Origin: Aggregatilineales bacterium
GTDB lineage: Bacteria; Chloroflexota; Anaerolineae; Aggregatilineales; Phototrophicaceae
DNA: 32,000 nt
Assembly: GCA_040219275.1 (NCBI GenBank)
Contig: JAVJSU010000072.1
Coordinates: forward strand, 56,099-88,098
Direction of reading: 5' to 3'
The notes under the pieces were generated by a model. The model had not been told where the DNA came from, searched no databases, and saw only the letters and a list, made by a program, of their open reading frames with translations. A program made the translations under genes and the position numbers. Shown here piece by piece: positions 1 to 32,000 of this stretch. How positions within the stretch are numbered: position 1 is the first letter of the stretch; each line of letters opens with the position of its first letter.

Positions 1-527
1 TCGACCACCAGGCGCAAGGCAACACTCTGCACCCGTCCGGCAGACAAACGAGCATCCAGTGCCTTACACGCTAAGGGAGATACCAGATAACCCACCAGCC
101 GATCCACAATACGCCGTGCGCTCTGTGCTTCAACCAGTGCGACATCCAACACGCGCGGTTCGGCTAAAGCCGCTTTGACAGCTTCTTCTGTGATAGCATT
201 AAATGCCGCACGGTATATCGGCTTGCCGTTGAGCTTGCCAGCCAACTGTAAGAGATGCCATGCGATAGCTTCCCCTTCTCGATCTGGATCGGTTGCCAGA
301 TAGACTTCATCTGCCTCCCGCATGGCTTTCACCAACTTTTTGACCAGATTGCCTTTGCCCGGCAAGACCTGATATTGCGGACGGAAATCTGCCCCAACAT
401 CCACGCCCAGTTCGGTTTCGGGTAAATCACGAACATGACCGCGACAGGCTTCGACCTGCCAGCTCTCACCAAGAAATTTGCTAATAGAACGGGCTTTTTT
501 GGGCGATTCCACGATGAGCAGCTTCAT
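1..527 (-). CDS. topA: DNA topoisomerase I, N-terminal part (truncated by window edge)
   Basis: Reading the reverse strand from the ATG at 527 gives MKLLIVESPKKARSISKFLGESWQVEACRGHVRDLPETELGVDVGADFRPQYQVLPGKGN...EADEVYLATDPDREGEAIAWHLLQLAGKLNGKPIYRAVFNAITEEAVKAAL..., with the classic Toprim VESPxKA and DPDREGEAIAWH motifs. It is open to the window edge and missing from the supplied ORF track. Confidence 0.96.
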   Translation of the reverse strand, partial: MKLLIVESPKKARSISKFLGESWQVEACRGHVRDLPETELGVDVGADFRPQYQVLPGKGNLVKKLVKAMREADEVYLATDPDREGEAIAWHLLQLAGKLNGKPIYRAAFNAITEEAVKAALAEPRVLDVALVEAQSARRIVDRLVGYLVSPLACKALDARLSAGRVQSVALRLVV

Positions 528-551
528 ATGTTTTGTTCCTCCAGCCATTGG

Positions 552-740
552 CTAATTGCCTTTTGATTGTTGAGTTGTTTTGTCAGTACCCGTAGCAGAT
601 GGCGCACCTGACGACGATCCTGTGCTTTGTTGCGCCAGTTCGCGCTCACGCAAGACCAGCCATAAGGGCCACTCTCGAAAAGCATGAAATGCCTGCTCCT
701 CGATTTGTTGCCAGGGATGTACGGTATCTTTCTTTGCCAT
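552..740 (-). CDS. small hypothetical protein between VirB4-like gene and topA
   Basis: 62-aa ORF starting 17 nt after the VirB4-like stop, co-directional, with plausible composition. The competing minus-strand ORF 524..745 is an overlapping frame. Confidence 0.45.
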   Translation of the reverse strand: MAKKDTVHPWQQIEEQAFHAFREWPLWLVLRERELAQQSTGSSSGAPSATGTDKTTQQSKGN

Positions 741-757
741 GTCATCTCACTCTCAAT

Positions 758-2872
758 TCATGTTGTGGCGAAGCGTGCCAGCTCGTTTGCCGTTGTTGTG
801 GATCGGCAATACCAGAGTCCTTCGTCTTGTATGTCCAGTACAAAGTGGAAACGCGGTAATGCCGCGATGATGTCCCGATGTTGCTGATTGAGGTGCTGAA
901 ATGCCGCATCCTCATGAAAGACATTCATGCCCTGTCGCTGACTGAAAACCACCCGAATCGGACTGTTTTCAAAGATCATTCGCGCCTTTGGCTCAAGGAA
1001 AACACTCATATTTTGATCGATACTAATCAGCTTTTTTCTGCGTGTGCGGAAGGTCTTCGCCGCTTCAATCAGGAAATCCAACAGGGACGGATGGCGCATC
1101 AGTCGATAAACCTCATCCACCGCGATAATGCGTGGCTGTTCATCAATCAGGCTGTCACGACGGATGGCACTCAAGACCTGTGTGTAAGCCAGCGCCTGTA
1201 GAATCGGATCGCTTTCTAACTCGTGGAAACTAAACACACGCGGACGAATCCAATCGCGTCCACCACGGGTCAAATCCACATTGGTGATCCCATTCAGGAA
1301 ACTCGCCCATGGACCCGAACCGGTACACAAACCCGCGATTTCATCTGCAAGATCACGCGCAATATGCCGTGTGGCATCTTTATCGCCTAAGCCAGAAAGC
1401 ACATCACAGACCACATCACAGGTCGGGGTAATCTCCGGTGTCACCTGATCCAGTTCAGGAAAGCCACGATAGAGCTTTTCGAGCGCCTCACCCAGCAAAC
1501 CACGCTCCAGATTCTGACGCTGACCACCTGACAGAGGACGACCCAGCACCGTTTCATAAATGCGGGTGCTATGACTGACCTGTTCAATCAGCGTTGGGAA
1601 CATCACATCCTGCGGATTGAGACGGGTTGCTTTGGCACTCATCACATACCACGGCAAACCAAAAGCATCGGCGATGTGTTTGCCATGCCCCATCGGTTCG
1701 AGTAGATCGAATGGAATGCCATTCTCAGCGAATTCACGGGTCAGATAGCAGTTGTTGGCGAAAGTCTTTCCGAAACCCGATGTACCCACCCAGATTTCAT
1801 GAGTCGCCCGTTTATCACGCCATGAATCATGGAAAACAGGATAAGACGCACCCACTGCTTCTCCACGCAACACACCCTCCGTAGCGGACAATTTGCGATA
1901 GCCTAAGGGTGAGAGCATCAATGCCAATTCACGCGACACCACCGGCCAGGTCGTATCCGGCAAGGCAATTTGTTTGCTACTTTTGGCAGCGAAAAAACCT
2001 AGACTACGTGCCAGCAACTCCCCTACTTCATGGCGTAAGCTGAACCAGGCTTTGGTCTCATGCACCACTGCCTGCACCCGCTCGCGCAGGGTTTCCAGAT
2101 CATCTGCCGCAATCGCAATGCTCAATTGCACCAGATGTAGTGCATCACCGGCATTGATTTCTTGAAGTGCTTTGCGACAGTCCGTAATGCGCTGCACACT
2201 ACGACTGTCCTCACCACTTGCACCCGACAGATGTACCTCGTAGGCTTGAATGATGCCTTCCAGCGCATCAATCGCACTGTTACGTTCATAGGTCTTCGGG
2301 ATATCCACCGACAAAGCCAGTGGGAAATTCAAGCGCAACAGCGGCGGCAATGGACGAAAGAAATTCCATGTAGATGGTGCGAACTCATAACTGTTGAGTA
2401 ATGCCCATAACGGACGACCACCAGGACGACCCACCGGAGCCAGATGCCAGAATGGTGTGTCCCGAATCTCATATTGACCCTCAAATAAAGCAGGCCACGC
2501 GCCTTCGATCACAGACGTATCAAATGACGACCCCATGCCGCCTGCCAGCGCCCGTGGATTTTGATCACTCCAGACCGCCATCCCACATAAGGCACGCTGA
2601 TATTCCGCGCTATCATCCAACTGCTCGTAGTAACGTCGATATTCCATCAGCAGTTGTGCGCGTTGCGGATCATCCGTCTCTTTTGCTGTCCGGCTGAGTT
2701 TGTTGATCTTCTCATCGAGCGTGGCAGGCATCTGCCAGCAGATAAAACGGGCAGGACTGTTCAATGTGCGTAACCAGGTGGCAAAACGTGCCTGCAACGA
2801 TGCAACCCCTTCTTCGGTGGCATGGAGCATGATGTCAAAGGGTTCAATCAGAAAGGTGTGTACCTTAGTCAT
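758..2872 (-). CDS. virB4: VirB4/TraE-like conjugation ATPase
   Basis: The ORF track gives 758..3001. The likely real start is the internal Met MTKVHTFLIEP... at 2872, overlapping the PrgI-like stop slightly. Walker A VGTSGFGKTF and Walker B-like RIIAVDEVYRLM are present; length and position next to a PrgI-like gene are typical. Confidence 0.88.
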   Translation of the reverse strand: MTKVHTFLIEPFDIMLHATEEGVASLQARFATWLRTLNSPARFICWQMPATLDEKINKLSRTAKETDDPQRAQLLMEYRRYYEQLDDSAEYQRALCGMAVWSDQNPRALAGGMGSSFDTSVIEGAWPALFEGQYEIRDTPFWHLAPVGRPGGRPLWALLNSYEFAPSTWNFFRPLPPLLRLNFPLALSVDIPKTYERNSAIDALEGIIQAYEVHLSGASGEDSRSVQRITDCRKALQEINAGDALHLVQLSIAIAADDLETLRERVQAVVHETKAWFSLRHEVGELLARSLGFFAAKSSKQIALPDTTWPVVSRELALMLSPLGYRKLSATEGVLRGEAVGASYPVFHDSWRDKRATHEIWVGTSGFGKTFANNCYLTREFAENGIPFDLLEPMGHGKHIADAFGLPWYVMSAKATRLNPQDVMFPTLIEQVSHSTRIYETVLGRPLSGGQRQNLERGLLGEALEKLYRGFPELDQVTPEITPTCDVVCDVLSGLGDKDATRHIARDLADEIAGLCTGSGPWASFLNGITNVDLTRGGRDWIRPRVFSFHELESDPILQALAYTQVLSAIRRDSLIDEQPRIIAVDEVYRLMRHPSLLDFLIEAAKTFRTRRKKLISIDQNMSVFLEPKARMIFENSPIRVVFSQRQGMNVFHEDAAFQHLNQQHRDIIAALPRFHFVLDIQDEGLWYCRSTTTANELARFATT

Positions 2873-3332
2873 ATAAGCCCTCCTTGAGGGGTGCATCGAC
2901 AAACACCAGACCATCTTCCTCACCCGCATAAGCGAAGGTAATCCACTCCCGCAAATCAATGTCAATGTTGCCGGTGGGTGGCACAAATACCCGCGCCCCA
3001 TCCAGACGTACCAGTTCGGTAGGCAAATCCAGTATTTCGGTTAATTGACCCAGAGGACTGCGTGGAAAACGCACAGCGACCAAGAGCAAGGTGCCGCGCA
3101 AGCGATAGACCAGACGATTCCACAGCGGAATACCACCACGCAGTCCGGTTAGAATCACAATCGCCAGCGCAGTGATTACTGCTACCGGAATCGCCCAACC
3201 GGTGAGTACCAGATTGAAGATCGTATACGTTAGACCACCGCCAACACCTGCCAGCAACAGCCGCTTGAATGGAATACCAAACAAGCCTTTTTCGTCACGT
3301 AACAGCACATGAGATTTGAAGTCTGCCGCCAA
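2865..3332 (-). CDS. PrgI-family conjugation membrane protein (VirB3-like)
   Basis: N-terminal FGIPFKRLLLAGVGGGLTYTIFNLVLTGWAIPVAVITALAIVIL with two TM segments, immediately upstream of a VirB4-like ATPase. Confidence 0.72.
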   Translation of the reverse strand: MAADFKSHVLLRDEKGLFGIPFKRLLLAGVGGGLTYTIFNLVLTGWAIPVAVITALAIVILTGLRGGIPLWNRLVYRLRGTLLLVAVRFPRSPLGQLTEILDLPTELVRLDGARVFVPPTGNIDIDLREWITFAYAGEEDGLVFVDAPLKEGLYD

Positions 3333-3448
3333 ATTTCATGTCTCCTTTTTGATCTAAGTCATAAGGTGAGGGCATCACAGGTGTGATGTTGCCCTACTGC
3401 GACGCGCCTCACCCATCGAACGAAACGGTTCTATCCTGAGATAGAGGA

Positions 3449-3688
3449 CTAAGGGAAAGTGATGAGCGTGGTGACGCTGGAGGCGAAGATGACGAAGAGC
3501 AAACCCACAACCACCTGATTGGCAGCTTTAGGATTATCCTTCTTCCAGTCCCCCACGATGGGCCATGAAGAACCCATATACATCACCCCTAGACCGATGA
3601 AGCCTATAACGGCGATCAACGGTGCGATGGTCTGTGCAGCGACCTGCACATCCCCAAAAAACTGTTCTATTGCGGTTGACAAATCCAA
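3449..3688 (-). CDS. VirB2/TrbC-like pilin subunit
   Basis: 79-aa protein with two hydrophobic segments and internal GDWKKDNPKAANQVVVGLLFVIFASSV, at the head of the T4SS-like segment. Confidence 0.68.
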   Translation of the reverse strand: MDLSTAIEQFFGDVQVAAQTIAPLIAVIGFIGLGVMYMGSSWPIVGDWKKDNPKAANQVVVGLLFVIFASSVTTLITFP

Positions 3689-3956
3689 CGAAATTCCTCC
3701 TCGATATCGAGTGTTTCAGGAGATGAACGATTTATCAGGTTTCAAATAGCAGACAGGTCCTCTCGTCGTGCGCCATGACGCTGTATTTTCAGAGTGTGGG
3801 GTCATCCGGCACTTCGCAGAGAACCTCATCGCTACTGTCTTTCCTGACACTTTCAGCGTATCAAAATGACGTGGCTCAACCGTGCGAGGATTTCAGTTTT
3901 CGGCTGTAAAATTTCATTCGGGCAATGAAAAATTTCGGAGATCAACATCCAATTAA

Positions 3957-3993
3957 AAAGCCCCCTGCTTCATTCCAGAAACAAGGGGGCTTT
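3957..3993 (-). terminator. Rho-independent terminator downstream of the 4016..5728 gene
   Basis: Perfect 10-bp arms AAAGCCCCCT (3957-3966) / AGGGGGCTTT (3984-3993). On the minus strand this is followed by a T-rich tail (CTTTTTAATT), 22 nt after the stop of the 570-aa ORF. Confidence 0.88.
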
Positions 3994-4015
3994 ATATTGC
4001 AACACGGGATGTCGT

Positions 4016-5728
4016 CTAACGTGTCAATTGAATCGCAAAGCGATAACTTCCCACCTGAAGTGCTCCAAATGGCTCACCGCCCCAGTACCACACTAATGTC
4101 AAATCAACCGCTTGTTCGGGCTGTAAGGTAAAGGGCTGTAAACCTTCTGCGGGATTGCGCGGTCCGGGTGGATCAGGTGCATAGCCGAGAGCTAACCAGA
4201 TGTCATCTTGCGTTAAAGTAATGGGTGTCACCTGACCGTTATAAATCCGCAGTTGCGTGGTGATCTGACCCTCCAAACTGCTGACACTGACCAGACGCAC
4301 ATCCACGCCACCATAATCCAGATCCACTTCTGGCATTTCTAGTGCGAAGCGAAAAGAGACTGTCCCACCGCGACCATCCGAGATCAGCAAACGCCCACCC
4401 GTAAAGCCAACAGGCACGAGATAGTCCATCGAAACAGGTATCTGTGCCAGTGCCGGAATGTCGATGGGCAAGCCGCCATATGAAACATCCTCTTGTCTGT
4501 TGATAGCCGGTAAGTAGACCTGTCCGCCATCATCCAGCAACTCCAGCCGCCACGACCCGGTATCGACTGCCCTTTCACCCGCAATAACATCAAAGTCAAA
4601 TGTCAGAGATTGCTGACCAGAATTCCCCTCATCACGGGCGGATACCTGTCGCAACAGTACGCTCCCCGCATCACCCAATGTCAAACTCGAACCGACCTCA
4701 CCATCCTGCACAAGTCCGCTCAAACCAAGCACTTCACCGCTCCGTGAGAGTTCCTGTTCCGGCGGATAACTGGCGGTCACCAAGGTGCGCGTGCCTGTCG
4801 GCAAACCATCGCCATCGGTTTCACCAATCAAAAGCAGAACGAGTCCGGGTCCTACCTGACGGAAAATGCGCGTATCACTCCGCAGTACCTCGCTTTTTGC
4901 CGCAAATTCATAGCGCAAAATTGCGCCGGTATTCATGGTCAGATTGAAAACAGCACCCTCGCGCATTGCACTGAATAACTCAGCATTATCCTCCGACCAT
5001 GGAATGCCAATCACCGGACGTACCGACATGCCATTCACGAACGAGGCAATATCGGGATTCGGGTCAAAGTTCCACTGCGCCGCCCGGACTTCGCGTCGTT
5101 GTACCACCCAGACACGTGGCGCACCCCCATCGGCTAAAACCACCTGTAAATTGACGGGATAAGCTACTGCCCGATCTGCGTCACCATCGGTGATCACATC
5201 ATCCTGAGCTTCAAGCGCAAGGGGTGTGGGTGTTGGACTGACTTCAGGCGTGGGTGTTATGGAAGCCTCAACTGTCCCTTCTATCTCCATCTCCCCAGAT
5301 CCCCCACCACCGCTGAGGCGCAACAACATGAAAGCGACAAAAACAACGAGCAGCGCCCCTATTGCCAGCTTCATTTTAGGCGATGTTTGACCGCTACCCG
5401 CTTCCAGCCGATGATCCCCTAAATCAGGCATCTCATTGTCACGAGCGGCATCCTGCACCCGTTGGGGTGTGCGTGCCCAACGAGAACCCACCGGGACTAA
5501 GGCAGAATCCCTATATCGCTCCAACAACTCCGCCGCCACCCGTCGTTCCAGATCATCCGAACCAATCGCTCCAGCATTACGCACTTCCCGATCATAAGCC
5601 GACCGATAGGCACGCTGACGCTCAGTGGGCACCAACTCCCACAATGCTTGTAATTCTGCCAGAGAAAGTGCCTTTAGTTCGTCTATACGCTTATACTGCA
5701 ATTTCTCAATCACCCTGACCGCCTCCAA
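4016..5728 (-). CDS. hypothetical membrane-anchored extracytoplasmic protein of the T4SS-like operon
   Basis: Charged N-terminal domain, a single TM (LAIGALLVVFVAFMLLRL), a Pro/Thr linker and a beta-rich C-terminal region; co-directional and overlapping the VirB6-like gene start. Confidence 0.75.
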   Translation of the reverse strand: MEAVRVIEKLQYKRIDELKALSLAELQALWELVPTERQRAYRSAYDREVRNAGAIGSDDLERRVAAELLERYRDSALVPVGSRWARTPQRVQDAARDNEMPDLGDHRLEAGSGQTSPKMKLAIGALLVVFVAFMLLRLSGGGGSGEMEIEGTVEASITPTPEVSPTPTPLALEAQDDVITDGDADRAVAYPVNLQVVLADGGAPRVWVVQRREVRAAQWNFDPNPDIASFVNGMSVRPVIGIPWSEDNAELFSAMREGAVFNLTMNTGAILRYEFAAKSEVLRSDTRIFRQVGPGLVLLLIGETDGDGLPTGTRTLVTASYPPEQELSRSGEVLGLSGLVQDGEVGSSLTLGDAGSVLLRQVSARDEGNSGQQSLTFDFDVIAGERAVDTGSWRLELLDDGGQVYLPAINRQEDVSYGGLPIDIPALAQIPVSMDYLVPVGFTGGRLLISDGRGGTVSFRFALEMPEVDLDYGGVDVRLVSVSSLEGQITTQLRIYNGQVTPITLTQDDIWLALGYAPDPPGPRNPAEGLQPFTLQPEQAVDLTLVWYWGGEPFGALQVGSYRFAIQLTR

Positions 5729-8351
5729 TCACATTGCCGCTACCACCCAGTGAGGATTGTTTTTTCATCGCCGTCTCGTATTCATCATTCTTCGTCGCGG
5801 CTGACTGCACATTGACCTGTATGTTGGGATCAACCGTGATTGTCGGCTCTACCTTCACCTGTGCTGACGATTGTTCGGAGGGTACGCGCATAGCACCATA
5901 AGCAGTGATCTCCGGTGGCAACATTCTGGCACTGTGTTCTAATCCATCGACCTGATCGCGTGCCTTGAGCCATGAAACATTCTGGCTGGTCTGCACCTGC
6001 TTATCCAGTAGTTCACGGGTTTGAGGCTGCATCTTACCTTCCGGTGAAGATTGGACTTCGCGCACCACCTGTTCGGTTTGCTGCGGGCTTAATCCCATAC
6101 GGAGTGCCTGATCAACAAACAAGCCAAAACGCGCCAGATCACGCTGAATGGCTGAACCTGTGCCATCCTGCGGCTGGATGCCCATCACCTGCGCCAAACG
6201 TTCGCCGACCTGCAAGTGATTGATTCCATCGCTCGTCGCTTGACCTGTTTGCTGACGTTCGGCTTGCTCCTGTCCCACCACATCTGCCATGACACCCGCT
6301 ACATCCGCTGTACCTGAAACCCGCAACTGCCCGACCATCATTTGCATCTGTGCCGCCCGTGCCAATAAATCCGCACTGGCTTCCAGACGGGCAGCCACCT
6401 GTCCTAAATGGCTACTCTCACTGTCCTTGTTACTATCCTCATCAAGCAGCGCCGCCATCGGGGAGCTAATGCCCGTATTGGAACGCATCACATCCGAGAG
6501 ATGTTGTTCCATCTCCTCGCCCTGCATCTCCGCCGCATGGTCACTGCGTTGCTGACGACGTTCTTCTTGCAGATTATCTTCGCTATCCGTCGTTGGCATG
6601 GGTGACACTGAAGTCACCGGTGTAAACGTACCCATCCTACGACGTGAGGATGGGCTTATCGGCAACATCTCCCCGTTTTCATCCTCAATGAATTCGGGAT
6701 CAAGACCAGCGCGATTACGACGAGTTGCACCACGGGGAACCGTCCATTGATCCAGACCCTCACCTACTGCCGGAACCAGCATCGGACGACCGACGACCCG
6801 ACCCTGTTCATCGTATTCAGCGTTATCGGGATGGCGATCTGTGAGCAACTTCGCACCCACGATTGGACCCGTCACACGCCCGATCAAGGGCACATTCCCG
6901 ACCACCTGACGGGTGATACTGCCTTCGGTAAATTGTTCTGCCGCTTCACCCAGTGAGGTATTGCGAACGCCGGGCAGATAGGCCAGCGTCCGGGCCGCAC
7001 CACTTAAAGTGCGTGAACCCCCAAAACCGACACCTGCCGCCTGTGAAAGCGTTGCACCACTGCGAAGAGCCGTCATACCTGCCATCGCACCGGAACCCAT
7101 ACTGACTGTCGCGGCAGTTGCCATCGCACCTGCTCCTGCTGTGGCAATAGCTGCTGTTCCTGGACTGAGCATAACGCCACCGCTTGCTTGACCCATCGCA
7201 TTGAACAAACGGTTTAGGCTGTTCCAGACGGCTTTGACCCCTGACCACAGCACAATCAACATGAAAATCAGGCAGATTAAGCCGATGCCCAGCACAACCA
7301 TGCCATTACCAGCGGCTGTGCCTGCCAGAAAGAAAGCCACCACCAGTGACTGCACCATGGCAATCACCACTGTTTGCACAATCAGTTCAATCCACTGGTC
7401 AATGATGGATTTGGCAATCACTTCCGTTTTCTTGAAGAAAGCAAAGAGAATCGCCATGCTGAACGACAGAAAGGTGATACCCATTGCAATTGTAATCAGC
7501 AGATAGACCAGCTGCTCCACCACGCCAAAGATCACCAGCGGCCAGGCGGTCAGCATCCGCGCATGGGATGCCGTTCCCATCGAGATAGCCGCCGCCCGTT
7601 CCCCATCATCCATATCATCAAAATAATAAGGTGAGACGGTCACATCAAAGTAGGACTCATCAAAGAACCATTCCTGTGGCACACCGCTGATATAGTTGCC
7701 TGTGAAGGGATGTAAGAGATGTGCGGGGCATCCTGGCGAGTACAGAGGATATGGAAAGCCCATCACATCGGGACCATCTGCCCGCAGATAAGCCAATGCA
7801 ACATCTAAGCCATCAATCGCGCCAGCACCCGTCGCTCCTGGTAGATACACACCCAGATAATCACAGAGCGGACCCAGTGCCAGATCAGTAGATTGCACCT
7901 GATCCAGTGAACCAAAGGTTGCTCCCATATTGTCCTGCAATCCCTGAAGCGTAGACACATAAAAGCCCTGTGCTATCGAAGTCCGGAAGTCATTCATGCC
8001 CGTGTAGAGTGCAGGTCCCAGCGCAAAAAACAGCGCACCTGCTACATACCAGGTAATGGCACTACGGAAATTAACCACTTCCAGTCGAACCAGCGCCGCC
8101 AGCATGTAGGTCAGCCCCAGAATCAACAAAGCGATGATGAAGGCAAAGCTTACCGCCACATTCAGACTGGCATTGGTTTGCTGAATGAGGGGTGCAAAAG
8201 CCTGTTCAATCAGCCACTGATTGATCGTCTCAATGGTATGCCCCATCAAGATCAGACCGCGCATTAAGCTCCAGTGCAGTTCTGCCAGACTTAAAATGAT
8301 GTTGTAGTAAAAGGTGTCGATGGCGCGTTTCAAATCACCAATGACATTCAT
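5706..8351 (-). CDS. VirB6/TrbL-like polytopic membrane protein
   Basis: 881 aa with multiple hydrophobic helices in the N-terminal half (AVSFAFIIALLILGLTYMLAALV, GIGLICLIFMLIVLWSGVKAVWNSL) and a long Gln/Ser-rich soluble tail; located in the T4SS-like operon. Confidence 0.75.
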   Translation of the reverse strand: MNVIGDLKRAIDTFYYNIILSLAELHWSLMRGLILMGHTIETINQWLIEQAFAPLIQQTNASLNVAVSFAFIIALLILGLTYMLAALVRLEVVNFRSAITWYVAGALFFALGPALYTGMNDFRTSIAQGFYVSTLQGLQDNMGATFGSLDQVQSTDLALGPLCDYLGVYLPGATGAGAIDGLDVALAYLRADGPDVMGFPYPLYSPGCPAHLLHPFTGNYISGVPQEWFFDESYFDVTVSPYYFDDMDDGERAAAISMGTASHARMLTAWPLVIFGVVEQLVYLLITIAMGITFLSFSMAILFAFFKKTEVIAKSIIDQWIELIVQTVVIAMVQSLVVAFFLAGTAAGNGMVVLGIGLICLIFMLIVLWSGVKAVWNSLNRLFNAMGQASGGVMLSPGTAAIATAGAGAMATAATVSMGSGAMAGMTALRSGATLSQAAGVGFGGSRTLSGAARTLAYLPGVRNTSLGEAAEQFTEGSITRQVVGNVPLIGRVTGPIVGAKLLTDRHPDNAEYDEQGRVVGRPMLVPAVGEGLDQWTVPRGATRRNRAGLDPEFIEDENGEMLPISPSSRRRMGTFTPVTSVSPMPTTDSEDNLQEERRQQRSDHAAEMQGEEMEQHLSDVMRSNTGISSPMAALLDEDSNKDSESSHLGQVAARLEASADLLARAAQMQMMVGQLRVSGTADVAGVMADVVGQEQAERQQTGQATSDGINHLQVGERLAQVMGIQPQDGTGSAIQRDLARFGLFVDQALRMGLSPQQTEQVVREVQSSPEGKMQPQTRELLDKQVQTSQNVSWLKARDQVDGLEHSARMLPPEITAYGAMRVPSEQSSAQVKVEPTITVDPNIQVNVQSAATKNDEYETAMKKQSSLGGSGNVIGGGQGD

Positions 8352-8366
8352 ATTTGCACCTCCACT

Positions 8367-9080
8367 TTAAGGCTCGCTGATGTCGCCTACACAATACGGG
8401 TTGGTCTGGTTCGTCCAGTTCATCACGGCACTGCCCTCACTGACAGTCGGATCCAGCTGAAATGTGAAGCGTGCCGCCTGCCCTGCCGGACTAAAAGCAG
8501 CAAAACGAAAAACGCGCAACTCACCTGAATTCAGCGTGTAGGCATCCTCATCCAATGTCACGCCAGCTTCATCTGCCGCCTCACGGGTAGCGGGCCATAC
8601 CCCATTTACACTGACATAAGCCGTGTTGATTTCACTCAAAAACATCTGGGCAGTCGGAAAAATCTCGTAGTCGGCTGTACCGATATTCTTGACCTCCAAT
8701 TGCCAGGTGGTGATGTTACGGGCATCGCCATTGGTATCCGGCGACGCTGGATAGCTCATGATATTTTGTAAGCGGAAACGCACCCCATTCTCACTGCTGG
8801 ATGACCCGACAAAGATTGCATCACCGACATAAAAATCGGCGGGTGGCAGGATGATATAGGGTGTGGGTGGTGGCGCGAGTGTCGGCATCGCTGTTCCAGC
8901 CAACACCGTTGCTGTGGCTTGTGGGATGGGCGTGGGACAGGTATAGGCGGGCGAGCCCATTAAAGCCGTTCCCGCACAGGCTAAGATGGCAAAAATCATG
9001 AAGATGGGGATCACCAGCACATAAATTGAGCGCAATAACATCGTGCGCTGTACTTCTTTCAGGGATGGGTTGTTCTTCAT
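8367..9080 (-). CDS. hypothetical membrane-anchored extracytoplasmic protein
   Basis: N-terminal TM (IYVLVIPIFMIFAILACAGTAL), a Pro/Thr linker and a compact beta-type domain (VGDAIFVGSSSSENGVRFRLQNI...TWQLEVKNIGTADYEIFPTAQMFLS). Confidence 0.65.
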   Translation of the reverse strand: MKNNPSLKEVQRTMLLRSIYVLVIPIFMIFAILACAGTALMGSPAYTCPTPIPQATATVLAGTAMPTLAPPPTPYIILPPADFYVGDAIFVGSSSSENGVRFRLQNIMSYPASPDTNGDARNITTWQLEVKNIGTADYEIFPTAQMFLSEINTAYVSVNGVWPATREAADEAGVTLDEDAYTLNSGELRVFRFAAFSPAGQAARFTFQLDPTVSEGSAVMNWTNQTNPYCVGDISEP

Positions 9081-9094
9081 CTGACCTCACTCAT

Positions 9095-10372
9095 CTAAGG
9101 GATTAAGCCGGGCTGATTGCCGGGTTGCAATAAAAGCGTGAAACTGGCTTGTCCGCCACCGCTACGGCTGCGCGGAATATCCCAGACTGTACCAAAATAA
9201 GGGACAACAATTCGTGCCTCAGCCGAGGTCACTACCTGTAACTGGGCATAACCCTGTCCATCCGTAAATGCTTGAGCAATCACCCGATTGGTGCCGACTT
9301 CAACCGCACGGACTGAAATACCGCTCACGCCCTCGGCTGGATCGACATCCCGATTGCCGTTTTCATCGTAGGCAATCACCACTGAAACCGTCAGCAATCC
9401 GGGAGCAATGGGCGTTGACGTGGGCTGAATCGTTGGAGGTGCGGCGACCAATTCAATGCCAGCCGCAGGTTGTGGCACGGGCGAGGGTGTCGCACTGATG
9501 GCAGGTGGCGGAATAATCAGGGTATTGGCAGTGCCACGAAAAACCTGAATAGCATCCAATCCGATCACATAGCCTTCACTGGCAGGATTCTTATTTTGTG
9601 AACTACGGATAGTAAGCGTATGCGCTCCTGTCCCAACGAAATACACCTGTGTGCCGGGATAACTGAGTTCAGTCGCATAGGCATCCACTGTATCTACTAG
9701 CACACCATCCACGATGATGTCGAACATGCCCATATTGCGTGCCGCAACATAGCGAATTCGCAAGCCCTCCCCTTCAAAATGAAAGGCGACGGTGCTACTG
9801 GTATTCTCTGACCGATGATATTGCCCCTGACTGGCTTGAACGACCTGACGGGCTTGCCAGGGGCTGCTGTATTGCACCAGTGGATGATCGGATTCAAAAC
9901 TGTACCAACCTTCATAAGGTGGTGCTTCATGAGTCGCATTTGGCATCGGTTCAACCGGTTGTGGCGGTGCAGGCAGCAAAATCGTTCCCATCGGGAAGTT
10001 GGTTGGCATAGGCGGCACATAAACGCCAGGCATCACCGCTTGCATCTCCAGCAAACGCATCGCTAAAGTCGGTGTGAGCGTCGGCGTGAACGTCGCTGTT
10101 GCGCTGGCTGTTGCTGTAGGACTTGGCGTATCACTTGGCGTGCTGGTTTGCGTTGGCATCACCGTGTGAGTTGGCACATCCGTTGCAGTCAGTGTTGGCA
10201 ACACAAACAGCGTTGGCAAAACGGCAACTGTCGTCTGATGCTTACTCAACAATGCAAAAGCCAGTGCCCAGGTCATCAAACACAAGGCCAACAAGCCCAA
10301 CAAAATCAGGATCATTCTTTTTTGCATACGCCTCCAACTCCTGACAAACAAATACACTCTCCATCTTCGCAA
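9095..10372 (-). CDS. cell-surface protein with TPT-rich linker and C-terminal SdrD-B-like domain
   Basis: N-terminal TM, a long Thr/Pro/Ser linker (PTQTSTPSDTPSPTATASATATFTPTLTPT), a jelly-roll-like middle (VAARNMGMFDIIVDGVLVDTV) and SdrD-B-like VVIAYDENGNRDVDPAEGVSGISVRAVEVGT...AFTDGQGYAQL. Confidence 0.75.
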   Translation of the reverse strand: MRRWRVYLFVRSWRRMQKRMILILLGLLALCLMTWALAFALLSKHQTTVAVLPTLFVLPTLTATDVPTHTVMPTQTSTPSDTPSPTATASATATFTPTLTPTLAMRLLEMQAVMPGVYVPPMPTNFPMGTILLPAPPQPVEPMPNATHEAPPYEGWYSFESDHPLVQYSSPWQARQVVQASQGQYHRSENTSSTVAFHFEGEGLRIRYVAARNMGMFDIIVDGVLVDTVDAYATELSYPGTQVYFVGTGAHTLTIRSSQNKNPASEGYVIGLDAIQVFRGTANTLIIPPPAISATPSPVPQPAAGIELVAAPPTIQPTSTPIAPGLLTVSVVIAYDENGNRDVDPAEGVSGISVRAVEVGTNRVIAQAFTDGQGYAQLQVVTSAEARIVVPYFGTVWDIPRSRSGGGQASFTLLLQPGNQPGLIP

Positions 10373-10458
10373 ATGAGAGCGCTGACAGGCTGTAAAATTT
10401 CAGTTTTGGACTGTAAAAATCGGATTTCGGTGGGGAAAAATACAGCTCCCCACCGGAC

Positions 10459-11094
10459 TTACGAGGAAAAGATGAAGCCTTCAGCGGCTGCCCGACTGAT
10501 CATGTGCTCATTGGTCGTCGCACCAAAACGGACACGTAACTTCTCCCGCACCCAGTACACACGACGCGGATGGATATCCAGAGCGAGTGCAATCTGTCCG
10601 ACATGTCGCCCCTGTGCCAGCAATCGTAAGACACCGCGGGCTTCCTGATCCAGTTGCCAGTCCCGTTGGGGTGTCTGCATGGCAGTCAGATATTCGGCAT
10701 TGGCTGTCGGCGACAAATACAAACGATCCCGCATCACCGTTTCAATCGCACAGATCAGGGAGTCTTGCAATTCATCCCCCTTATACAGGTAGCCATGACA
10801 ACCCGCCGCGAACAAATCCCGGATGAGCAAGCCATCGCGCAGGTAGCCACTGACCAGCACCTTCGTTTTTGCTGAGATTTGCAACACATCTTCCACGATC
10901 TGCAAAATATCCACCTCTGGATCAAGTCGTTCATCAACAACAATCACCTGTGGCTGGCGCTCTACCGCGACTCGTAAATCGCTCAGTGTATTCACACTGG
11001 CTTCCATGATGAATTCAGATCGTCCCTTGAGTACCGCTTCCATTCCCAGACGGATCAGGTCGGCGGCATCGGCAATCATCAATCGAACCTTCAT
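10459..11094 (-). CDS. NarL/LuxR-family response regulator-like protein
   Basis: ORF 10459..11205; likely start MKVRLMIADAADLIRLGMEAVL at 11094. Receiver-like N-terminus plus a C-terminal LuxR-type HTH (RGVLRLLAQGRHVGQIALALDIHPRRVYWVREKLRVRFG). Confidence 0.82.
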   Translation of the reverse strand: MKVRLMIADAADLIRLGMEAVLKGRSEFIMEASVNTLSDLRVAVERQPQVIVVDERLDPEVDILQIVEDVLQISAKTKVLVSGYLRDGLLIRDLFAAGCHGYLYKGDELQDSLICAIETVMRDRLYLSPTANAEYLTAMQTPQRDWQLDQEARGVLRLLAQGRHVGQIALALDIHPRRVYWVREKLRVRFGATTNEHMISRAAAEGFIFSS

Positions 11095-11241
11095 ACAGTC
11101 TCTTCCACCTTTCTGACATGTTAAAACCCAGCATAGCATGACTGCATCTGGAAGCTTCGTCGATATGTACGCCACGCCCGTTAATTTGTACGTGGCGCTC
11201 GTCAATTTTTCATTCAGGTGAAATTAGCGAGAAAGCGAGGA

Positions 11242-11871
11242 TTATTCTCTCAGCAAACCATAGGCCACTGCTGCTGGAATGATCTGCTCATTATTGTTGA
11301 CATGAAGATATTTCTTGATGCGGGTACGGGTATCGTAAATGACGCGCCGCGAGACACCGATTCTGTCGGCAATATCGCGCACCGACTGCCCTGCCGCCAG
11401 TAGATTCAGGACTTCCAGATCACGTTCCGTCAATTCCCGCACACTACGCCGATGATACGGCAGTGCCGCAGCTTCTGAGGATAGATATGTTTCGCCTGCC
11501 AGGATACTCTTGATTGCGGCTGGAATGGTCTCCTCTAACTTGCTCTTGTGATAAATATAGCCTCGTGCCCCACCCGCGAACAAAGCCCCGATATAGTCGG
11601 TGTTGAGACGACTGCCAATCACCACCTGCCCCAATCCGGGATAGTGTTGATGGAGATAGCGCACCAATTTAACCGCATTTTCTTCCTTTGGAAGTTGATC
11701 CGAAAGCAACAGGATACGGGCACAAACGGTTTCTAGATGAGCAACAAGTGTCTTGAAGTCAGCAAAATCATGTACCTGCCCTGTCGGCACGCCAGTCTTT
11801 TCAACCAGCATCCGCAGTCCATTGCGACTGAGTGCCTCTTTGTCTAGGATTACGATCCGGGCTTGTTTCAC
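11242..11871 (-). CDS. NarL/LuxR-family response regulator-like protein, paralogue of the neighbouring gene
   Basis: MKQARIVILDKEALSRNGLRMLV...GYIYHKSKLEETIPAAIKSILAGETYLS...LTERDLEVLNLLAAGQSVRDIADRIGVSRRVIYDTRTRIKKYL; canonical LuxR HTH. Confidence 0.87.
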   Translation of the reverse strand: MKQARIVILDKEALSRNGLRMLVEKTGVPTGQVHDFADFKTLVAHLETVCARILLLSDQLPKEENAVKLVRYLHQHYPGLGQVVIGSRLNTDYIGALFAGGARGYIYHKSKLEETIPAAIKSILAGETYLSSEAAALPYHRRSVRELTERDLEVLNLLAAGQSVRDIADRIGVSRRVIYDTRTRIKKYLHVNNNEQIIPAAVAYGLLRE

Positions 11872-12016
11872 AATCTTGCGCCTCTATTTTGCTTTTTACA
11901 TGGGATATGAACTCAAAATACGAACTATTGTTCTGGTATTCTTCATTATATTACAAAAAACAAACACCAGTAAAGGTGTCTGTCGTTATAGTTTCGTTTG
12001 GTTTTTTGAGGGGGGA

Positions 12017-12205
12017 TTAATCTAAATGATCAGCATCTTCTGCTTTGATATACTCATCATTCATGGCGCGTTCGATATCAGCAAAATCTTCTTCGCTCAG
12101 CCCTTCACGAATATCTTCAAGTGCCGCAAGCAATTCATCCATATTCACTGTTTTAGAATTGGAAAATTCAGGATCATTTCCCCAGCCTTTTACGCCACTC
12201 ATCAA
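12017..12205 (-). CDS. small acidic hypothetical protein, candidate partner of the HEPN/AbiU2-like gene
   Basis: 62-aa strongly acidic ORF that overlaps the 3' end of 12174..12935 by about 32 nt on the same strand. Confidence 0.45.
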   Translation of the reverse strand: MMSGVKGWGNDPEFSNSKTVNMDELLAALEDIREGLSEEDFADIERAMNDEYIKAEDADHLD

Positions 12206-12935
12206 AAATTACCTTGTCCTTATCTGATAATTTTTCGTATTCTTCAGCAAAAACAATAATTGGATCATCACAAAACCAATAGCTTTGACCAGCAACTAAT
12301 TCAAAAATTTCATCAATATCCAATTCATTTCGCTCGTCACGCGATTGACCGTAATCCCATGACCTAAGGTCATAATAGGTACTGAAACCAAGTACATGAA
12401 ATACACTCGATGAGGCATCAAGCAACTCCTGAAGAACATCAATTGAAAGTTGATAAGGCACAATGGATTCCGGTCCTGTTACTTTCTTCCAGTCAAGATG
12501 TGCGATGTGATGATTTCTTACTTCTGTAATTTTTTCCTCTAGCGAGGCAACTTTCTTTTCAAATCCCTTCGTCCTCTCGCGCAAAATCTCGTCCACTTCC
12601 AGGTCTATCTTATCTACACGATATTGTTTTGGATCAAATATTTTGTTCTTGAATCGGCGAAGTGAAAGTTCAGAGGATTTATCAAATATCGCTGAGAAAG
12701 CAATCAGAACTGAATCAAAAAATGACTTGTTGGTGAGTCGCCAAAACACCCGTTTGTCCTCCGGAACAAACAACTGATATGGGAAGTTGCTTAATCGACG
12801 TAAAATGATGATTTGTTGTGCAATATCAGAAAGATGTTGCCACGTAACTGCATGTTGCTTCTTGTATTCATCAACTTTTTCAGGCTTAATGACATCTTCG
12901 ACTTCAATAATTACCTCTGAACCCCATCGTTTCAT
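12174..12935 (-). CDS. HEPN/AbiU2-like hypothetical protein
   Basis: 253-aa, predicted helical, with KKVASLEEKITEVRNHHIAHLD, which contains an RNHHIAH (R-x5-H) HEPN-like motif. It is AT-richer than its neighbours. Family assignment is by motif style only. Confidence 0.55.
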   Translation of the reverse strand: MKRWGSEVIIEVEDVIKPEKVDEYKKQHAVTWQHLSDIAQQIIILRRLSNFPYQLFVPEDKRVFWRLTNKSFFDSVLIAFSAIFDKSSELSLRRFKNKIFDPKQYRVDKIDLEVDEILRERTKGFEKKVASLEEKITEVRNHHIAHLDWKKVTGPESIVPYQLSIDVLQELLDASSSVFHVLGFSTYYDLRSWDYGQSRDERNELDIDEIFELVAGQSYWFCDDPIIVFAEEYEKLSDKDKVIFDEWRKRLGK

Positions 12936-12938
12936 AGA

Positions 12939-13364
12939 TTAATTCCATAATTCATCATCATCTTCATCCCCAAATAAATTACCCATACCAACACTAAACG
13001 TTTCACGGGCATCACTAGGATCAATGTGATCATCCGTTCCGGCGAACATACTTGGCAGTTCTTCCGGCTCGGTGGCTTCAGTGATCTGCACACCACCATA
13101 GCCACCTCCCCTGCCATGAATCAATCCTGTAATGAATGAAGCCATGAACTGCAAGAGATCCAGCGTCTTGCCCGTTTGCTCCTGTACCGTATGAACTGCC
13201 AGCAACATCCCCACCAGCACGTGTTTCAGCTTACGTTGACTGGCGAGTTCCTGTGCGACCTCCCAGGCTTTAGCTTGTGCTTCATCATCCAGATCAAACA
13301 CCAACAAATATGATCCTGATTCCGCCTGTCCATTGGGCGGTTTCTGATAATGCCGTTTCGCCAT
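12939..13364 (-). CDS. candidate ParR/StbB-like adaptor protein of the partition operon
   Basis: 141-aa ORF translationally coupled (TAATG) to the ParM-like gene; contains FDLDDEAQAKAWEVAQELASQRKLKHVLVGMLLAVHTVQEQTG. Function inferred from gene order. Confidence 0.5.
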   Translation of the reverse strand: MAKRHYQKPPNGQAESGSYLLVFDLDDEAQAKAWEVAQELASQRKLKHVLVGMLLAVHTVQEQTGKTLDLLQFMASFITGLIHGRGGGYGGVQITEATEPEELPSMFAGTDDHIDPSDARETFSVGMGNLFGDEDDDELWN

Positions 13365-14632
13365 TATCCCGTTACTTTCCGGTTGACCTTCTTATTGCTG
13401 GCACTCATCGGCAGTGCACCATAAGCATTGAGTTCCCACAGTGGAATACCCTTCAAGTGCGGTACGACATCCGGATGCAGAATGTTTTTATTCGGATACT
13501 GTTTTAGGATTTGCGGCAGGATATACACCCAGCCACCACCTGCCAATAAGATCGAATCTGCCCCCTGCTGATAGCTACGCTCCAGCTTCTCTTCGATGAT
13601 ATAGCGAGAAAAACGCGCTGATACCAGTTCAAAAATCGCCTGTAGATCGAGAATCCGCCCGTTGAGTTTCACCCGTGCATAGTTGGGTTTCATCTTGCCC
13701 AGTGACCATTCTCGCAACCAGGCATCCACCTGTACCGGCTTCATGCGCGGTGTGGATTCACCTGCCTTGAGGAATTGATCGCGGATATAATCCATCACCG
13801 GTTCAATCATCTGGCGTAAAACTCCGGCATCCCGATCCGTTGCAAATGCCATGCTTTCTGCATCGAGCTTACCGTTACGAACAGCATAAGTGTCGTAGGT
13901 ACCATGACCCGCATCATGAATATGTACCTGCCCTGTCAGCAGATCATCTCGCCCATCTGAAGATGGAATTAACACATCATTTCCGTTGGCATCATAGGCA
14001 TACGCACTGAATGCTCCCACGCCCTCCGGCACAACAACGACTTTACCGATGATAAAGCTTCGAGGTTTCTTGTCATAGCTCATCTGGATGGTCCATGTGC
14101 CAGTTTTATCCTTCGCCTCACCATATTTGAGGTTCTGTTTAATCGCTTTTGCCACACTGTTGACCAATCCGGGAGGTGCAGAGGTGACAATCGTCAGCGG
14201 TGTATTTTCTGGTGCGTTAAGGGCTGCCAGCAGACATAACAACATGAAAATATGAATCTCTGAGCCATAGCGTTCTTCGGAGTTTACGAAAGTCTCTGGC
14301 GGATACTTGCTCTGCTCCCAGACGTTATCTCCAATGGCAAAGCGCCCCCCTGCTACATCCGCGTACACCATTTCGTTCAGCCCGATGGTGGTCACATCAG
14401 TGTTCATAGAATAGCCGGTAACTGGCACACGCACGTTAGGAAGCATAAAATAATGGAGTTCTCCATCCACTAAATGCCATGCACTGGATGTGCCATTACC
14501 ACCATCCCATGTGATGATTGTCGGATCGAGTTCCCATTGAAAATCACTGGCATTGGCATCTGCGGGCGTGAGTGGAATTAGCGTTTTATTCGGTTTATAT
14601 CGGATCATTTTGCGTCTCTTTCTTTTGCTCAT
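13364..14632 (-). CDS. ParM/StbA-like actin-family plasmid segregation protein
   Basis: 422 aa with actin-like fold motifs: ADVAGGRFAIGDNVWEQ, TIVTSAPPGLV, VHIHDAGHGTYDTYAVRNGKL, DSILLAGGGWVYILPQIL. Confidence 0.78.
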   Translation of the reverse strand: MSKRKRRKMIRYKPNKTLIPLTPADANASDFQWELDPTIITWDGGNGTSSAWHLVDGELHYFMLPNVRVPVTGYSMNTDVTTIGLNEMVYADVAGGRFAIGDNVWEQSKYPPETFVNSEERYGSEIHIFMLLCLLAALNAPENTPLTIVTSAPPGLVNSVAKAIKQNLKYGEAKDKTGTWTIQMSYDKKPRSFIIGKVVVVPEGVGAFSAYAYDANGNDVLIPSSDGRDDLLTGQVHIHDAGHGTYDTYAVRNGKLDAESMAFATDRDAGVLRQMIEPVMDYIRDQFLKAGESTPRMKPVQVDAWLREWSLGKMKPNYARVKLNGRILDLQAIFELVSARFSRYIIEEKLERSYQQGADSILLAGGGWVYILPQILKQYPNKNILHPDVVPHLKGIPLWELNAYGALPMSASNKKVNRKVTG

Positions 14633-14679
14633 ATAAGAGTCTAACTGGCTTATTTGGATGGAAATTGGGCAAAATCGTT

Positions 14680-14707
14680 CCTATATATATGGTTGTATAT
14701 ATATAGG
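14680..14707. promoter_or_regulatory. perfect 11-bp inverted repeat upstream of the parM-like gene
   Basis: CCTATATATAT (14680-14690) / ATATATATAGG (14697-14707) with a 6-bp spacer, in the divergent intergenic region between the parM-like and MerR-like genes. Confidence 0.6.
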
Positions 14708-14789
14708 GGGGTCTTTTTTGCTCCTTAGAGTTAAAATTGCCTTCTTTTTCGTAATTACACTACGGGATTAAAGCTATAATATAGAGTAC

Positions 14790-14808
14790 ACTTGTAGAAG
14801 TTACAAGT
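14790..14808. promoter_or_regulatory. candidate operator dyad upstream of the MerR-like gene
   Basis: ACTTGTA-gaagt-TACAAGT perfect 7-bp arms, just downstream of a TATAAT at 14775-14780 and 21 nt upstream of the GTG start at 14830. Confidence 0.55.
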
Positions 14809-14829
14809 CAAGCTTATAGGAGTTGGAAT

Positions 14830-15375
14830 GTGAAAACTTATACACCTGGAGAAATTGCAGTTGTAATTGGAGTTAGTGCAAGCTCCATTAGAAATTGGAC
14901 TGAGCAAGAAGAACTTCAGCCTTATCTATCTGATATGGCAACCCGCCGGAATGATTTTGAACACGCTAAACAACGTGAATATACGATAGAAGACCTCTAT
15001 GTTCTAAATACAATTGGCAAAGCGAAGACACGTCACAATAGTTGGCAAGATGTAGCTGACTTCCTTGAAGATGGCAACATTTATAAGGATTTACCCGCTT
15101 CTGCCGCTTTGGTTCTACAGGAAACAGCTGCAGAAGGTTTTGCTGACAAAATAATGCTTCATCAGCGAATTGAGTTTCTGGAAGTAACTATCAGGGATCA
15201 AGAGGCTGAGATCGAACAGTTGCGCCAGCGAGTTGAGGAAGTTCGGAATGAAGAACGAGATGTAGCAAAGACTGAACGTGCAGAACTTCAATCAACCATC
15301 AACGATTTGAATCGATTGATCGGCAAACTAGAAGCAAAAATTGAAATGCTCAAGGAAAGCACAAACGACGAATGA
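14830..15375 (+). CDS. MerR-like/KfrA-like DNA-binding protein with C-terminal coiled coil
   Basis: GTG start; YTPGEIAVVIGVSASSIRNWTEQEELQPYLS...REYTIEDLYVLNTI winged-helix start followed by a long heptad-rich Glu/Gln/Leu region. Confidence 0.75.
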   Translation: MKTYTPGEIAVVIGVSASSIRNWTEQEELQPYLSDMATRRNDFEHAKQREYTIEDLYVLNTIGKAKTRHNSWQDVADFLEDGNIYKDLPASAALVLQETAAEGFADKIMLHQRIEFLEVTIRDQEAEIEQLRQRVEEVRNEERDVAKTERAELQSTINDLNRLIGKLEAKIEMLKESTNDE

Positions 15376-15428
15376 TATTGTCTAGTGTTCCAAAACAACA
15401 ATGCAGATAAGTAGGGCAGTTAGAAATC

Positions 15429-15815
15429 ATGAGCAAGAAAAAGCAACAAGGACATTATTGTAGGGTCTGTGGACGTTACCGAGCCAACGAAAAATTTAGC
15501 GGAAAAGGTCATCGACAGCATATCTGCAAGGACTGTAATCGTAACCAGCAAGCACAAAAGCGTGAGAAGAAACACGCAACAAAGCAAGCTGCTGAAGTTG
15601 GGTTACCAGTGCCCAAGCGTTATCCGATGACACGTTACCAGGCAGCCAGCTATCTCGGTATCACACCATCTGCATTTGATTATCGGCGTAAAAAACTAGA
15701 GCTGGAGCCATCTGGAACCTACGAGGGGAAACAGGGTACAGGCTTTCTCTTCGATATGGAAACAATTATCGCTGTTTACCGATACAGCCAAACGGATGGT
15801 AGTAACTCGGAGTGA
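15429..15815 (+). CDS. small zinc-ribbon plus HTH-like protein
   Basis: CRVCGRYRANEKFSGKGHRQHICKDCNR zinc-binding module, then a basic linker and YPMTRYQAASYLGITPSAFDYRRKKLELEPSGTYEGKQGTGFLFDMETI. Confidence 0.68.
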   Translation: MSKKKQQGHYCRVCGRYRANEKFSGKGHRQHICKDCNRNQQAQKREKKHATKQAAEVGLPVPKRYPMTRYQAASYLGITPSAFDYRRKKLELEPSGTYEGKQGTGFLFDMETIIAVYRYSQTDGSNSE

Positions 15816-15844
15816 ATTATGGCAGTGCAAATGACAGAATAGGG

Positions 15845-16010
15845 AATTGTGTCATTGTGGCAAATGGCATTTCCACTGCCGCATTTTTAACGGGTTTTTA
15901 TAGGTCTAAAGAGTTCAAAAATTAGGTAATTTTACGATTATTTGTCATAAACCGTCAAAAACAGGTCGGAAATGTAGCATTTAATGTGGCAGTAAACCTA
16001 TTGCCATAAT
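15845..16010. repeat. copy 1 of a duplicated intergenic regulatory region
   Basis: Near-identical to 19791-19956. The first ~77 bp (AATTGTGTCATTGTGGCAAATGGCATTTCCACTGCCGCATTTTTAACGGGTTTTTATAGGTCTAAAGAGTTCAAAA) is identical; similarity extends through TTTAATGTGGCAGTAAAC.TGTTGCCATAAT-like sequence. A short shared AATTATGGCAGTG also precedes both copies. Confidence 0.95.
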
Positions 16011-16036
16011 TCACCAGATATACATACGAGGAAATA

Positions 16037-17056
16037 ATGGAGCAAAAACTATCTGTACAAATCCTAACGTATCTATGCAACCTCATCATGACATCGCCCT
16101 ATAGAACAATGCGTGAACTGACTATCTTCTTCAAACAATTCGATGTACCCGATGTGTATGGTAACCCGTCACGCACAAACTACACTGAACAGCAACTTAT
16201 TGAATTAAATAATCAGGGAAAGCTCATCTCTGTTATTGAACAAGCAGTTGATCCAAGAAATTTCTTTGAATCAGAAATTGACATTGAAGAGATCATTGCG
16301 GAAGCCAATCGGTTTCTTGCTCTTGATGATCTTTTACTCATAAAAGCAAGGAATGGCTACAAAGTAAAGCTTCTGGGAAATCGTCATCATTCTGGTCAAC
16401 CGATAAAGAACATCATTTTTGGCTCTACAGGACCAAAACCAGATATCGTTCTTCGTGATGCACTGACTAATCAAATCGAAATCACTCAAAATGCTGAACA
16501 CTGCCTAGTCTATGATCACCACATCAATGACGAAGCAGGGTTGTCATGGGATGAACTGGTCGAGTGGTGGATGAGTTTGAATCAGTTGAAAAGCAGAAGT
16601 GATATTATTGAAAGAGAACTCTATCAACGGTTGAGGAAATCAATCCCCGAAACATCACCACCCGCCCGCAACTTGTTTCATTCTTACTATAGCTTTAAGC
16701 AACAGGGGATTCAGCGGCTTCCTGCATTACTTCCAGAGGTATATCTTCACTTTGATCCTAAGACCATTATTGAACGAAATGGGAAAAAGGTTCTGAACCG
16801 ACAGCGAATGGATTTCCTTTTGTTATTGCCATACGATGTGCGTATCGTGATTGAGGTCGATGGCAAACATCACTATGCGGATGGGGATATCGCAAGCCCT
16901 GAAAGATATGGCGAGATGATGATGGAGGATCGAGAATTGAGATTGATGGGCTATGAAGTGTATCGCTTTGGTGCAGTGGAGCTAAACAAGTCTATTGCTG
17001 AATCTAATGTAAAGAGCTTTTTTCGGCGCATATTCAAAAAGTATGGTATTTTGTAG
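16037..17056 (+). CDS. PDDEXK-like (DUF559/Vsr-type) nuclease domain protein, possibly AbiJ-like
   Basis: C-terminal LNRQRMDFLLLLPYDVRIVIEVDGKHHYADGDIASPERYGEMMMEDRELRLMGYEVYRFG matches the D...ExDGxxH arrangement of Vsr/DUF559-like endonuclease folds; unrelated helical N-terminal region. Confidence 0.72.
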   Translation: MEQKLSVQILTYLCNLIMTSPYRTMRELTIFFKQFDVPDVYGNPSRTNYTEQQLIELNNQGKLISVIEQAVDPRNFFESEIDIEEIIAEANRFLALDDLLLIKARNGYKVKLLGNRHHSGQPIKNIIFGSTGPKPDIVLRDALTNQIEITQNAEHCLVYDHHINDEAGLSWDELVEWWMSLNQLKSRSDIIERELYQRLRKSIPETSPPARNLFHSYYSFKQQGIQRLPALLPEVYLHFDPKTIIERNGKKVLNRQRMDFLLLLPYDVRIVIEVDGKHHYADGDIASPERYGEMMMEDRELRLMGYEVYRFGAVELNKSIAESNVKSFFRRIFKKYGIL

Positions 17057-17127
17057 TAAAGTTCCCCATGAAGTGTGAACTCGTGGTATTCTTATAGTGC
17101 AACTCAAAACTGTTAGAAAGAATCAGA

Positions 17128-17379
17128 ATGCAAAGTGCGATGACACAAATATTTGACAACCCGGTAGACGGCTGGGTGACAATGAAAGAGGCTGGTCGAA
17201 TCATAGACCGTGATACCTCAACCATTCGTTACTGGGCAGAAAATGGCAAGATCGCTTGCTTTAATGTTGGCACCAGTAACATTCGCATTGTTAATGTAGA
17301 GCAAGTAAAAGAATACTCAGCTAAGCATTCTTATCGTCTTGATAGACCAAAGCGTAGTCAGAAGAAGAAAACAGAGTAG
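17128..17379 (+). CDS. small excisionase/MerR-type HTH protein
   Basis: GWVTMKEAGRIIDRDTSTIRYWAENGKIACFNVGTSNIRIVNVEQVKEY, typical Xis/MerR-like HTH with wing and Lys-rich tail. Confidence 0.75.
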   Translation: MQSAMTQIFDNPVDGWVTMKEAGRIIDRDTSTIRYWAENGKIACFNVGTSNIRIVNVEQVKEYSAKHSYRLDRPKRSQKKKTE

Positions 17380-17851
17380 GGGAGTTGGCAAATGTTCCCA
17401 CTTTGTTGTAAACTGTGGACGTAGTAAAAAATCGTTAGTGATTTATAAAAGAGGCATGTACTAATGGATCCATAAAGGGGAATGATTTAGAAGGGTAGTT
17501 GGCGCGGACTTGCCATCCGAGCAGTTGTCACTGTGCCTAGAATCAGCGAAGCCCTCTGTATTTTGGTTAGCCGCCTACATCCAGAGAGCTTTATCCAATC
17601 CCACCGGGGTGGACTTGTAAAGCCCCGGACTAGGTTCGCTTTGTTATTTCATATAATAGCGGATTTTGTTCGAGTTTGCAAGTTAACGCTCCTTAAACTT
17701 GTCGGTGGTTTTGGTAGGAATCTTCCAACAAACAGGTTTTTTGACACTACCCGATGCACCAGTGTTTCATTTTTGTGATATGATAAAATCCTAGAATATT
17801 TGTTCGTATTTGGTGATTGAACTATGTCACAAAAAACAAGGAGAAATTAGG

Positions 17852-18112
17852 ATGCAACAACGCGAAAGTCCCTATTTGGAGCCGAGCCAATCTACGTCAA
17901 TGCCTGGCAAGCCCGTCGTAGATCGACCCGGTGAACCACGACTGAACAGAATCAAAGACTCTGTTCAAAGTGATCTAATATTATACCATCGTTTGAAAAA
18001 AGTTTCATCAAGCGTGTATTTTCACAGGTTTCTTCATGTGGTTCGTTCTCGCAACGTTCAGCCTTTTTGCAATCACTTCCAGAGTTCAGGAAGAGATAAC
18101 AGGGTTATTTAA
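17852..18112 (+). CDS. small hypothetical protein
   Basis: ORF track 17810..18112. The internal ATG at 17852 has a strong AAGGAGA ribosome-binding site, giving an 86-aa product MQQRESPYLEPSQSTSMPGKPVVDRPGEPRLNRIKDS.... Coding status not certain. Confidence 0.4.
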   Translation: MQQRESPYLEPSQSTSMPGKPVVDRPGEPRLNRIKDSVQSDLILYHRLKKVSSSVYFHRFLHVVRSRNVQPFCNHFQSSGRDNRVI

Positions 18113-18136
18113 AACACGTGAAGGAGCGGTCTAATT

Positions 18137-19756
18137 ATGAAACTAACCCGCGAAGATGCTTATGCCTTTCGCCGTATTATGACGAAAATGGATATACCTG
18201 ACGGACTAACACTTAGTCCCGTTACACGATTGTTGATTGATACTCTTGATCCAGTCAACAAAAAAGAGGGTTGGCAAACGCTCTACGATATGGTGATGCG
18301 TGATCAGTCTATTGTTGAACAGGTCATGTTCATTGATCCTAAAGCAGAACTACCAGAAGACTTGAAAGTCTGTGATGAATTGTATGTGCCGCCGTTGCCT
18401 AAAGCTGCTCAGCTTGATGAAAAACTTATCAAGTCTGCGGAAGGGGTAGGGCGCTTTCATCGTGACTGCACCAATTGGCTCAAGCAAAAATCACCTATGA
18501 CTCCGCATATTTTTCTGGAGTCTGCGCCGTTGTGGGCAGTTGGCTTAGCGATTGCTCGCCGAGCTGTATTGCGTTTGCCATTCAGTGATATTCATCCCAA
18601 TTTGTACATTCTGTGGTCAGCACCAACCACGTATTATCACAAAAGTACTGGCTTGAAGGCGATGACCCAACTGGTACGTAGTGTCTTGCCTCATCTATTG
18701 CTCGCGGAAACAACCACGCCTGAGATGTTGATGGCGAAACTCGCTGGGCAGAAGCCAACAAACTATGATCAGCTTCTCCCTAGCGAAAAGAAGCTGGAGG
18801 ATATGGGCAGCCGTTTTGCTGGACAGCGCGGTATGAGTATTGATGAAGCCAGCAAGATTCTTATCCCAAAGAAGTATATGGAAGGGCACTCTGAAGCACT
18901 AATGCAATTATTCGATGGGGGAGATCGCATGGAACGCGAGCTTCGAGGTGATGGCAAGCTCATCATCTACAATCCATCGTTGTCATTGATTGGTGCAACC
19001 ACGCCAACCATGCTTTCCCGGTATATGTCCGATACAGAGTGGGAAAGTGGGTTGATGGCACGTTTTATTGCATTAACACCCGCTGAAAAAGATATGCCTT
19101 TTGTCGTAAGTGATCCCTCGCCTGAACTTGATCGAATGACTGAAGGATTGAAGTCACGCCTGCACCGCATTCATAACGCCTTTCCCCAACCACCTGAATG
19201 GGAAGCTCTCTATAACTCGCAGGAATCAGTACAGTTGCCAAGCATTGACGTGTTACTTGAGCCAGAAGTCATGGCACGTTTCAACACTTATTCAAAAGCC
19301 ATGCATGAGTTAACTGATCCGCGTAATGGTTTGGATGAGCGTTTACGTGGTAACTATGGACGCTTGCCAGTGCTAACAGCAAAATTATCTCTCATCCTTA
19401 CCTTGATGGACTGGGCGGAGGATGGTGCAAAAGATGCACCGCGTATCACTTTAGCACATTGGGCAAGAGCGCAGATTCTCTCTGAAGAATATCGGGCATC
19501 AGCACATCGTTTGCTAGCGGAACTTAACGTCAGCCAGGATGTGAAAAATGAGCAGAAAATTTTAGATTTCCTTGCACGCGCTCAAAAAGATAAGCCACCA
19601 ACCAAACGAGAAATTCATCGAGGCACTGGTATCAAAAATCGTAAGGAAGCATATGCTGCTGTCGATGCTTTGGTTGAGTCAGGCGTAGTTGAATCTGTTG
19701 AGCGTAAATCTTCGCGAGGTAGGGGAGCTACAGCTTTTGTCATTAGTGAAGAATAA
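18137..19756 (+). CDS. DUF3987-like replication-associated protein
   Basis: 539 aa. NLYILWSAPTTYYHKSTGLKAM sits at the Walker A position; the pattern LSLIGATTPTMLSRYMSDTEWESGLMARFIALTPAEKDMP resembles DUF3987/DnaB-like proteins. Adjacent to a CHC2 primase-like gene. Confidence 0.6.
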   Translation: MKLTREDAYAFRRIMTKMDIPDGLTLSPVTRLLIDTLDPVNKKEGWQTLYDMVMRDQSIVEQVMFIDPKAELPEDLKVCDELYVPPLPKAAQLDEKLIKSAEGVGRFHRDCTNWLKQKSPMTPHIFLESAPLWAVGLAIARRAVLRLPFSDIHPNLYILWSAPTTYYHKSTGLKAMTQLVRSVLPHLLLAETTTPEMLMAKLAGQKPTNYDQLLPSEKKLEDMGSRFAGQRGMSIDEASKILIPKKYMEGHSEALMQLFDGGDRMERELRGDGKLIIYNPSLSLIGATTPTMLSRYMSDTEWESGLMARFIALTPAEKDMPFVVSDPSPELDRMTEGLKSRLHRIHNAFPQPPEWEALYNSQESVQLPSIDVLLEPEVMARFNTYSKAMHELTDPRNGLDERLRGNYGRLPVLTAKLSLILTLMDWAEDGAKDAPRITLAHWARAQILSEEYRASAHRLLAELNVSQDVKNEQKILDFLARAQKDKPPTKREIHRGTGIKNRKEAYAAVDALVESGVVESVERKSSRGRGATAFVISEE

Positions 19757-19790
19757 CGTAATTATGGCAGTGGATAAGTCAGATATAGGT

Positions 19791-19956
19791 AATTGTGTCA
19801 TTGTGGCAAATGGCATTTCCACTGCCGCATTTTTAACGGGTTTTTATAGGTCTAAAGAGTTCAAAATTTAGATGATTTTTCGATTATTTGACATAAAACG
19901 TCAAAAATCGATTAAAAATGTGTCATTTAATGTGGCAGTAAACTTGTTGCCATAAT
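19791..19956. repeat. copy 2 of the duplicated intergenic regulatory region
   Basis: See 15845-16010. This copy lies immediately upstream of the primase/dpd operon. Confidence 0.95.
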
Positions 19957-19971
19957 TATCTGAGGTGTCAA

Positions 19972-20979
19972 ATGATAGATGTTGAACGTATCAAAAATCG
20001 TGTTGACTGCCGTGATTTGATTGAGCGTGATCTGGGCAGACCGAAGTATCGGAACAACACACATAGTAAGTACAAATGTCCGCTTCATAATGAAGAGAAG
20101 GGCTACTCACTGGTTGTTTATGCCGATCACTGGAATTGTTTTGGCGCTTGTGGTCATGGTGGCGATGCCATTTCGTGGCTTCAGGAATATCATAGTATGT
20201 CATTTCAGGAAGCATGTGAACGACTTACATCAGGTGATCTACCGATTATCGATCAAGTTAACCGTTCACGACAACCCAAGATCGAGCCTATATCTGAACC
20301 GCCAGATTCTGGTTGGCAAAAGGCAGCACGCAAGATTGCCCAACAAGCAATGGATACGTTGTGGGGTAAGGAAGGTAAACGTGCCTGGCGTTATCTGGAA
20401 GAAGAACGTGGCTTAACCGAAGATACTATCGTTGCGGCTGGTCTGGGATACATTCCGGGTGACTATCGTGAATGGAAAACAATAGAAGGATTGAATGTCC
20501 CGTGCGGAATTACGATTCCATGGTTCGCATCAGGAGCGATTTGGGGTATCAAAGTTCGTCGTGCTACGGGTGAGCAACGCTACCATCAGGTTGGTGGCGG
20601 AAATCTCAAAGGTGGACTCTATTTAGCGGATTCCATCGAACCCGGTTTGGCAATCCTAATCACAGAAGGGGAGTTCGACGCACTAATCGCAAAACAGACT
20701 GGTGCAGGGCTGATCGCCTCAACAGCTATCGGAAGTGCGGCGAATAAACGTATCAATTCACGCTGGTTTCCAAAGTTTATCACTGCACCGAGTATCTTCA
20801 TCCGGATGGATGATGATCATGCGGGGCAGGGGGCTTCAGAAAAAATTGCGGGTTTATCACAGGCGACACAATGTATACAGGTTCCGCAAGGTAAAGATGT
20901 GAATGATTTTTACATACTTGCAGGACACGATGCCGTACATAATTGGATCATTGAGCTTATCGGAGATAATGAGAAATGA
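19972..20979 (+). CDS. DnaG-like primase with CHC2 zinc finger and Toprim domain
   Basis: YKCPLHNEEKGYSLVVYADHWNCFGACGHGGDAISWLQ is a CHC2-type finger. Toprim motifs are ILITEGEFDALIAKQTG and FIRMDDDHAGQGASEKI. Confidence 0.85.
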   Translation: MIDVERIKNRVDCRDLIERDLGRPKYRNNTHSKYKCPLHNEEKGYSLVVYADHWNCFGACGHGGDAISWLQEYHSMSFQEACERLTSGDLPIIDQVNRSRQPKIEPISEPPDSGWQKAARKIAQQAMDTLWGKEGKRAWRYLEEERGLTEDTIVAAGLGYIPGDYREWKTIEGLNVPCGITIPWFASGAIWGIKVRRATGEQRYHQVGGGNLKGGLYLADSIEPGLAILITEGEFDALIAKQTGAGLIASTAIGSAANKRINSRWFPKFITAPSIFIRMDDDHAGQGASEKIAGLSQATQCIQVPQGKDVNDFYILAGHDAVHNWIIELIGDNEK

Positions 20980-21431
20980 TGAAAATCTATGACCATGAAT
21001 TAACAAATCGTCAAATTGAAATTTTGTCCTTTATCTATGATTACCAGACGGATTATGGTTTTGTTCCCAGCATCCGTGAAATTTGTGAAGCTACTGGCAT
21101 CCGCTCGACATCAGCAGTAAGCTACCAGATCAATCGTCTTGTGAGATCAGGATACATCAATAAGGTGGGTGAAGTATCACGTGGCATGATTCTAATGGCG
21201 CCTGCCTATGATGTGATAGGGAAACAAGCTCCTCATGAATGTGATCTCTCAGTATTGCGTTCTGAACTGTTTGCGCTTCGTTTAGAGAATCGGCGTATTC
21301 GGGAACAATATGAGACTCGTGTCAAAAATCTGGAACATGAGCGCAATCAGCTTTCACAGACACTGGCGATGCTGAAGTATCGGGTTATCAAGCAACTTGA
21401 GGGTGTTTTTGAGGAAGAGTTGGCATCATGA
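20976..21431 (+). CDS. LexA-type winged-helix DNA-binding protein lacking an S24 peptidase domain
   Basis: LTNRQIEILSFIYDYQTDYGFVPSIREICEATGIRSTSAVSYQINRLVRSGYI matches the LexA DNA-binding domain. The C-terminus is coiled coil instead of the serine/lysine protease domain. ATGA overlap with the primase stop. Confidence 0.8.
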   Translation: MMKIYDHELTNRQIEILSFIYDYQTDYGFVPSIREICEATGIRSTSAVSYQINRLVRSGYINKVGEVSRGMILMAPAYDVIGKQAPHECDLSVLRSELFALRLENRRIREQYETRVKNLEHERNQLSQTLAMLKYRVIKQLEGVFEEELAS

Positions 21432-21535
21432 ATAGATTTCAAGCTCATCTTCGCTCAATGGACAATTTAATATATACTGTTAGATATTGGTTAGAAATAG
21501 CTAGACGAGATTTTTCTTTTTTTAGATTGGTGTAA
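21428..21535 (+). CDS. small translationally coupled ORF between LexA-like and dpdA-like genes
   Basis: ATGA overlap with the previous stop encodes MNRFQAHLRSMDNLIYTVRYWLEIARRDFSFFRLV (35 aa), ending 3 nt before the dpdA-like start. Too short for the supplied ORF track. Confidence 0.35.
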   Translation: MNRFQAHLRSMDNLIYTVRYWLEIARRDFSFFRLV

Positions 21536-21538
21536 ATT

Positions 21539-23458
21539 ATGCTCCCAAGATTCACAGTTAGCGAAAAATCTCGCAGAGGCCGTTTAGGTTCATTTGAATT
21601 TCAAAATGGTATTAAAAGTATATCTACTCCATTTATGTTTCCTGTTGCATCTACTGTTACAGGAACAACAGCTAATGGTGGTGGCATTTGGCGTTACGTT
21701 CTACAAGCGTATCCTGAAACGTACGACGAAGATGCAAGCGAGCTAAAAAGCCAGTCTCTCATGCGTCGAGGGACTCCGATTCTCTCACAGGTGTTACAAT
21801 TCTTAGATTATGGTGTTAGTCCGTCCAAGGTACAGTATTGGCGGGATGAGTCCATTCGCAAAATGTATAATGATGCACACACCATGGATTACCGTGCGCC
21901 AATTTTTCTGGATTCTGGAGGATTCAAGCTTATGTGGCGCGAAGGACTGGATCTCGATGCCTATGGTATTGATCTCAGTAAGTCCGCTGAAGCTCGGAGT
22001 ATTTCACAGCTTCAGTACGATCTGGGTGCAGACATCATCGCCAGTTTGGATTATCCAATTCCACCTAATCTCGCACCTGCTGAGGCTCGTGAGAGGATGA
22101 AACGTAGCCGAATGAATGCCATCCGAGTAGCTCGTGACTTACGCGACAAGAGGTTTCCCGGCTGGCGTCCGTTCTTTTACATGCCTGTTCACGGGTTGTC
22201 ACCTGAATCCATTACCTATTATATTGAACAATTATTTGGGCGTATAAGATACTATGATCTCGAAGGTGAGCCATTGGGTATTGCTATCGGTTCATTGGTA
22301 CCGTTGCGATTTTCACGTACCAACTTGTATAAGATTATCGAAATTGTTAATGCGGCTGTAAACGCTATACCAGAGCGCTTAAGAGATCAAATTCCTGTTC
22401 ACGTTTTCGGCGTAACAGGTACAGTGCTTCCTTACCTTGCATACTGCGGTGTGGATACATTTGATTCCAGTACATATGTTAAGGAGGCAATTAATCTCAA
22501 GTATATGGACCCTGACACGCGCGCGGGTCATGCCGTGTTAGAGATGACAGAGGATAGCTTTCATTGCCAGTGCGACATTTGTCGGTACCTGAATCTGCGT
22601 GAGGTTCAGGTCGCATTAGCAACGGATAGTAAGGGTAAACCGTTGCCACCACACAATCATCATAAAAGCAAATACTATGCTGATATTGCGTTGCACAATT
22701 TGGAACAAGACATTCAAATTGTCAGGGAGACTAGGGATGCAATTAACCAGGATTGTATGAACGAGTACATCATTCAGATGACAGAGCGCTTTCCCCGAAT
22801 GCGATATGCGCTCGATGCTCTCTGCCAAATCGATGATAGTCTCAAAGGACAAGTATCACGGGTACTACAACCGATCGAAAAACCTCTCAAAAAGACAAGC
22901 CCGAAGATCTACCAAACGTTTACACACACGGCTGACGACTTCGATCTTGCGCGAATGAATGGTAACCTTAGTGCAATTCTCACACCACCGCGCATCGCAC
23001 TTTTATTGCCATGCTCAGCCGATAAACCGTATTCCACCTCCCGAACCCACAGTTATGTGGAGCGGTACTTAGAGGAGTATTTCCCAGAGCAAAGAAACCG
23101 CATTCATAAGGTATCTTTATCAGGCTTATATGGTCCAGTTCCCGAAGATTATGAGTCCTATGAACCAATACTCAATTACAACTATCGACTTACTCCTGAA
23201 AATCAAGCACAGATCAAGTTGGTGTCCAAACGGCTCTTAGATTACTTGGAAGCATACCGGACAGGCTACACACATTATGTTGCCTATGCTACCAGCAAGG
23301 CTTATCGTATTGTCTTTGAACGGGTAGCTGAGGACTTTAAAGAGCTTACTGTATTGCCATCAGCACCAAAGTCGCGTCGACTAACAGAATTCTTTAGGGC
23401 TACGAATATCCAAGAGCTTGTACAATTTATAGACATAGCTCTTAATACTGATCTTTAG
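21539..23458 (+). CDS. dpdA: DpdA-like 7-deazaguanine DNA transglycosylase (TGT superfamily) with ArcS-like C-terminal domain
   Basis: TGT-type APIFLDSGGFKLM, ADIIASLDYPIPPN, FMPVHGLSPESITYYIEQLF and zinc ligands CQCDIC...H. C-terminal LLPCSADKPYSTSRTHSY matches the ArcS signature. Neighbouring genes encode DpdJ/DpdK-like proteins, QueC and YhhQ. Confidence 0.85.
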   Translation: MLPRFTVSEKSRRGRLGSFEFQNGIKSISTPFMFPVASTVTGTTANGGGIWRYVLQAYPETYDEDASELKSQSLMRRGTPILSQVLQFLDYGVSPSKVQYWRDESIRKMYNDAHTMDYRAPIFLDSGGFKLMWREGLDLDAYGIDLSKSAEARSISQLQYDLGADIIASLDYPIPPNLAPAEARERMKRSRMNAIRVARDLRDKRFPGWRPFFYMPVHGLSPESITYYIEQLFGRIRYYDLEGEPLGIAIGSLVPLRFSRTNLYKIIEIVNAAVNAIPERLRDQIPVHVFGVTGTVLPYLAYCGVDTFDSSTYVKEAINLKYMDPDTRAGHAVLEMTEDSFHCQCDICRYLNLREVQVALATDSKGKPLPPHNHHKSKYYADIALHNLEQDIQIVRETRDAINQDCMNEYIIQMTERFPRMRYALDALCQIDDSLKGQVSRVLQPIEKPLKKTSPKIYQTFTHTADDFDLARMNGNLSAILTPPRIALLLPCSADKPYSTSRTHSYVERYLEEYFPEQRNRIHKVSLSGLYGPVPEDYESYEPILNYNYRLTPENQAQIKLVSKRLLDYLEAYRTGYTHYVAYATSKAYRIVFERVAEDFKELTVLPSAPKSRRLTEFFRATNIQELVQFIDIALNTDL

Positions 23459-23481
23459 TTTTTATTGCGAGGAAATTATTA

Positions 23482-26400
23482 ATGTGGGCCAATCTACATC
23501 ACATCCTTTCTCAGATGTTCCATGAACTCAATGACGGGCAACCCCTCGAATCTCCCCAAAAACTATGGCAGAGATATCAACATGAGATACGTGCAATTCT
23601 TGATAATCCAGATGTTGATGACGAAGCTGTTATGGCTGTTAAACGTCATCTAGTTGAGATTGGCCCTGATATTTGGATTCCACAATCTTATGAGGCGGTC
23701 AGGGTATTGCAACAGTTGAAGCAACGTTTTTCCGCCGATGCAGAAGACCCTAATCCCCTCGTCGCGCAGCTTCGAGTTGAGGCACTAATTAGACGGCGGC
23801 CTGTTCGTGATATCCTGAGATCGAGCCTTGAAGAAGGGAAAATATCCCGAATTCTGGCGGATATTGGTCAGAAACACAAATATTCTCGTTTTCAAGTTGA
23901 TGGTTGGCGTCGAATACTCGAAGCTATAGGTGTACTCAAACATGACAATGCCCCTGAAAGTGTGGTGGTGGTGGCCCCGACAGGTTCAGGTAAAACTGAG
24001 GTCTTTCTCTTACCGGTTATTTATCACATTGCGAGTAAGCTCAACTCCAATGATGTGCCACGTTACATTATGATCTATCCACGTGTAGAGTTGCTGAAAG
24101 ATCAAGTTTCACGCAATCTAAAGTATGCTTATCGGGCCGAACAGCAATTTACTGATGGTCAGCAGTCAACATTCAATGGGCATCGGCAGGCCAAACACCC
24201 CTTTGTCGTTGGTATTCAATTTGGTGGTGTGAGATCCACTTATCAAGGGACCTTCAAAGAGAGAAGCCTGTTCGATGAGCAGAAGTATTTTCTTTTAGTA
24301 CCAACCTGTCCCATTTGTGAAGATAACATGCGTGAAGGCAATGAACAATGTGGAAGGTTGAAAGCAGGGCGTGCTAATGGGAGAGTAATTCCTTTGGAGT
24401 GTGACAATCTGAGTTGCGGTGCTGTCTTCCACGTCACTATTGGGAAAAACGATCATGCTGAAGCCCGAATTAAGCCGCACATACTTGTTACAACCATGGA
24501 ATCACTAGATAGACTGTATCTCAATCCCAAATTAGAGAGTTACATTCGCAACATTCAGGGCATCCTTCTTGATGAAGTTCACCTGTTTCACTCCCTATAT
24601 GGTGCACATATCTATAACCTTATTCGCAGAATTGAAGCTTTTCAAGAACATGGACAACCTTTGTCAAAGATTGCAGCGTCGGCAACAGTCTCTAACCCTG
24701 GACGCTTTATATCACGACTATTTTATGGCGTAGATGAGGACTCGCGTGTTGAAGTTCTGGACGCTGAACACTCTCATTACGATTTGGAGGATGCAGGTCT
24801 CGAAACTGTAGTGTTTCTACAAACTACGGAAACAGAAAGCTTTTCGCGAACGCAATCTACTCTGCTCCAGACAATCATGGCTGTTGGACACAGTGTATTG
24901 GGTGCTGATGAGCGGGCAATTGTATTTACAGAGTCTATCGATCATGCTAATCGAACCTACAGGCAACTTCTTGATGAGGAAAACGAAAAACGTTTGTGGC
25001 AGTTCCGAATGGCAGTGAATGATATTAAGTACAACGATGCAACTTGTCCAGCGACAAGCCCATTGGAATGCGACCATATCTATGCTAAAGGCGAATGCTG
25101 GCGTGCAATCCGTGGTGGTGTGCAATGTCATACGAACCTCATTGAGCCGTTTATAATTAATCGACCACTCAATGTCGATGTCATCACTTCGCAAGATCGT
25201 GGCAACTATTGGGATCCGGATGTGATCGTCGCAACTCCCGTACTTGAGGTCGGTGTTGATGATGAACGATTCAAAGCAACCATTCACTATCGTCCGCCTC
25301 AGTCCGTTTTTTCGTTCCTACAGCGCAGAGGCCGCGCTGGTCGTAGTGCAGGTGACACTGCCTATAGCATACTTGTTTTGGGACGTACACCGTCAGATGA
25401 GTTTTATTTCCGTCGCCGCAATCGCCTGATGGATCCAGGTAACTTCGAGTTACCACTCAATCCACGCAATGTTATCATCCAGAGTATGCATGATCAACTC
25501 GAGATTGAACGTGAAACAATTGGAACATATGTCAATCAGATGGGTAATCTTTCGAAGGCGATATTCCGATGGATGATAGAGAAGTATCTACGATGCCAAA
25601 CTTTATCACGGGTATTTGGAGAGAAACTCACTGAACTGCAAAATTCTGTTTTGCGCCAAGACAGTGATCATCAAACCTTGCAACAGGATTTTACGCAGTG
25701 GATCCGTGATCAGCATGATCGTTTCAAACGTCATTTGGATCTTGATCTCTTGCTTGATGAATTGACTTCACGAGTGCCTGTTGATCAACGTGGCAATGTC
25801 ACAAGATTTAGCGAAATGATATATGCCTACCGAAACAAAGAAGGAGTAGATATCGAAGAGATTAAACAACTCGGCAAACAAATTGCTATGGCGCTAGAAA
25901 GCATAATTTTCGACACTGAAGAAGAACTCGAGCAAGAGAAATATAAGCTACTACAGAATCTCATAAGAAAAATTACAAAAGACCATCAATCCATTGAACA
26001 GCTTGATATTGAGGCTGACCAGCGTCTTATCTCAGCACTCTATGACTACTTCAATTTACTTAAAGCACGCATTGTTGATGAGCGCTATCCGGGCACACTA
26101 AATCGAGCCGAAGATATGGTGAAGATAGTTTTACAGTCTCTCTTCTATATTGGTAATGCGTGTTTGTCACGACATTCTCATTGCGAGTCATGTACTCGTT
26201 ATTTTGTGCCAGATGCATATTTTCAGGAAGTTAAGCCAATTATTGTTGAGACATGGACAAACCGTGGCAAGAATCTTCAGGCTGAAATTCACGTAGAAGA
26301 TACAACAAAACTAGCCAACATGCTGTTGCCTTATAAAACATTCTACAGGTATTTCAGCGATCAAGATGCAATGGCTGTTTTGCGTACTACAACCAGTGCA

Positions 26401-27648
26401 GACTGGGTTTCACACGTCCGAAATCAGACCATAGTTCGTCTTGAACCAGGTATTGTCGGCGTACAGCGTAAAGTTTCTGATGAAATTACCGGCATTGAAC
26501 CCAACAAGATACATGTTGTTCCAATCCGACCTGATAAAGAAGGGCAGGGTGTGGTTGGTTTATGCCTCAATTGTTATGCTTTGCACCGTGCAAGTTACAA
26601 CGGTACATGTAGTACATGCGGCAATACTGAGATTACGAAGGTTCGCTTACGCTCTGAAGCAATTGTTCGGAGACAGGCTCTTTTCAAAAATGCGCTTCAA
26701 ATCTCGGATACTTTCTGGTATTGCCATGATCTTACAGGACATGTTCAGATTGATGGTGCTAATGTCCGTTATATTCGACAATGGTTTGATGGAGAGCAGT
26801 TCAAGAGTGTTGGAGGAGATCCTCAAGAATTTACGGCACTATATTATCGTAATGGTGAGGTTCCCTATCCCATTGTCTACGATCTTGTTACGCATGGCAT
26901 TGCTTGGGATTTGAGCAATGTTATTAGCCATATTTTGGGTGATGAGCAACTTCGAGAGACGATTTCACATTATCCGGATAAGAACTTTGATGCTGAGTTA
27001 ATCTTGCATACCGCATCTCATATGCTTCACAAAGCAATTGCCTCAATCAGTGGTGTGAACGACATTACACTTGAGTATGCTATTCAACGCAGTGGTATTG
27101 ATGGACGCGAGCGTGCGATGGTGGTGGTGTGGGAGCGCTACGAAGGTGGTGTAGGTATTTCCGAGATTATTCGAGACACACTGCAAGAAGATCCAATCTT
27201 ATTCTATCGAGAGCTACTCGCATCAGCACTTTGCCCAGTCTTTTATGCTGAGGACACTCAGTGGCCGGGCACCGATGAAAGTCTAAGACGGATTCTTTCA
27301 GAAAGATGGGCACTCGATGGCGAAGATATTCTAATCGATGGGATTATCCGCGAAGTAAAAGCCGAACGTGGTGCAATAGTAGCGCGGCAAGCGGAAGCAT
27401 CTCAAGCATGTAGTGAAGATGATGGTTGCCCTGCCTGTGTCCATGTTACAGTTTGCACTGAGCATATTGAACAGCCCCATAAGGTCAGCCGTTTTGTCGC
27501 AGAAGCCATTATGGATTATTTCCGCCTAACTGTGGATAACACTCGACTCGAGGCGATGAATCGGTATCGTAGAGAGACTCACGGAAGTGAAGCATTCCAA
27601 CTAAGACATAACCTTGAAGAGGATGTGTACGACATTGTGCGCTTTTAG
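23482..27648 (+). CDS. dpdJ: DpdJ-like superfamily 2 helicase with C-terminal DUF1998-type cysteine cluster
   Basis: 1388 aa. Motif I APTGSGKTEV, motif II LDEVH, motif VI QRRGRAGRS, several cysteine pairs (CPTCPICEDN, CESCTRYF, CLNCYALHRASYNGTCSTCG) and terminal DDGCPACVHVTVC. Sits directly between dpdA-like and PLD genes. Confidence 0.78.
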   Translation: MWANLHHILSQMFHELNDGQPLESPQKLWQRYQHEIRAILDNPDVDDEAVMAVKRHLVEIGPDIWIPQSYEAVRVLQQLKQRFSADAEDPNPLVAQLRVEALIRRRPVRDILRSSLEEGKISRILADIGQKHKYSRFQVDGWRRILEAIGVLKHDNAPESVVVVAPTGSGKTEVFLLPVIYHIASKLNSNDVPRYIMIYPRVELLKDQVSRNLKYAYRAEQQFTDGQQSTFNGHRQAKHPFVVGIQFGGVRSTYQGTFKERSLFDEQKYFLLVPTCPICEDNMREGNEQCGRLKAGRANGRVIPLECDNLSCGAVFHVTIGKNDHAEARIKPHILVTTMESLDRLYLNPKLESYIRNIQGILLDEVHLFHSLYGAHIYNLIRRIEAFQEHGQPLSKIAASATVSNPGRFISRLFYGVDEDSRVEVLDAEHSHYDLEDAGLETVVFLQTTETESFSRTQSTLLQTIMAVGHSVLGADERAIVFTESIDHANRTYRQLLDEENEKRLWQFRMAVNDIKYNDATCPATSPLECDHIYAKGECWRAIRGGVQCHTNLIEPFIINRPLNVDVITSQDRGNYWDPDVIVATPVLEVGVDDERFKATIHYRPPQSVFSFLQRRGRAGRSAGDTAYSILVLGRTPSDEFYFRRRNRLMDPGNFELPLNPRNVIIQSMHDQLEIERETIGTYVNQMGNLSKAIFRWMIEKYLRCQTLSRVFGEKLTELQNSVLRQDSDHQTLQQDFTQWIRDQHDRFKRHLDLDLLLDELTSRVPVDQRGNVTRFSEMIYAYRNKEGVDIEEIKQLGKQIAMALESIIFDTEEELEQEKYKLLQNLIRKITKDHQSIEQLDIEADQRLISALYDYFNLLKARIVDERYPGTLNRAEDMVKIVLQSLFYIGNACLSRHSHCESCTRYFVPDAYFQEVKPIIVETWTNRGKNLQAEIHVEDTTKLANMLLPYKTFYRYFSDQDAMAVLRTTTSADWVSHVRNQTIVRLEPGIVGVQRKVSDEITGIEPNKIHVVPIRPDKEGQGVVGLCLNCYALHRASYNGTCSTCGNTEITKVRLRSEAIVRRQALFKNALQISDTFWYCHDLTGHVQIDGANVRYIRQWFDGEQFKSVGGDPQEFTALYYRNGEVPYPIVYDLVTHGIAWDLSNVISHILGDEQLRETISHYPDKNFDAELILHTASHMLHKAIASISGVNDITLEYAIQRSGIDGRERAMVVVWERYEGGVGISEIIRDTLQEDPILFYRELLASALCPVFYAEDTQWPGTDESLRRILSERWALDGEDILIDGIIREVKAERGAIVARQAEASQACSEDDGCPACVHVTVCTEHIEQPHKVSRFVAEAIMDYFRLTVDNTRLEAMNRYRRETHGSEAFQLRHNLEEDVYDIVRF

Positions 27649-28105
27649 AGCTTTGCCGCGGATAATTGCAGAAATGCTTCTGGCAGCACCCAAATCCTCA
27701 GAGATATGTATTGTCAGTCCATGGATTCGTGAAGTTTTGCTGAAGCCTCCGATTATCGTGGGCACAGAAGGTGTGCTAGCTCAACACAAAACACCACTCA
27801 GCGAATTCCTTCATTTGCTTGTGTCTCGTAGGCACGTGCATTTGCACATATTTGTTCGAGAGTTTGACCGCGACATACGCACTATTACTCATGAAGTAAG
27901 GTTAGTGTTCCCTAATTCTATTCATATTCACGAAGAGCCACACCTACATGCCAAAGTGATTGCTACATCAAATAGCATTCTACAGATGTCAGCCAATCTA
28001 ATACCCACTAGCCTCTATCGTAACATCGAAACCTGTGCTATATCGACAAATAGGTACGGCTCTGCACGAACTTACACACATAACGAGCTGAAATTGGTTT
28101 TCTGA
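27614..28105 (+). CDS. dpdK: DpdK-like phospholipase-D-family protein
   Basis: EICIVSPWIREVLL, HLHIFVREFDRDIR, EEPHLHAKVIATSNSILQMSANLI, a single HxK PLD-like motif; overlaps the helicase 3' end. An in-frame TTG at 27653 (MPRIIAEMLLAAPKSSEICIVSPW) is an alternative start. Confidence 0.72.
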   Translation: MKRMCTTLCAFRALPRIIAEMLLAAPKSSEICIVSPWIREVLLKPPIIVGTEGVLAQHKTPLSEFLHLLVSRRHVHLHIFVREFDRDIRTITHEVRLVFPNSIHIHEEPHLHAKVIATSNSILQMSANLIPTSLYRNIETCAISTNRYGSARTYTHNELKLVF

Positions 28106-28109
28106 TATT

Positions 28110-28529
28110 ATGCCAAAGATTTACATCGCAGGTCCATTGTTTAATAGCCACGAGCGACGCTATCTTGAAGAAATAGCTGAAACGTTTGAGACATCTGGCT
28201 ATCCAACTTTTTTGCCGCACAGAGATGCTGGACTGGTTGATCGTTTGGATGAGACTACGCGCCGAACTATATTCCTTGCCGATCTAAAAGCATTAGACGA
28301 ATGCGATATATGTATTGCACTGCTCACTGGTGCAGACCACGACTCGGGTACTTCGGTGGAATTGGGATATATGTATGCGAAGGGTAAACCCTGTTTTGGC
28401 ATCACTGATGATATGAGGTGGATGAATAACATGATTTGGGGAGTATGCGGTTACGGACGGAATATTGCCTCCACCATTGGTGAGTGTATTAAACTCGTCA
28501 ATCAATTCGTTAATCAGGGACTTGTATAG
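28110..28529 (+). CDS. nucleoside 2-deoxyribosyltransferase family protein
   Basis: MPKIYIAGPLFNSHERRYLEEIAETFETSGYPTFLPHRD...CDICIALLTGADHDSGTSVELGYMYAKGKPCFGITDD, a textbook NDT fold signature. Confidence 0.88.
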   Translation: MPKIYIAGPLFNSHERRYLEEIAETFETSGYPTFLPHRDAGLVDRLDETTRRTIFLADLKALDECDICIALLTGADHDSGTSVELGYMYAKGKPCFGITDDMRWMNNMIWGVCGYGRNIASTIGECIKLVNQFVNQGLV

Positions 28530-29193
28530 GACTAAAGGGCATTGTAGAAGCGTCAGCATCAATTCCCTCTTGCCTTCTGAAAAAGCTCACCGTTGCATAG
28601 GTTAGTGGTGTTGCCATTGCTTCGTAAGCAGTCTTGAACAGCCACTGGGTGATAATGGCTGTTGCCAACTCATTGGTTGCGATCGTTCCACCAAATGCCA
28701 CGACGATGAATATCAGTGAATCCAGTCCCTGTCCGACAAAAGTCGATCCAATCGTTCTCGTCCATAACCACTTGCCCTTTGTTAGAGCCTTCATTCTCGT
28801 CAAGACATAGGCGTTCGTAAATTCGCCAATCAGATACGCGATGAAGGATGCCACCAGCAAACGAGGCGTGTATCCTAGAATTCGCTCATACGCCTCTTGT
28901 CCATCCCAGAAACCAGCAGGTGGAAGGAGTTGCCCGGCAATGAGACCGACTACGGCCAATAAGTTGCAAAAGAAGCCTAGCCAGATAACTCGTCGCGCAT
29001 TCTCGTATCCGTACACTTCAGTTAGAATATCGCCAACGATATAGCTAATGGGGAAAATTACTATTCCTGCTGGCATGATTAGGCCGAAAACATCTACTAG
29101 TTTTACGGCTGCGATGTTGGCAGTGATCAATGAGGTGATAAATACACCAACAATAGCTACAAACCAAATTGAATATCCGTTTCTTGTATCCAT
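28510..29193 (-). CDS. yhhQ: YhhQ/VUT-family queuosine precursor transporter
   Basis: TANIAAVKLVDVFGLIMPAGIVIFPISYIVGDILTEVYGYENARRVIWLGF and FVGQGLDSLIFIVVAFGG are diagnostic of the family. Confidence 0.93.
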   Translation of the reverse strand: MDTRNGYSIWFVAIVGVFITSLITANIAAVKLVDVFGLIMPAGIVIFPISYIVGDILTEVYGYENARRVIWLGFFCNLLAVVGLIAGQLLPPAGFWDGQEAYERILGYTPRLLVASFIAYLIGEFTNAYVLTRMKALTKGKWLWTRTIGSTFVGQGLDSLIFIVVAFGGTIATNELATAIITQWLFKTAYEAMATPLTYATVSFFRRQEGIDADASTMPFSPIQVPD

Positions 29194-29210
29194 ATGTTCT
29201 GCTTCCTAGG

Positions 29211-29870
29211 TTATCGATAAGGTATCGGGTCACTTATGCCGAGGGTTTCAAATGCCTTTACCCGTTCAACACACGTTGGGCAAATTCCACATGCCACCTC
29301 TTCACCTGCATAGCATGACCACGTTTTGCTGTAATCTACACCGAGTTCAAGCCCGATACGCAGGATATCTGCCTTCGAGAAGTTGAGAAAAGGTGCCACA
29401 ATATTAATATGACTTGGTGACAACTTATATAGGGCGTTGACGTGATTGACAAATTCCGGAGTTGTATCCCAATATCCGTAGATGTCATGTTTCTGAGCAC
29501 CATAGTATACCTCGTTTACACCTAACGTTTCAGCCCAGGCAATTGCCAATGCGAGAAAAATCATGTTTCTATTTGGTACATAAGTTGTTGGTTGTTCTTC
29601 TGGCAGGACGTTTGTTGCATTAGGAATATCAATCTGTTCGTTGATCAACGATGACATCGACCACAAAGCAGATAGTGATGATATATCAACGACTTTATGT
29701 AGCAGATTGAATACTGAAACATGTTTAGTTGCAAAGCTAACTTCTTTCTTGTGTCGCTGTCCATATTGAAAAGTGATTGCTGCCGGGTTGCGTTTTTGAT
29801 TTAACAGATAATACAGTAGCGTTGTACTATCAAAACCGCCGCTGAAAATTACAATACAATCGATTTGCAA
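29211..29870 (-). CDS. queC: 7-cyano-7-deazaguanine (preQ0) synthase QueC
   Basis: VIFSGGFDSTTLLYYLL PP-loop, ITFQYGQRHKKE, TPEFVNHVNALYKLSP, TWSCYAGEEVACGICPTCVERVKAF zinc site. Confidence 0.93.
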   Translation of the reverse strand: MQIDCIVIFSGGFDSTTLLYYLLNQKRNPAAITFQYGQRHKKEVSFATKHVSVFNLLHKVVDISSLSALWSMSSLINEQIDIPNATNVLPEEQPTTYVPNRNMIFLALAIAWAETLGVNEVYYGAQKHDIYGYWDTTPEFVNHVNALYKLSPSHINIVAPFLNFSKADILRIGLELGVDYSKTWSCYAGEEVACGICPTCVERVKAFETLGISDPIPYR

Positions 29871-29891
29871 TGACTTATCCTTATCTCATAT

Positions 29892-30944
29892 TTAGAGATT
29901 TATCAGTTTCTCTATGATTTCTTGCGGATTATATACGCTTACAGGTGCACGGGTCGAGCCATCTAGGATGCCGATATAATCCTGGGTTGTCTTGACATCA
30001 ACATGTCCCAGATTTTGTCGAATGACCTCGGTTGGGATGCCGGCTAGAAATAGATTCCGTGCGTAGCTCCGACGCAGATCATGCGGTGTGACGTTGGTTG
30101 GAACACCGTTAATCGCGATGGGATAGCGTTTCAACATGCGCTGTACACTGCGGGTCGTCATCTTTTTGTAAGTCGCCACCTGTTTTAGCATATCACCGCG
30201 ACCATCGGACATTTTTGTGAACACAAAACCTGACTCAAGTCCAGCCAGCCAGATTTCTGTGATCTGTCGTGCCCAGAGCATATCGCCGAAAGGCACCATT
30301 CTTGCTTTTGACCCTTTGCCTGACTTTACCCGTACAGCAGGAACACTACCATAAGTCTGATAAAGATCATCGACTTGGAGTTTGACGATTTCACCCTCGC
30401 GTAAGCCGGTTGCCAGCATCAGCGCAATAATTGCCACATCACGCCGCCCACGCAGTGTCGAGACATCGGGTTGCATCATCAGCGCCGCGCCCTGTGCCGG
30501 AGTAAGACGAATGTGTTTGCTGTCTTCTTCATCCTGAACAGTCTGCGTCGTTACTTGTGAGCGTTCAGGGTCAATCGCCCGTATTAACCGCAACTCAAGT
30601 TCATCAGCTTTGGCTTTGATGGTCGCAAAATCCTCGTTGAGAAATTGCTGTTCCAGATAGGCAACTAAAGCCACCCGATGGTCCAGACTTTCAACCAACA
30701 GCTTGTAACTGCGGCGGATGCTGGATAGATGGGCACGCACACTCGATGGCGCGAGCGTGGCCAGCAGATGGTCGCGGTAAGTGCTCAAATCTGGCAGATA
30801 CATTGCATGTCCTGTTTCGGCCAGCCAGTTATTATATCGTGCTACATGCGACACGATATTTTTGTTATCAGAATGTGGTGGTAAACCACCACCTAAAGCT
30901 CGTTGAGTGAGGTCATTTTTAACCATGAGTAGAGTATACCACAA
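29892..30944 (-). CDS. tyrosine recombinase/integrase (XerC/D-like)
   Basis: SAM-like N-terminal region plus catalytic motifs TGLREGEIVKLQ (R), VTPHDLRRSYARNLF (HxxR), LGHVDVKTTQDYIG (Y). Confidence 0.92.
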   Translation of the reverse strand: MWYTLLMVKNDLTQRALGGGLPPHSDNKNIVSHVARYNNWLAETGHAMYLPDLSTYRDHLLATLAPSSVRAHLSSIRRSYKLLVESLDHRVALVAYLEQQFLNEDFATIKAKADELELRLIRAIDPERSQVTTQTVQDEEDSKHIRLTPAQGAALMMQPDVSTLRGRRDVAIIALMLATGLREGEIVKLQVDDLYQTYGSVPAVRVKSGKGSKARMVPFGDMLWARQITEIWLAGLESGFVFTKMSDGRGDMLKQVATYKKMTTRSVQRMLKRYPIAINGVPTNVTPHDLRRSYARNLFLAGIPTEVIRQNLGHVDVKTTQDYIGILDGSTRAPVSVYNPQEIIEKLINL

Positions 30945-31221
30945 AGTGTCGCATTATTCCTATTATACGACACTTTAAGAGGCAGTTTTAGACCCTGTTT
31001 TCTGGCTTTCAAGAGTACGATTTGAGAAGGGTGAAAATTGAGAAAGGCATCGTTTTGTGCGCGTGCTGGTCAGCGGGTCGCCATCTGATTCCCGAACGGT
31101 TGGCCCTGGCTAATCCGTTTTCTTCCCCTTTCGCTTTACGTCTTCTGGCTTCACATCCTCTGCTCAATCCGACCTCTGGCATTTTGTGCCGACTTCCAAC
31201 ACATCAGACCACGCCAGCCCA

Positions 31222-31312
31222 TCCTGTCAAAGCAAAGCTTCGAGGGGATTTTCTTCCTGGCTTGTGCCGCTTACGCTCACCAGAAAATCCCCTCGCCCTA
31301 CGGGTGACAGGA
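31222..31312. repeat. nested inverted repeat, candidate cruciform/hairpin
   Basis: Outer arms TCCTGTCA (31222-31229) / TGACAGGA (31305-31312). Inner perfect 14-bp arms CGAGGGGATTTTCT (31241-31254) / AGAAAATCCCCTCG (31282-31295). Confidence 0.9.
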
Positions 31313-31548
31313 CGTGCGCCCAGACGTGGTTACCCTGATGTGTAAGTCGGCACTTTAACAAATGCAGAGCTGGATATATCCGATCAGACGGATGAACCGT
31401 TAACCAGGCCGTGTTAGCTCGAAAGGGCGCACTGTAAGTTTTCCCGGAGCCACTGTGCCCCGACGGTCTCCTAGAGATGATCGCTCTGATCTGCACTGCC
31501 ATCCCCGCCCCCAATAATCCGATTGGGTGGTGCTAGCCGTCGTGGATG

Positions 31549-31571
31549 CTGATGGAAAGTGACTCCATCAG
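31549..31571. repeat. hairpin in noncoding region upstream of rnhA
   Basis: CTGATGGA (31549-31556) / TCCATCAG (31564-31571), perfect 8-bp arms with a 7-nt loop. Confidence 0.75.
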
Positions 31572-31793
31572 ACTGGAAAAGCCAACGTCTCGAGGTATTC
31601 GCTCATGCGAATCCGGGGCGCATCCAGGCGCGTGAAACACGAATCGGTGTATGTCACAGATACACGGGTTCAGCACACATCGGGCGGTATGCAATACAAC
31701 TTTTCTGACCATTCTCGCACTTCATGATCTACGGATTGTGAGGTGCGTTTTTTTACCTTCGAACATTACGAAAATAATTACGCGAGGTGTGAT

Positions 31794-32000
31794 ATGAATG
31801 AAATTACACTCTACACAGATGGTTCGTGTCAGACACAGACACGGATCGGTGGCTGGGCGGTTGTCCTACGTTGCGGCGAGCATCGTAAAGTGCTGAGCGG
31901 CAGTGTCGCGGATACAACGGTCAATGCGATGGAATTGATGGCAGTGGTGAACGGGCTGAAAGCACTCAAAACAGTGAACCAGACCGTCACGATTTACACA
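31794..32000 (+). CDS. rnhA: ribonuclease HI, N-terminal part (truncated by window edge)
   Basis: MNEITLYTDGSCQTQTRIGGWAVVLRCGEHRKVLSGSVADTTVNAMELMAVVNGLKALK; YTDGSC...GGWA...NAMELMAV are RNase HI motifs. Open to the window edge and missing from the ORF track. Confidence 0.93.
   Translation, partial: MNEITLYTDGSCQTQTRIGGWAVVLRCGEHRKVLSGSVADTTVNAMELMAVVNGLKALKTVNQTVTIYT

Follow-up and report, generated by a model that had tools for sequence, protein, structure and literature searches.

A duplicated intergenic module beside a DUF3987 helicase gene resembles the iteron arrays of satellite-type replication origins

Results

The duplicated stretch and its surroundings

In the window, i.e. the whole stretch of 32,000 nucleotides analysed here, the element codes for two ATPases, one ParM-like and one VirB4-like, and for a TrbC-like pilin. 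Further features are a 128-aa zinc-ribbon/HTH gene (p128, ending at 15815), a gene for a variable cargo protein of 339 aa (16037-17056, + strand), a conserved non-coding region of ~330 nt upstream of the helicase (17470-17800), a gene for a 539-aa DUF3987 helicase (18137-19756, + strand; Pfam DUF3987, E = 2e-17) and a gene for a DnaG-type primase with CHC2 zinc finger and Toprim domain (19972-20979, + strand). Two intergenic stretches of the + strand, 15815-16011 (copy A, distal) and 19760-19957 (copy B, proximal), are 88.9% identical over 197/198 nt with a single 1-nt indel (BLAST, E = 4.6e-67). Repeat search, MAFFT and BLAST detected the pair concordantly, which bears out the near-identical duplication described in the initial annotation. 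The identical run, put there at about 77 nt, measures 76 nt (15845-15920 = 19791-19866), and the left bounds given, 15845 and 19791, do lie in duplicated DNA, but the true left edge is ~30 nt farther left.

Each copy begins where the preceding gene stops. Copy A follows p128 and heads the AlpA-to-helicase gene block; copy B begins 4 nt past the helicase stop at 19756, directly upstream of the primase gene. As had been noted, both end shortly before start codons, copy A 25 nt short of the ATG at 16037 and copy B 14 nt short of the primase ATG at 19972. The flanks agree no better than by chance (5/35 upstream, 7/25 downstream); the repeat thus does not extend beyond intergenic DNA. Between the copies 61/62 positions agree in the 5' block, 64/78 in the middle and 31/33 in the 3' block. 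BLAST found no third copy within the 32-kb window, leaving two in total.

Anatomy of the module

In both copies a 5' block of 8-9-nt repeats in direct and inverted orientation (consensus AWTRTGGCA) is followed by an AT-rich spacer of 25-27% GC and, on the 3' side, by two further units of this repeat that form an inverted pair. The 5' block of copy A (15817-15880, + strand) holds TTATGGCA (15817-15824), which with an added GTG gives the left arm GGCAGTG (15821-15827), TGACAG (15832-15837), TTGTGTCA (15847-15854), TTGTGGCA (15855-15862), AATGGCA (15863-15869) and the inverted right arm CACTGCC (15874-15880), with 46 nt between the arms. Its spacer (15881-15983) falls to a GC minimum of 27%, as compared to a window mean of 47%, and differs in sequence among elements. 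The 3' pair (15984-16009) is formed by ATGTGGCA (15984-15991, direct) and TGCCATAA (16002-16009, inverted), i.e. TGGCA-N10-TGCCA. In copy B the 5' block (19762-19826, + strand) carries TTATGGCA (19762-19769), TTGTGTCA (19793-19800), TTGTGGCA (19801-19808), AATGGCA (19809-19815) and the right arm CACTGCC (19820-19826). The spacer (19827-19929) has a GC minimum of 25%, and the 3' pair (19930-19955) again comprises a direct ATGTGGCA (19930-19937) and an inverted TGCCATAA (19948-19955). Eight of the 13 matches to [AT]T[GA]TGGCA in the window fall inside the two modules, i.e. in ~400 of 32,000 bp.

An inverted repeat of 10-13 bp, AATTATGGCA...TGCCATAATT, bounds the module. Such termini would suit a miniature inverted-repeat transposable element that inserted twice, and remnants of a mobile element had been named as an alternative. 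However, no target-site duplication is found at either copy, neither the rest of the window nor the host flanks contain dispersed copies, placeable copies in relatives are all at syntenic positions, and the terminal repeat is simply the first and the last iteron, the outermost sites facing each other. We regard transposon remnants as very improbable, and the same low estimate covers a chance pair of sigma-54 promoters. For the latter, TGGCAT-N5-CTGCC fits the GG-N10-GC spacing, but the GG/GC motif is lost in a second type of module (see below) that keeps the architecture, and a Sigma54_activat domain was not detected in any window protein scanned.

Conservation in related elements

The duplication recurs in related conjugative-element contigs from uncultured Chloroflexota/Anaerolineae, with both copies at the same two places, the gap between DUF3987 helicase and primase genes and the region upstream of the AlpA-to-helicase block. 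The position of copy A is shared by L001, L002, L006 and L010, that of copy B by L001, L005, L007 and L008 (type 1) and by L011, L017, L021 and L022 (type 2; types are described below). A module directly 3' of the helicase gene, as in copy B, is seen in nine related loci; copy A instead follows p128. A 32-nt core of the 5' block, TGTCATTGTGGCAAATGGCATTTCCACTGCCG, shows no variation among 14 copies drawn from 11 sources, the coding DNA being ~75% identical. The retention of both positions at such divergence argues for selection on both copies, one of the causes that had been proposed. A metagenome-wide scan for the exact core returned nine loci, seven of them placeable and all seven at these syntenic positions; overall, placeable copies occupy two or three syntenic positions. 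One exact-core locus, L004, is without recognisable backbone gene and carries a copy closely similar to one of the L010 copies.

A matched pair is present in five of the six elements in which both positions are visible. The sixth, L024, lacks the distal copy and has one module, in expanded form; a pair is therefore not obligatory. In the window the AT-rich middle is near-identical between the copies, which is not the case in L001; this points to recent gene conversion between the copies of the window element.

Reduced forms exist as well. In chromosome-embedded relatives ~70 nt of the module are left in a helicase-primase gap of ~96 nt, comprising the 5' block only, without AT-rich spacer, 3' iteron pair or LexA-like gene, a meagre set for a full origin. 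Anaerolineae contigs with a ParA-399aa-helicase-primase unit likewise retain the 5' iteron block in the helicase-primase gap and lack the p128, AlpA and LexA-like genes there.

Promoters and downstream genes

The initial annotation had read both copies as a promoter-like region that balances a nuclease against a modification operon. No consistent promoter is visible, and candidate hexamers differ between copies and between elements. In a sigma-70 scan the + strand matches within the modules or at their borders do not correspond in position between copies A and B; positionally shared matches occur only on the - strand. A CATAAT lies within the last iteron, 14-25 nt from the ATG. With the 3' repeat so close to the start codon, a -10 element there would cut into the ribosome-binding site.

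The proposed restriction/modification balance is unsupported: in relatives with the module pair, each of the two cargo genes varies independently of the other. The 339-aa gene is absent from L001, L011, L021, L022 and L024 and is disrupted by an IS in L006. The cargo after the LexA-like gene varies too, L011-13 carrying thymidine-modification-like genes in place of the dpd-like ones, and the module pair is present whichever cargo genes occur. Concerning the 339-aa protein itself, its assignment as a PD-(D/E)xK nuclease finds no support: a weak, sub-threshold match to AbiJ_NTD3 is the sole similarity, searches of NCBIfam, PADLOC and PDB gave no match and no nuclease domain was detected. We advise against annotating the duplicated DNA as a regulatory link between a nuclease and dpd-like genes.

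Module type follows the helicase winged helix

The predicted fold of the helicase (AF2 pLDDT 88) combines an AAA+ core of the MCM/Orc1-Cdc6/RuvB type with a C-terminal winged helix. Foldseek relates the full model to MCM, to Orc1/Cdc6 bound to origin DNA and to RuvB, and none of the 50 matches listed is described as a SaPI Rep. The isolated C-terminal domain, modelled as H-H-H-beta-hairpin, matches the winged helices of MarR, PadR, Z-alpha and LexA. Pfam and NCBIfam scans of the helicase gave DUF3987 only. The winged-helix domain, which we propose as the iteron reader, spans residues 471-539 (19547-19756, + strand).

A second module type with the repeat AACYTGTCAA has the same architecture, its arms being 46-47 nt apart. 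TGTCA replaces every TGGCA, in the direct repeats, in both arms and in the 3' pair. The sole protein feature that tracks module type is the C-terminal winged-helix domain of the helicase. Between the window (type 1) and L017 (type 2) the helicases are 96.4% identical over residues 1-470 and 65.2% over residues 471-539. Nucleotide identity to this near relative is 90-98% elsewhere, falls across 19550-19971, with the modules ~45% identical, and is 98% again from the primase start. The reverse pattern, 77% (1-470) and then 87% (471-539), is seen against the type-1 element L001. Ten of the 11 strictly type-specific helicase residues lie within 486-531, in the recognition helix and the wing; the wing reads RGRGATA with TGGCA-core iterons and RGPSTTA with TGTCA-core iterons. 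Forecasts made from the wing sequence before the DNA was inspected proved correct: L021 and L022 (RGPSTTA) have type-2 iterons, and L025 (RGRNATA), with a helicase 69% identical and in a different genomic context, has about eight ATTGTGGCA sites.

Since the coding segment of the winged helix adjoins copy B, their joint exchange could reflect linkage alone. Against this speaks the distal copy, which is of the same type as the proximal one in all five elements in which both are visible (window, L001, L011, L021, L022).

The initial annotation had also placed both copies under a common regulator. A single trans-acting factor does probably act on both, but none of the candidates named, the MerR-like (14830), LexA-like (20976) and HTH (17128) proteins, co-varies with the module. 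In the comparison of type-1 with type-2 elements, LexA-like, primase, p128, MerR-like and AlpA-like proteins do not track module type. The LexA-like DNA-binding domains of L008 (type 1) and L011 (type 2) are nearly identical, the MerR-like proteins of L001 (type 1) and L003 (type 2) are 83% identical, the two type-2 AlpA proteins share only 41% identity with one another, and neither p128 nor the primase has a type-specific residue. This bears on a cassette of operators or promoters for a transcription factor of the element (p128, AlpA-like, LexA-like wHTH or MerR-like) that would co-regulate two operons. Each copy does precede genes of the same orientation, palindromic sites lie near ribosome-binding sites and several small DNA-binding proteins are encoded close by. 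Moreover, a type-1 5' block always follows p128, even in type-2 elements (L003 and L011 have a type-1 5' half-module directly after p128, though their full modules and helicase wing are type 2, which also counts against the helicase as reader), and chromosome-embedded units lack the LexA-like gene and the 3' iteron pair alike. With module type matched by no regulator, promoter hexamers not conserved across copies and the 5' block retained in units devoid of all these regulators, we consider such a cassette unlikely.

An RNA element at the 3' end of the upstream genes, such as an intrinsic terminator, an attenuator or a small RNA with a GGCAGUG...CACUGCC stem and U-run, would explain why the 5' block begins at a stop codon, and a terminator scan marks a 5-bp hairpin with T-run in both copies. 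The change from GGCAGTG/CACTGCC to GTCAGTG/CACTGAC in L017, L022 and L015 looks compensatory, but the same G-to-T change occurs in unpaired direct repeats, which fits a changed binding site better than a changed stem. At least seven modules (L001B, L006, L007, L014, L019, L020, L023) have uncompensated arm mismatches, the loop enclosed would be 46-47 nt, the T-run is missing in five lineages (L015, L019, L020, L023, L024), the left arm is missing in copy B of L021, and an Rfam search gave no match. An RNA function thus carries little probability. Similarly improbable is another cis site of conjugative elements, such as a partition centromere for the ParM-like system or a duplicated origin of transfer. 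The ParM-like, VirB4-like and TrbC-like products would suit such sites, and arrays of short repeats are typical of centromeres; yet across the type boundary, from the window (type 1) to L003 (type 2), the ParM-like protein and the 141-aa protein that partners it retain 97% identity, and the helicase-primase module also occurs in contexts without conjugation genes nearby.

Discussion

Judged from sequence comparison, predicted fold and analogy, the balance tips modestly towards the two 197-bp stretches being matched iteron arrays of the helicase, built like a satellite-type origin, rather than a promoter shared by nuclease and modification genes. The AWTRTGGCA iterons would be read by the C-terminal winged helix of the element's own DUF3987 (MCM/Orc-like AAA+) helicase. 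Copy B, immediately 3' of the helicase gene, would be the likely origin or helicase-loading site, and copy A, 3.9 kb upstream, a second set for the same protein, which may act like crr of P4, serve in handcuffing or copy control, or be an operator for autoregulation. The true origin could instead lie in the non-coding region 17470-17800.

SaPI Reps recognise iterons via a C-terminal winged helix, and the SaPI ori lies directly downstream of rep, with oppositely oriented iterons on either side of an AT-rich centre (PMC9371898; PMC6092414). The module resembles SaPI/PICI origins in the position of copy B directly 3' of the putative initiator-helicase gene, in two sets of short iterons that flank an AT-rich centre in opposite orientations, in an MCM-like AAA+ helicase with C-terminal winged helix (here a predicted fold and a proposed reader), in allelic Rep/ori specificity variants (here putative) and in the neighbourhood of alpA, primase and integrase genes. 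Unlike in SaPI/PICI, the helicase is assigned to the DUF3987 family rather than to the SaPI Reps, the gene for the DnaG-type primase follows the module instead of preceding rep, the iterons are 8-9 nt and not 5-6 nt long, the element, from uncultured Chloroflexota, looks conjugative (VirB4-like ATPase, pilin), and a second full copy lies 3.9 kb upstream of the candidate origin. SaPI Rep1 separated origins poorly in vitro (PMC9371898); more than winged-helix specificity may therefore be involved.

The helicase/primase arrangement has a counterpart in a PriCT-DUF3987 protein, a 5'-3' helicase that binds the neighbouring primase-polymerase; the two together were put forward as the replicase of a mobile element (PMC11724360). 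In our literature searches no description of a cognate DNA site came up for any DUF3987 helicase. Helicases of this family are common in integrative elements, satellites and phages.

Phage-plasmid P4 reportedly has octamer iterons for one initiator, alpha, in both ori and crr (Flensburg & Calendar 1987; Ziegelin & Lanka 1995). Here as there, two cis iteron regions lie a few kb apart and one winged-helix initiator (here proposed) would serve both; P4 alpha is a single protein that unites primase, SF3 helicase and winged helix, whereas the present element has its helicase and primase on two proteins, with an ATPase of MCM/Orc-like kind. A C-terminal winged helix is found in P4 alpha and in pRN1 ORF904 (PMC2777425).

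An initiator gene between two arrays of its sites is also a feature of split-iteron plasmids (P1 incC/incA; reviewed in PMC4980987). As in those with Rep autoregulation, inverted sites near gene starts could autoregulate, and the second array could limit copy number through handcuffing. Rep proteins of iteron plasmids, however, are winged-helix initiators that form dimers and have no helicase activity; the iterons they bind measure 17-22 bp. Omega of pSM19035 is a ribbon-helix-helix repressor and centromere protein with heptad arrays before several operons. Its 7-8-bp repeats of mixed orientation, which recur before more than one operon within a single element, are similar to the present arrays, but here no ribbon-helix-helix protein co-varies.

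A wider picture, which we put forward tentatively as possible rather than probable, is that of an Anaerolineae conjugative island replicating autonomously by its DUF3987 MCM-like helicase from two-site iterons (an origin and a crr-like or handcuffing partner), with a winged-helix-iteron cassette that is swapped among elements otherwise nearly identical and so gives rise to new types of replication specificity (incompatibility). With such an autonomous two-site replicon, a DUF3987 helicase would for the first time have a defined origin, and Chloroflexota their first replicon of this kind. If the arrays are read as we propose, the self-loading-helicase origin design of SaPI/PICI would extend to another family of helicases, to an element of conjugative type and to a phylum that has received little study, and the swap of one small cassette would re-key the replicon. 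The locus offers a testable pairing, in which at least two specificity alleles of the winged helix (RGRGATA/RGPSTTA) are matched to iterons of 8-9 nt.

A sharply bounded intergenic duplication

Two intergenic regions of the window, copy A (15815-16011) and copy B (19760-19957), are 88.9% identical over 197/198 nt, with one single-base indel (BLAST E = 4.6e-67). Their longest shared perfect run is 76 nt (15845-15920 = 19791-19866), which bears out the near-identical duplicated region claimed in the initial annotation. The repeat is genuine and has sharp boundaries, with identity in the flanks at chance level (upstream 5/35, downstream 7/25). Copy A starts at the stop codon that closes a 128-aa ORF at 15815 and stops 25 nt before the ATG at 16037; copy B starts at the stop codon of the helicase gene, ending at 19756, and stops 14 nt before the ATG at 19972. 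The two ends of the module make up an inverted repeat of 10-13 bp, AATTATGGCA...TGCCATAATT. BLAST found no third copy within the 32-kb window.

The window belongs to an integrative and probably conjugative element. On its left, the minus strand encodes a VirB4/TraC-like ATPase, a TrbC-like pilin, several large proteins of no assigned function, two LuxR-type regulators, an AbiU2-like gene and a ParM-like ATPase. The plus strand then carries a MerR-like gene (181 aa) and the 128-aa gene (p128, zinc ribbon and HTH-like) before copy A. Between the copies lie a 339-aa gene, an AlpA-like gene (83 aa), ~430 nt of non-coding DNA, a 100-aa ORF and a DUF3987 helicase (539 aa), whose annotated homologues come from Anaerolineae/Chloroflexota metagenome-assembled genomes. 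Copy B is followed by a DnaG-type primase, a LexA-type wHTH protein (151 aa) and plus-strand cargo: an archaeosine-type TGT, a DpdJ-like helicase, a DpdK-like protein and a nucleoside deoxyribosyltransferase. A YhhQ-like transporter, QueC and a tyrosine integrase lie to the right on the minus strand.

Module anatomy and conservation

The conserved blocks consist of a single 8-9-nt unit, AWTRTGGCA. In the 5' block, a direct unit fused to GTG (left arm GGCAGTG) and a TGACAG unit are followed by a spacer, three tandem units (TTGTGTCA, TTGTGGCA and AATGGCA; period 7-8 bp) and an inverted unit (right arm CACTGCC). Next comes an AT-rich stretch of 25-27% GC, compared with 47% for the window, and the 3' end is formed by one direct and one inverted unit. 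Eight of the 13 matches to [AT]T[GA]TGGCA in the window fall inside the two modules.

A scan of the genome collection with the primase found a single related locus (L001), in which both module positions are occupied and the coding DNA is ~75% identical to that of the window. Exact matches to a 23-nt core in metagenome contigs added nine loci, seven of them placeable: after p128, in the helicase-primase gap or in front of AlpA. L004 has no recognisable backbone gene, its copy closely resembling one of the two in L010; these lie 934 bp apart, and the one gene identifiable there is AlpA, located after the second copy. The block TGTCATTGTGGCAAATGGCATTTCCACTGCCG does not vary among 14 copies, and the 3' element ATGTGGCA-N10-TGCCATAAT is well conserved, while the middle is variable. 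Since the middles of A and B are nearly identical in the window but not in L001, the end blocks appear to have been selected for long, with recent conversion across the spacer. The module is a real, selected cis element. No match came from BLAST searches against plasmids (with the module and with the helicase) or E. coli genomes (with 12 kb), or from a scan of viral contigs for the exact cores of type 1 (this module) and type 2 (described next).

A second type, with the same architecture and arm spacing (46-47 nt), is carried by L011-13, L003, L017/18, L021 and L022. Its unit is AACYTGTCAA, and TGTCA takes the place of TGGCA in the direct repeats, both arms and the 3' set. As the unpaired direct repeats change along with the arms, the difference reflects a changed binding site and not maintenance of an RNA stem. 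A third variant, L024, has a single module of 392 nt, in which GAATTATGGCA recurs in each of five ~40-bp repeats. In L003 (811-887) and L011 (8437-8511), whose full modules and helicase wing (part of the C-terminal winged helix) are type 2, a type-1 5' half-module equivalent to window 15815-15890 directly follows p128; it may represent a scar left by recombination, or have a p128-linked function of its own.

The helicase C-terminus follows the module type

We compared the backbone proteins one by one between type-1 and type-2 elements. Neither the primase nor p128 has type-specific residues. The LexA-like proteins do not track the type, their DNA-binding domains being near-identical in L008 (type 1) and L011 (type 2). 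The same holds for the AlpA-like proteins, of which two from type-2 elements share only 41% identity, and for the MerR-like proteins, which are 83% identical between L001 (type 1) and L003 (type 2); that of the window is only 27-33% identical to those of L001, L003, L009 and L011. The helicase C-terminus does track the type, with 10 of 11 strict type-specific residues in 486-531. Compared with L017 (type 2), the window helicase is 96.4% identical over residues 1-470 and 65.2% over 471-539; compared with L001 (type 1), the values are 77.4% and 87.0%. At the DNA level, window and L017 are 90-98% identical apart from one cassette, comprising the last ~65 helicase codons (55-70%) and module B (~45%), and from the very start of the primase gene identity is 98% again.

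The module type was then predicted from the wing sequence alone, ahead of DNA inspection. As predicted, type-2 iterons occupy both positions in L021 and L022, whose wing is RGPSTTA. L025 (wing RGRNATA) has about eight ATTGTGGCA sites; its helicase is only 69% identical and its genomic context different. Winged helix and module could also be co-exchanged through linkage alone, as the winged-helix coding segment adjoins copy B. Distal and proximal copies are of the same type in all elements with both visible, a sample of only five (window, L001, L011, L021, L022). L003 and L018 come from the same metagenome; their contigs do not overlap, and joining them into one element, a would-be sixth concordant pair, is unproven.

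An AlphaFold2 model of the helicase from a 55-sequence alignment (pLDDT 88) has an AAA+ core followed by a helix-helix-helix-beta-hairpin at residues 467-536. Among PDB structures, Foldseek matched it best to AAA+ proteins that have a winged helix at the C-terminus: MCM subunits, archaeal Orc1/Cdc6 in complex with origin DNA, and RuvB. Taken alone, the last 84 residues match the winged helices of MarR, PadR, Z-alpha, PerR and LexA (TM 0.6-0.7). In the model, the recognition helix carries type-specific residues at 505 and 509, and the wing at 524 and 529-531.

A putative replication origin

The repeat is most likely a duplicated iteron module that serves the DUF3987 helicase and has the organisation of a SaPI/PICI origin. 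The Reps of SaPIs are MCM-like helicases that load themselves and recognise iterons of 5-6 nt through a C-terminal winged helix. Between six and twelve iterons follow directly after rep, arranged around an AT-rich centre with at least two on each side and in opposite orientations (PMC9371898). Gram-negative PICIs are organised likewise (PMC6092414). In layout, copy B matches the SaPI pattern point for point, whereas copy A is without counterpart there. A PriCT-DUF3987 protein is a 5'-3' helicase binding its neighbouring primase-polymerase, and the pair has been proposed as a mobile-element replicase (PMC11724360); P4 alpha and pRN1 ORF904 have a C-terminal winged helix too (PMC2777425). We infer that, at copy B, helicase hexamers would use their winged helices to dock on the iterons flanking the AT-rich spacer, melt this spacer and self-load, whereupon the adjacent primase would start synthesis. 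Copy A would be bound by the same helicase and may act by looping or handcuffing with copy B, as a second loading site, or by throttling transcription into the AlpA-to-helicase block. Such a second copy is reminiscent of P4, with its ori and crr, or of P1-type plasmids, whose iterons form split sets.

Three other readings were rejected. A sigma-54 promoter (TGGCAT-N5-CTGCC) has the right spacing, but the motif is lost in type-2 modules. For a MerR-type promoter, with the palindrome between -35 and -10, the distribution of the two divergent MerR-like lineages does not follow module type. The hexamers of TTGACG-N18-TAAAAT, from which a minus-strand small RNA might start, are not conserved in other elements; Rfam gave no match in the window and L001 at the gathering threshold, nor in a permissive scan of copy A.

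The common regulator proposed in the initial annotation holds in part: one trans factor for both copies is likely, but the proposed MerR-like, LexA-like and HTH proteins are not supported. The 339-aa gene, taken for a PDDEXK-like nuclease, is without a nuclease signature. Balancing of a restriction/modification pair is not supported by the relatives: the gene is missing from most of them and interrupted in L006, thymidine-modification-like genes follow the LexA-like gene in L011-13, and both modules persist all the same.

Cargo and further observations

The region of the 339-aa gene (16037-17056) has a GC content of ~33-42%, below that of its neighbours and consistent with recently acquired cargo. 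In L006, a near-identical metagenome copy, the interruption is a ~970-bp insertion (364-1338; equivalent to window 16070-16075), possibly an IS, and fits dispensable cargo. DNA-modification cargo also differs between elements in the slot after the primase and LexA-like genes (window 21539-29870; L011 13545-21540). The window slot encodes the archaeosine-type TGT (639 aa, TGT + DUF5591), DpdJ-like helicase, DpdK-like protein, nucleoside 2-deoxyribosyltransferase, YhhQ-like protein and QueC, with no match to DpdB and DpdC models in PADLOC and NCBIfam scans; L011-13 have HMUDK_hel, thymidylate-synthase-like, dNK, HD and NTPase genes instead.

Large Anaerolineae contigs of 64-307 kb (L014, L015/16, L019, L020, L023, L025) carry a conserved four-gene unit (ParA of 274 aa, a 399-aa protein, DUF3987 helicase and primase) surrounded by housekeeping genes, the helicase at ~10001-11640. 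These units are without p128, AlpA and LexA-like genes, and their ~96-nt helicase-primase gap holds only the 5' iteron block (~70 nt), which ties the block to the helicase/primase pair; so short a gap leaves little room for a promoter, arguing against a promoter role. The unit may be a chromid replication/partition module or a domesticated element.

A conserved non-coding stretch of ~330 nt (17470-17800) lies in the gap from the AlpA-like gene to the 100-aa ORF/helicase and ends with an invariant TGTGATATGAT. An 81-aa 'ORF' (17533-17778) is probably spurious, as relatives have no gene call at this position. RNAalifold on seven elements gave 61 pairs, 11 of them with compensatory changes (e.g. 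CCACCGGGGTGG vs CCGCCGGGGCGG), and Rfam gave no match in this region, a candidate for a new structured or regulatory RNA, a leader or an alternative origin site. Finally, the divergent gap between the ParM-like and MerR-like genes contains a perfect palindrome, CCTATATATAT-GGTTG-TATATATATAGG (14682-14709), which may be a centromere or an operator.

What the first reader, a model, noticed from the sequence alone, without database searches (positions are those of the whole stretch)
19972..28529. Compact Dpd-type operon with dpdA, dpdJ-like and dpdK-like genes but no recognizable dpdB or dpdC
Studied bacterial Dpd clusters need DpdA with the ATPase-like DpdB to install dPreQ0, and DpdC to form dADG, and carry many restriction-associated genes (dpdD-dpdK). 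Here only DpdA-, DpdJ- and DpdK-like proteins are visible. DpdB-like function may be dispensable, supplied by the ArcS-like domain, or encoded outside the window. This looks like a reduced or divergent modification/defence configuration on a mobile element.
Basis: partly seen in the sequence, partly recalled or inferred. Interest (0 to 1): 0.75.

Follow-up and report, generated by a model that had tools for sequence, protein, structure and literature searches.

The report
Reduced Dpd-like deazaguanine defence cassette
A mobile element in a Chloroflexota genome carries a small gene set that probably marks DNA with a modified guanine, using one fused two-step enzyme, and pairs it with a helicase and a nuclease; this is an undescribed bacterial variant of the known Dpd defence system.

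Summary
The genes are real, but "dpdA" is the wrong label. The 639-aa protein (21539-23458) is not a DpdA orthologue. It is an archaeal-ArcTGT-like transglycosylase fused to the catalytic C1 domain of archaeosine synthase (DUF5591). All catalytic, zinc-site and ArcS-motif residues are intact. A DpdJ-like YprA-family helicase, a DpdK-like PLD nuclease and a nucleoside deoxyribosyltransferase follow on the same strand. YhhQ and QueC converge from the other strand. The window contains no DpdB, DpdC or DpdD-I.

The set recurs. The fusion sits beside this helicase subfamily in Chloroflexota and Cyanobacteria, and at least 30 of 68 subfamily members share a contig with it. The closest relative of the cassette keeps the fusion, the deoxyribosyltransferase, YhhQ and QueC but has NurA-HerA in place of helicase and PLD. 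Nine cyanobacterial loci pair the fusion with DUF262 and HEPN proteins. The same helicase subfamily elsewhere sits beside a true DpdC::DpdA fusion plus a DpdB-like protein.

Best reading: a modular modification-restriction system in which the fusion replaces DpdA, DpdB and DpdC and probably makes deoxyarchaeosine or a related adduct. This is inferred, not shown. The closest described system is BRIGADE of haloarchaea. Verdict: new variant of a known kind, moderately interesting.

The parts
21539..23458 (+). Transglycosylase-ArcS fusion, 639 aa: ArcTGT-like TGT domain (about residues 1-440) plus DUF5591/ArcS C1 domain (about residues 480-610). Proposed DNA 7-deazaguanine modification enzyme.
   Evidence: Pfam TGT 75 bits and DUF5591 55 bits. 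NCBIfam ArcS 93, TgtA 86, DpdA 15 bits. Invariant across 70-73 homologues: D125 (DSGG), D171, D306, D309, zinc site C343/C345/C348/H386, and ArcS motif P491 C492 K496 P497 Y498 S501 H504. Best solved relative ArcTGT 1iq8 (E 1.5e-29); C-terminus matches AF0587 2q07. AF2 pLDDT 92.4. No PUA domain detected.
23482..27648 (+). YprA-family SF2 helicase, DpdJ-like, 1388 aa, with the 4-Cys MZB/DUF1998 module retained. Proposed translocase/sensor of the restriction module.
   Evidence: DpdJ is the best hit, but only over residues 70-671. MZB PF09369 scores 24.7 bits in the C-terminal half. Best solved relative is YprA/MrfA 6znp. Walker A APTGSGKT, DEVH and QRRGRAGR are invariant in A5. 27% identity to canonical DpdJ over its residues 139-671.
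27614..28105 (+). Small single-HKD PLD-family nuclease, DpdK-like, 163 aa (a public gene call starts about 20 nt later). Proposed effector nuclease.
   Evidence: NCBIfam DpdK 29.7 bits, E 4e-7. PADLOC DpdK 33.5 bits, E 7.5e-9, with weak DrmC hits. SPW, LHAK, S..N and N.E are invariant across this protein, five bacterial homologues, three haloarchaeal homologues and two PGAP-annotated DpdK proteins.
28110..28529 (+). Nucleoside 2-deoxyribosyltransferase-family protein, 139 aa. Proposed recycling of 7-deazaguanine base from deoxynucleosides or deoxynucleotides (inferred).
   Evidence: PF05014 89 bits. Solved NDTs 7o62 and 7m5h, E 1e-12 to 1e-13. Homologues sit in the same cassette in L003 (67% identity), L171 (81%) and L172 (65%).
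28510..29193 (-). YhhQ/Vut_1 queuosine-precursor (preQ0/preQ1) transporter, 227 aa.
   Evidence: TIGR00697 136 bits, above its 51-bit cut-off. Adjacent to the fusion gene in L003, L050, L075, L076, L165, L168, L171 and L172.
29211..29870 (-). QueC, 7-cyano-7-deazaguanine (preQ0) synthase, 219 aa.
   Evidence: TIGR00364 190 bits, above its 150-bit cut-off. Next to YhhQ in L003, L165, L168 and L171.
29892..30944 (-). Tyrosine recombinase/integrase of the carrier element, same strand as QueC and YhhQ with 17-21 nt gaps.
   Evidence: PF00589 83 bits. PHROG integrase. GC content drops from about 0.52 to about 0.42-0.46 between about 11.9 kb and 31 kb.
20976..21431 (+). LexA-N-type winged-helix protein, 107 nt upstream of the fusion gene. 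Possible regulator or replication initiator of the element; not a recurrent part of the cassette.
   Evidence: PF01726 58 bits. PHROG repressor and replication-initiator hits. No homologue in any of the other 81 loci.
19972..20979 (+). CHC2 zinc-finger plus Toprim primase of the mobile element.
   Evidence: Pfam and TIGR01391. PHROG DNA primase. No homologue beside the fusion gene in other loci.

Best explanation
The region 21539-29870 encodes a reduced, modular Dpd-like modification-restriction system. It is carried by an integrative, plasmid-like element of about 19 kb in an Aggregatilineales (Chloroflexota) genome.

Modification module.
- QueC and YhhQ supply preQ0, so the system depends on host CDG or imported preQ0.
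- The ArcTGT-like domain of the 639-aa fusion exchanges guanine in DNA for preQ0.
- The fused ArcS C1 domain then converts the nitrile in place to an amidine-type derivative: 2'-deoxyarchaeosine, or a lysine adduct of preQ0.
- This conversion blocks the reverse exchange. That would explain why neither the DpdB ATPase nor the DpdC hydrolase is needed.
- The deoxyribosyltransferase-family enzyme recovers the deazaguanine base from deoxynucleosides or deoxynucleotides released by DNA turnover.

Restriction module.
- The DpdJ-like YprA helicase and the DpdK-like PLD nuclease act on DNA that lacks the mark.

What is shown: gene content, intact catalytic motifs, recurrent linkage of the genes, and exchange of whole modules between related loci.

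What is inferred: DNA rather than tRNA as the substrate, the chemical product, the reason DpdB is dispensable, the role of the deoxyribosyltransferase, and how self is told from non-self.
For: Enzyme integrity. The catalytic Asp residues, the zinc site and the full ArcS motif PC-x3-KPY-x2-S-x2-H are invariant in 70-73 homologues. The AF2 model is confident. The protein has the TGT fold, closest to ArcTGT.

Operon structure. The gaps and overlaps between the four + strand genes are 23 nt, an overlap of 35 nt, and 4 nt.

Linkage of fusion, helicase and PLD. All three are seen together in the window, L003, L004, L008, L050, L165, L166 and L168. Fusion plus helicase is seen in L009, L011, L012, L017 and L172.

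Reverse association. The helicase subfamily has 68 full-length members, after which scores fall sharply to canonical DpdJ. Thirty of the 68 share a contig with a fusion homologue. This rests on matching contig lengths, plus loci.

Link of the helicase to deazaguanine DNA modification. In L164 and L169 the same helicase subfamily sits next to a DUF6884::DpdA fusion (38% identity to Enterobacter DpdA, E 1e-100) and a DndB-family protein with a DGQHR motif.

Module swapping. L171 has the fusion at 77% identity, YhhQ at 93%, the deoxyribosyltransferase at 81% and QueC at 72%, but NurA-HerA in place of helicase and PLD. Nine cyanobacterial loci have DUF262 plus HEPN instead. L017 has a DUF4365 protein in place of the PLD.

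No DpdB/DndB-type protein was found within 10 kb of the fusion gene in any of the bacterial loci.

Literature.
- ArcS adds lysine to preQ0 in RNA, nucleoside and nucleotide, and the adduct blocks the reverse ArcTGT reaction (PMC11298593).
- The DUF5591-only ArcS2 of Vibrio phage nt-1, expressed with DpdA2, gives dG+ in E. coli plasmid DNA. DpdA2 alone inserts preQ0 without DpdB (PMC10516641).
Against: No biochemical or nucleoside data exist for any member of this fusion family.

The fusion is closer to tRNA enzymes (ArcTGT, ArcS) than to any DpdA.

In about 30 Poribacteria genomes it is a stand-alone gene among housekeeping genes such as SHMT, a Mur ligase, ArgD and cyclophilin. So it does not always need a restriction partner and could have another substrate.

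No RaSEA-type radical SAM partner, which archaea need to finish G+, was seen in the window.

Haloarchaeal loci combine the fusion with a separate short TGT, a DUF6884 protein and a GHKL ATPase. So the fusion may not always be the enzyme that inserts the base.

How a helicase plus a PLD nuclease alone would read the mark is unknown, even for canonical Dpd.

The genome is a MAG, so genes elsewhere cannot be excluded.
Confidence: 0.6

Rival explanations
1. Two unrelated functions sit side by side. The fusion, with QueC, YhhQ and the deoxyribosyltransferase, modifies the element's or host's DNA only as an anti-restriction shield, as phage DpdA does. The helicase and PLD are an independent DISARM/Dpd-type innate defence that does not read the mark.
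For: The fusion occurs with several different neighbours and also alone. The helicase subfamily also occurs without the fusion. Deazaguanine modification protects phage DNA from restriction (PMC6884629).
Against: The genes are tightly packed on one strand. At least 30 of 68 helicase subfamily members share a contig with the fusion, and three of the six members checked that had no listed fusion partner sit next to DpdA/DpdB-type genes instead. The swapped partners (NurA-HerA, DUF262-HEPN, DUF4365) occupy the same position immediately downstream of the modification gene, as in restriction-modification systems.
Confidence: 0.17
2. The fusion is a tRNA enzyme, a bacterial ArcTGT and ArcS in one protein, that makes archaeosine-type tRNA modification. 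The neighbouring defence genes are coincidental island cargo.
For: The best profile and structure matches are ArcTGT and ArcS. Poribacteria carry it in a conserved housekeeping context.
Against: No PUA or C2 tRNA-binding domain was detected. The protein ends soon after the C1 domain, like the viral DNA-acting ArcS2 (PMC10516641). It is repeatedly linked to DNA helicases and nucleases and is carried on a mobile element. The helicase subfamily pairs interchangeably with true DpdA/B/C genes.
Confidence: 0.1
3. It is an ordinary Dpd system whose dpdB and dpdC (and perhaps a true dpdA) lie elsewhere in the genome.
For: The genome is an incomplete MAG and only 32 kb was examined. Phage and mobile-element systems often rely on host genes; here FolE, QueD and QueE must come from the host.
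Against: Apart from distant relatives of DpdJ and DpdK, no orthologue of a canonical Dpd protein is present. The low-GC stretch that marks the element lies wholly inside the window. The arrangement without DpdB recurs across Chloroflexota and Cyanobacteria, and no DpdB/DndB was found within 10 kb in any bacterial locus.
Confidence: 0.05
4. The TGT-family enzyme attaches a 7-deazapurine to a protein rather than to nucleic acid, as reported for Cap9/Cap10 of type IV CBASS.
For: A precedent exists for a TGT-family enzyme and a QueC-like enzyme remodelled for nucleobase-protein conjugation in a defence system (abstract of 10.1101/2025.04.06.647259).
Against: The QueC here passes the equivalog cut-off for true QueC (190 against 150 bits). 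QatC-type scores are low. It sits with a preQ0 transporter. The fusion keeps the canonical TGT catalytic and zinc residues and an ArcS nitrile-modifying motif. No CBASS genes are present.
Confidence: 0.04

Closest known systems
Canonical bacterial Dpd system (dpdA-K; Salmonella Montevideo type; Thiaville 2016, Yuan 2018, Gedara 2023)
   Same: Both combine a 7-deazaguanine pathway with a TGT-superfamily enzyme. Both have an adjacent YprA-family helicase and a small PLD nuclease (DpdJ-DpdK are neighbours in the Enterobacter cluster). Both have preQ0 supply genes nearby and are carried on mobile DNA.
   Different: The transglycosylase is not a DpdA orthologue. There is no DpdB, DpdC or DpdD-I. 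The helicase matches only the core of DpdJ and keeps the 4-Cys DUF1998 cluster, which canonical DpdJ has lost according to 10.1101/2025.09.15.676423. The predicted product is amidine-type (ArcS chemistry), not dADG.
BRIGADE systems of haloarchaea (YprA helicase preprint, 10.1101/2025.09.15.676423)
   Same: Both have a Dpd-like architecture with a 7-deazaguanine gene cluster, a Dpd-branch YprA helicase and a small PLD nuclease. The haloarchaeal loci I retrieved contain homologues of the same fusion (31-36% identity), of the helicase and of the PLD.
   Different: BRIGADE is reported only from halophilic archaea. It usually has two YprA helicases, one of them ARMADA-like, plus DpdG and DpdHI/BrxC. 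The haloarchaeal loci also carry a separate short TGT, a DUF6884 protein and a GHKL ATPase. The window has one helicase and none of these extra genes.
Phage and viral DpdA2 plus ArcS2 (Vibrio phage nt-1; Sulfolobus virus STSV2)
   Same: A DNA transglycosylase works together with a DUF5591-only ArcS catalytic domain, with no DpdB and no PUA domain. dG+ has been shown in DNA for nt-1 (PMC10516641). The C-terminal domain here weakly matches the STSV1/2 proteins (33% identity over 109 aa).
   Different: In the viruses the two activities are separate proteins and serve as anti-restriction in viral genomes. Here they are fused, cellular or mobile-element-borne, and linked to nuclease and helicase modules. 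The fusion was not found in 50,697 phage records or in IMG/VR.
Archaeal tRNA archaeosine pathway (ArcTGT, ArcS, RaSEA)
   Same: This is the closest sequence and structure relative of both domains. The catalytic Asp residues, the zinc site and the ArcS C1 motif are the same.
   Different: There are no C2 or PUA tRNA-binding domains and no RaSEA partner in view. The host is bacterial, and the context is a mobile element and defence genes.
DISARM (DrmA/DrmB/DrmC plus methyltransferase)
   Same: Both have a YprA-family helicase with DUF1998, a PLD nuclease and a DNA-modifying enzyme. There are weak DrmA and DrmC profile hits.
   Different: Here the helicase and the DUF1998 module are one protein. 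There is no methyltransferase and no DrmD or DrmE. DpdJ and DpdK profiles score much higher than DrmA and DrmC.

Membership tests
Canonical Dpd system | DpdA-family DNA-guanine transglycosylase (NF041059, cut-off 200 bits) | tested here: not met
   15.2 bits, E 0.007. tblastn with Enterobacter DpdA gives E above 1. hhalign gives 73% probability over 93 columns. A profile of the family does not reach DpdA structure 7ui4.
Canonical Dpd system | DpdB (DndB/ParB-like DGQHR ATPase) next to the transglycosylase | tested here: not met
   No Pfam or NCBIfam hit in the ten ORFs spanning 18137-30944. No tblastn hit at E up to 10 anywhere in the window. No DG.[QH]R motif in any window ORF. No hit in the bacterial fusion loci.
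Canonical Dpd system | DpdC (DUF6884) for dADG formation | tested here: not met
   No DUF6884 hit. tblastn with a haloarchaeal DUF6884 protein gives only noise, E 1 or higher.
Canonical Dpd system | DpdJ helicase (NF041067, cut-off 800 bits) | tested here: inconclusive
   DpdJ is the best-scoring family but at 220 bits, over residues 70-671 only. PADLOC DpdJ scores 241 bits. Identity to PGAP-annotated DpdJ proteins is 26-27% over about 45% of the length. This is a related subfamily, not an equivalog.
Canonical Dpd system | DpdK PLD nuclease (NF041068, cut-off 100 bits) | tested here: inconclusive
   29.7 bits, E 4e-7. PADLOC scores 33.5 bits. It shares the invariant motifs SPW, LHAK, S..N and N.E with two annotated DpdK proteins.
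Canonical Dpd system | DpdD, E, F, G, H, I restriction genes | tested here: not met
   tblastn with the Enterobacter proteins finds nothing for DpdD, E, G, H or I. DpdF gives one 42-residue match (E 1.6e-4) to the generic helicase C-terminal motif inside the DpdJ-like helicase.
Canonical Dpd system | dPreQ0 or dADG present in genomic DNA, and restriction of unmodified DNA | not testable with these tools
   Needs nucleoside LC-MS/MS and transformation or phage assays.
TGT superfamily (active transglycosylase) | Catalytic Asp pair, substrate-binding Asp and the CxCxxC...H zinc site | tested here: met
   D125, D171, D306/D309, C343, C345, C348 and H386 are invariant in 70-73 sequences. They align to the corresponding ArcTGT 1iq8 segments (VDSGSFQ, LDIP, GVDLFDSA, CSCPVC...H).
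ArcS / viral ArcS2 (DUF5591 C1 domain) | C1 motif PC-x3-KPY-x2-S-x2-H (as quoted in PMC10516641) | tested here: met
   Residues 491-504 read PCSADKPYSTSRTH. P491, C492, K496, P497, Y498, S501 and H504 are invariant.
ArcTGT / ArcS (tRNA enzymes) | C-terminal C2 and PUA tRNA-binding domains | tested here: not met
   Pfam finds only TGT and DUF5591. The protein ends about 35 residues after the C1 domain. Scores fall far below the equivalog cut-offs: TgtA 86 of 350 bits, ArcS 93 of 440 bits.
YprA/MrfA helicase family | SF2 core plus the C-terminal 4-Cys Zn-binding MZB/DUF1998 domain | tested here: met
   DEAD and Helicase_C domains. MZB scores 24.7 bits against a 24.2-bit cut-off. Best PDB match is YprA 6znp, E 1.5e-16. 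C1251, C1316 and C1319 are invariant in A5.
BRIGADE (haloarchaeal) | Two YprA helicases (one ARMADA-like), DpdG, DpdHI/BrxC, a PLD nuclease and a deazaguanine cluster; found in halophilic archaea | tested here: not met
   The window has one helicase. DruE and DrmA profiles score about 50 bits against 241 for DpdJ. There are no DpdG/H/I hits. The host is Chloroflexota. Only the fusion, the Dpd-branch helicase and the PLD are shared.
DISARM | DrmA and DrmB as separate genes, DrmC, and a DNA methyltransferase | tested here: not met
   The helicase and the DUF1998 module are fused. No methyltransferase lies in or next to the cassette.

The most novel reading that the evidence does not exclude
A single fused enzyme (ArcTGT-like plus ArcS C1) writes a base not yet reported in cellular DNA, either 2'-deoxyarchaeosine or a lysine adduct of preQ0. 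It does so without DpdB or DpdC. The mark serves as the self label for a family of interchangeable nuclease modules: DpdJ/DpdK-like, NurA-HerA, and DUF262-HEPN. A dedicated deoxyribosyltransferase-type enzyme recycles the base. The same fusion would then also act as a stand-alone ('orphan') epigenetic DNA writer in Poribacteria.
Probability: 0.3. Interest if true: 0.8.

Novelty: new variant of a known kind. Interest (0 to 1): 0.6.

Why it matters
Three points make this worth following up.

1. If the fusion acts on DNA, it is a one-protein route to a hypermodified guanine in cellular genomes. It would show that the ATPase DpdB and the hydrolase DpdC of the studied Dpd system can both be replaced by a covalently attached second catalytic domain.

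2. The cassette has only five to six genes, against eleven or more in canonical Dpd. Its restriction module is naturally swapped between close relatives. That makes it a much simpler system in which to ask how deazaguanine marks are read. This question is still open even for the canonical system.

3. Current tools miss it. The PADLOC TGT model scores E 0.009 and the NCBIfam DpdA model scores 15 bits. Published Dpd surveys required dpdA and dpdB together. So this branch, which holds 86 clusters at 50% identity (E up to 1e-30) in a library of 1.84 billion proteins, is not counted.

Tried and rejected
- Metagenome scan with a helicase alignment (A5). The back-translated patterns were generic Walker A and helicase motifs, and the 80 loci returned held only unrelated SF2 helicases with no fusion or PLD. 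I replaced it with a protein homologue search plus contig look-ups.
- Phage and viral origin. tblastn found the fusion in none of 50,697 phage records, and the IMG/VR scan confirmed no relative. Only the C-terminal domain weakly matches archaeal virus ArcS2-type proteins.
- Element ends. No direct repeat of 10 nt or more links the two GC-shift boundaries (one search gave only chance-level pairs). No tRNA or tmRNA was found. No Rfam family reached its gathering score, so there is no preQ1 riboswitch call.
- Promoter and terminator scans were at shuffle level and told me nothing.
- Foldseek confirmed the TGT fold, but the top 50 hits were saturated with tRNA TGT entries, so it could not tell DNA-acting from tRNA-acting enzymes.
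- I asked whether the cyanobacterial DUF262 partner is a hidden DpdB. It matches GmrSD_N, not DndB or DpdB, has no BLAST similarity to four DpdB/DndB queries, and occupies the PLD's position in L011. I therefore treat it as an effector or sensor.
- The supplementary table of the YprA preprint was truncated in the held copy. I could not check whether this helicase subfamily is listed there.

Full report
**1. What is in the window**

The window comes from a metagenome-assembled Aggregatilineales bacterium (Chloroflexota). The 639-aa protein is identical to an NCBI MAG protein on an 88-kb contig.

GC content falls from about 0.52 to about 0.42-0.46 between roughly 11.9 kb and 31 kb. That stretch encodes:
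- an AbiU2-type HEPN protein;
- a ParM-like partition protein;
- a MerR-type protein;
- a DUF3987 primase/helicase-C protein;
- a CHC2-Toprim primase;
- a LexA-N winged-helix protein;
- a tyrosine integrase at the right end.

It has no phage structural genes. I read it as an integrative, plasmid- or satellite-like element of about 19 kb. I could not find its att repeats, and there is no tRNA.

**2. Checking the observation**

On the + strand, tightly packed (23-nt gap, 35-nt overlap, 4-nt gap), lie four genes:
- 21539-23458: TGT plus DUF5591, 639 aa.
- 23482-27648: a 1388-aa DEAD/DEAH helicase.
- 27614-28105: a 163-aa PLD-like protein.
- 28110-28529: a nucleoside 2-deoxyribosyltransferase-family protein.

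Converging from the minus strand are YhhQ (28510-29193), QueC (29211-29870) and the integrase.

The helicase's best family is DpdJ: NCBIfam 220 bits, PADLOC 241 bits. The PLD's best family is DpdK: E 4e-7 and E 7.5e-9. Both are far below the NCBIfam equivalog cut-offs of 800 and 100 bits. The DpdJ model aligns only to helicase residues 70-671.

I fetched a complete canonical Dpd cluster from Enterobacter plasmid pPOL9A (dpdE-F-G-H-I-J-K-D, then dpdB and dpdA). I searched every one of its proteins against all six frames of the window. Only the DpdJ helicase core matched (27% identity, E 2e-30). DpdB gave nothing even at E up to 10. DpdA and DpdK were at noise level by BLAST. No window ORF has a DG.[QH]R motif.

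The coordinates are not quite right. They wrongly include the primase and the wHTH gene, which never recur next to the cassette. They omit YhhQ and QueC, which do recur.

**3. The "DpdA" is a different enzyme**

The 639-aa protein scores 86 bits on the archaeal TgtA model and 93 bits on ArcS alpha, but only 15 bits on DpdA.

A profile of the family finds P. horikoshii ArcTGT (1iq8, E 1.5e-29). Its C-terminal domain finds AF0587 (2q07), which I take, from memory, to be an ArcS-type protein. The profile does not reach the solved DpdA structure 7ui4, which is present in the library. hhalign against canonical DpdA aligns only 93 columns.

Seventy to 73 homologues keep the following residues invariant:
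- the DSGG aspartate (D125);
- D171;
- D306 and D309 (GVDTFDSS);
- the zinc site C343, C345, C348 and H386.

These align to the corresponding ArcTGT segments in the HMMER alignment.

Residues 491-504 read PCSADKPYSTSRTH. This is a perfect copy of the ArcS C1 motif PC-x3-KPY-x2-S-x2-H quoted in PMC10516641, and all seven motif residues are invariant.

No PUA or C2 domain is detected. The AF2 model is confident, with pLDDT 92.4 and pTM 0.90, and has the TGT fold.

The protein is therefore an apparently active ArcTGT-like transglycosylase fused to the ArcS catalytic core, without the tRNA-binding domains. That is the same minimal ArcS form that viruses use on DNA (ArcS2).

**4. Distribution and neighbourhoods of the fusion**

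The family is real but uncommon:
- at least 448 clusters at 90% identity reach E below 1e-5;
- 86 clusters at 50% identity reach E up to 1e-30 among 1.84 billion representatives.

One hundred and four genome loci were found and 79 were retrieved. They come from Chloroflexota, Cyanobacteria, about 30 Poribacteria and about 22 haloarchaea, plus one Symbiobacteriaceae and one Verrucomicrobiia genome. No phage or IMG/VR record encodes the fusion.

I clustered the ORFs within 10 kb of the fusion gene and annotated representatives. The patterns were:

- **(a) Fusion, then helicase, then PLD.** This matches the window. It occurs in L003, L004, L008 and L050. L009 and L012 are cut by contig ends. In L017 a DUF4365 protein replaces the PLD. 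L003 also has the deoxyribosyltransferase, YhhQ and QueC, so it is fully syntenic with the window.
- **(b) Fusion, then DUF262 (GmrSD_N), then HEPN.** This occurs in nine cyanobacterial loci. One of them, the Spirulina locus L011, also has the helicase: fusion, helicase, DUF262, HEPN.
- **(c) Fusion, then NurA, then HerA.** This occurs in L005.
- **(d) A DISARM-like trio.** L070 has a DUF1998 protein, a helicase and a UvrD helicase.
- **(e) Haloarchaea.** Twenty loci carry the fusion (sometimes two copies) together with a short TGT, a DUF6884 (DpdC-like) protein and a GHKL ATPase. Some also have a homologous helicase plus PLD.
- **(f) Poribacteria.** The fusion is a stand-alone gene in a conserved housekeeping context.

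**5. Reverse test from the helicase**

A homologue search with the helicase returns 68 full-length relatives (31-88% identity). Scores then drop sharply to proteins that NCBI names DpdJ (E 1e-25 to 1e-33, about 45% coverage).

Thirty of the 68 lie on a contig that also carries a fusion homologue. I infer this from identical longest-contig lengths, and from loci L004, L011, L017, L050, L165, L166 and L168.

I looked up six members with no listed fusion partner:
- L165, L166 and L168 do have the fusion next door. L165 and L168 show the full five-gene set: QueC and YhhQ on one strand, then helicase, PLD and fusion on the other. This holds at only 31-32% identity to the window.
- L164 and L169 instead carry a DUF6884::TGT fusion whose TGT part is a true DpdA (38% identity to Enterobacter DpdA, E 1e-100), plus a DndB-family protein with a DGQHR motif.
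- L167 shows a DndB-family protein, a UvrD helicase and a PD-(D/E)xK nuclease.

So this helicase subfamily is specifically tied to 7-deazaguanine DNA-modification genes. It pairs either with DpdC::DpdA plus a DpdB-like protein, or with the ArcTGT::ArcS fusion and no DpdB.

**6. Module swapping**

The closest relative of the window's cassette is L171. It keeps the fusion (77% identity), the deoxyribosyltransferase (81%), YhhQ (93%) and QueC (72%). It has NurA-HerA exactly where the window has helicase and PLD.

L172 has YhhQ, fusion, helicase and deoxyribosyltransferase.

The fusion, with the deoxyribosyltransferase, YhhQ and QueC in this lineage, is therefore the constant module. The nuclease/helicase part is the exchangeable module. 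This is the pattern expected of a modification gene with alternative restriction partners.

The PLD shares the invariant motifs SPW, LHAK, S..N and N.E with its bacterial homologues, with haloarchaeal homologues and with two annotated DpdK proteins.

The helicase keeps Walker A, DEVH and motif VI. It also keeps several Cys clusters, including the C-terminal MZB/DUF1998 module.

**7. Mechanism**

Shown:
- intact catalytic motifs in all six proteins, or family scores above the curated cut-offs for QueC and YhhQ;
- operon packing;
- recurrent linkage;
- modular exchange.

Inferred:
1. QueC and YhhQ provide preQ0. FolE, QueD and QueE are absent from the element, so the host must provide CDG or preQ0 must be imported.
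2. The TGT domain exchanges G for preQ0 in DNA.
3. The fused ArcS domain converts the nitrile to dG+ or a lysine adduct. ArcS from T. kodakarensis adds lysine to preQ0 in RNA fragments, in the nucleoside and in the nucleotide, and the adduct blocks the reverse ArcTGT reaction (PMC11298593). A fused second step could therefore pull the exchange forward without the DpdB ATPase. This is my proposal, not a published result.
4. The deoxyribosyltransferase-family enzyme recovers free base from deoxynucleosides or deoxynucleotides.
5. The helicase and the PLD nuclease degrade unmarked DNA.

Precedents. Phage nt-1 DpdA2 alone inserts dPreQ0 in E. coli, and adding its DUF5591-only ArcS2 yields dG+ (PMC10516641). 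In that paper's Table 3, dPreQ0 falls from 926 to 0 per million nucleotides when ArcS is added, while only 4 dG+ appear. That leaves room for an unmeasured product.

**8. Caveats and rivals**

Nothing about this family has been tested experimentally.
- Its nearest relatives are tRNA enzymes.
- Poribacteria carry it alone among housekeeping genes.
- Haloarchaea pair it with a separate short TGT.
- No RaSEA partner is in view.
- The genome is a MAG.

I rate the coupled modification-restriction reading at about 0.6. The rivals are:
- independent anti-restriction modification next to an unrelated defence pair, about 0.17;
- a tRNA enzyme, about 0.1;
- canonical Dpd with genes elsewhere, about 0.05;
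- protein deazaguanylation as in type IV CBASS, about 0.04.

**9. Comparison with what is known, and novelty**

It works like Dpd, but it fails membership on DpdA, DpdB, DpdC and DpdD-I. It is only a distant relative on DpdJ and DpdK.

The closest published description is BRIGADE, in the 2025 YprA-helicase preprint. BRIGADE consists of Dpd-like systems with a deazaguanine cluster and PLD nucleases, reported exclusively from haloarchaea, with two YprA helicases and DpdG/HI. [quoted passage not shown]

The GATOR-GC survey of Dpd islands required dpdA and dpdB together, so it could not have found this type. A BREX-diversity paper notes DpdB-less TGT modules in another system.

None of the papers retrieved by five full-text searches describes the following:
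- the ArcTGT::ArcS fusion as a bacterial DNA-modification candidate;
- its pairing with a single DpdJ-like helicase and a DpdK-like nuclease;
- the swap to NurA-HerA or to DUF262-HEPN;
- the link to a deoxyribosyltransferase.

I therefore class it as a new variant of a known kind, with moderate interest (0.6). It is a compact, testable system. It could reveal a new cellular DNA base and a DpdB-independent insertion route. But the general concept of deazaguanine restriction-modification with a YprA helicase and a PLD nuclease is established, and the missing DpdB has precedents.

Noticed in passing
window 15815-16011 and 19760-19957: An intergenic segment of about 200 nt is present twice (87-90% identity). 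One copy lies upstream of the 339-aa ORF at 16037 and the other upstream of the primase at 19972. It contains several TGGCA...TGCCA-type inverted motifs and a hairpin followed by a T run. It looks like a duplicated promoter/operator region of the element. A public short-read assembly of the same element breaks inside the second copy (L170 starts 136 nt before the primase).
   Followed up: partly
window 12174-12935 (-) and 16037-17056 (+): The same element carries other candidate defence genes. One is an AbiU2-type HEPN protein (PF18734, 53 bits). The other is a 339-aa protein with a weak AbiJ N-terminal-domain-3 hit and a C-terminal part matching an unknown PHROG. The element therefore looks like a small multi-defence island.
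   Followed up: partly
window 12939-14632 (-): A ParM/actin-like partition protein (422 aa; ALP_N hit, PHROG 'partition protein') sits next to an acidic 141-aa protein on an element that also has an integrase. A plasmid-type segregation module on an integrated element is unusual.
   Followed up: no
window 758-10372 (-): Five consecutive large ORFs (747, 570, 881, 237 and 425 aa) in the higher-GC host region have no Pfam hit at all. PADLOC gives only one weak hit (mad8, E 9e-6). Two LuxR-type response-regulator-like ORFs lie next to them (10459-11871).
   Followed up: partly
window 30945-31795: About 850 nt between the integrase and an RNase HI-like ORF (starting at 31796) have no convincing ORF. 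The region is GC-rich, and no Rfam family matches even at E up to 1. The independent assembly L170 ends at about window position 31406. The element's attachment site may lie here.
   Followed up: partly
L171:10001-17445 (Logan SRR31719415 contig): The closest relative of the cassette (fusion 77%, YhhQ 93%, deoxyribosyltransferase 81%, QueC 72% identity) has NurA plus HerA in place of helicase plus PLD. Just upstream it has a 1301-aa Eco57I-type N6-methyltransferase/restriction protein and a topoisomerase.
   Followed up: partly
L006, L007, L011, L013-L016, L018, L019 (cyanobacteria): In nine cyanobacterial genomes the fusion gene is followed by a 366-aa DUF262/GmrSD_N protein and a 211-aa HEPN (MAE_28990-type) protein. 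This looks like a GmrSD-type sensor-effector pair with an RNase-type domain in place of the usual DUF1524 nuclease.
   Followed up: partly
L164:3243-11960 and L169:2657-11948: A DUF6884::DpdA (DpdC-DpdA) fusion protein of 696-805 aa lies with a 276-aa unknown protein, a DndB-family DGQHR protein and the same helicase subfamily. This is another reduced Dpd configuration. It was not described in the papers I read.
   Followed up: partly
L021-L049, L051, L077, L081 (Poribacteria): About 30 Poribacteria genomes carry the fusion as a single gene in conserved synteny with housekeeping genes (ArgD, Fe-ADH, SHMT, a Mur ligase, cyclophilin, a lysine-2,3-aminomutase-like radical SAM protein). No nuclease or helicase partner is present. 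It could be an orphan DNA writer or have a different substrate.
   Followed up: partly
L001 (Haladaptatus plasmid) and about 20 haloarchaeal loci: These loci carry one or two copies of the fusion together with a 352-aa short TGT, a DUF6884 protein and a 518-aa GHKL (HATPase_c_3) ATPase. A GIY-YIG-like protein, STAND NTPases and a helicase plus PLD are often present too. The GHKL ATPase sits where canonical clusters have DpdB.
   Followed up: partly
PMC10516641, Table 3 (read): When nt-1 ArcS is co-expressed with DpdA2 in E. coli, dPreQ0 falls from 926 (or 1607) to 0 (or 11) per million nucleotides, but only 4-7 dG+ appear. Most of the inserted base is unaccounted for. This would fit an unmeasured adduct such as preQ0-lysine.
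   Followed up: no

Follow-up and report, generated by a model that had tools for sequence, protein, structure and literature searches.

A transglycosylase joined to an archaeosine-synthase core beside Dpd-like genes: a candidate single-polypeptide writer of modified guanine in DNA

Can the insertion of a 7-deazaguanine into DNA and the chemistry of its side chain be carried out by one and the same protein? In the 7-deazaguanine DNA systems known to us, the two tasks lie on separate proteins, insertion on DpdA (with DpdB in bacteria) and side-chain chemistry on DpdC, ArcS2, Gat-QueC or QueF. The question is raised by a gene at nucleotides 21539..23458 (+ strand) of the window, by which we mean the whole 32,000-nucleotide stretch of Aggregatilineales DNA that was analysed. 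From its ATG start the open reading frame translates to 639 aa, a proposed bifunctional 7-deazaguanine inserter and nitrile modifier, and the product is 100% identical to P0001, a protein of an Aggregatilineales MAG labelled 'tRNA-guanine transglycosylase'. The first-pass annotation had read it as a DpdA-like transglycosylase (TGT) fused to a domain with an archaeosine-synthase (ArcS) signature, and had suggested that insertion and side-chain processing could occur in one protein. Judged from the sequence, we find this suggestion plausible.

The N-terminal portion carries a TGT catalytic domain consisting of a TIM-barrel plus a Zn site (aa 106-419, nt 21854..22795, + strand; PF01702, E 7e-21, 75.1 bits against a gathering cutoff of 26.3), and the C-terminal portion a Rossmann-like DUF5591 domain, the C1 catalytic core of ArcS (aa 485-601, nt 22991..23341, + strand; PF17884, E 7.8e-15, 55.5 bits against a cutoff of 26). 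Inside the DUF5591 match lies PCSADKPYSTSRTH (aa 491-504, nt 23009..23050, + strand), which fits the ArcS signature PC-x3-KPY-x2-S-x2-H exactly, at the position first reported for it, and which has no second match in any of the six reading frames of the window (chance expectation 2e-5 matches). An AF2 model of the whole protein (pLDDT 90.6, pTM 0.88) returned 1iq8/1j2b as top Foldseek matches, and arcTGT 1iq8 is the best match in both sequence and fold for aa 103-416 (profile match E 2e-25), with D95 and D249 of arcTGT aligning to D125 and D309. The C-terminal domain matches AF0587 (2q07) by profile (E 3e-8), and 2q07 is also the sole significant PDB fold match of a C-terminal-only AF2 model (pLDDT 87, E 1.3e-6), so that HMM and structure comparison both bear out the ArcS-like character claimed for this region. 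In addition, the C-terminal model matches the fold of R9TEI9, the DUF5591 protein of Vibrio phage nt-1 (E 3.5e-5, prob 1.0), and the similarity to this ArcS2 was recovered by fold only. Like ArcS2, the protein combines the DUF5591 core fold with the lack of a PUA domain, but here the domain is fused and not stand-alone. Pfam detected no PUA domain and C2 is also missing; the fused protein ends ~38 aa past the DUF5591 match, whereas canonical ArcS runs on for ~170 aa. HMM, profile-versus-PDB and fold evidence are thus concordant in showing a true ArcS-core domain attached to a TGT-superfamily enzyme, and on this evidence the protein is a complete arcTGT-type catalytic domain plus the ArcS C1 core, without C2 and PUA. 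The fusion itself is real, but the juxtaposition is less unusual than had been supposed, TGT followed by DUF5591 being the native order of archaeal ArcS.

To which transglycosylases does the N-terminal half belong? The earlier assignment to the TGT superfamily stands, but the likeness to DpdA does not. The fused protein scores 15.2 bits with the NCBIfam DpdA model NF041059 (cutoff 200) and matches none of the PADLOC DpdA models, only a generic 'TGT' model at 13 bits; nor did tblastn of the N-terminal half against phage records, DpdA genes included, give a match at E<=1e-3. We rejected DpdA membership on the strength of these sub-cutoff HMM scores and of the lack of a phage relative of the N-terminal half. 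The nearest relatives of the TGT half are archaeal TgtA/arcTGT proteins (TIGR00432, 86.2 bits, cutoff 350), and those of the C-terminal half are tRNA ArcS proteins; the whole protein scores 92.6 bits with NF040592 (cutoff 440) and 42 bits with NF053620 (cutoff 600), the NF040592 model aligning across the TGT/DUF5591 junction (aa 295-603). Among phages, tblastn found a single relative of the C-terminal half, ORF75 of Methanobacterium virus PhiF1, a 170-aa stand-alone DUF5591 protein. The domain is not a general attribute of such transglycosylases either, as ordinary DpdA proteins and the short TGT paralogues of haloarchaea lack DUF5591.

Both halves retain the residues expected of working enzymes. 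On the TGT fold, the three active-site Asp of DpdA type (acid/base, base-binding and nucleophile) are present as D125 in LDSGGF (nt 21911-21913), D171 in LDYP and D309 in GVDTFDSS (nt 22463-22465); the corresponding roles have been established for D95, D130 and D256 of DpdA (PMC10164549). The Zn site is formed by C343, C345, C348 and H386, with the CxCxxC motif at nt 22565-22582. In a 50-sequence alignment D125, D171, D306, D309, the Zn ligands and the full ArcS motif (P491, C492, K496, P497, Y498, S501 and H504) are invariant, and every intact sequence of the 82 loci, even at ~31% identity, keeps both active sites apart from isolated substitutions: a Zn-site Cys is replaced in two haloarchaeal copies (C to R in L073, C to H in L081), H504 by Q in two copies and P491 by A in one. 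DSGG occurs in 120/120 best homologues and the exact ArcS motif in 119/120. By comparison, ten canonical ArcS proteins, scoring 286-665 bits with NF040592, all have the exact ArcS motif, but none has DSGG, LDYP is absent and the Zn site is often missing; the intact TGT half is therefore a specific feature of the fused family. This pattern of conservation indicates that both active sites are under selection. What is unusual in the fused protein is that the TGT half keeps every catalytic residue lost by ArcS and that the tRNA-binding domains C2 and PUA are missing.

The genes that follow point towards DNA. Only 23 nt past the stop codon of the fused gene begins a DpdJ-like (YprA-family) DEAD/DEAH helicase of 1388 aa (23482..27648, + strand; Pfam DEAD and Helicase_C, Walker A GSGKT at 168, DEVH at 364, CxxC pairs), which matches PADLOC DpdJ at E 5.5e-72 (241 bits) and NCBIfam DpdJ at 219.7 bits, under the equivalog cutoff of 800. 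The next gene encodes a DpdK-like small PLD-family nuclease with the HxK motif H112-A-K (27614..28105, + strand; listed at 163 aa, though translation probably begins at the ATG at 27674), with PADLOC DpdK at E 7.5e-9 and NCBIfam DpdK at 29.7 bits (cutoff 100). By these scores the two are homologues of DpdJ and DpdK, not equivalogs, located in the transglycosylase's own gene cluster. The final gene of the operon encodes a nucleoside 2-deoxyribosyltransferase-family protein of 139 aa (28110..28529, + strand; PF05014, E 3.5e-25) with the motifs YIAGPLF and DSGTSVELGY. On the minus strand follow a YhhQ/Vut_1 transporter of the queuosine precursors preQ0/preQ1 (28510..29193; PF02592, E 4e-55; TIGR00697, 136 bits, cutoff 51), the preQ0 synthase QueC (29211..29870; PF06508, E 8e-63; also PADLOC QueC) and a tyrosine integrase (29892..30944; PF00589, E 2e-23) at the right edge of a low-GC island, beyond which, past about 31 kb, GC rises from 0.44 to 0.51. 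A 7-deazaguanine DNA system matches the context given by the DpdJ-like, DpdK-like, QueC and YhhQ genes, and the whole cassette is carried by a mobile island of low GC with its own integrase.

Upstream lies the replication and regulation module of the mobile element (17128..21431, + strand), with its four parts, all on the plus strand, an HTH_17 gene (17128-17379), a DUF3987 gene (18137-19756), a CHC2-Toprim primase (19972-20979) and a LexA-type wHTH gene (20976-21431). A neighbourhood comparison found that this module is not conserved with the system elsewhere, and the LexA-type gene was rejected as a component since it is not kept beside the fused gene in other loci. Among the window proteins scanned we found no second TGT and no DpdB/DndB/ParB-like protein. 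The J-like and K-like genes are the only Dpd genes, dpdA-C and dpdD-I being absent from the window, and the window holds no radical-SAM gene that could encode a RaSEA partner. Likewise, no att direct repeats, no tRNA genes and no Rfam elements (a preQ1 riboswitch, for example) turned up when the window was searched for them.

The fused protein is no one-off. We count at least 448 homologues from at least 116 species-level loci in Chloroflexota, Cyanobacteria, Poribacteria and haloarchaea, which on sequence criteria is a conserved multi-phylum family; in the literature searched, which omits most subscription journals, we found no description of a bacterial TGT-DUF5591 fusion. A DpdJ-like helicase of the same BLAST cluster adjoins the fused gene in nine bacterial loci, the window included, and lies within 10 kb of it in five further loci. 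The DpdK-like gene is kept 3' of the helicase in L003, L004, L010 and L066 and is present in the haloarchaeal L076, L077 and L081. The triad of fused, DpdJ-like and DpdK-like genes is found in Anaerolineae, Aggregatilineales, Chloroflexia, Thermogemmatispora and several cyanobacteria, while in haloarchaea, and also on a plasmid of Haladaptatus, the fused gene has DpdJ-like and PLD genes in its vicinity. Cultured carriers of the gene include Allocoleopsis franciscana, Spirulina subsalsa and Thermogemmatispora. Moreover, a defence-type module stands directly downstream in 19/19 informative Chloroflexota and cyanobacterial loci, in the form of DpdJ/K, of an NsnA/PD-T4-2-like DUF262 plus HEPN pair or of NurA plus HerA; the cyanobacterial relatives have the DUF262 (ParB-fold) neighbour. 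The nucleoside 2-deoxyribosyltransferase gene of the window comes after the system in L003 too, and in four Poribacteria loci a gene of this family stands 3-5 kb downstream of the fused one. In haloarchaeal loci the fused gene is accompanied by an additional, short TGT of about 414 aa without DUF5591, and by a DUF6884 gene. Poribacteria make up about half of the species-level matches, and there the gene is solitary among housekeeping genes (argS, nadD, rsfS, argJ), without DpdJ/K. It occupies at least six different contexts in this group and is present in two copies in two MAGs, which suggests a mobile gene rather than a core tRNA gene. Some Poribacteria have a LAM-like radical-SAM gene 2.5 kb downstream, in a synteny with an aminotransferase and a PPIase that is conserved among closely related genomes; we did not count it as a partner.

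We believe that these observations are best explained, with somewhat better than even confidence, by a DNA writer made of one polypeptide, which would insert preQ0, turn its nitrile probably into 2'-deoxyarchaeosine (dG+) and thereby provide the modification half of a compact restriction-modification system of Dpd-like type. Since the fused inserter-modifier adjoins Dpd-type restriction genes on a mobile island, its product probably places a modified guanine, as a mark of self, in the DNA of its own cell; it is gene context and the absence of C2 and PUA that make DNA, as opposed to RNA, the most likely substrate. As its conserved catalytic residues suggest, the arcTGT-type barrel would exchange guanine for free preQ0 by double displacement, with D309 as nucleophile, D125 as general acid/base, D171 in base recognition and the Zn site in a structural role. 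Once preQ0 is in place, the conserved ArcS core of the DUF5591 domain would attack the nitrile, probably using C492 together with K496, Y498, S501 and H504, to give an amidine. By analogy with the stand-alone ArcS2 and DpdA2 of phage nt-1, which together produced dG+ in E. coli DNA in a two-plasmid test (PMC10516641), dG+ is the most likely product. This conversion would also prevent the TGT domain from reversing the exchange, just as the reverse reaction of arcTGT is blocked once inserted preQ0 is modified (PMC11298593). The gene order suggests that the modified base would identify the cell's own DNA to the helicase (DpdJ-like) and PLD nuclease (DpdK-like) co-transcribed with the writer; these two would restrict incoming DNA that lacks the mark, and the three genes would form a compact Dpd-like module. 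It likewise suggests that the QueC and YhhQ transporter of the island supply preQ0, a compound also made by E. coli, and that the nucleoside deoxyribosyltransferase-family enzyme may salvage the base.

Several observations count against a DNA writer. The TGT half is closest to the tRNA enzyme arcTGT and not to DpdA, the solitary Poribacteria genes lack DpdJ/K, and the DpdJ-like and DpdK-like scores are well under the NCBIfam equivalog cutoffs. Furthermore, DpdA of S. Montevideo requires the ATPase DpdB for action on DNA (PMC10164549), yet no DpdB-like protein is encoded here. The product is made uncertain by ArcS of T. kodakarensis, which transfers lysine and shows activity only when complexed with RaSEA (PMC11298593), a radical-SAM protein for which the window has no gene.

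The same protein could instead be an RNA enzyme, that is, a bacterial one-polypeptide archaeosine pathway combining arcTGT and ArcS activities on tRNA or another RNA, and its proximity to defence genes would then be coincidental or RNA modification would itself be part of a defence response. The tRNA enzymes nearest to each half and the housekeeping surroundings in Poribacteria fit this reading, and since ArcS accepts substrates as small as the preQ0 nucleoside (PMC11298593), a PUA domain is not strictly needed. However, the C2 and PUA domains through which arcTGT and ArcS engage tRNA are both missing, and operons with DpdJ-like and DpdK-like genes recur in two domains of life, with DUF262 plus HEPN or NurA plus HerA modules elsewhere. 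In the window, the mobile island of low GC that carries the gene also encodes QueC and YhhQ, and the scattered, sometimes duplicated Poribacteria copies suggest a mobile gene; we consider an RNA substrate unlikely.

If DNA is the substrate, the chemistry could still be nitrile hydration of the DpdC type, yielding dADG or another non-amidine and not dG+ and making the protein a functional DpdA-DpdC fusion. DpdC belongs to the DUF6884 family, and the C-terminal model does match a phage DUF6884 protein (Foldseek prob 0.99, TMq 0.54, E 0.016), with 136 collinear hhalign columns that bring PCSxxK/SCSxSK, LSGLYG/LSAEHG and YDFRL/YDRRM into register; bacterial Dpd systems use dADG and dPreQ0 (PMC10164549), and phage nt-1, which encodes ArcS2, also contains some dADG. 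Statistically the relationship is not firm (hhalign gave a probability of 2.8%, and no hit reached significance when 1451 locus ORFs were searched reciprocally with hmmsearch), and we treat homology of DUF5591 and DUF6884 as a lead only. The full ArcS motif including KPY, S and H is present here and absent from DpdC-like proteins, nt-1 ArcS2 gave dG+ in the two-plasmid test (PMC10516641), and the joint retention of a DUF6884 gene and the fused gene in haloarchaeal loci suggests that the two differ in chemistry; we rate a hydratase as still less probable than an RNA enzyme. The first-pass annotation had also allowed that DUF5591 may be a structural or substrate-binding relic, and in that case the product would be plain dPreQ0; conversely, the TGT half could be a non-catalytic binding module, as in canonical ArcS, while another TGT inserts. 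The degenerate TGT-like N-terminal domain of canonical ArcS, the extra short TGT of haloarchaeal loci and the inactivity of T. kodakarensis ArcS without RaSEA speak for one silent half, but retention of both sets of catalytic residues across 82 loci, isolated substitutions aside, is not expected of a relic, and the fused protein is the sole TGT in bacterial loci; we rate this as the least probable of the alternatives.

To our knowledge, dG+ has so far been reported in phage DNA only. If one chain does both jobs, as a DNA writer of this kind would, no simpler writer of a hypermodified guanine would be known, and the presence of dG+ or a related base would be suggested for the genomes of Chloroflexota, Cyanobacteria, Poribacteria and haloarchaea. 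The family would also represent an evolutionary intermediate between arcTGT and ArcS and define a compact Dpd-like defence module missed by current detectors, as the DpdA models of PADLOC and NCBIfam all fail to pick up the protein and its label in databases is 'tRNA-guanine transglycosylase'. More tentatively, and with clearly less confidence than the DNA writer itself, we propose that this widespread cellular family may insert preQ0 into chromosomal DNA independently of DpdB and convert it in situ to an amidine (dG+, or, given that RaSEA is absent, an undescribed amine such as a lysine adduct), forming a minimal three-gene Dpd-like system in which DUF5591 and DUF6884 would be homologous Cys-based activators of the embedded preQ0 nitrile.

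Finally, each known system shares part of this arrangement. The arcTGT/TgtA of P. horikoshii (1iq8) aligns with the fused protein in its catalytic Asp pair, Zn site and G-x-(L/V)-V-P pocket segment, but it carries C1-C2-PUA tRNA-binding domains and no ArcS motif, whereas the fused protein has the ArcS motif and no PUA. Canonical archaeal ArcS, the archaeosine synthase alpha subunit (NF040592), has the same domain order and signature motif; it lacks LDYP, often the Zn site and the DSGG equivalent to D95 of arcTGT, possesses C2 and PUA, acts on tRNA and works with RaSEA, for which we found no counterpart beside the fused gene. DpdA2 and ArcS2 of Vibrio phage nt-1 (PMC6884629, PMC10516641) pair the two activities proposed here, a TGT-superfamily DNA transglycosylase and a PUA-less DUF5591 core, but as two proteins and not a single polypeptide; the TGT half here is arcTGT-like without detectable similarity to any phage DpdA, and the ArcS motif of the fused protein is exact while that of nt-1 ArcS2 is degenerate (PMC10516641). 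Moreover, nt-1 is a phage evading restriction, whereas the fused gene lies on a bacterial chromosome or mobile island together with restriction genes. The haloarchaeal loci of the fused family, with their YprA/DpdJ-like helicases, small PLD nucleases, DUF6884, TGT and ATPase genes, match the description of the Dpd-like BRIGADE system (bioRxiv 10.1101/2025.09.15.676423); the preprint text and supplements make no mention of TGT, ArcS or DUF5591, and BRIGADE has been reported only from haloarchaea and with many more components, in contrast to the bacterial, minimal system of the window. The Dpd system of S. Montevideo (DpdA/B/C plus DpdD-K) resembles the window in its DpdJ and DpdK homologues, in QueC and YhhQ nearby and in the same proposed logic of a 7-deazaguanine self-mark with a helicase/PLD restriction arm. 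It comprises eleven genes, whereas the window system has three core genes, dispenses with a DpdA-family TGT, DpdB, DpdC and DpdD-I, and has a TGT-ArcS-core fusion as its putative writer.

The fused gene (21539-23458, forward strand) begins with an ATG and encodes a protein of 639 aa. The first-pass annotation had reported this ORF together with an exact ArcS signature, and both were borne out by translation of the window: the motif PCSADKPYSTSRTH lies at aa 491-504 (nt 23009-23050) and is the sole match to PC-x3-KPY-x2-S-x2-H in the six-frame translation, with a chance expectation of 2e-5. The HMM search for a DUF5591/ArcS-like domain that this annotation had suggested recovered DUF5591 (PF17884) around the motif at aa 485-601 (E 8e-15), and a TGT domain (PF01702) covers aa 106-419 (E 7e-21), both above the Pfam gathering thresholds.

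The earlier interpretation, a DpdA-like transglycosylase fused to an ArcS-signature domain, stands in one part and falls in the other. That a catalytically competent transglycosylase and an ArcS core are joined in one protein is right: the DSGG, LDYP and HVFG blocks and the zinc site are all present. Membership of the N-terminal half in the DpdA family is ruled out by the sequence: the score on the NCBIfam DpdA model is 15 bits (cutoff 200), none of the PADLOC DpdA models matches, and a tblastn search with aa 1-439 found nothing in 50,697 phage genomes that include the phage DpdA1-4 families. The NCBIfam models for archaeal TgtA and ArcS score 86 and 93 bits, respectively. Using a profile of 50 family members, we found P. 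horikoshii arcTGT (1iq8) to be the best solved relative (E 2e-25), with arcTGT D95 aligned under LDSGGF and D249 under GVDTFDSS, and the AF2 model of the fused protein (pLDDT 90.6, pTM 0.88) returned arcTGT as the top Foldseek match, followed by bacterial and eukaryotic TGTs. In the profile alignment, the pocket segment G251-S-L-V-P255 corresponds to arcTGT G-G-V197-V198-P, in which the V197-V198 position has been assigned a role in preQ0 specificity (reviewed in PMC5699537); purely by this counterpart, we infer that the segment would bear on preQ0 specificity.

Profile and model comparisons identify the C-terminal half as a true ArcS core. With the family profile, AF0587 (2q07), a DUF5591+PUA protein, was matched at E 3e-8, and a second AF2 model, restricted to aa 470-639 (pLDDT 87), a structural comparison with ArcS that had also been proposed at the outset, yielded a predicted ArcS-like fold; among PDB structures, 2q07 alone matched it significantly (E 1.3e-6, TMq 0.59). 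In a viral structure library the same model matched both a protein of 170 aa (E 2e-7) and R9TEI9, the DUF5591 protein of Vibrio phage nt-1 (E 3.5e-5, prob 1.0), a phage whose ArcS2, together with DpdA2, has been shown to produce dG+ in DNA (PMC10516641). DUF5591 is rare overall, with matches at E<=1e-3 in 251 of 1.84 billion cluster representatives, with three architectures among them: fused (domain at ~450-640 of 610-700 aa), ArcS-type and stand-alone.

Canonical ArcS consists of a TGT-like N-terminal domain, a DUF5591-containing C1 domain, and then C2 and PUA, and in the window protein the ArcS HMM runs through the boundary between the two domains (aa 295-603). We aligned the fused family with ten ArcS-type proteins taken from the cluster representatives, which score 286-665 bits against NF040592 (four of the ten over cutoff). 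These retain the PCSxxKPYSxSxxH and (S/T)xLGxVPxELE blocks but lack DSGG, LDYP and HVFG, and often the CxCxxC...HN zinc site, whereas the fused family has all four; DSGG, for example, is present in 120 of 120 fused-family members and in none of the ten ArcS proteins. Because the family has the TGT blocks that ArcS has lost, the window protein is best described, on its predicted domain content, as a complete arcTGT-type catalytic domain followed by the ArcS C1 core, without C2 or PUA.

The fused gene is the first of a tight forward-strand operon that links it to DpdJ/K-like genes. After a 23-nt gap follows a gene for a DpdJ-like helicase (1388 aa; PADLOC E 5.5e-72, NCBIfam 220 bits) and then one for a DpdK-like small PLD-like protein (E 7.5e-9) with an HxK motif. 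The TTG listed as the start of the latter (27614) lies within the helicase gene, making a 35-nt overlap; translation more likely begins at an in-frame ATG past the helicase stop (27674), for a protein of ~143 aa. The operon ends with a nucleoside 2-deoxyribosyltransferase (NDT)-family gene (28110-28529) with intact YIAGPLF and DSGTSVELGY motifs. A gene of the same family ends the operon of an Anaerolineaceae relative (L003, 16324-16731), and in four Poribacteria loci (e.g. L038, 15226-15693) one follows the fused gene at a distance of 3-5 kb; the product might salvage or swap the 7-deazaguanine base of (deoxy)nucleosides or nucleotides. Convergent to the operon, on the reverse strand, are preQ0 supply genes, encoding a YhhQ/Vut_1 queuosine-precursor transporter (above NCBIfam cutoff) and QueC, and a tyrosine integrase gene, while LexA-type wHTH, CHC2-Toprim primase, DUF3987 and HTH_17 proteins are encoded upstream of the fused gene. 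In the window, neither a second TGT nor any DpdB-like gene was detected. The GC content is 0.43-0.45 over ~11.2-31 kb of the window against 0.51-0.55 in the flanks, and the cassette is therefore taken as cargo of an integrative, satellite-like island.

The left part of this island (11242-17056) carries additional defence-like or plasmid-like genes, namely those for an AbiU2 HEPN protein (12174-12935, reverse), an actin-like ALP_N protein (13364-14632, reverse), an AbiJ_NTD3-like protein of 339 aa (16037-17056, forward) and LuxR/GerE-type regulators (10459-11871, reverse). A direct repeat of ~197 nt (15815-16011 and 19760-19957; 90% identical over 173 nt, copies 3946 nt apart) fills the intergenic regions upstream of the AbiJ_NTD3-like ORF at 16037 and the primase ORF at 19972 and may have arisen by duplication of a promoter or regulatory region in the mobile element; nothing in the window matched Rfam. 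Outside the island, in the higher-GC flank, lie five consecutive large reverse-strand ORFs (758-10372; 747, 570, 881, 237 and 425 aa), for which Pfam yielded nothing at E<=0.01.

A protein of an Aggregatilineales (Chloroflexota) MAG has the same sequence as the window protein (100% identity). At least 448 homologues have both domains, all of them annotated only as tRNA-guanine transglycosylase, and a species-level scan (one genome per species; 116 loci found, 80 kept) placed the family in Chloroflexota, Cyanobacteria, many Poribacteria, one Symbiobacteriaceae genome and haloarchaea. The triad of fused, DpdJ-like and DpdK-like genes recurs in Anaerolineaceae, where the same NDT, YhhQ and QueC genes accompany it, in another Aggregatilineales genome, and in Chloroflexia, Thermogemmatispora and several cyanobacteria. 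Ten cyanobacterial loci (L001, 11905-13621; L008, L009, L013, L015-L018, L020, L021) instead have genes for a DUF262/GmrSD_N protein (PADLOC NsnA 197 bits, PD-T4-2_A 125 bits) and a HEPN protein (MAE_28990/RiboL-PSP) directly downstream on the same strand. These three genes occur in varied genomic contexts, as if mobile together, and the DUF262 (ParB-fold) protein could either stand in for DpdB or serve as an effector in its own right. Both modules are found together in one locus, and one Anaerolineae contig has a NurA and HerA module by the fused gene. A nuclease or helicase module of defence type therefore lies immediately downstream in 19 of 19 informative Chloroflexota and cyanobacterial loci.

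Haloarchaeal copies (31-36% identity over their full length), also carried on megaplasmids, adjoin an operon of DUF6884 (DpdC family), short TGT and GHKL-ATPase genes, with DpdJ-like and PLD genes near. These loci (L070, L072-L074, L076, L077, L079, L081-L084, L086) hold up to three TGT paralogues, the short one (352-418 aa) in the DUF6884-TGT-GHKL operon and one or two fused copies adjoining the DpdJ-like and PLD genes; the Haladaptatus plasmid NZ_CP119784.1 (L086, 138-18655), for example, has two fused copies and one short TGT. Such a split module beside a fused insert-plus-modify module may provide two different modifications. Poribacteria (L024-L064), about half of the species-level matches, are the exception to defence-module linkage: here the fused gene stands alone, surrounded by housekeeping genes, in six or more unrelated contexts, sometimes with an N6/N4 DNA methyltransferase gene directly upstream, and two MAGs have two copies. 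In two further loci (L065 and L075) the gene is broken into two ORFs, perhaps because of a frameshift or because it has become a pseudogene.

Both catalytic constellations are conserved. The 50-sequence alignment shows no variation at D125, D171, D306, D309, the zinc ligands, the ArcS motif or S528-G-L-Y-G532/P535/E539, and all intact copies across 82 loci keep these positions with few exceptions, each a single substitution: one zinc-site Cys (L073, L081), H504 to Q (L071, L077) and P491 (L071). These invariant residues in both halves argue that both would be catalytic, and we regard it as improbable that one half serves a non-catalytic role. We propose that the TGT half would exchange guanine for preQ0, with D309 as the nucleophile and D125 as the acid/base, as in TGT and DpdA, and that the DUF5591 half would then act on the nitrile of the inserted preQ0, with the amidine dG+ as the likeliest product by the nt-1 ArcS2 precedent. 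Nitrile conversion would lock in the inserted base because arcTGT cannot undo the exchange on a modified base, and the modified base would spare self DNA from attack by the DpdJ/K-like restriction arm.

In T. kodakarensis, ArcS is a lysine transferase that depends on RaSEA, whereas the M. jannaschii enzyme works with NH4+, Gln or Asn. Because there is no RaSEA in the window, a lysine-type adduct or dADG is kept as a conceivable alternative to dG+. DpdC-like hydration to dADG would be in line with the likeness of the aa 470-639 model (window 22946-23455) to a phage DUF6884 (DpdC-family) protein (Foldseek prob 0.99, TMq 0.54), and hhalign places DUF5591 and DUF6884 collinearly with the CSxxK, LS(G/A)xxG and YD motifs in register, but with a probability of only 2.8%; hmmsearch cross-matches between the two families, DUF6884 being exemplified by 12040-12513 of the haloarchaeal locus L073, were not significant. 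These two nitrile-modifying families may be remote homologues, a lead with weak statistics, and we consider hydration to dADG rather unlikely. Somewhat less unlikely is that the fused protein modifies tRNA or another RNA. We favor the reading in which the fused protein would insert and modify preQ0 in DNA.

Finally, the haloarchaeal locus makeup of the fused family agrees with the description of the Dpd-like BRIGADE systems (bioRxiv 10.1101/2025.09.15.676423), a preprint that mentions neither TGT nor ArcS, and the literature searched, with incomplete coverage, contained no description of a bacterial fused TGT-DUF5591 family or of the three-gene module. The components, that is the TGT superfamily, the ArcS core and the Dpd restriction genes, are known; what is new is their combination, an intact arcTGT-type barrel and an ArcS core in one chain, without DpdB or DpdC and with a minimal DpdJ/K arm.
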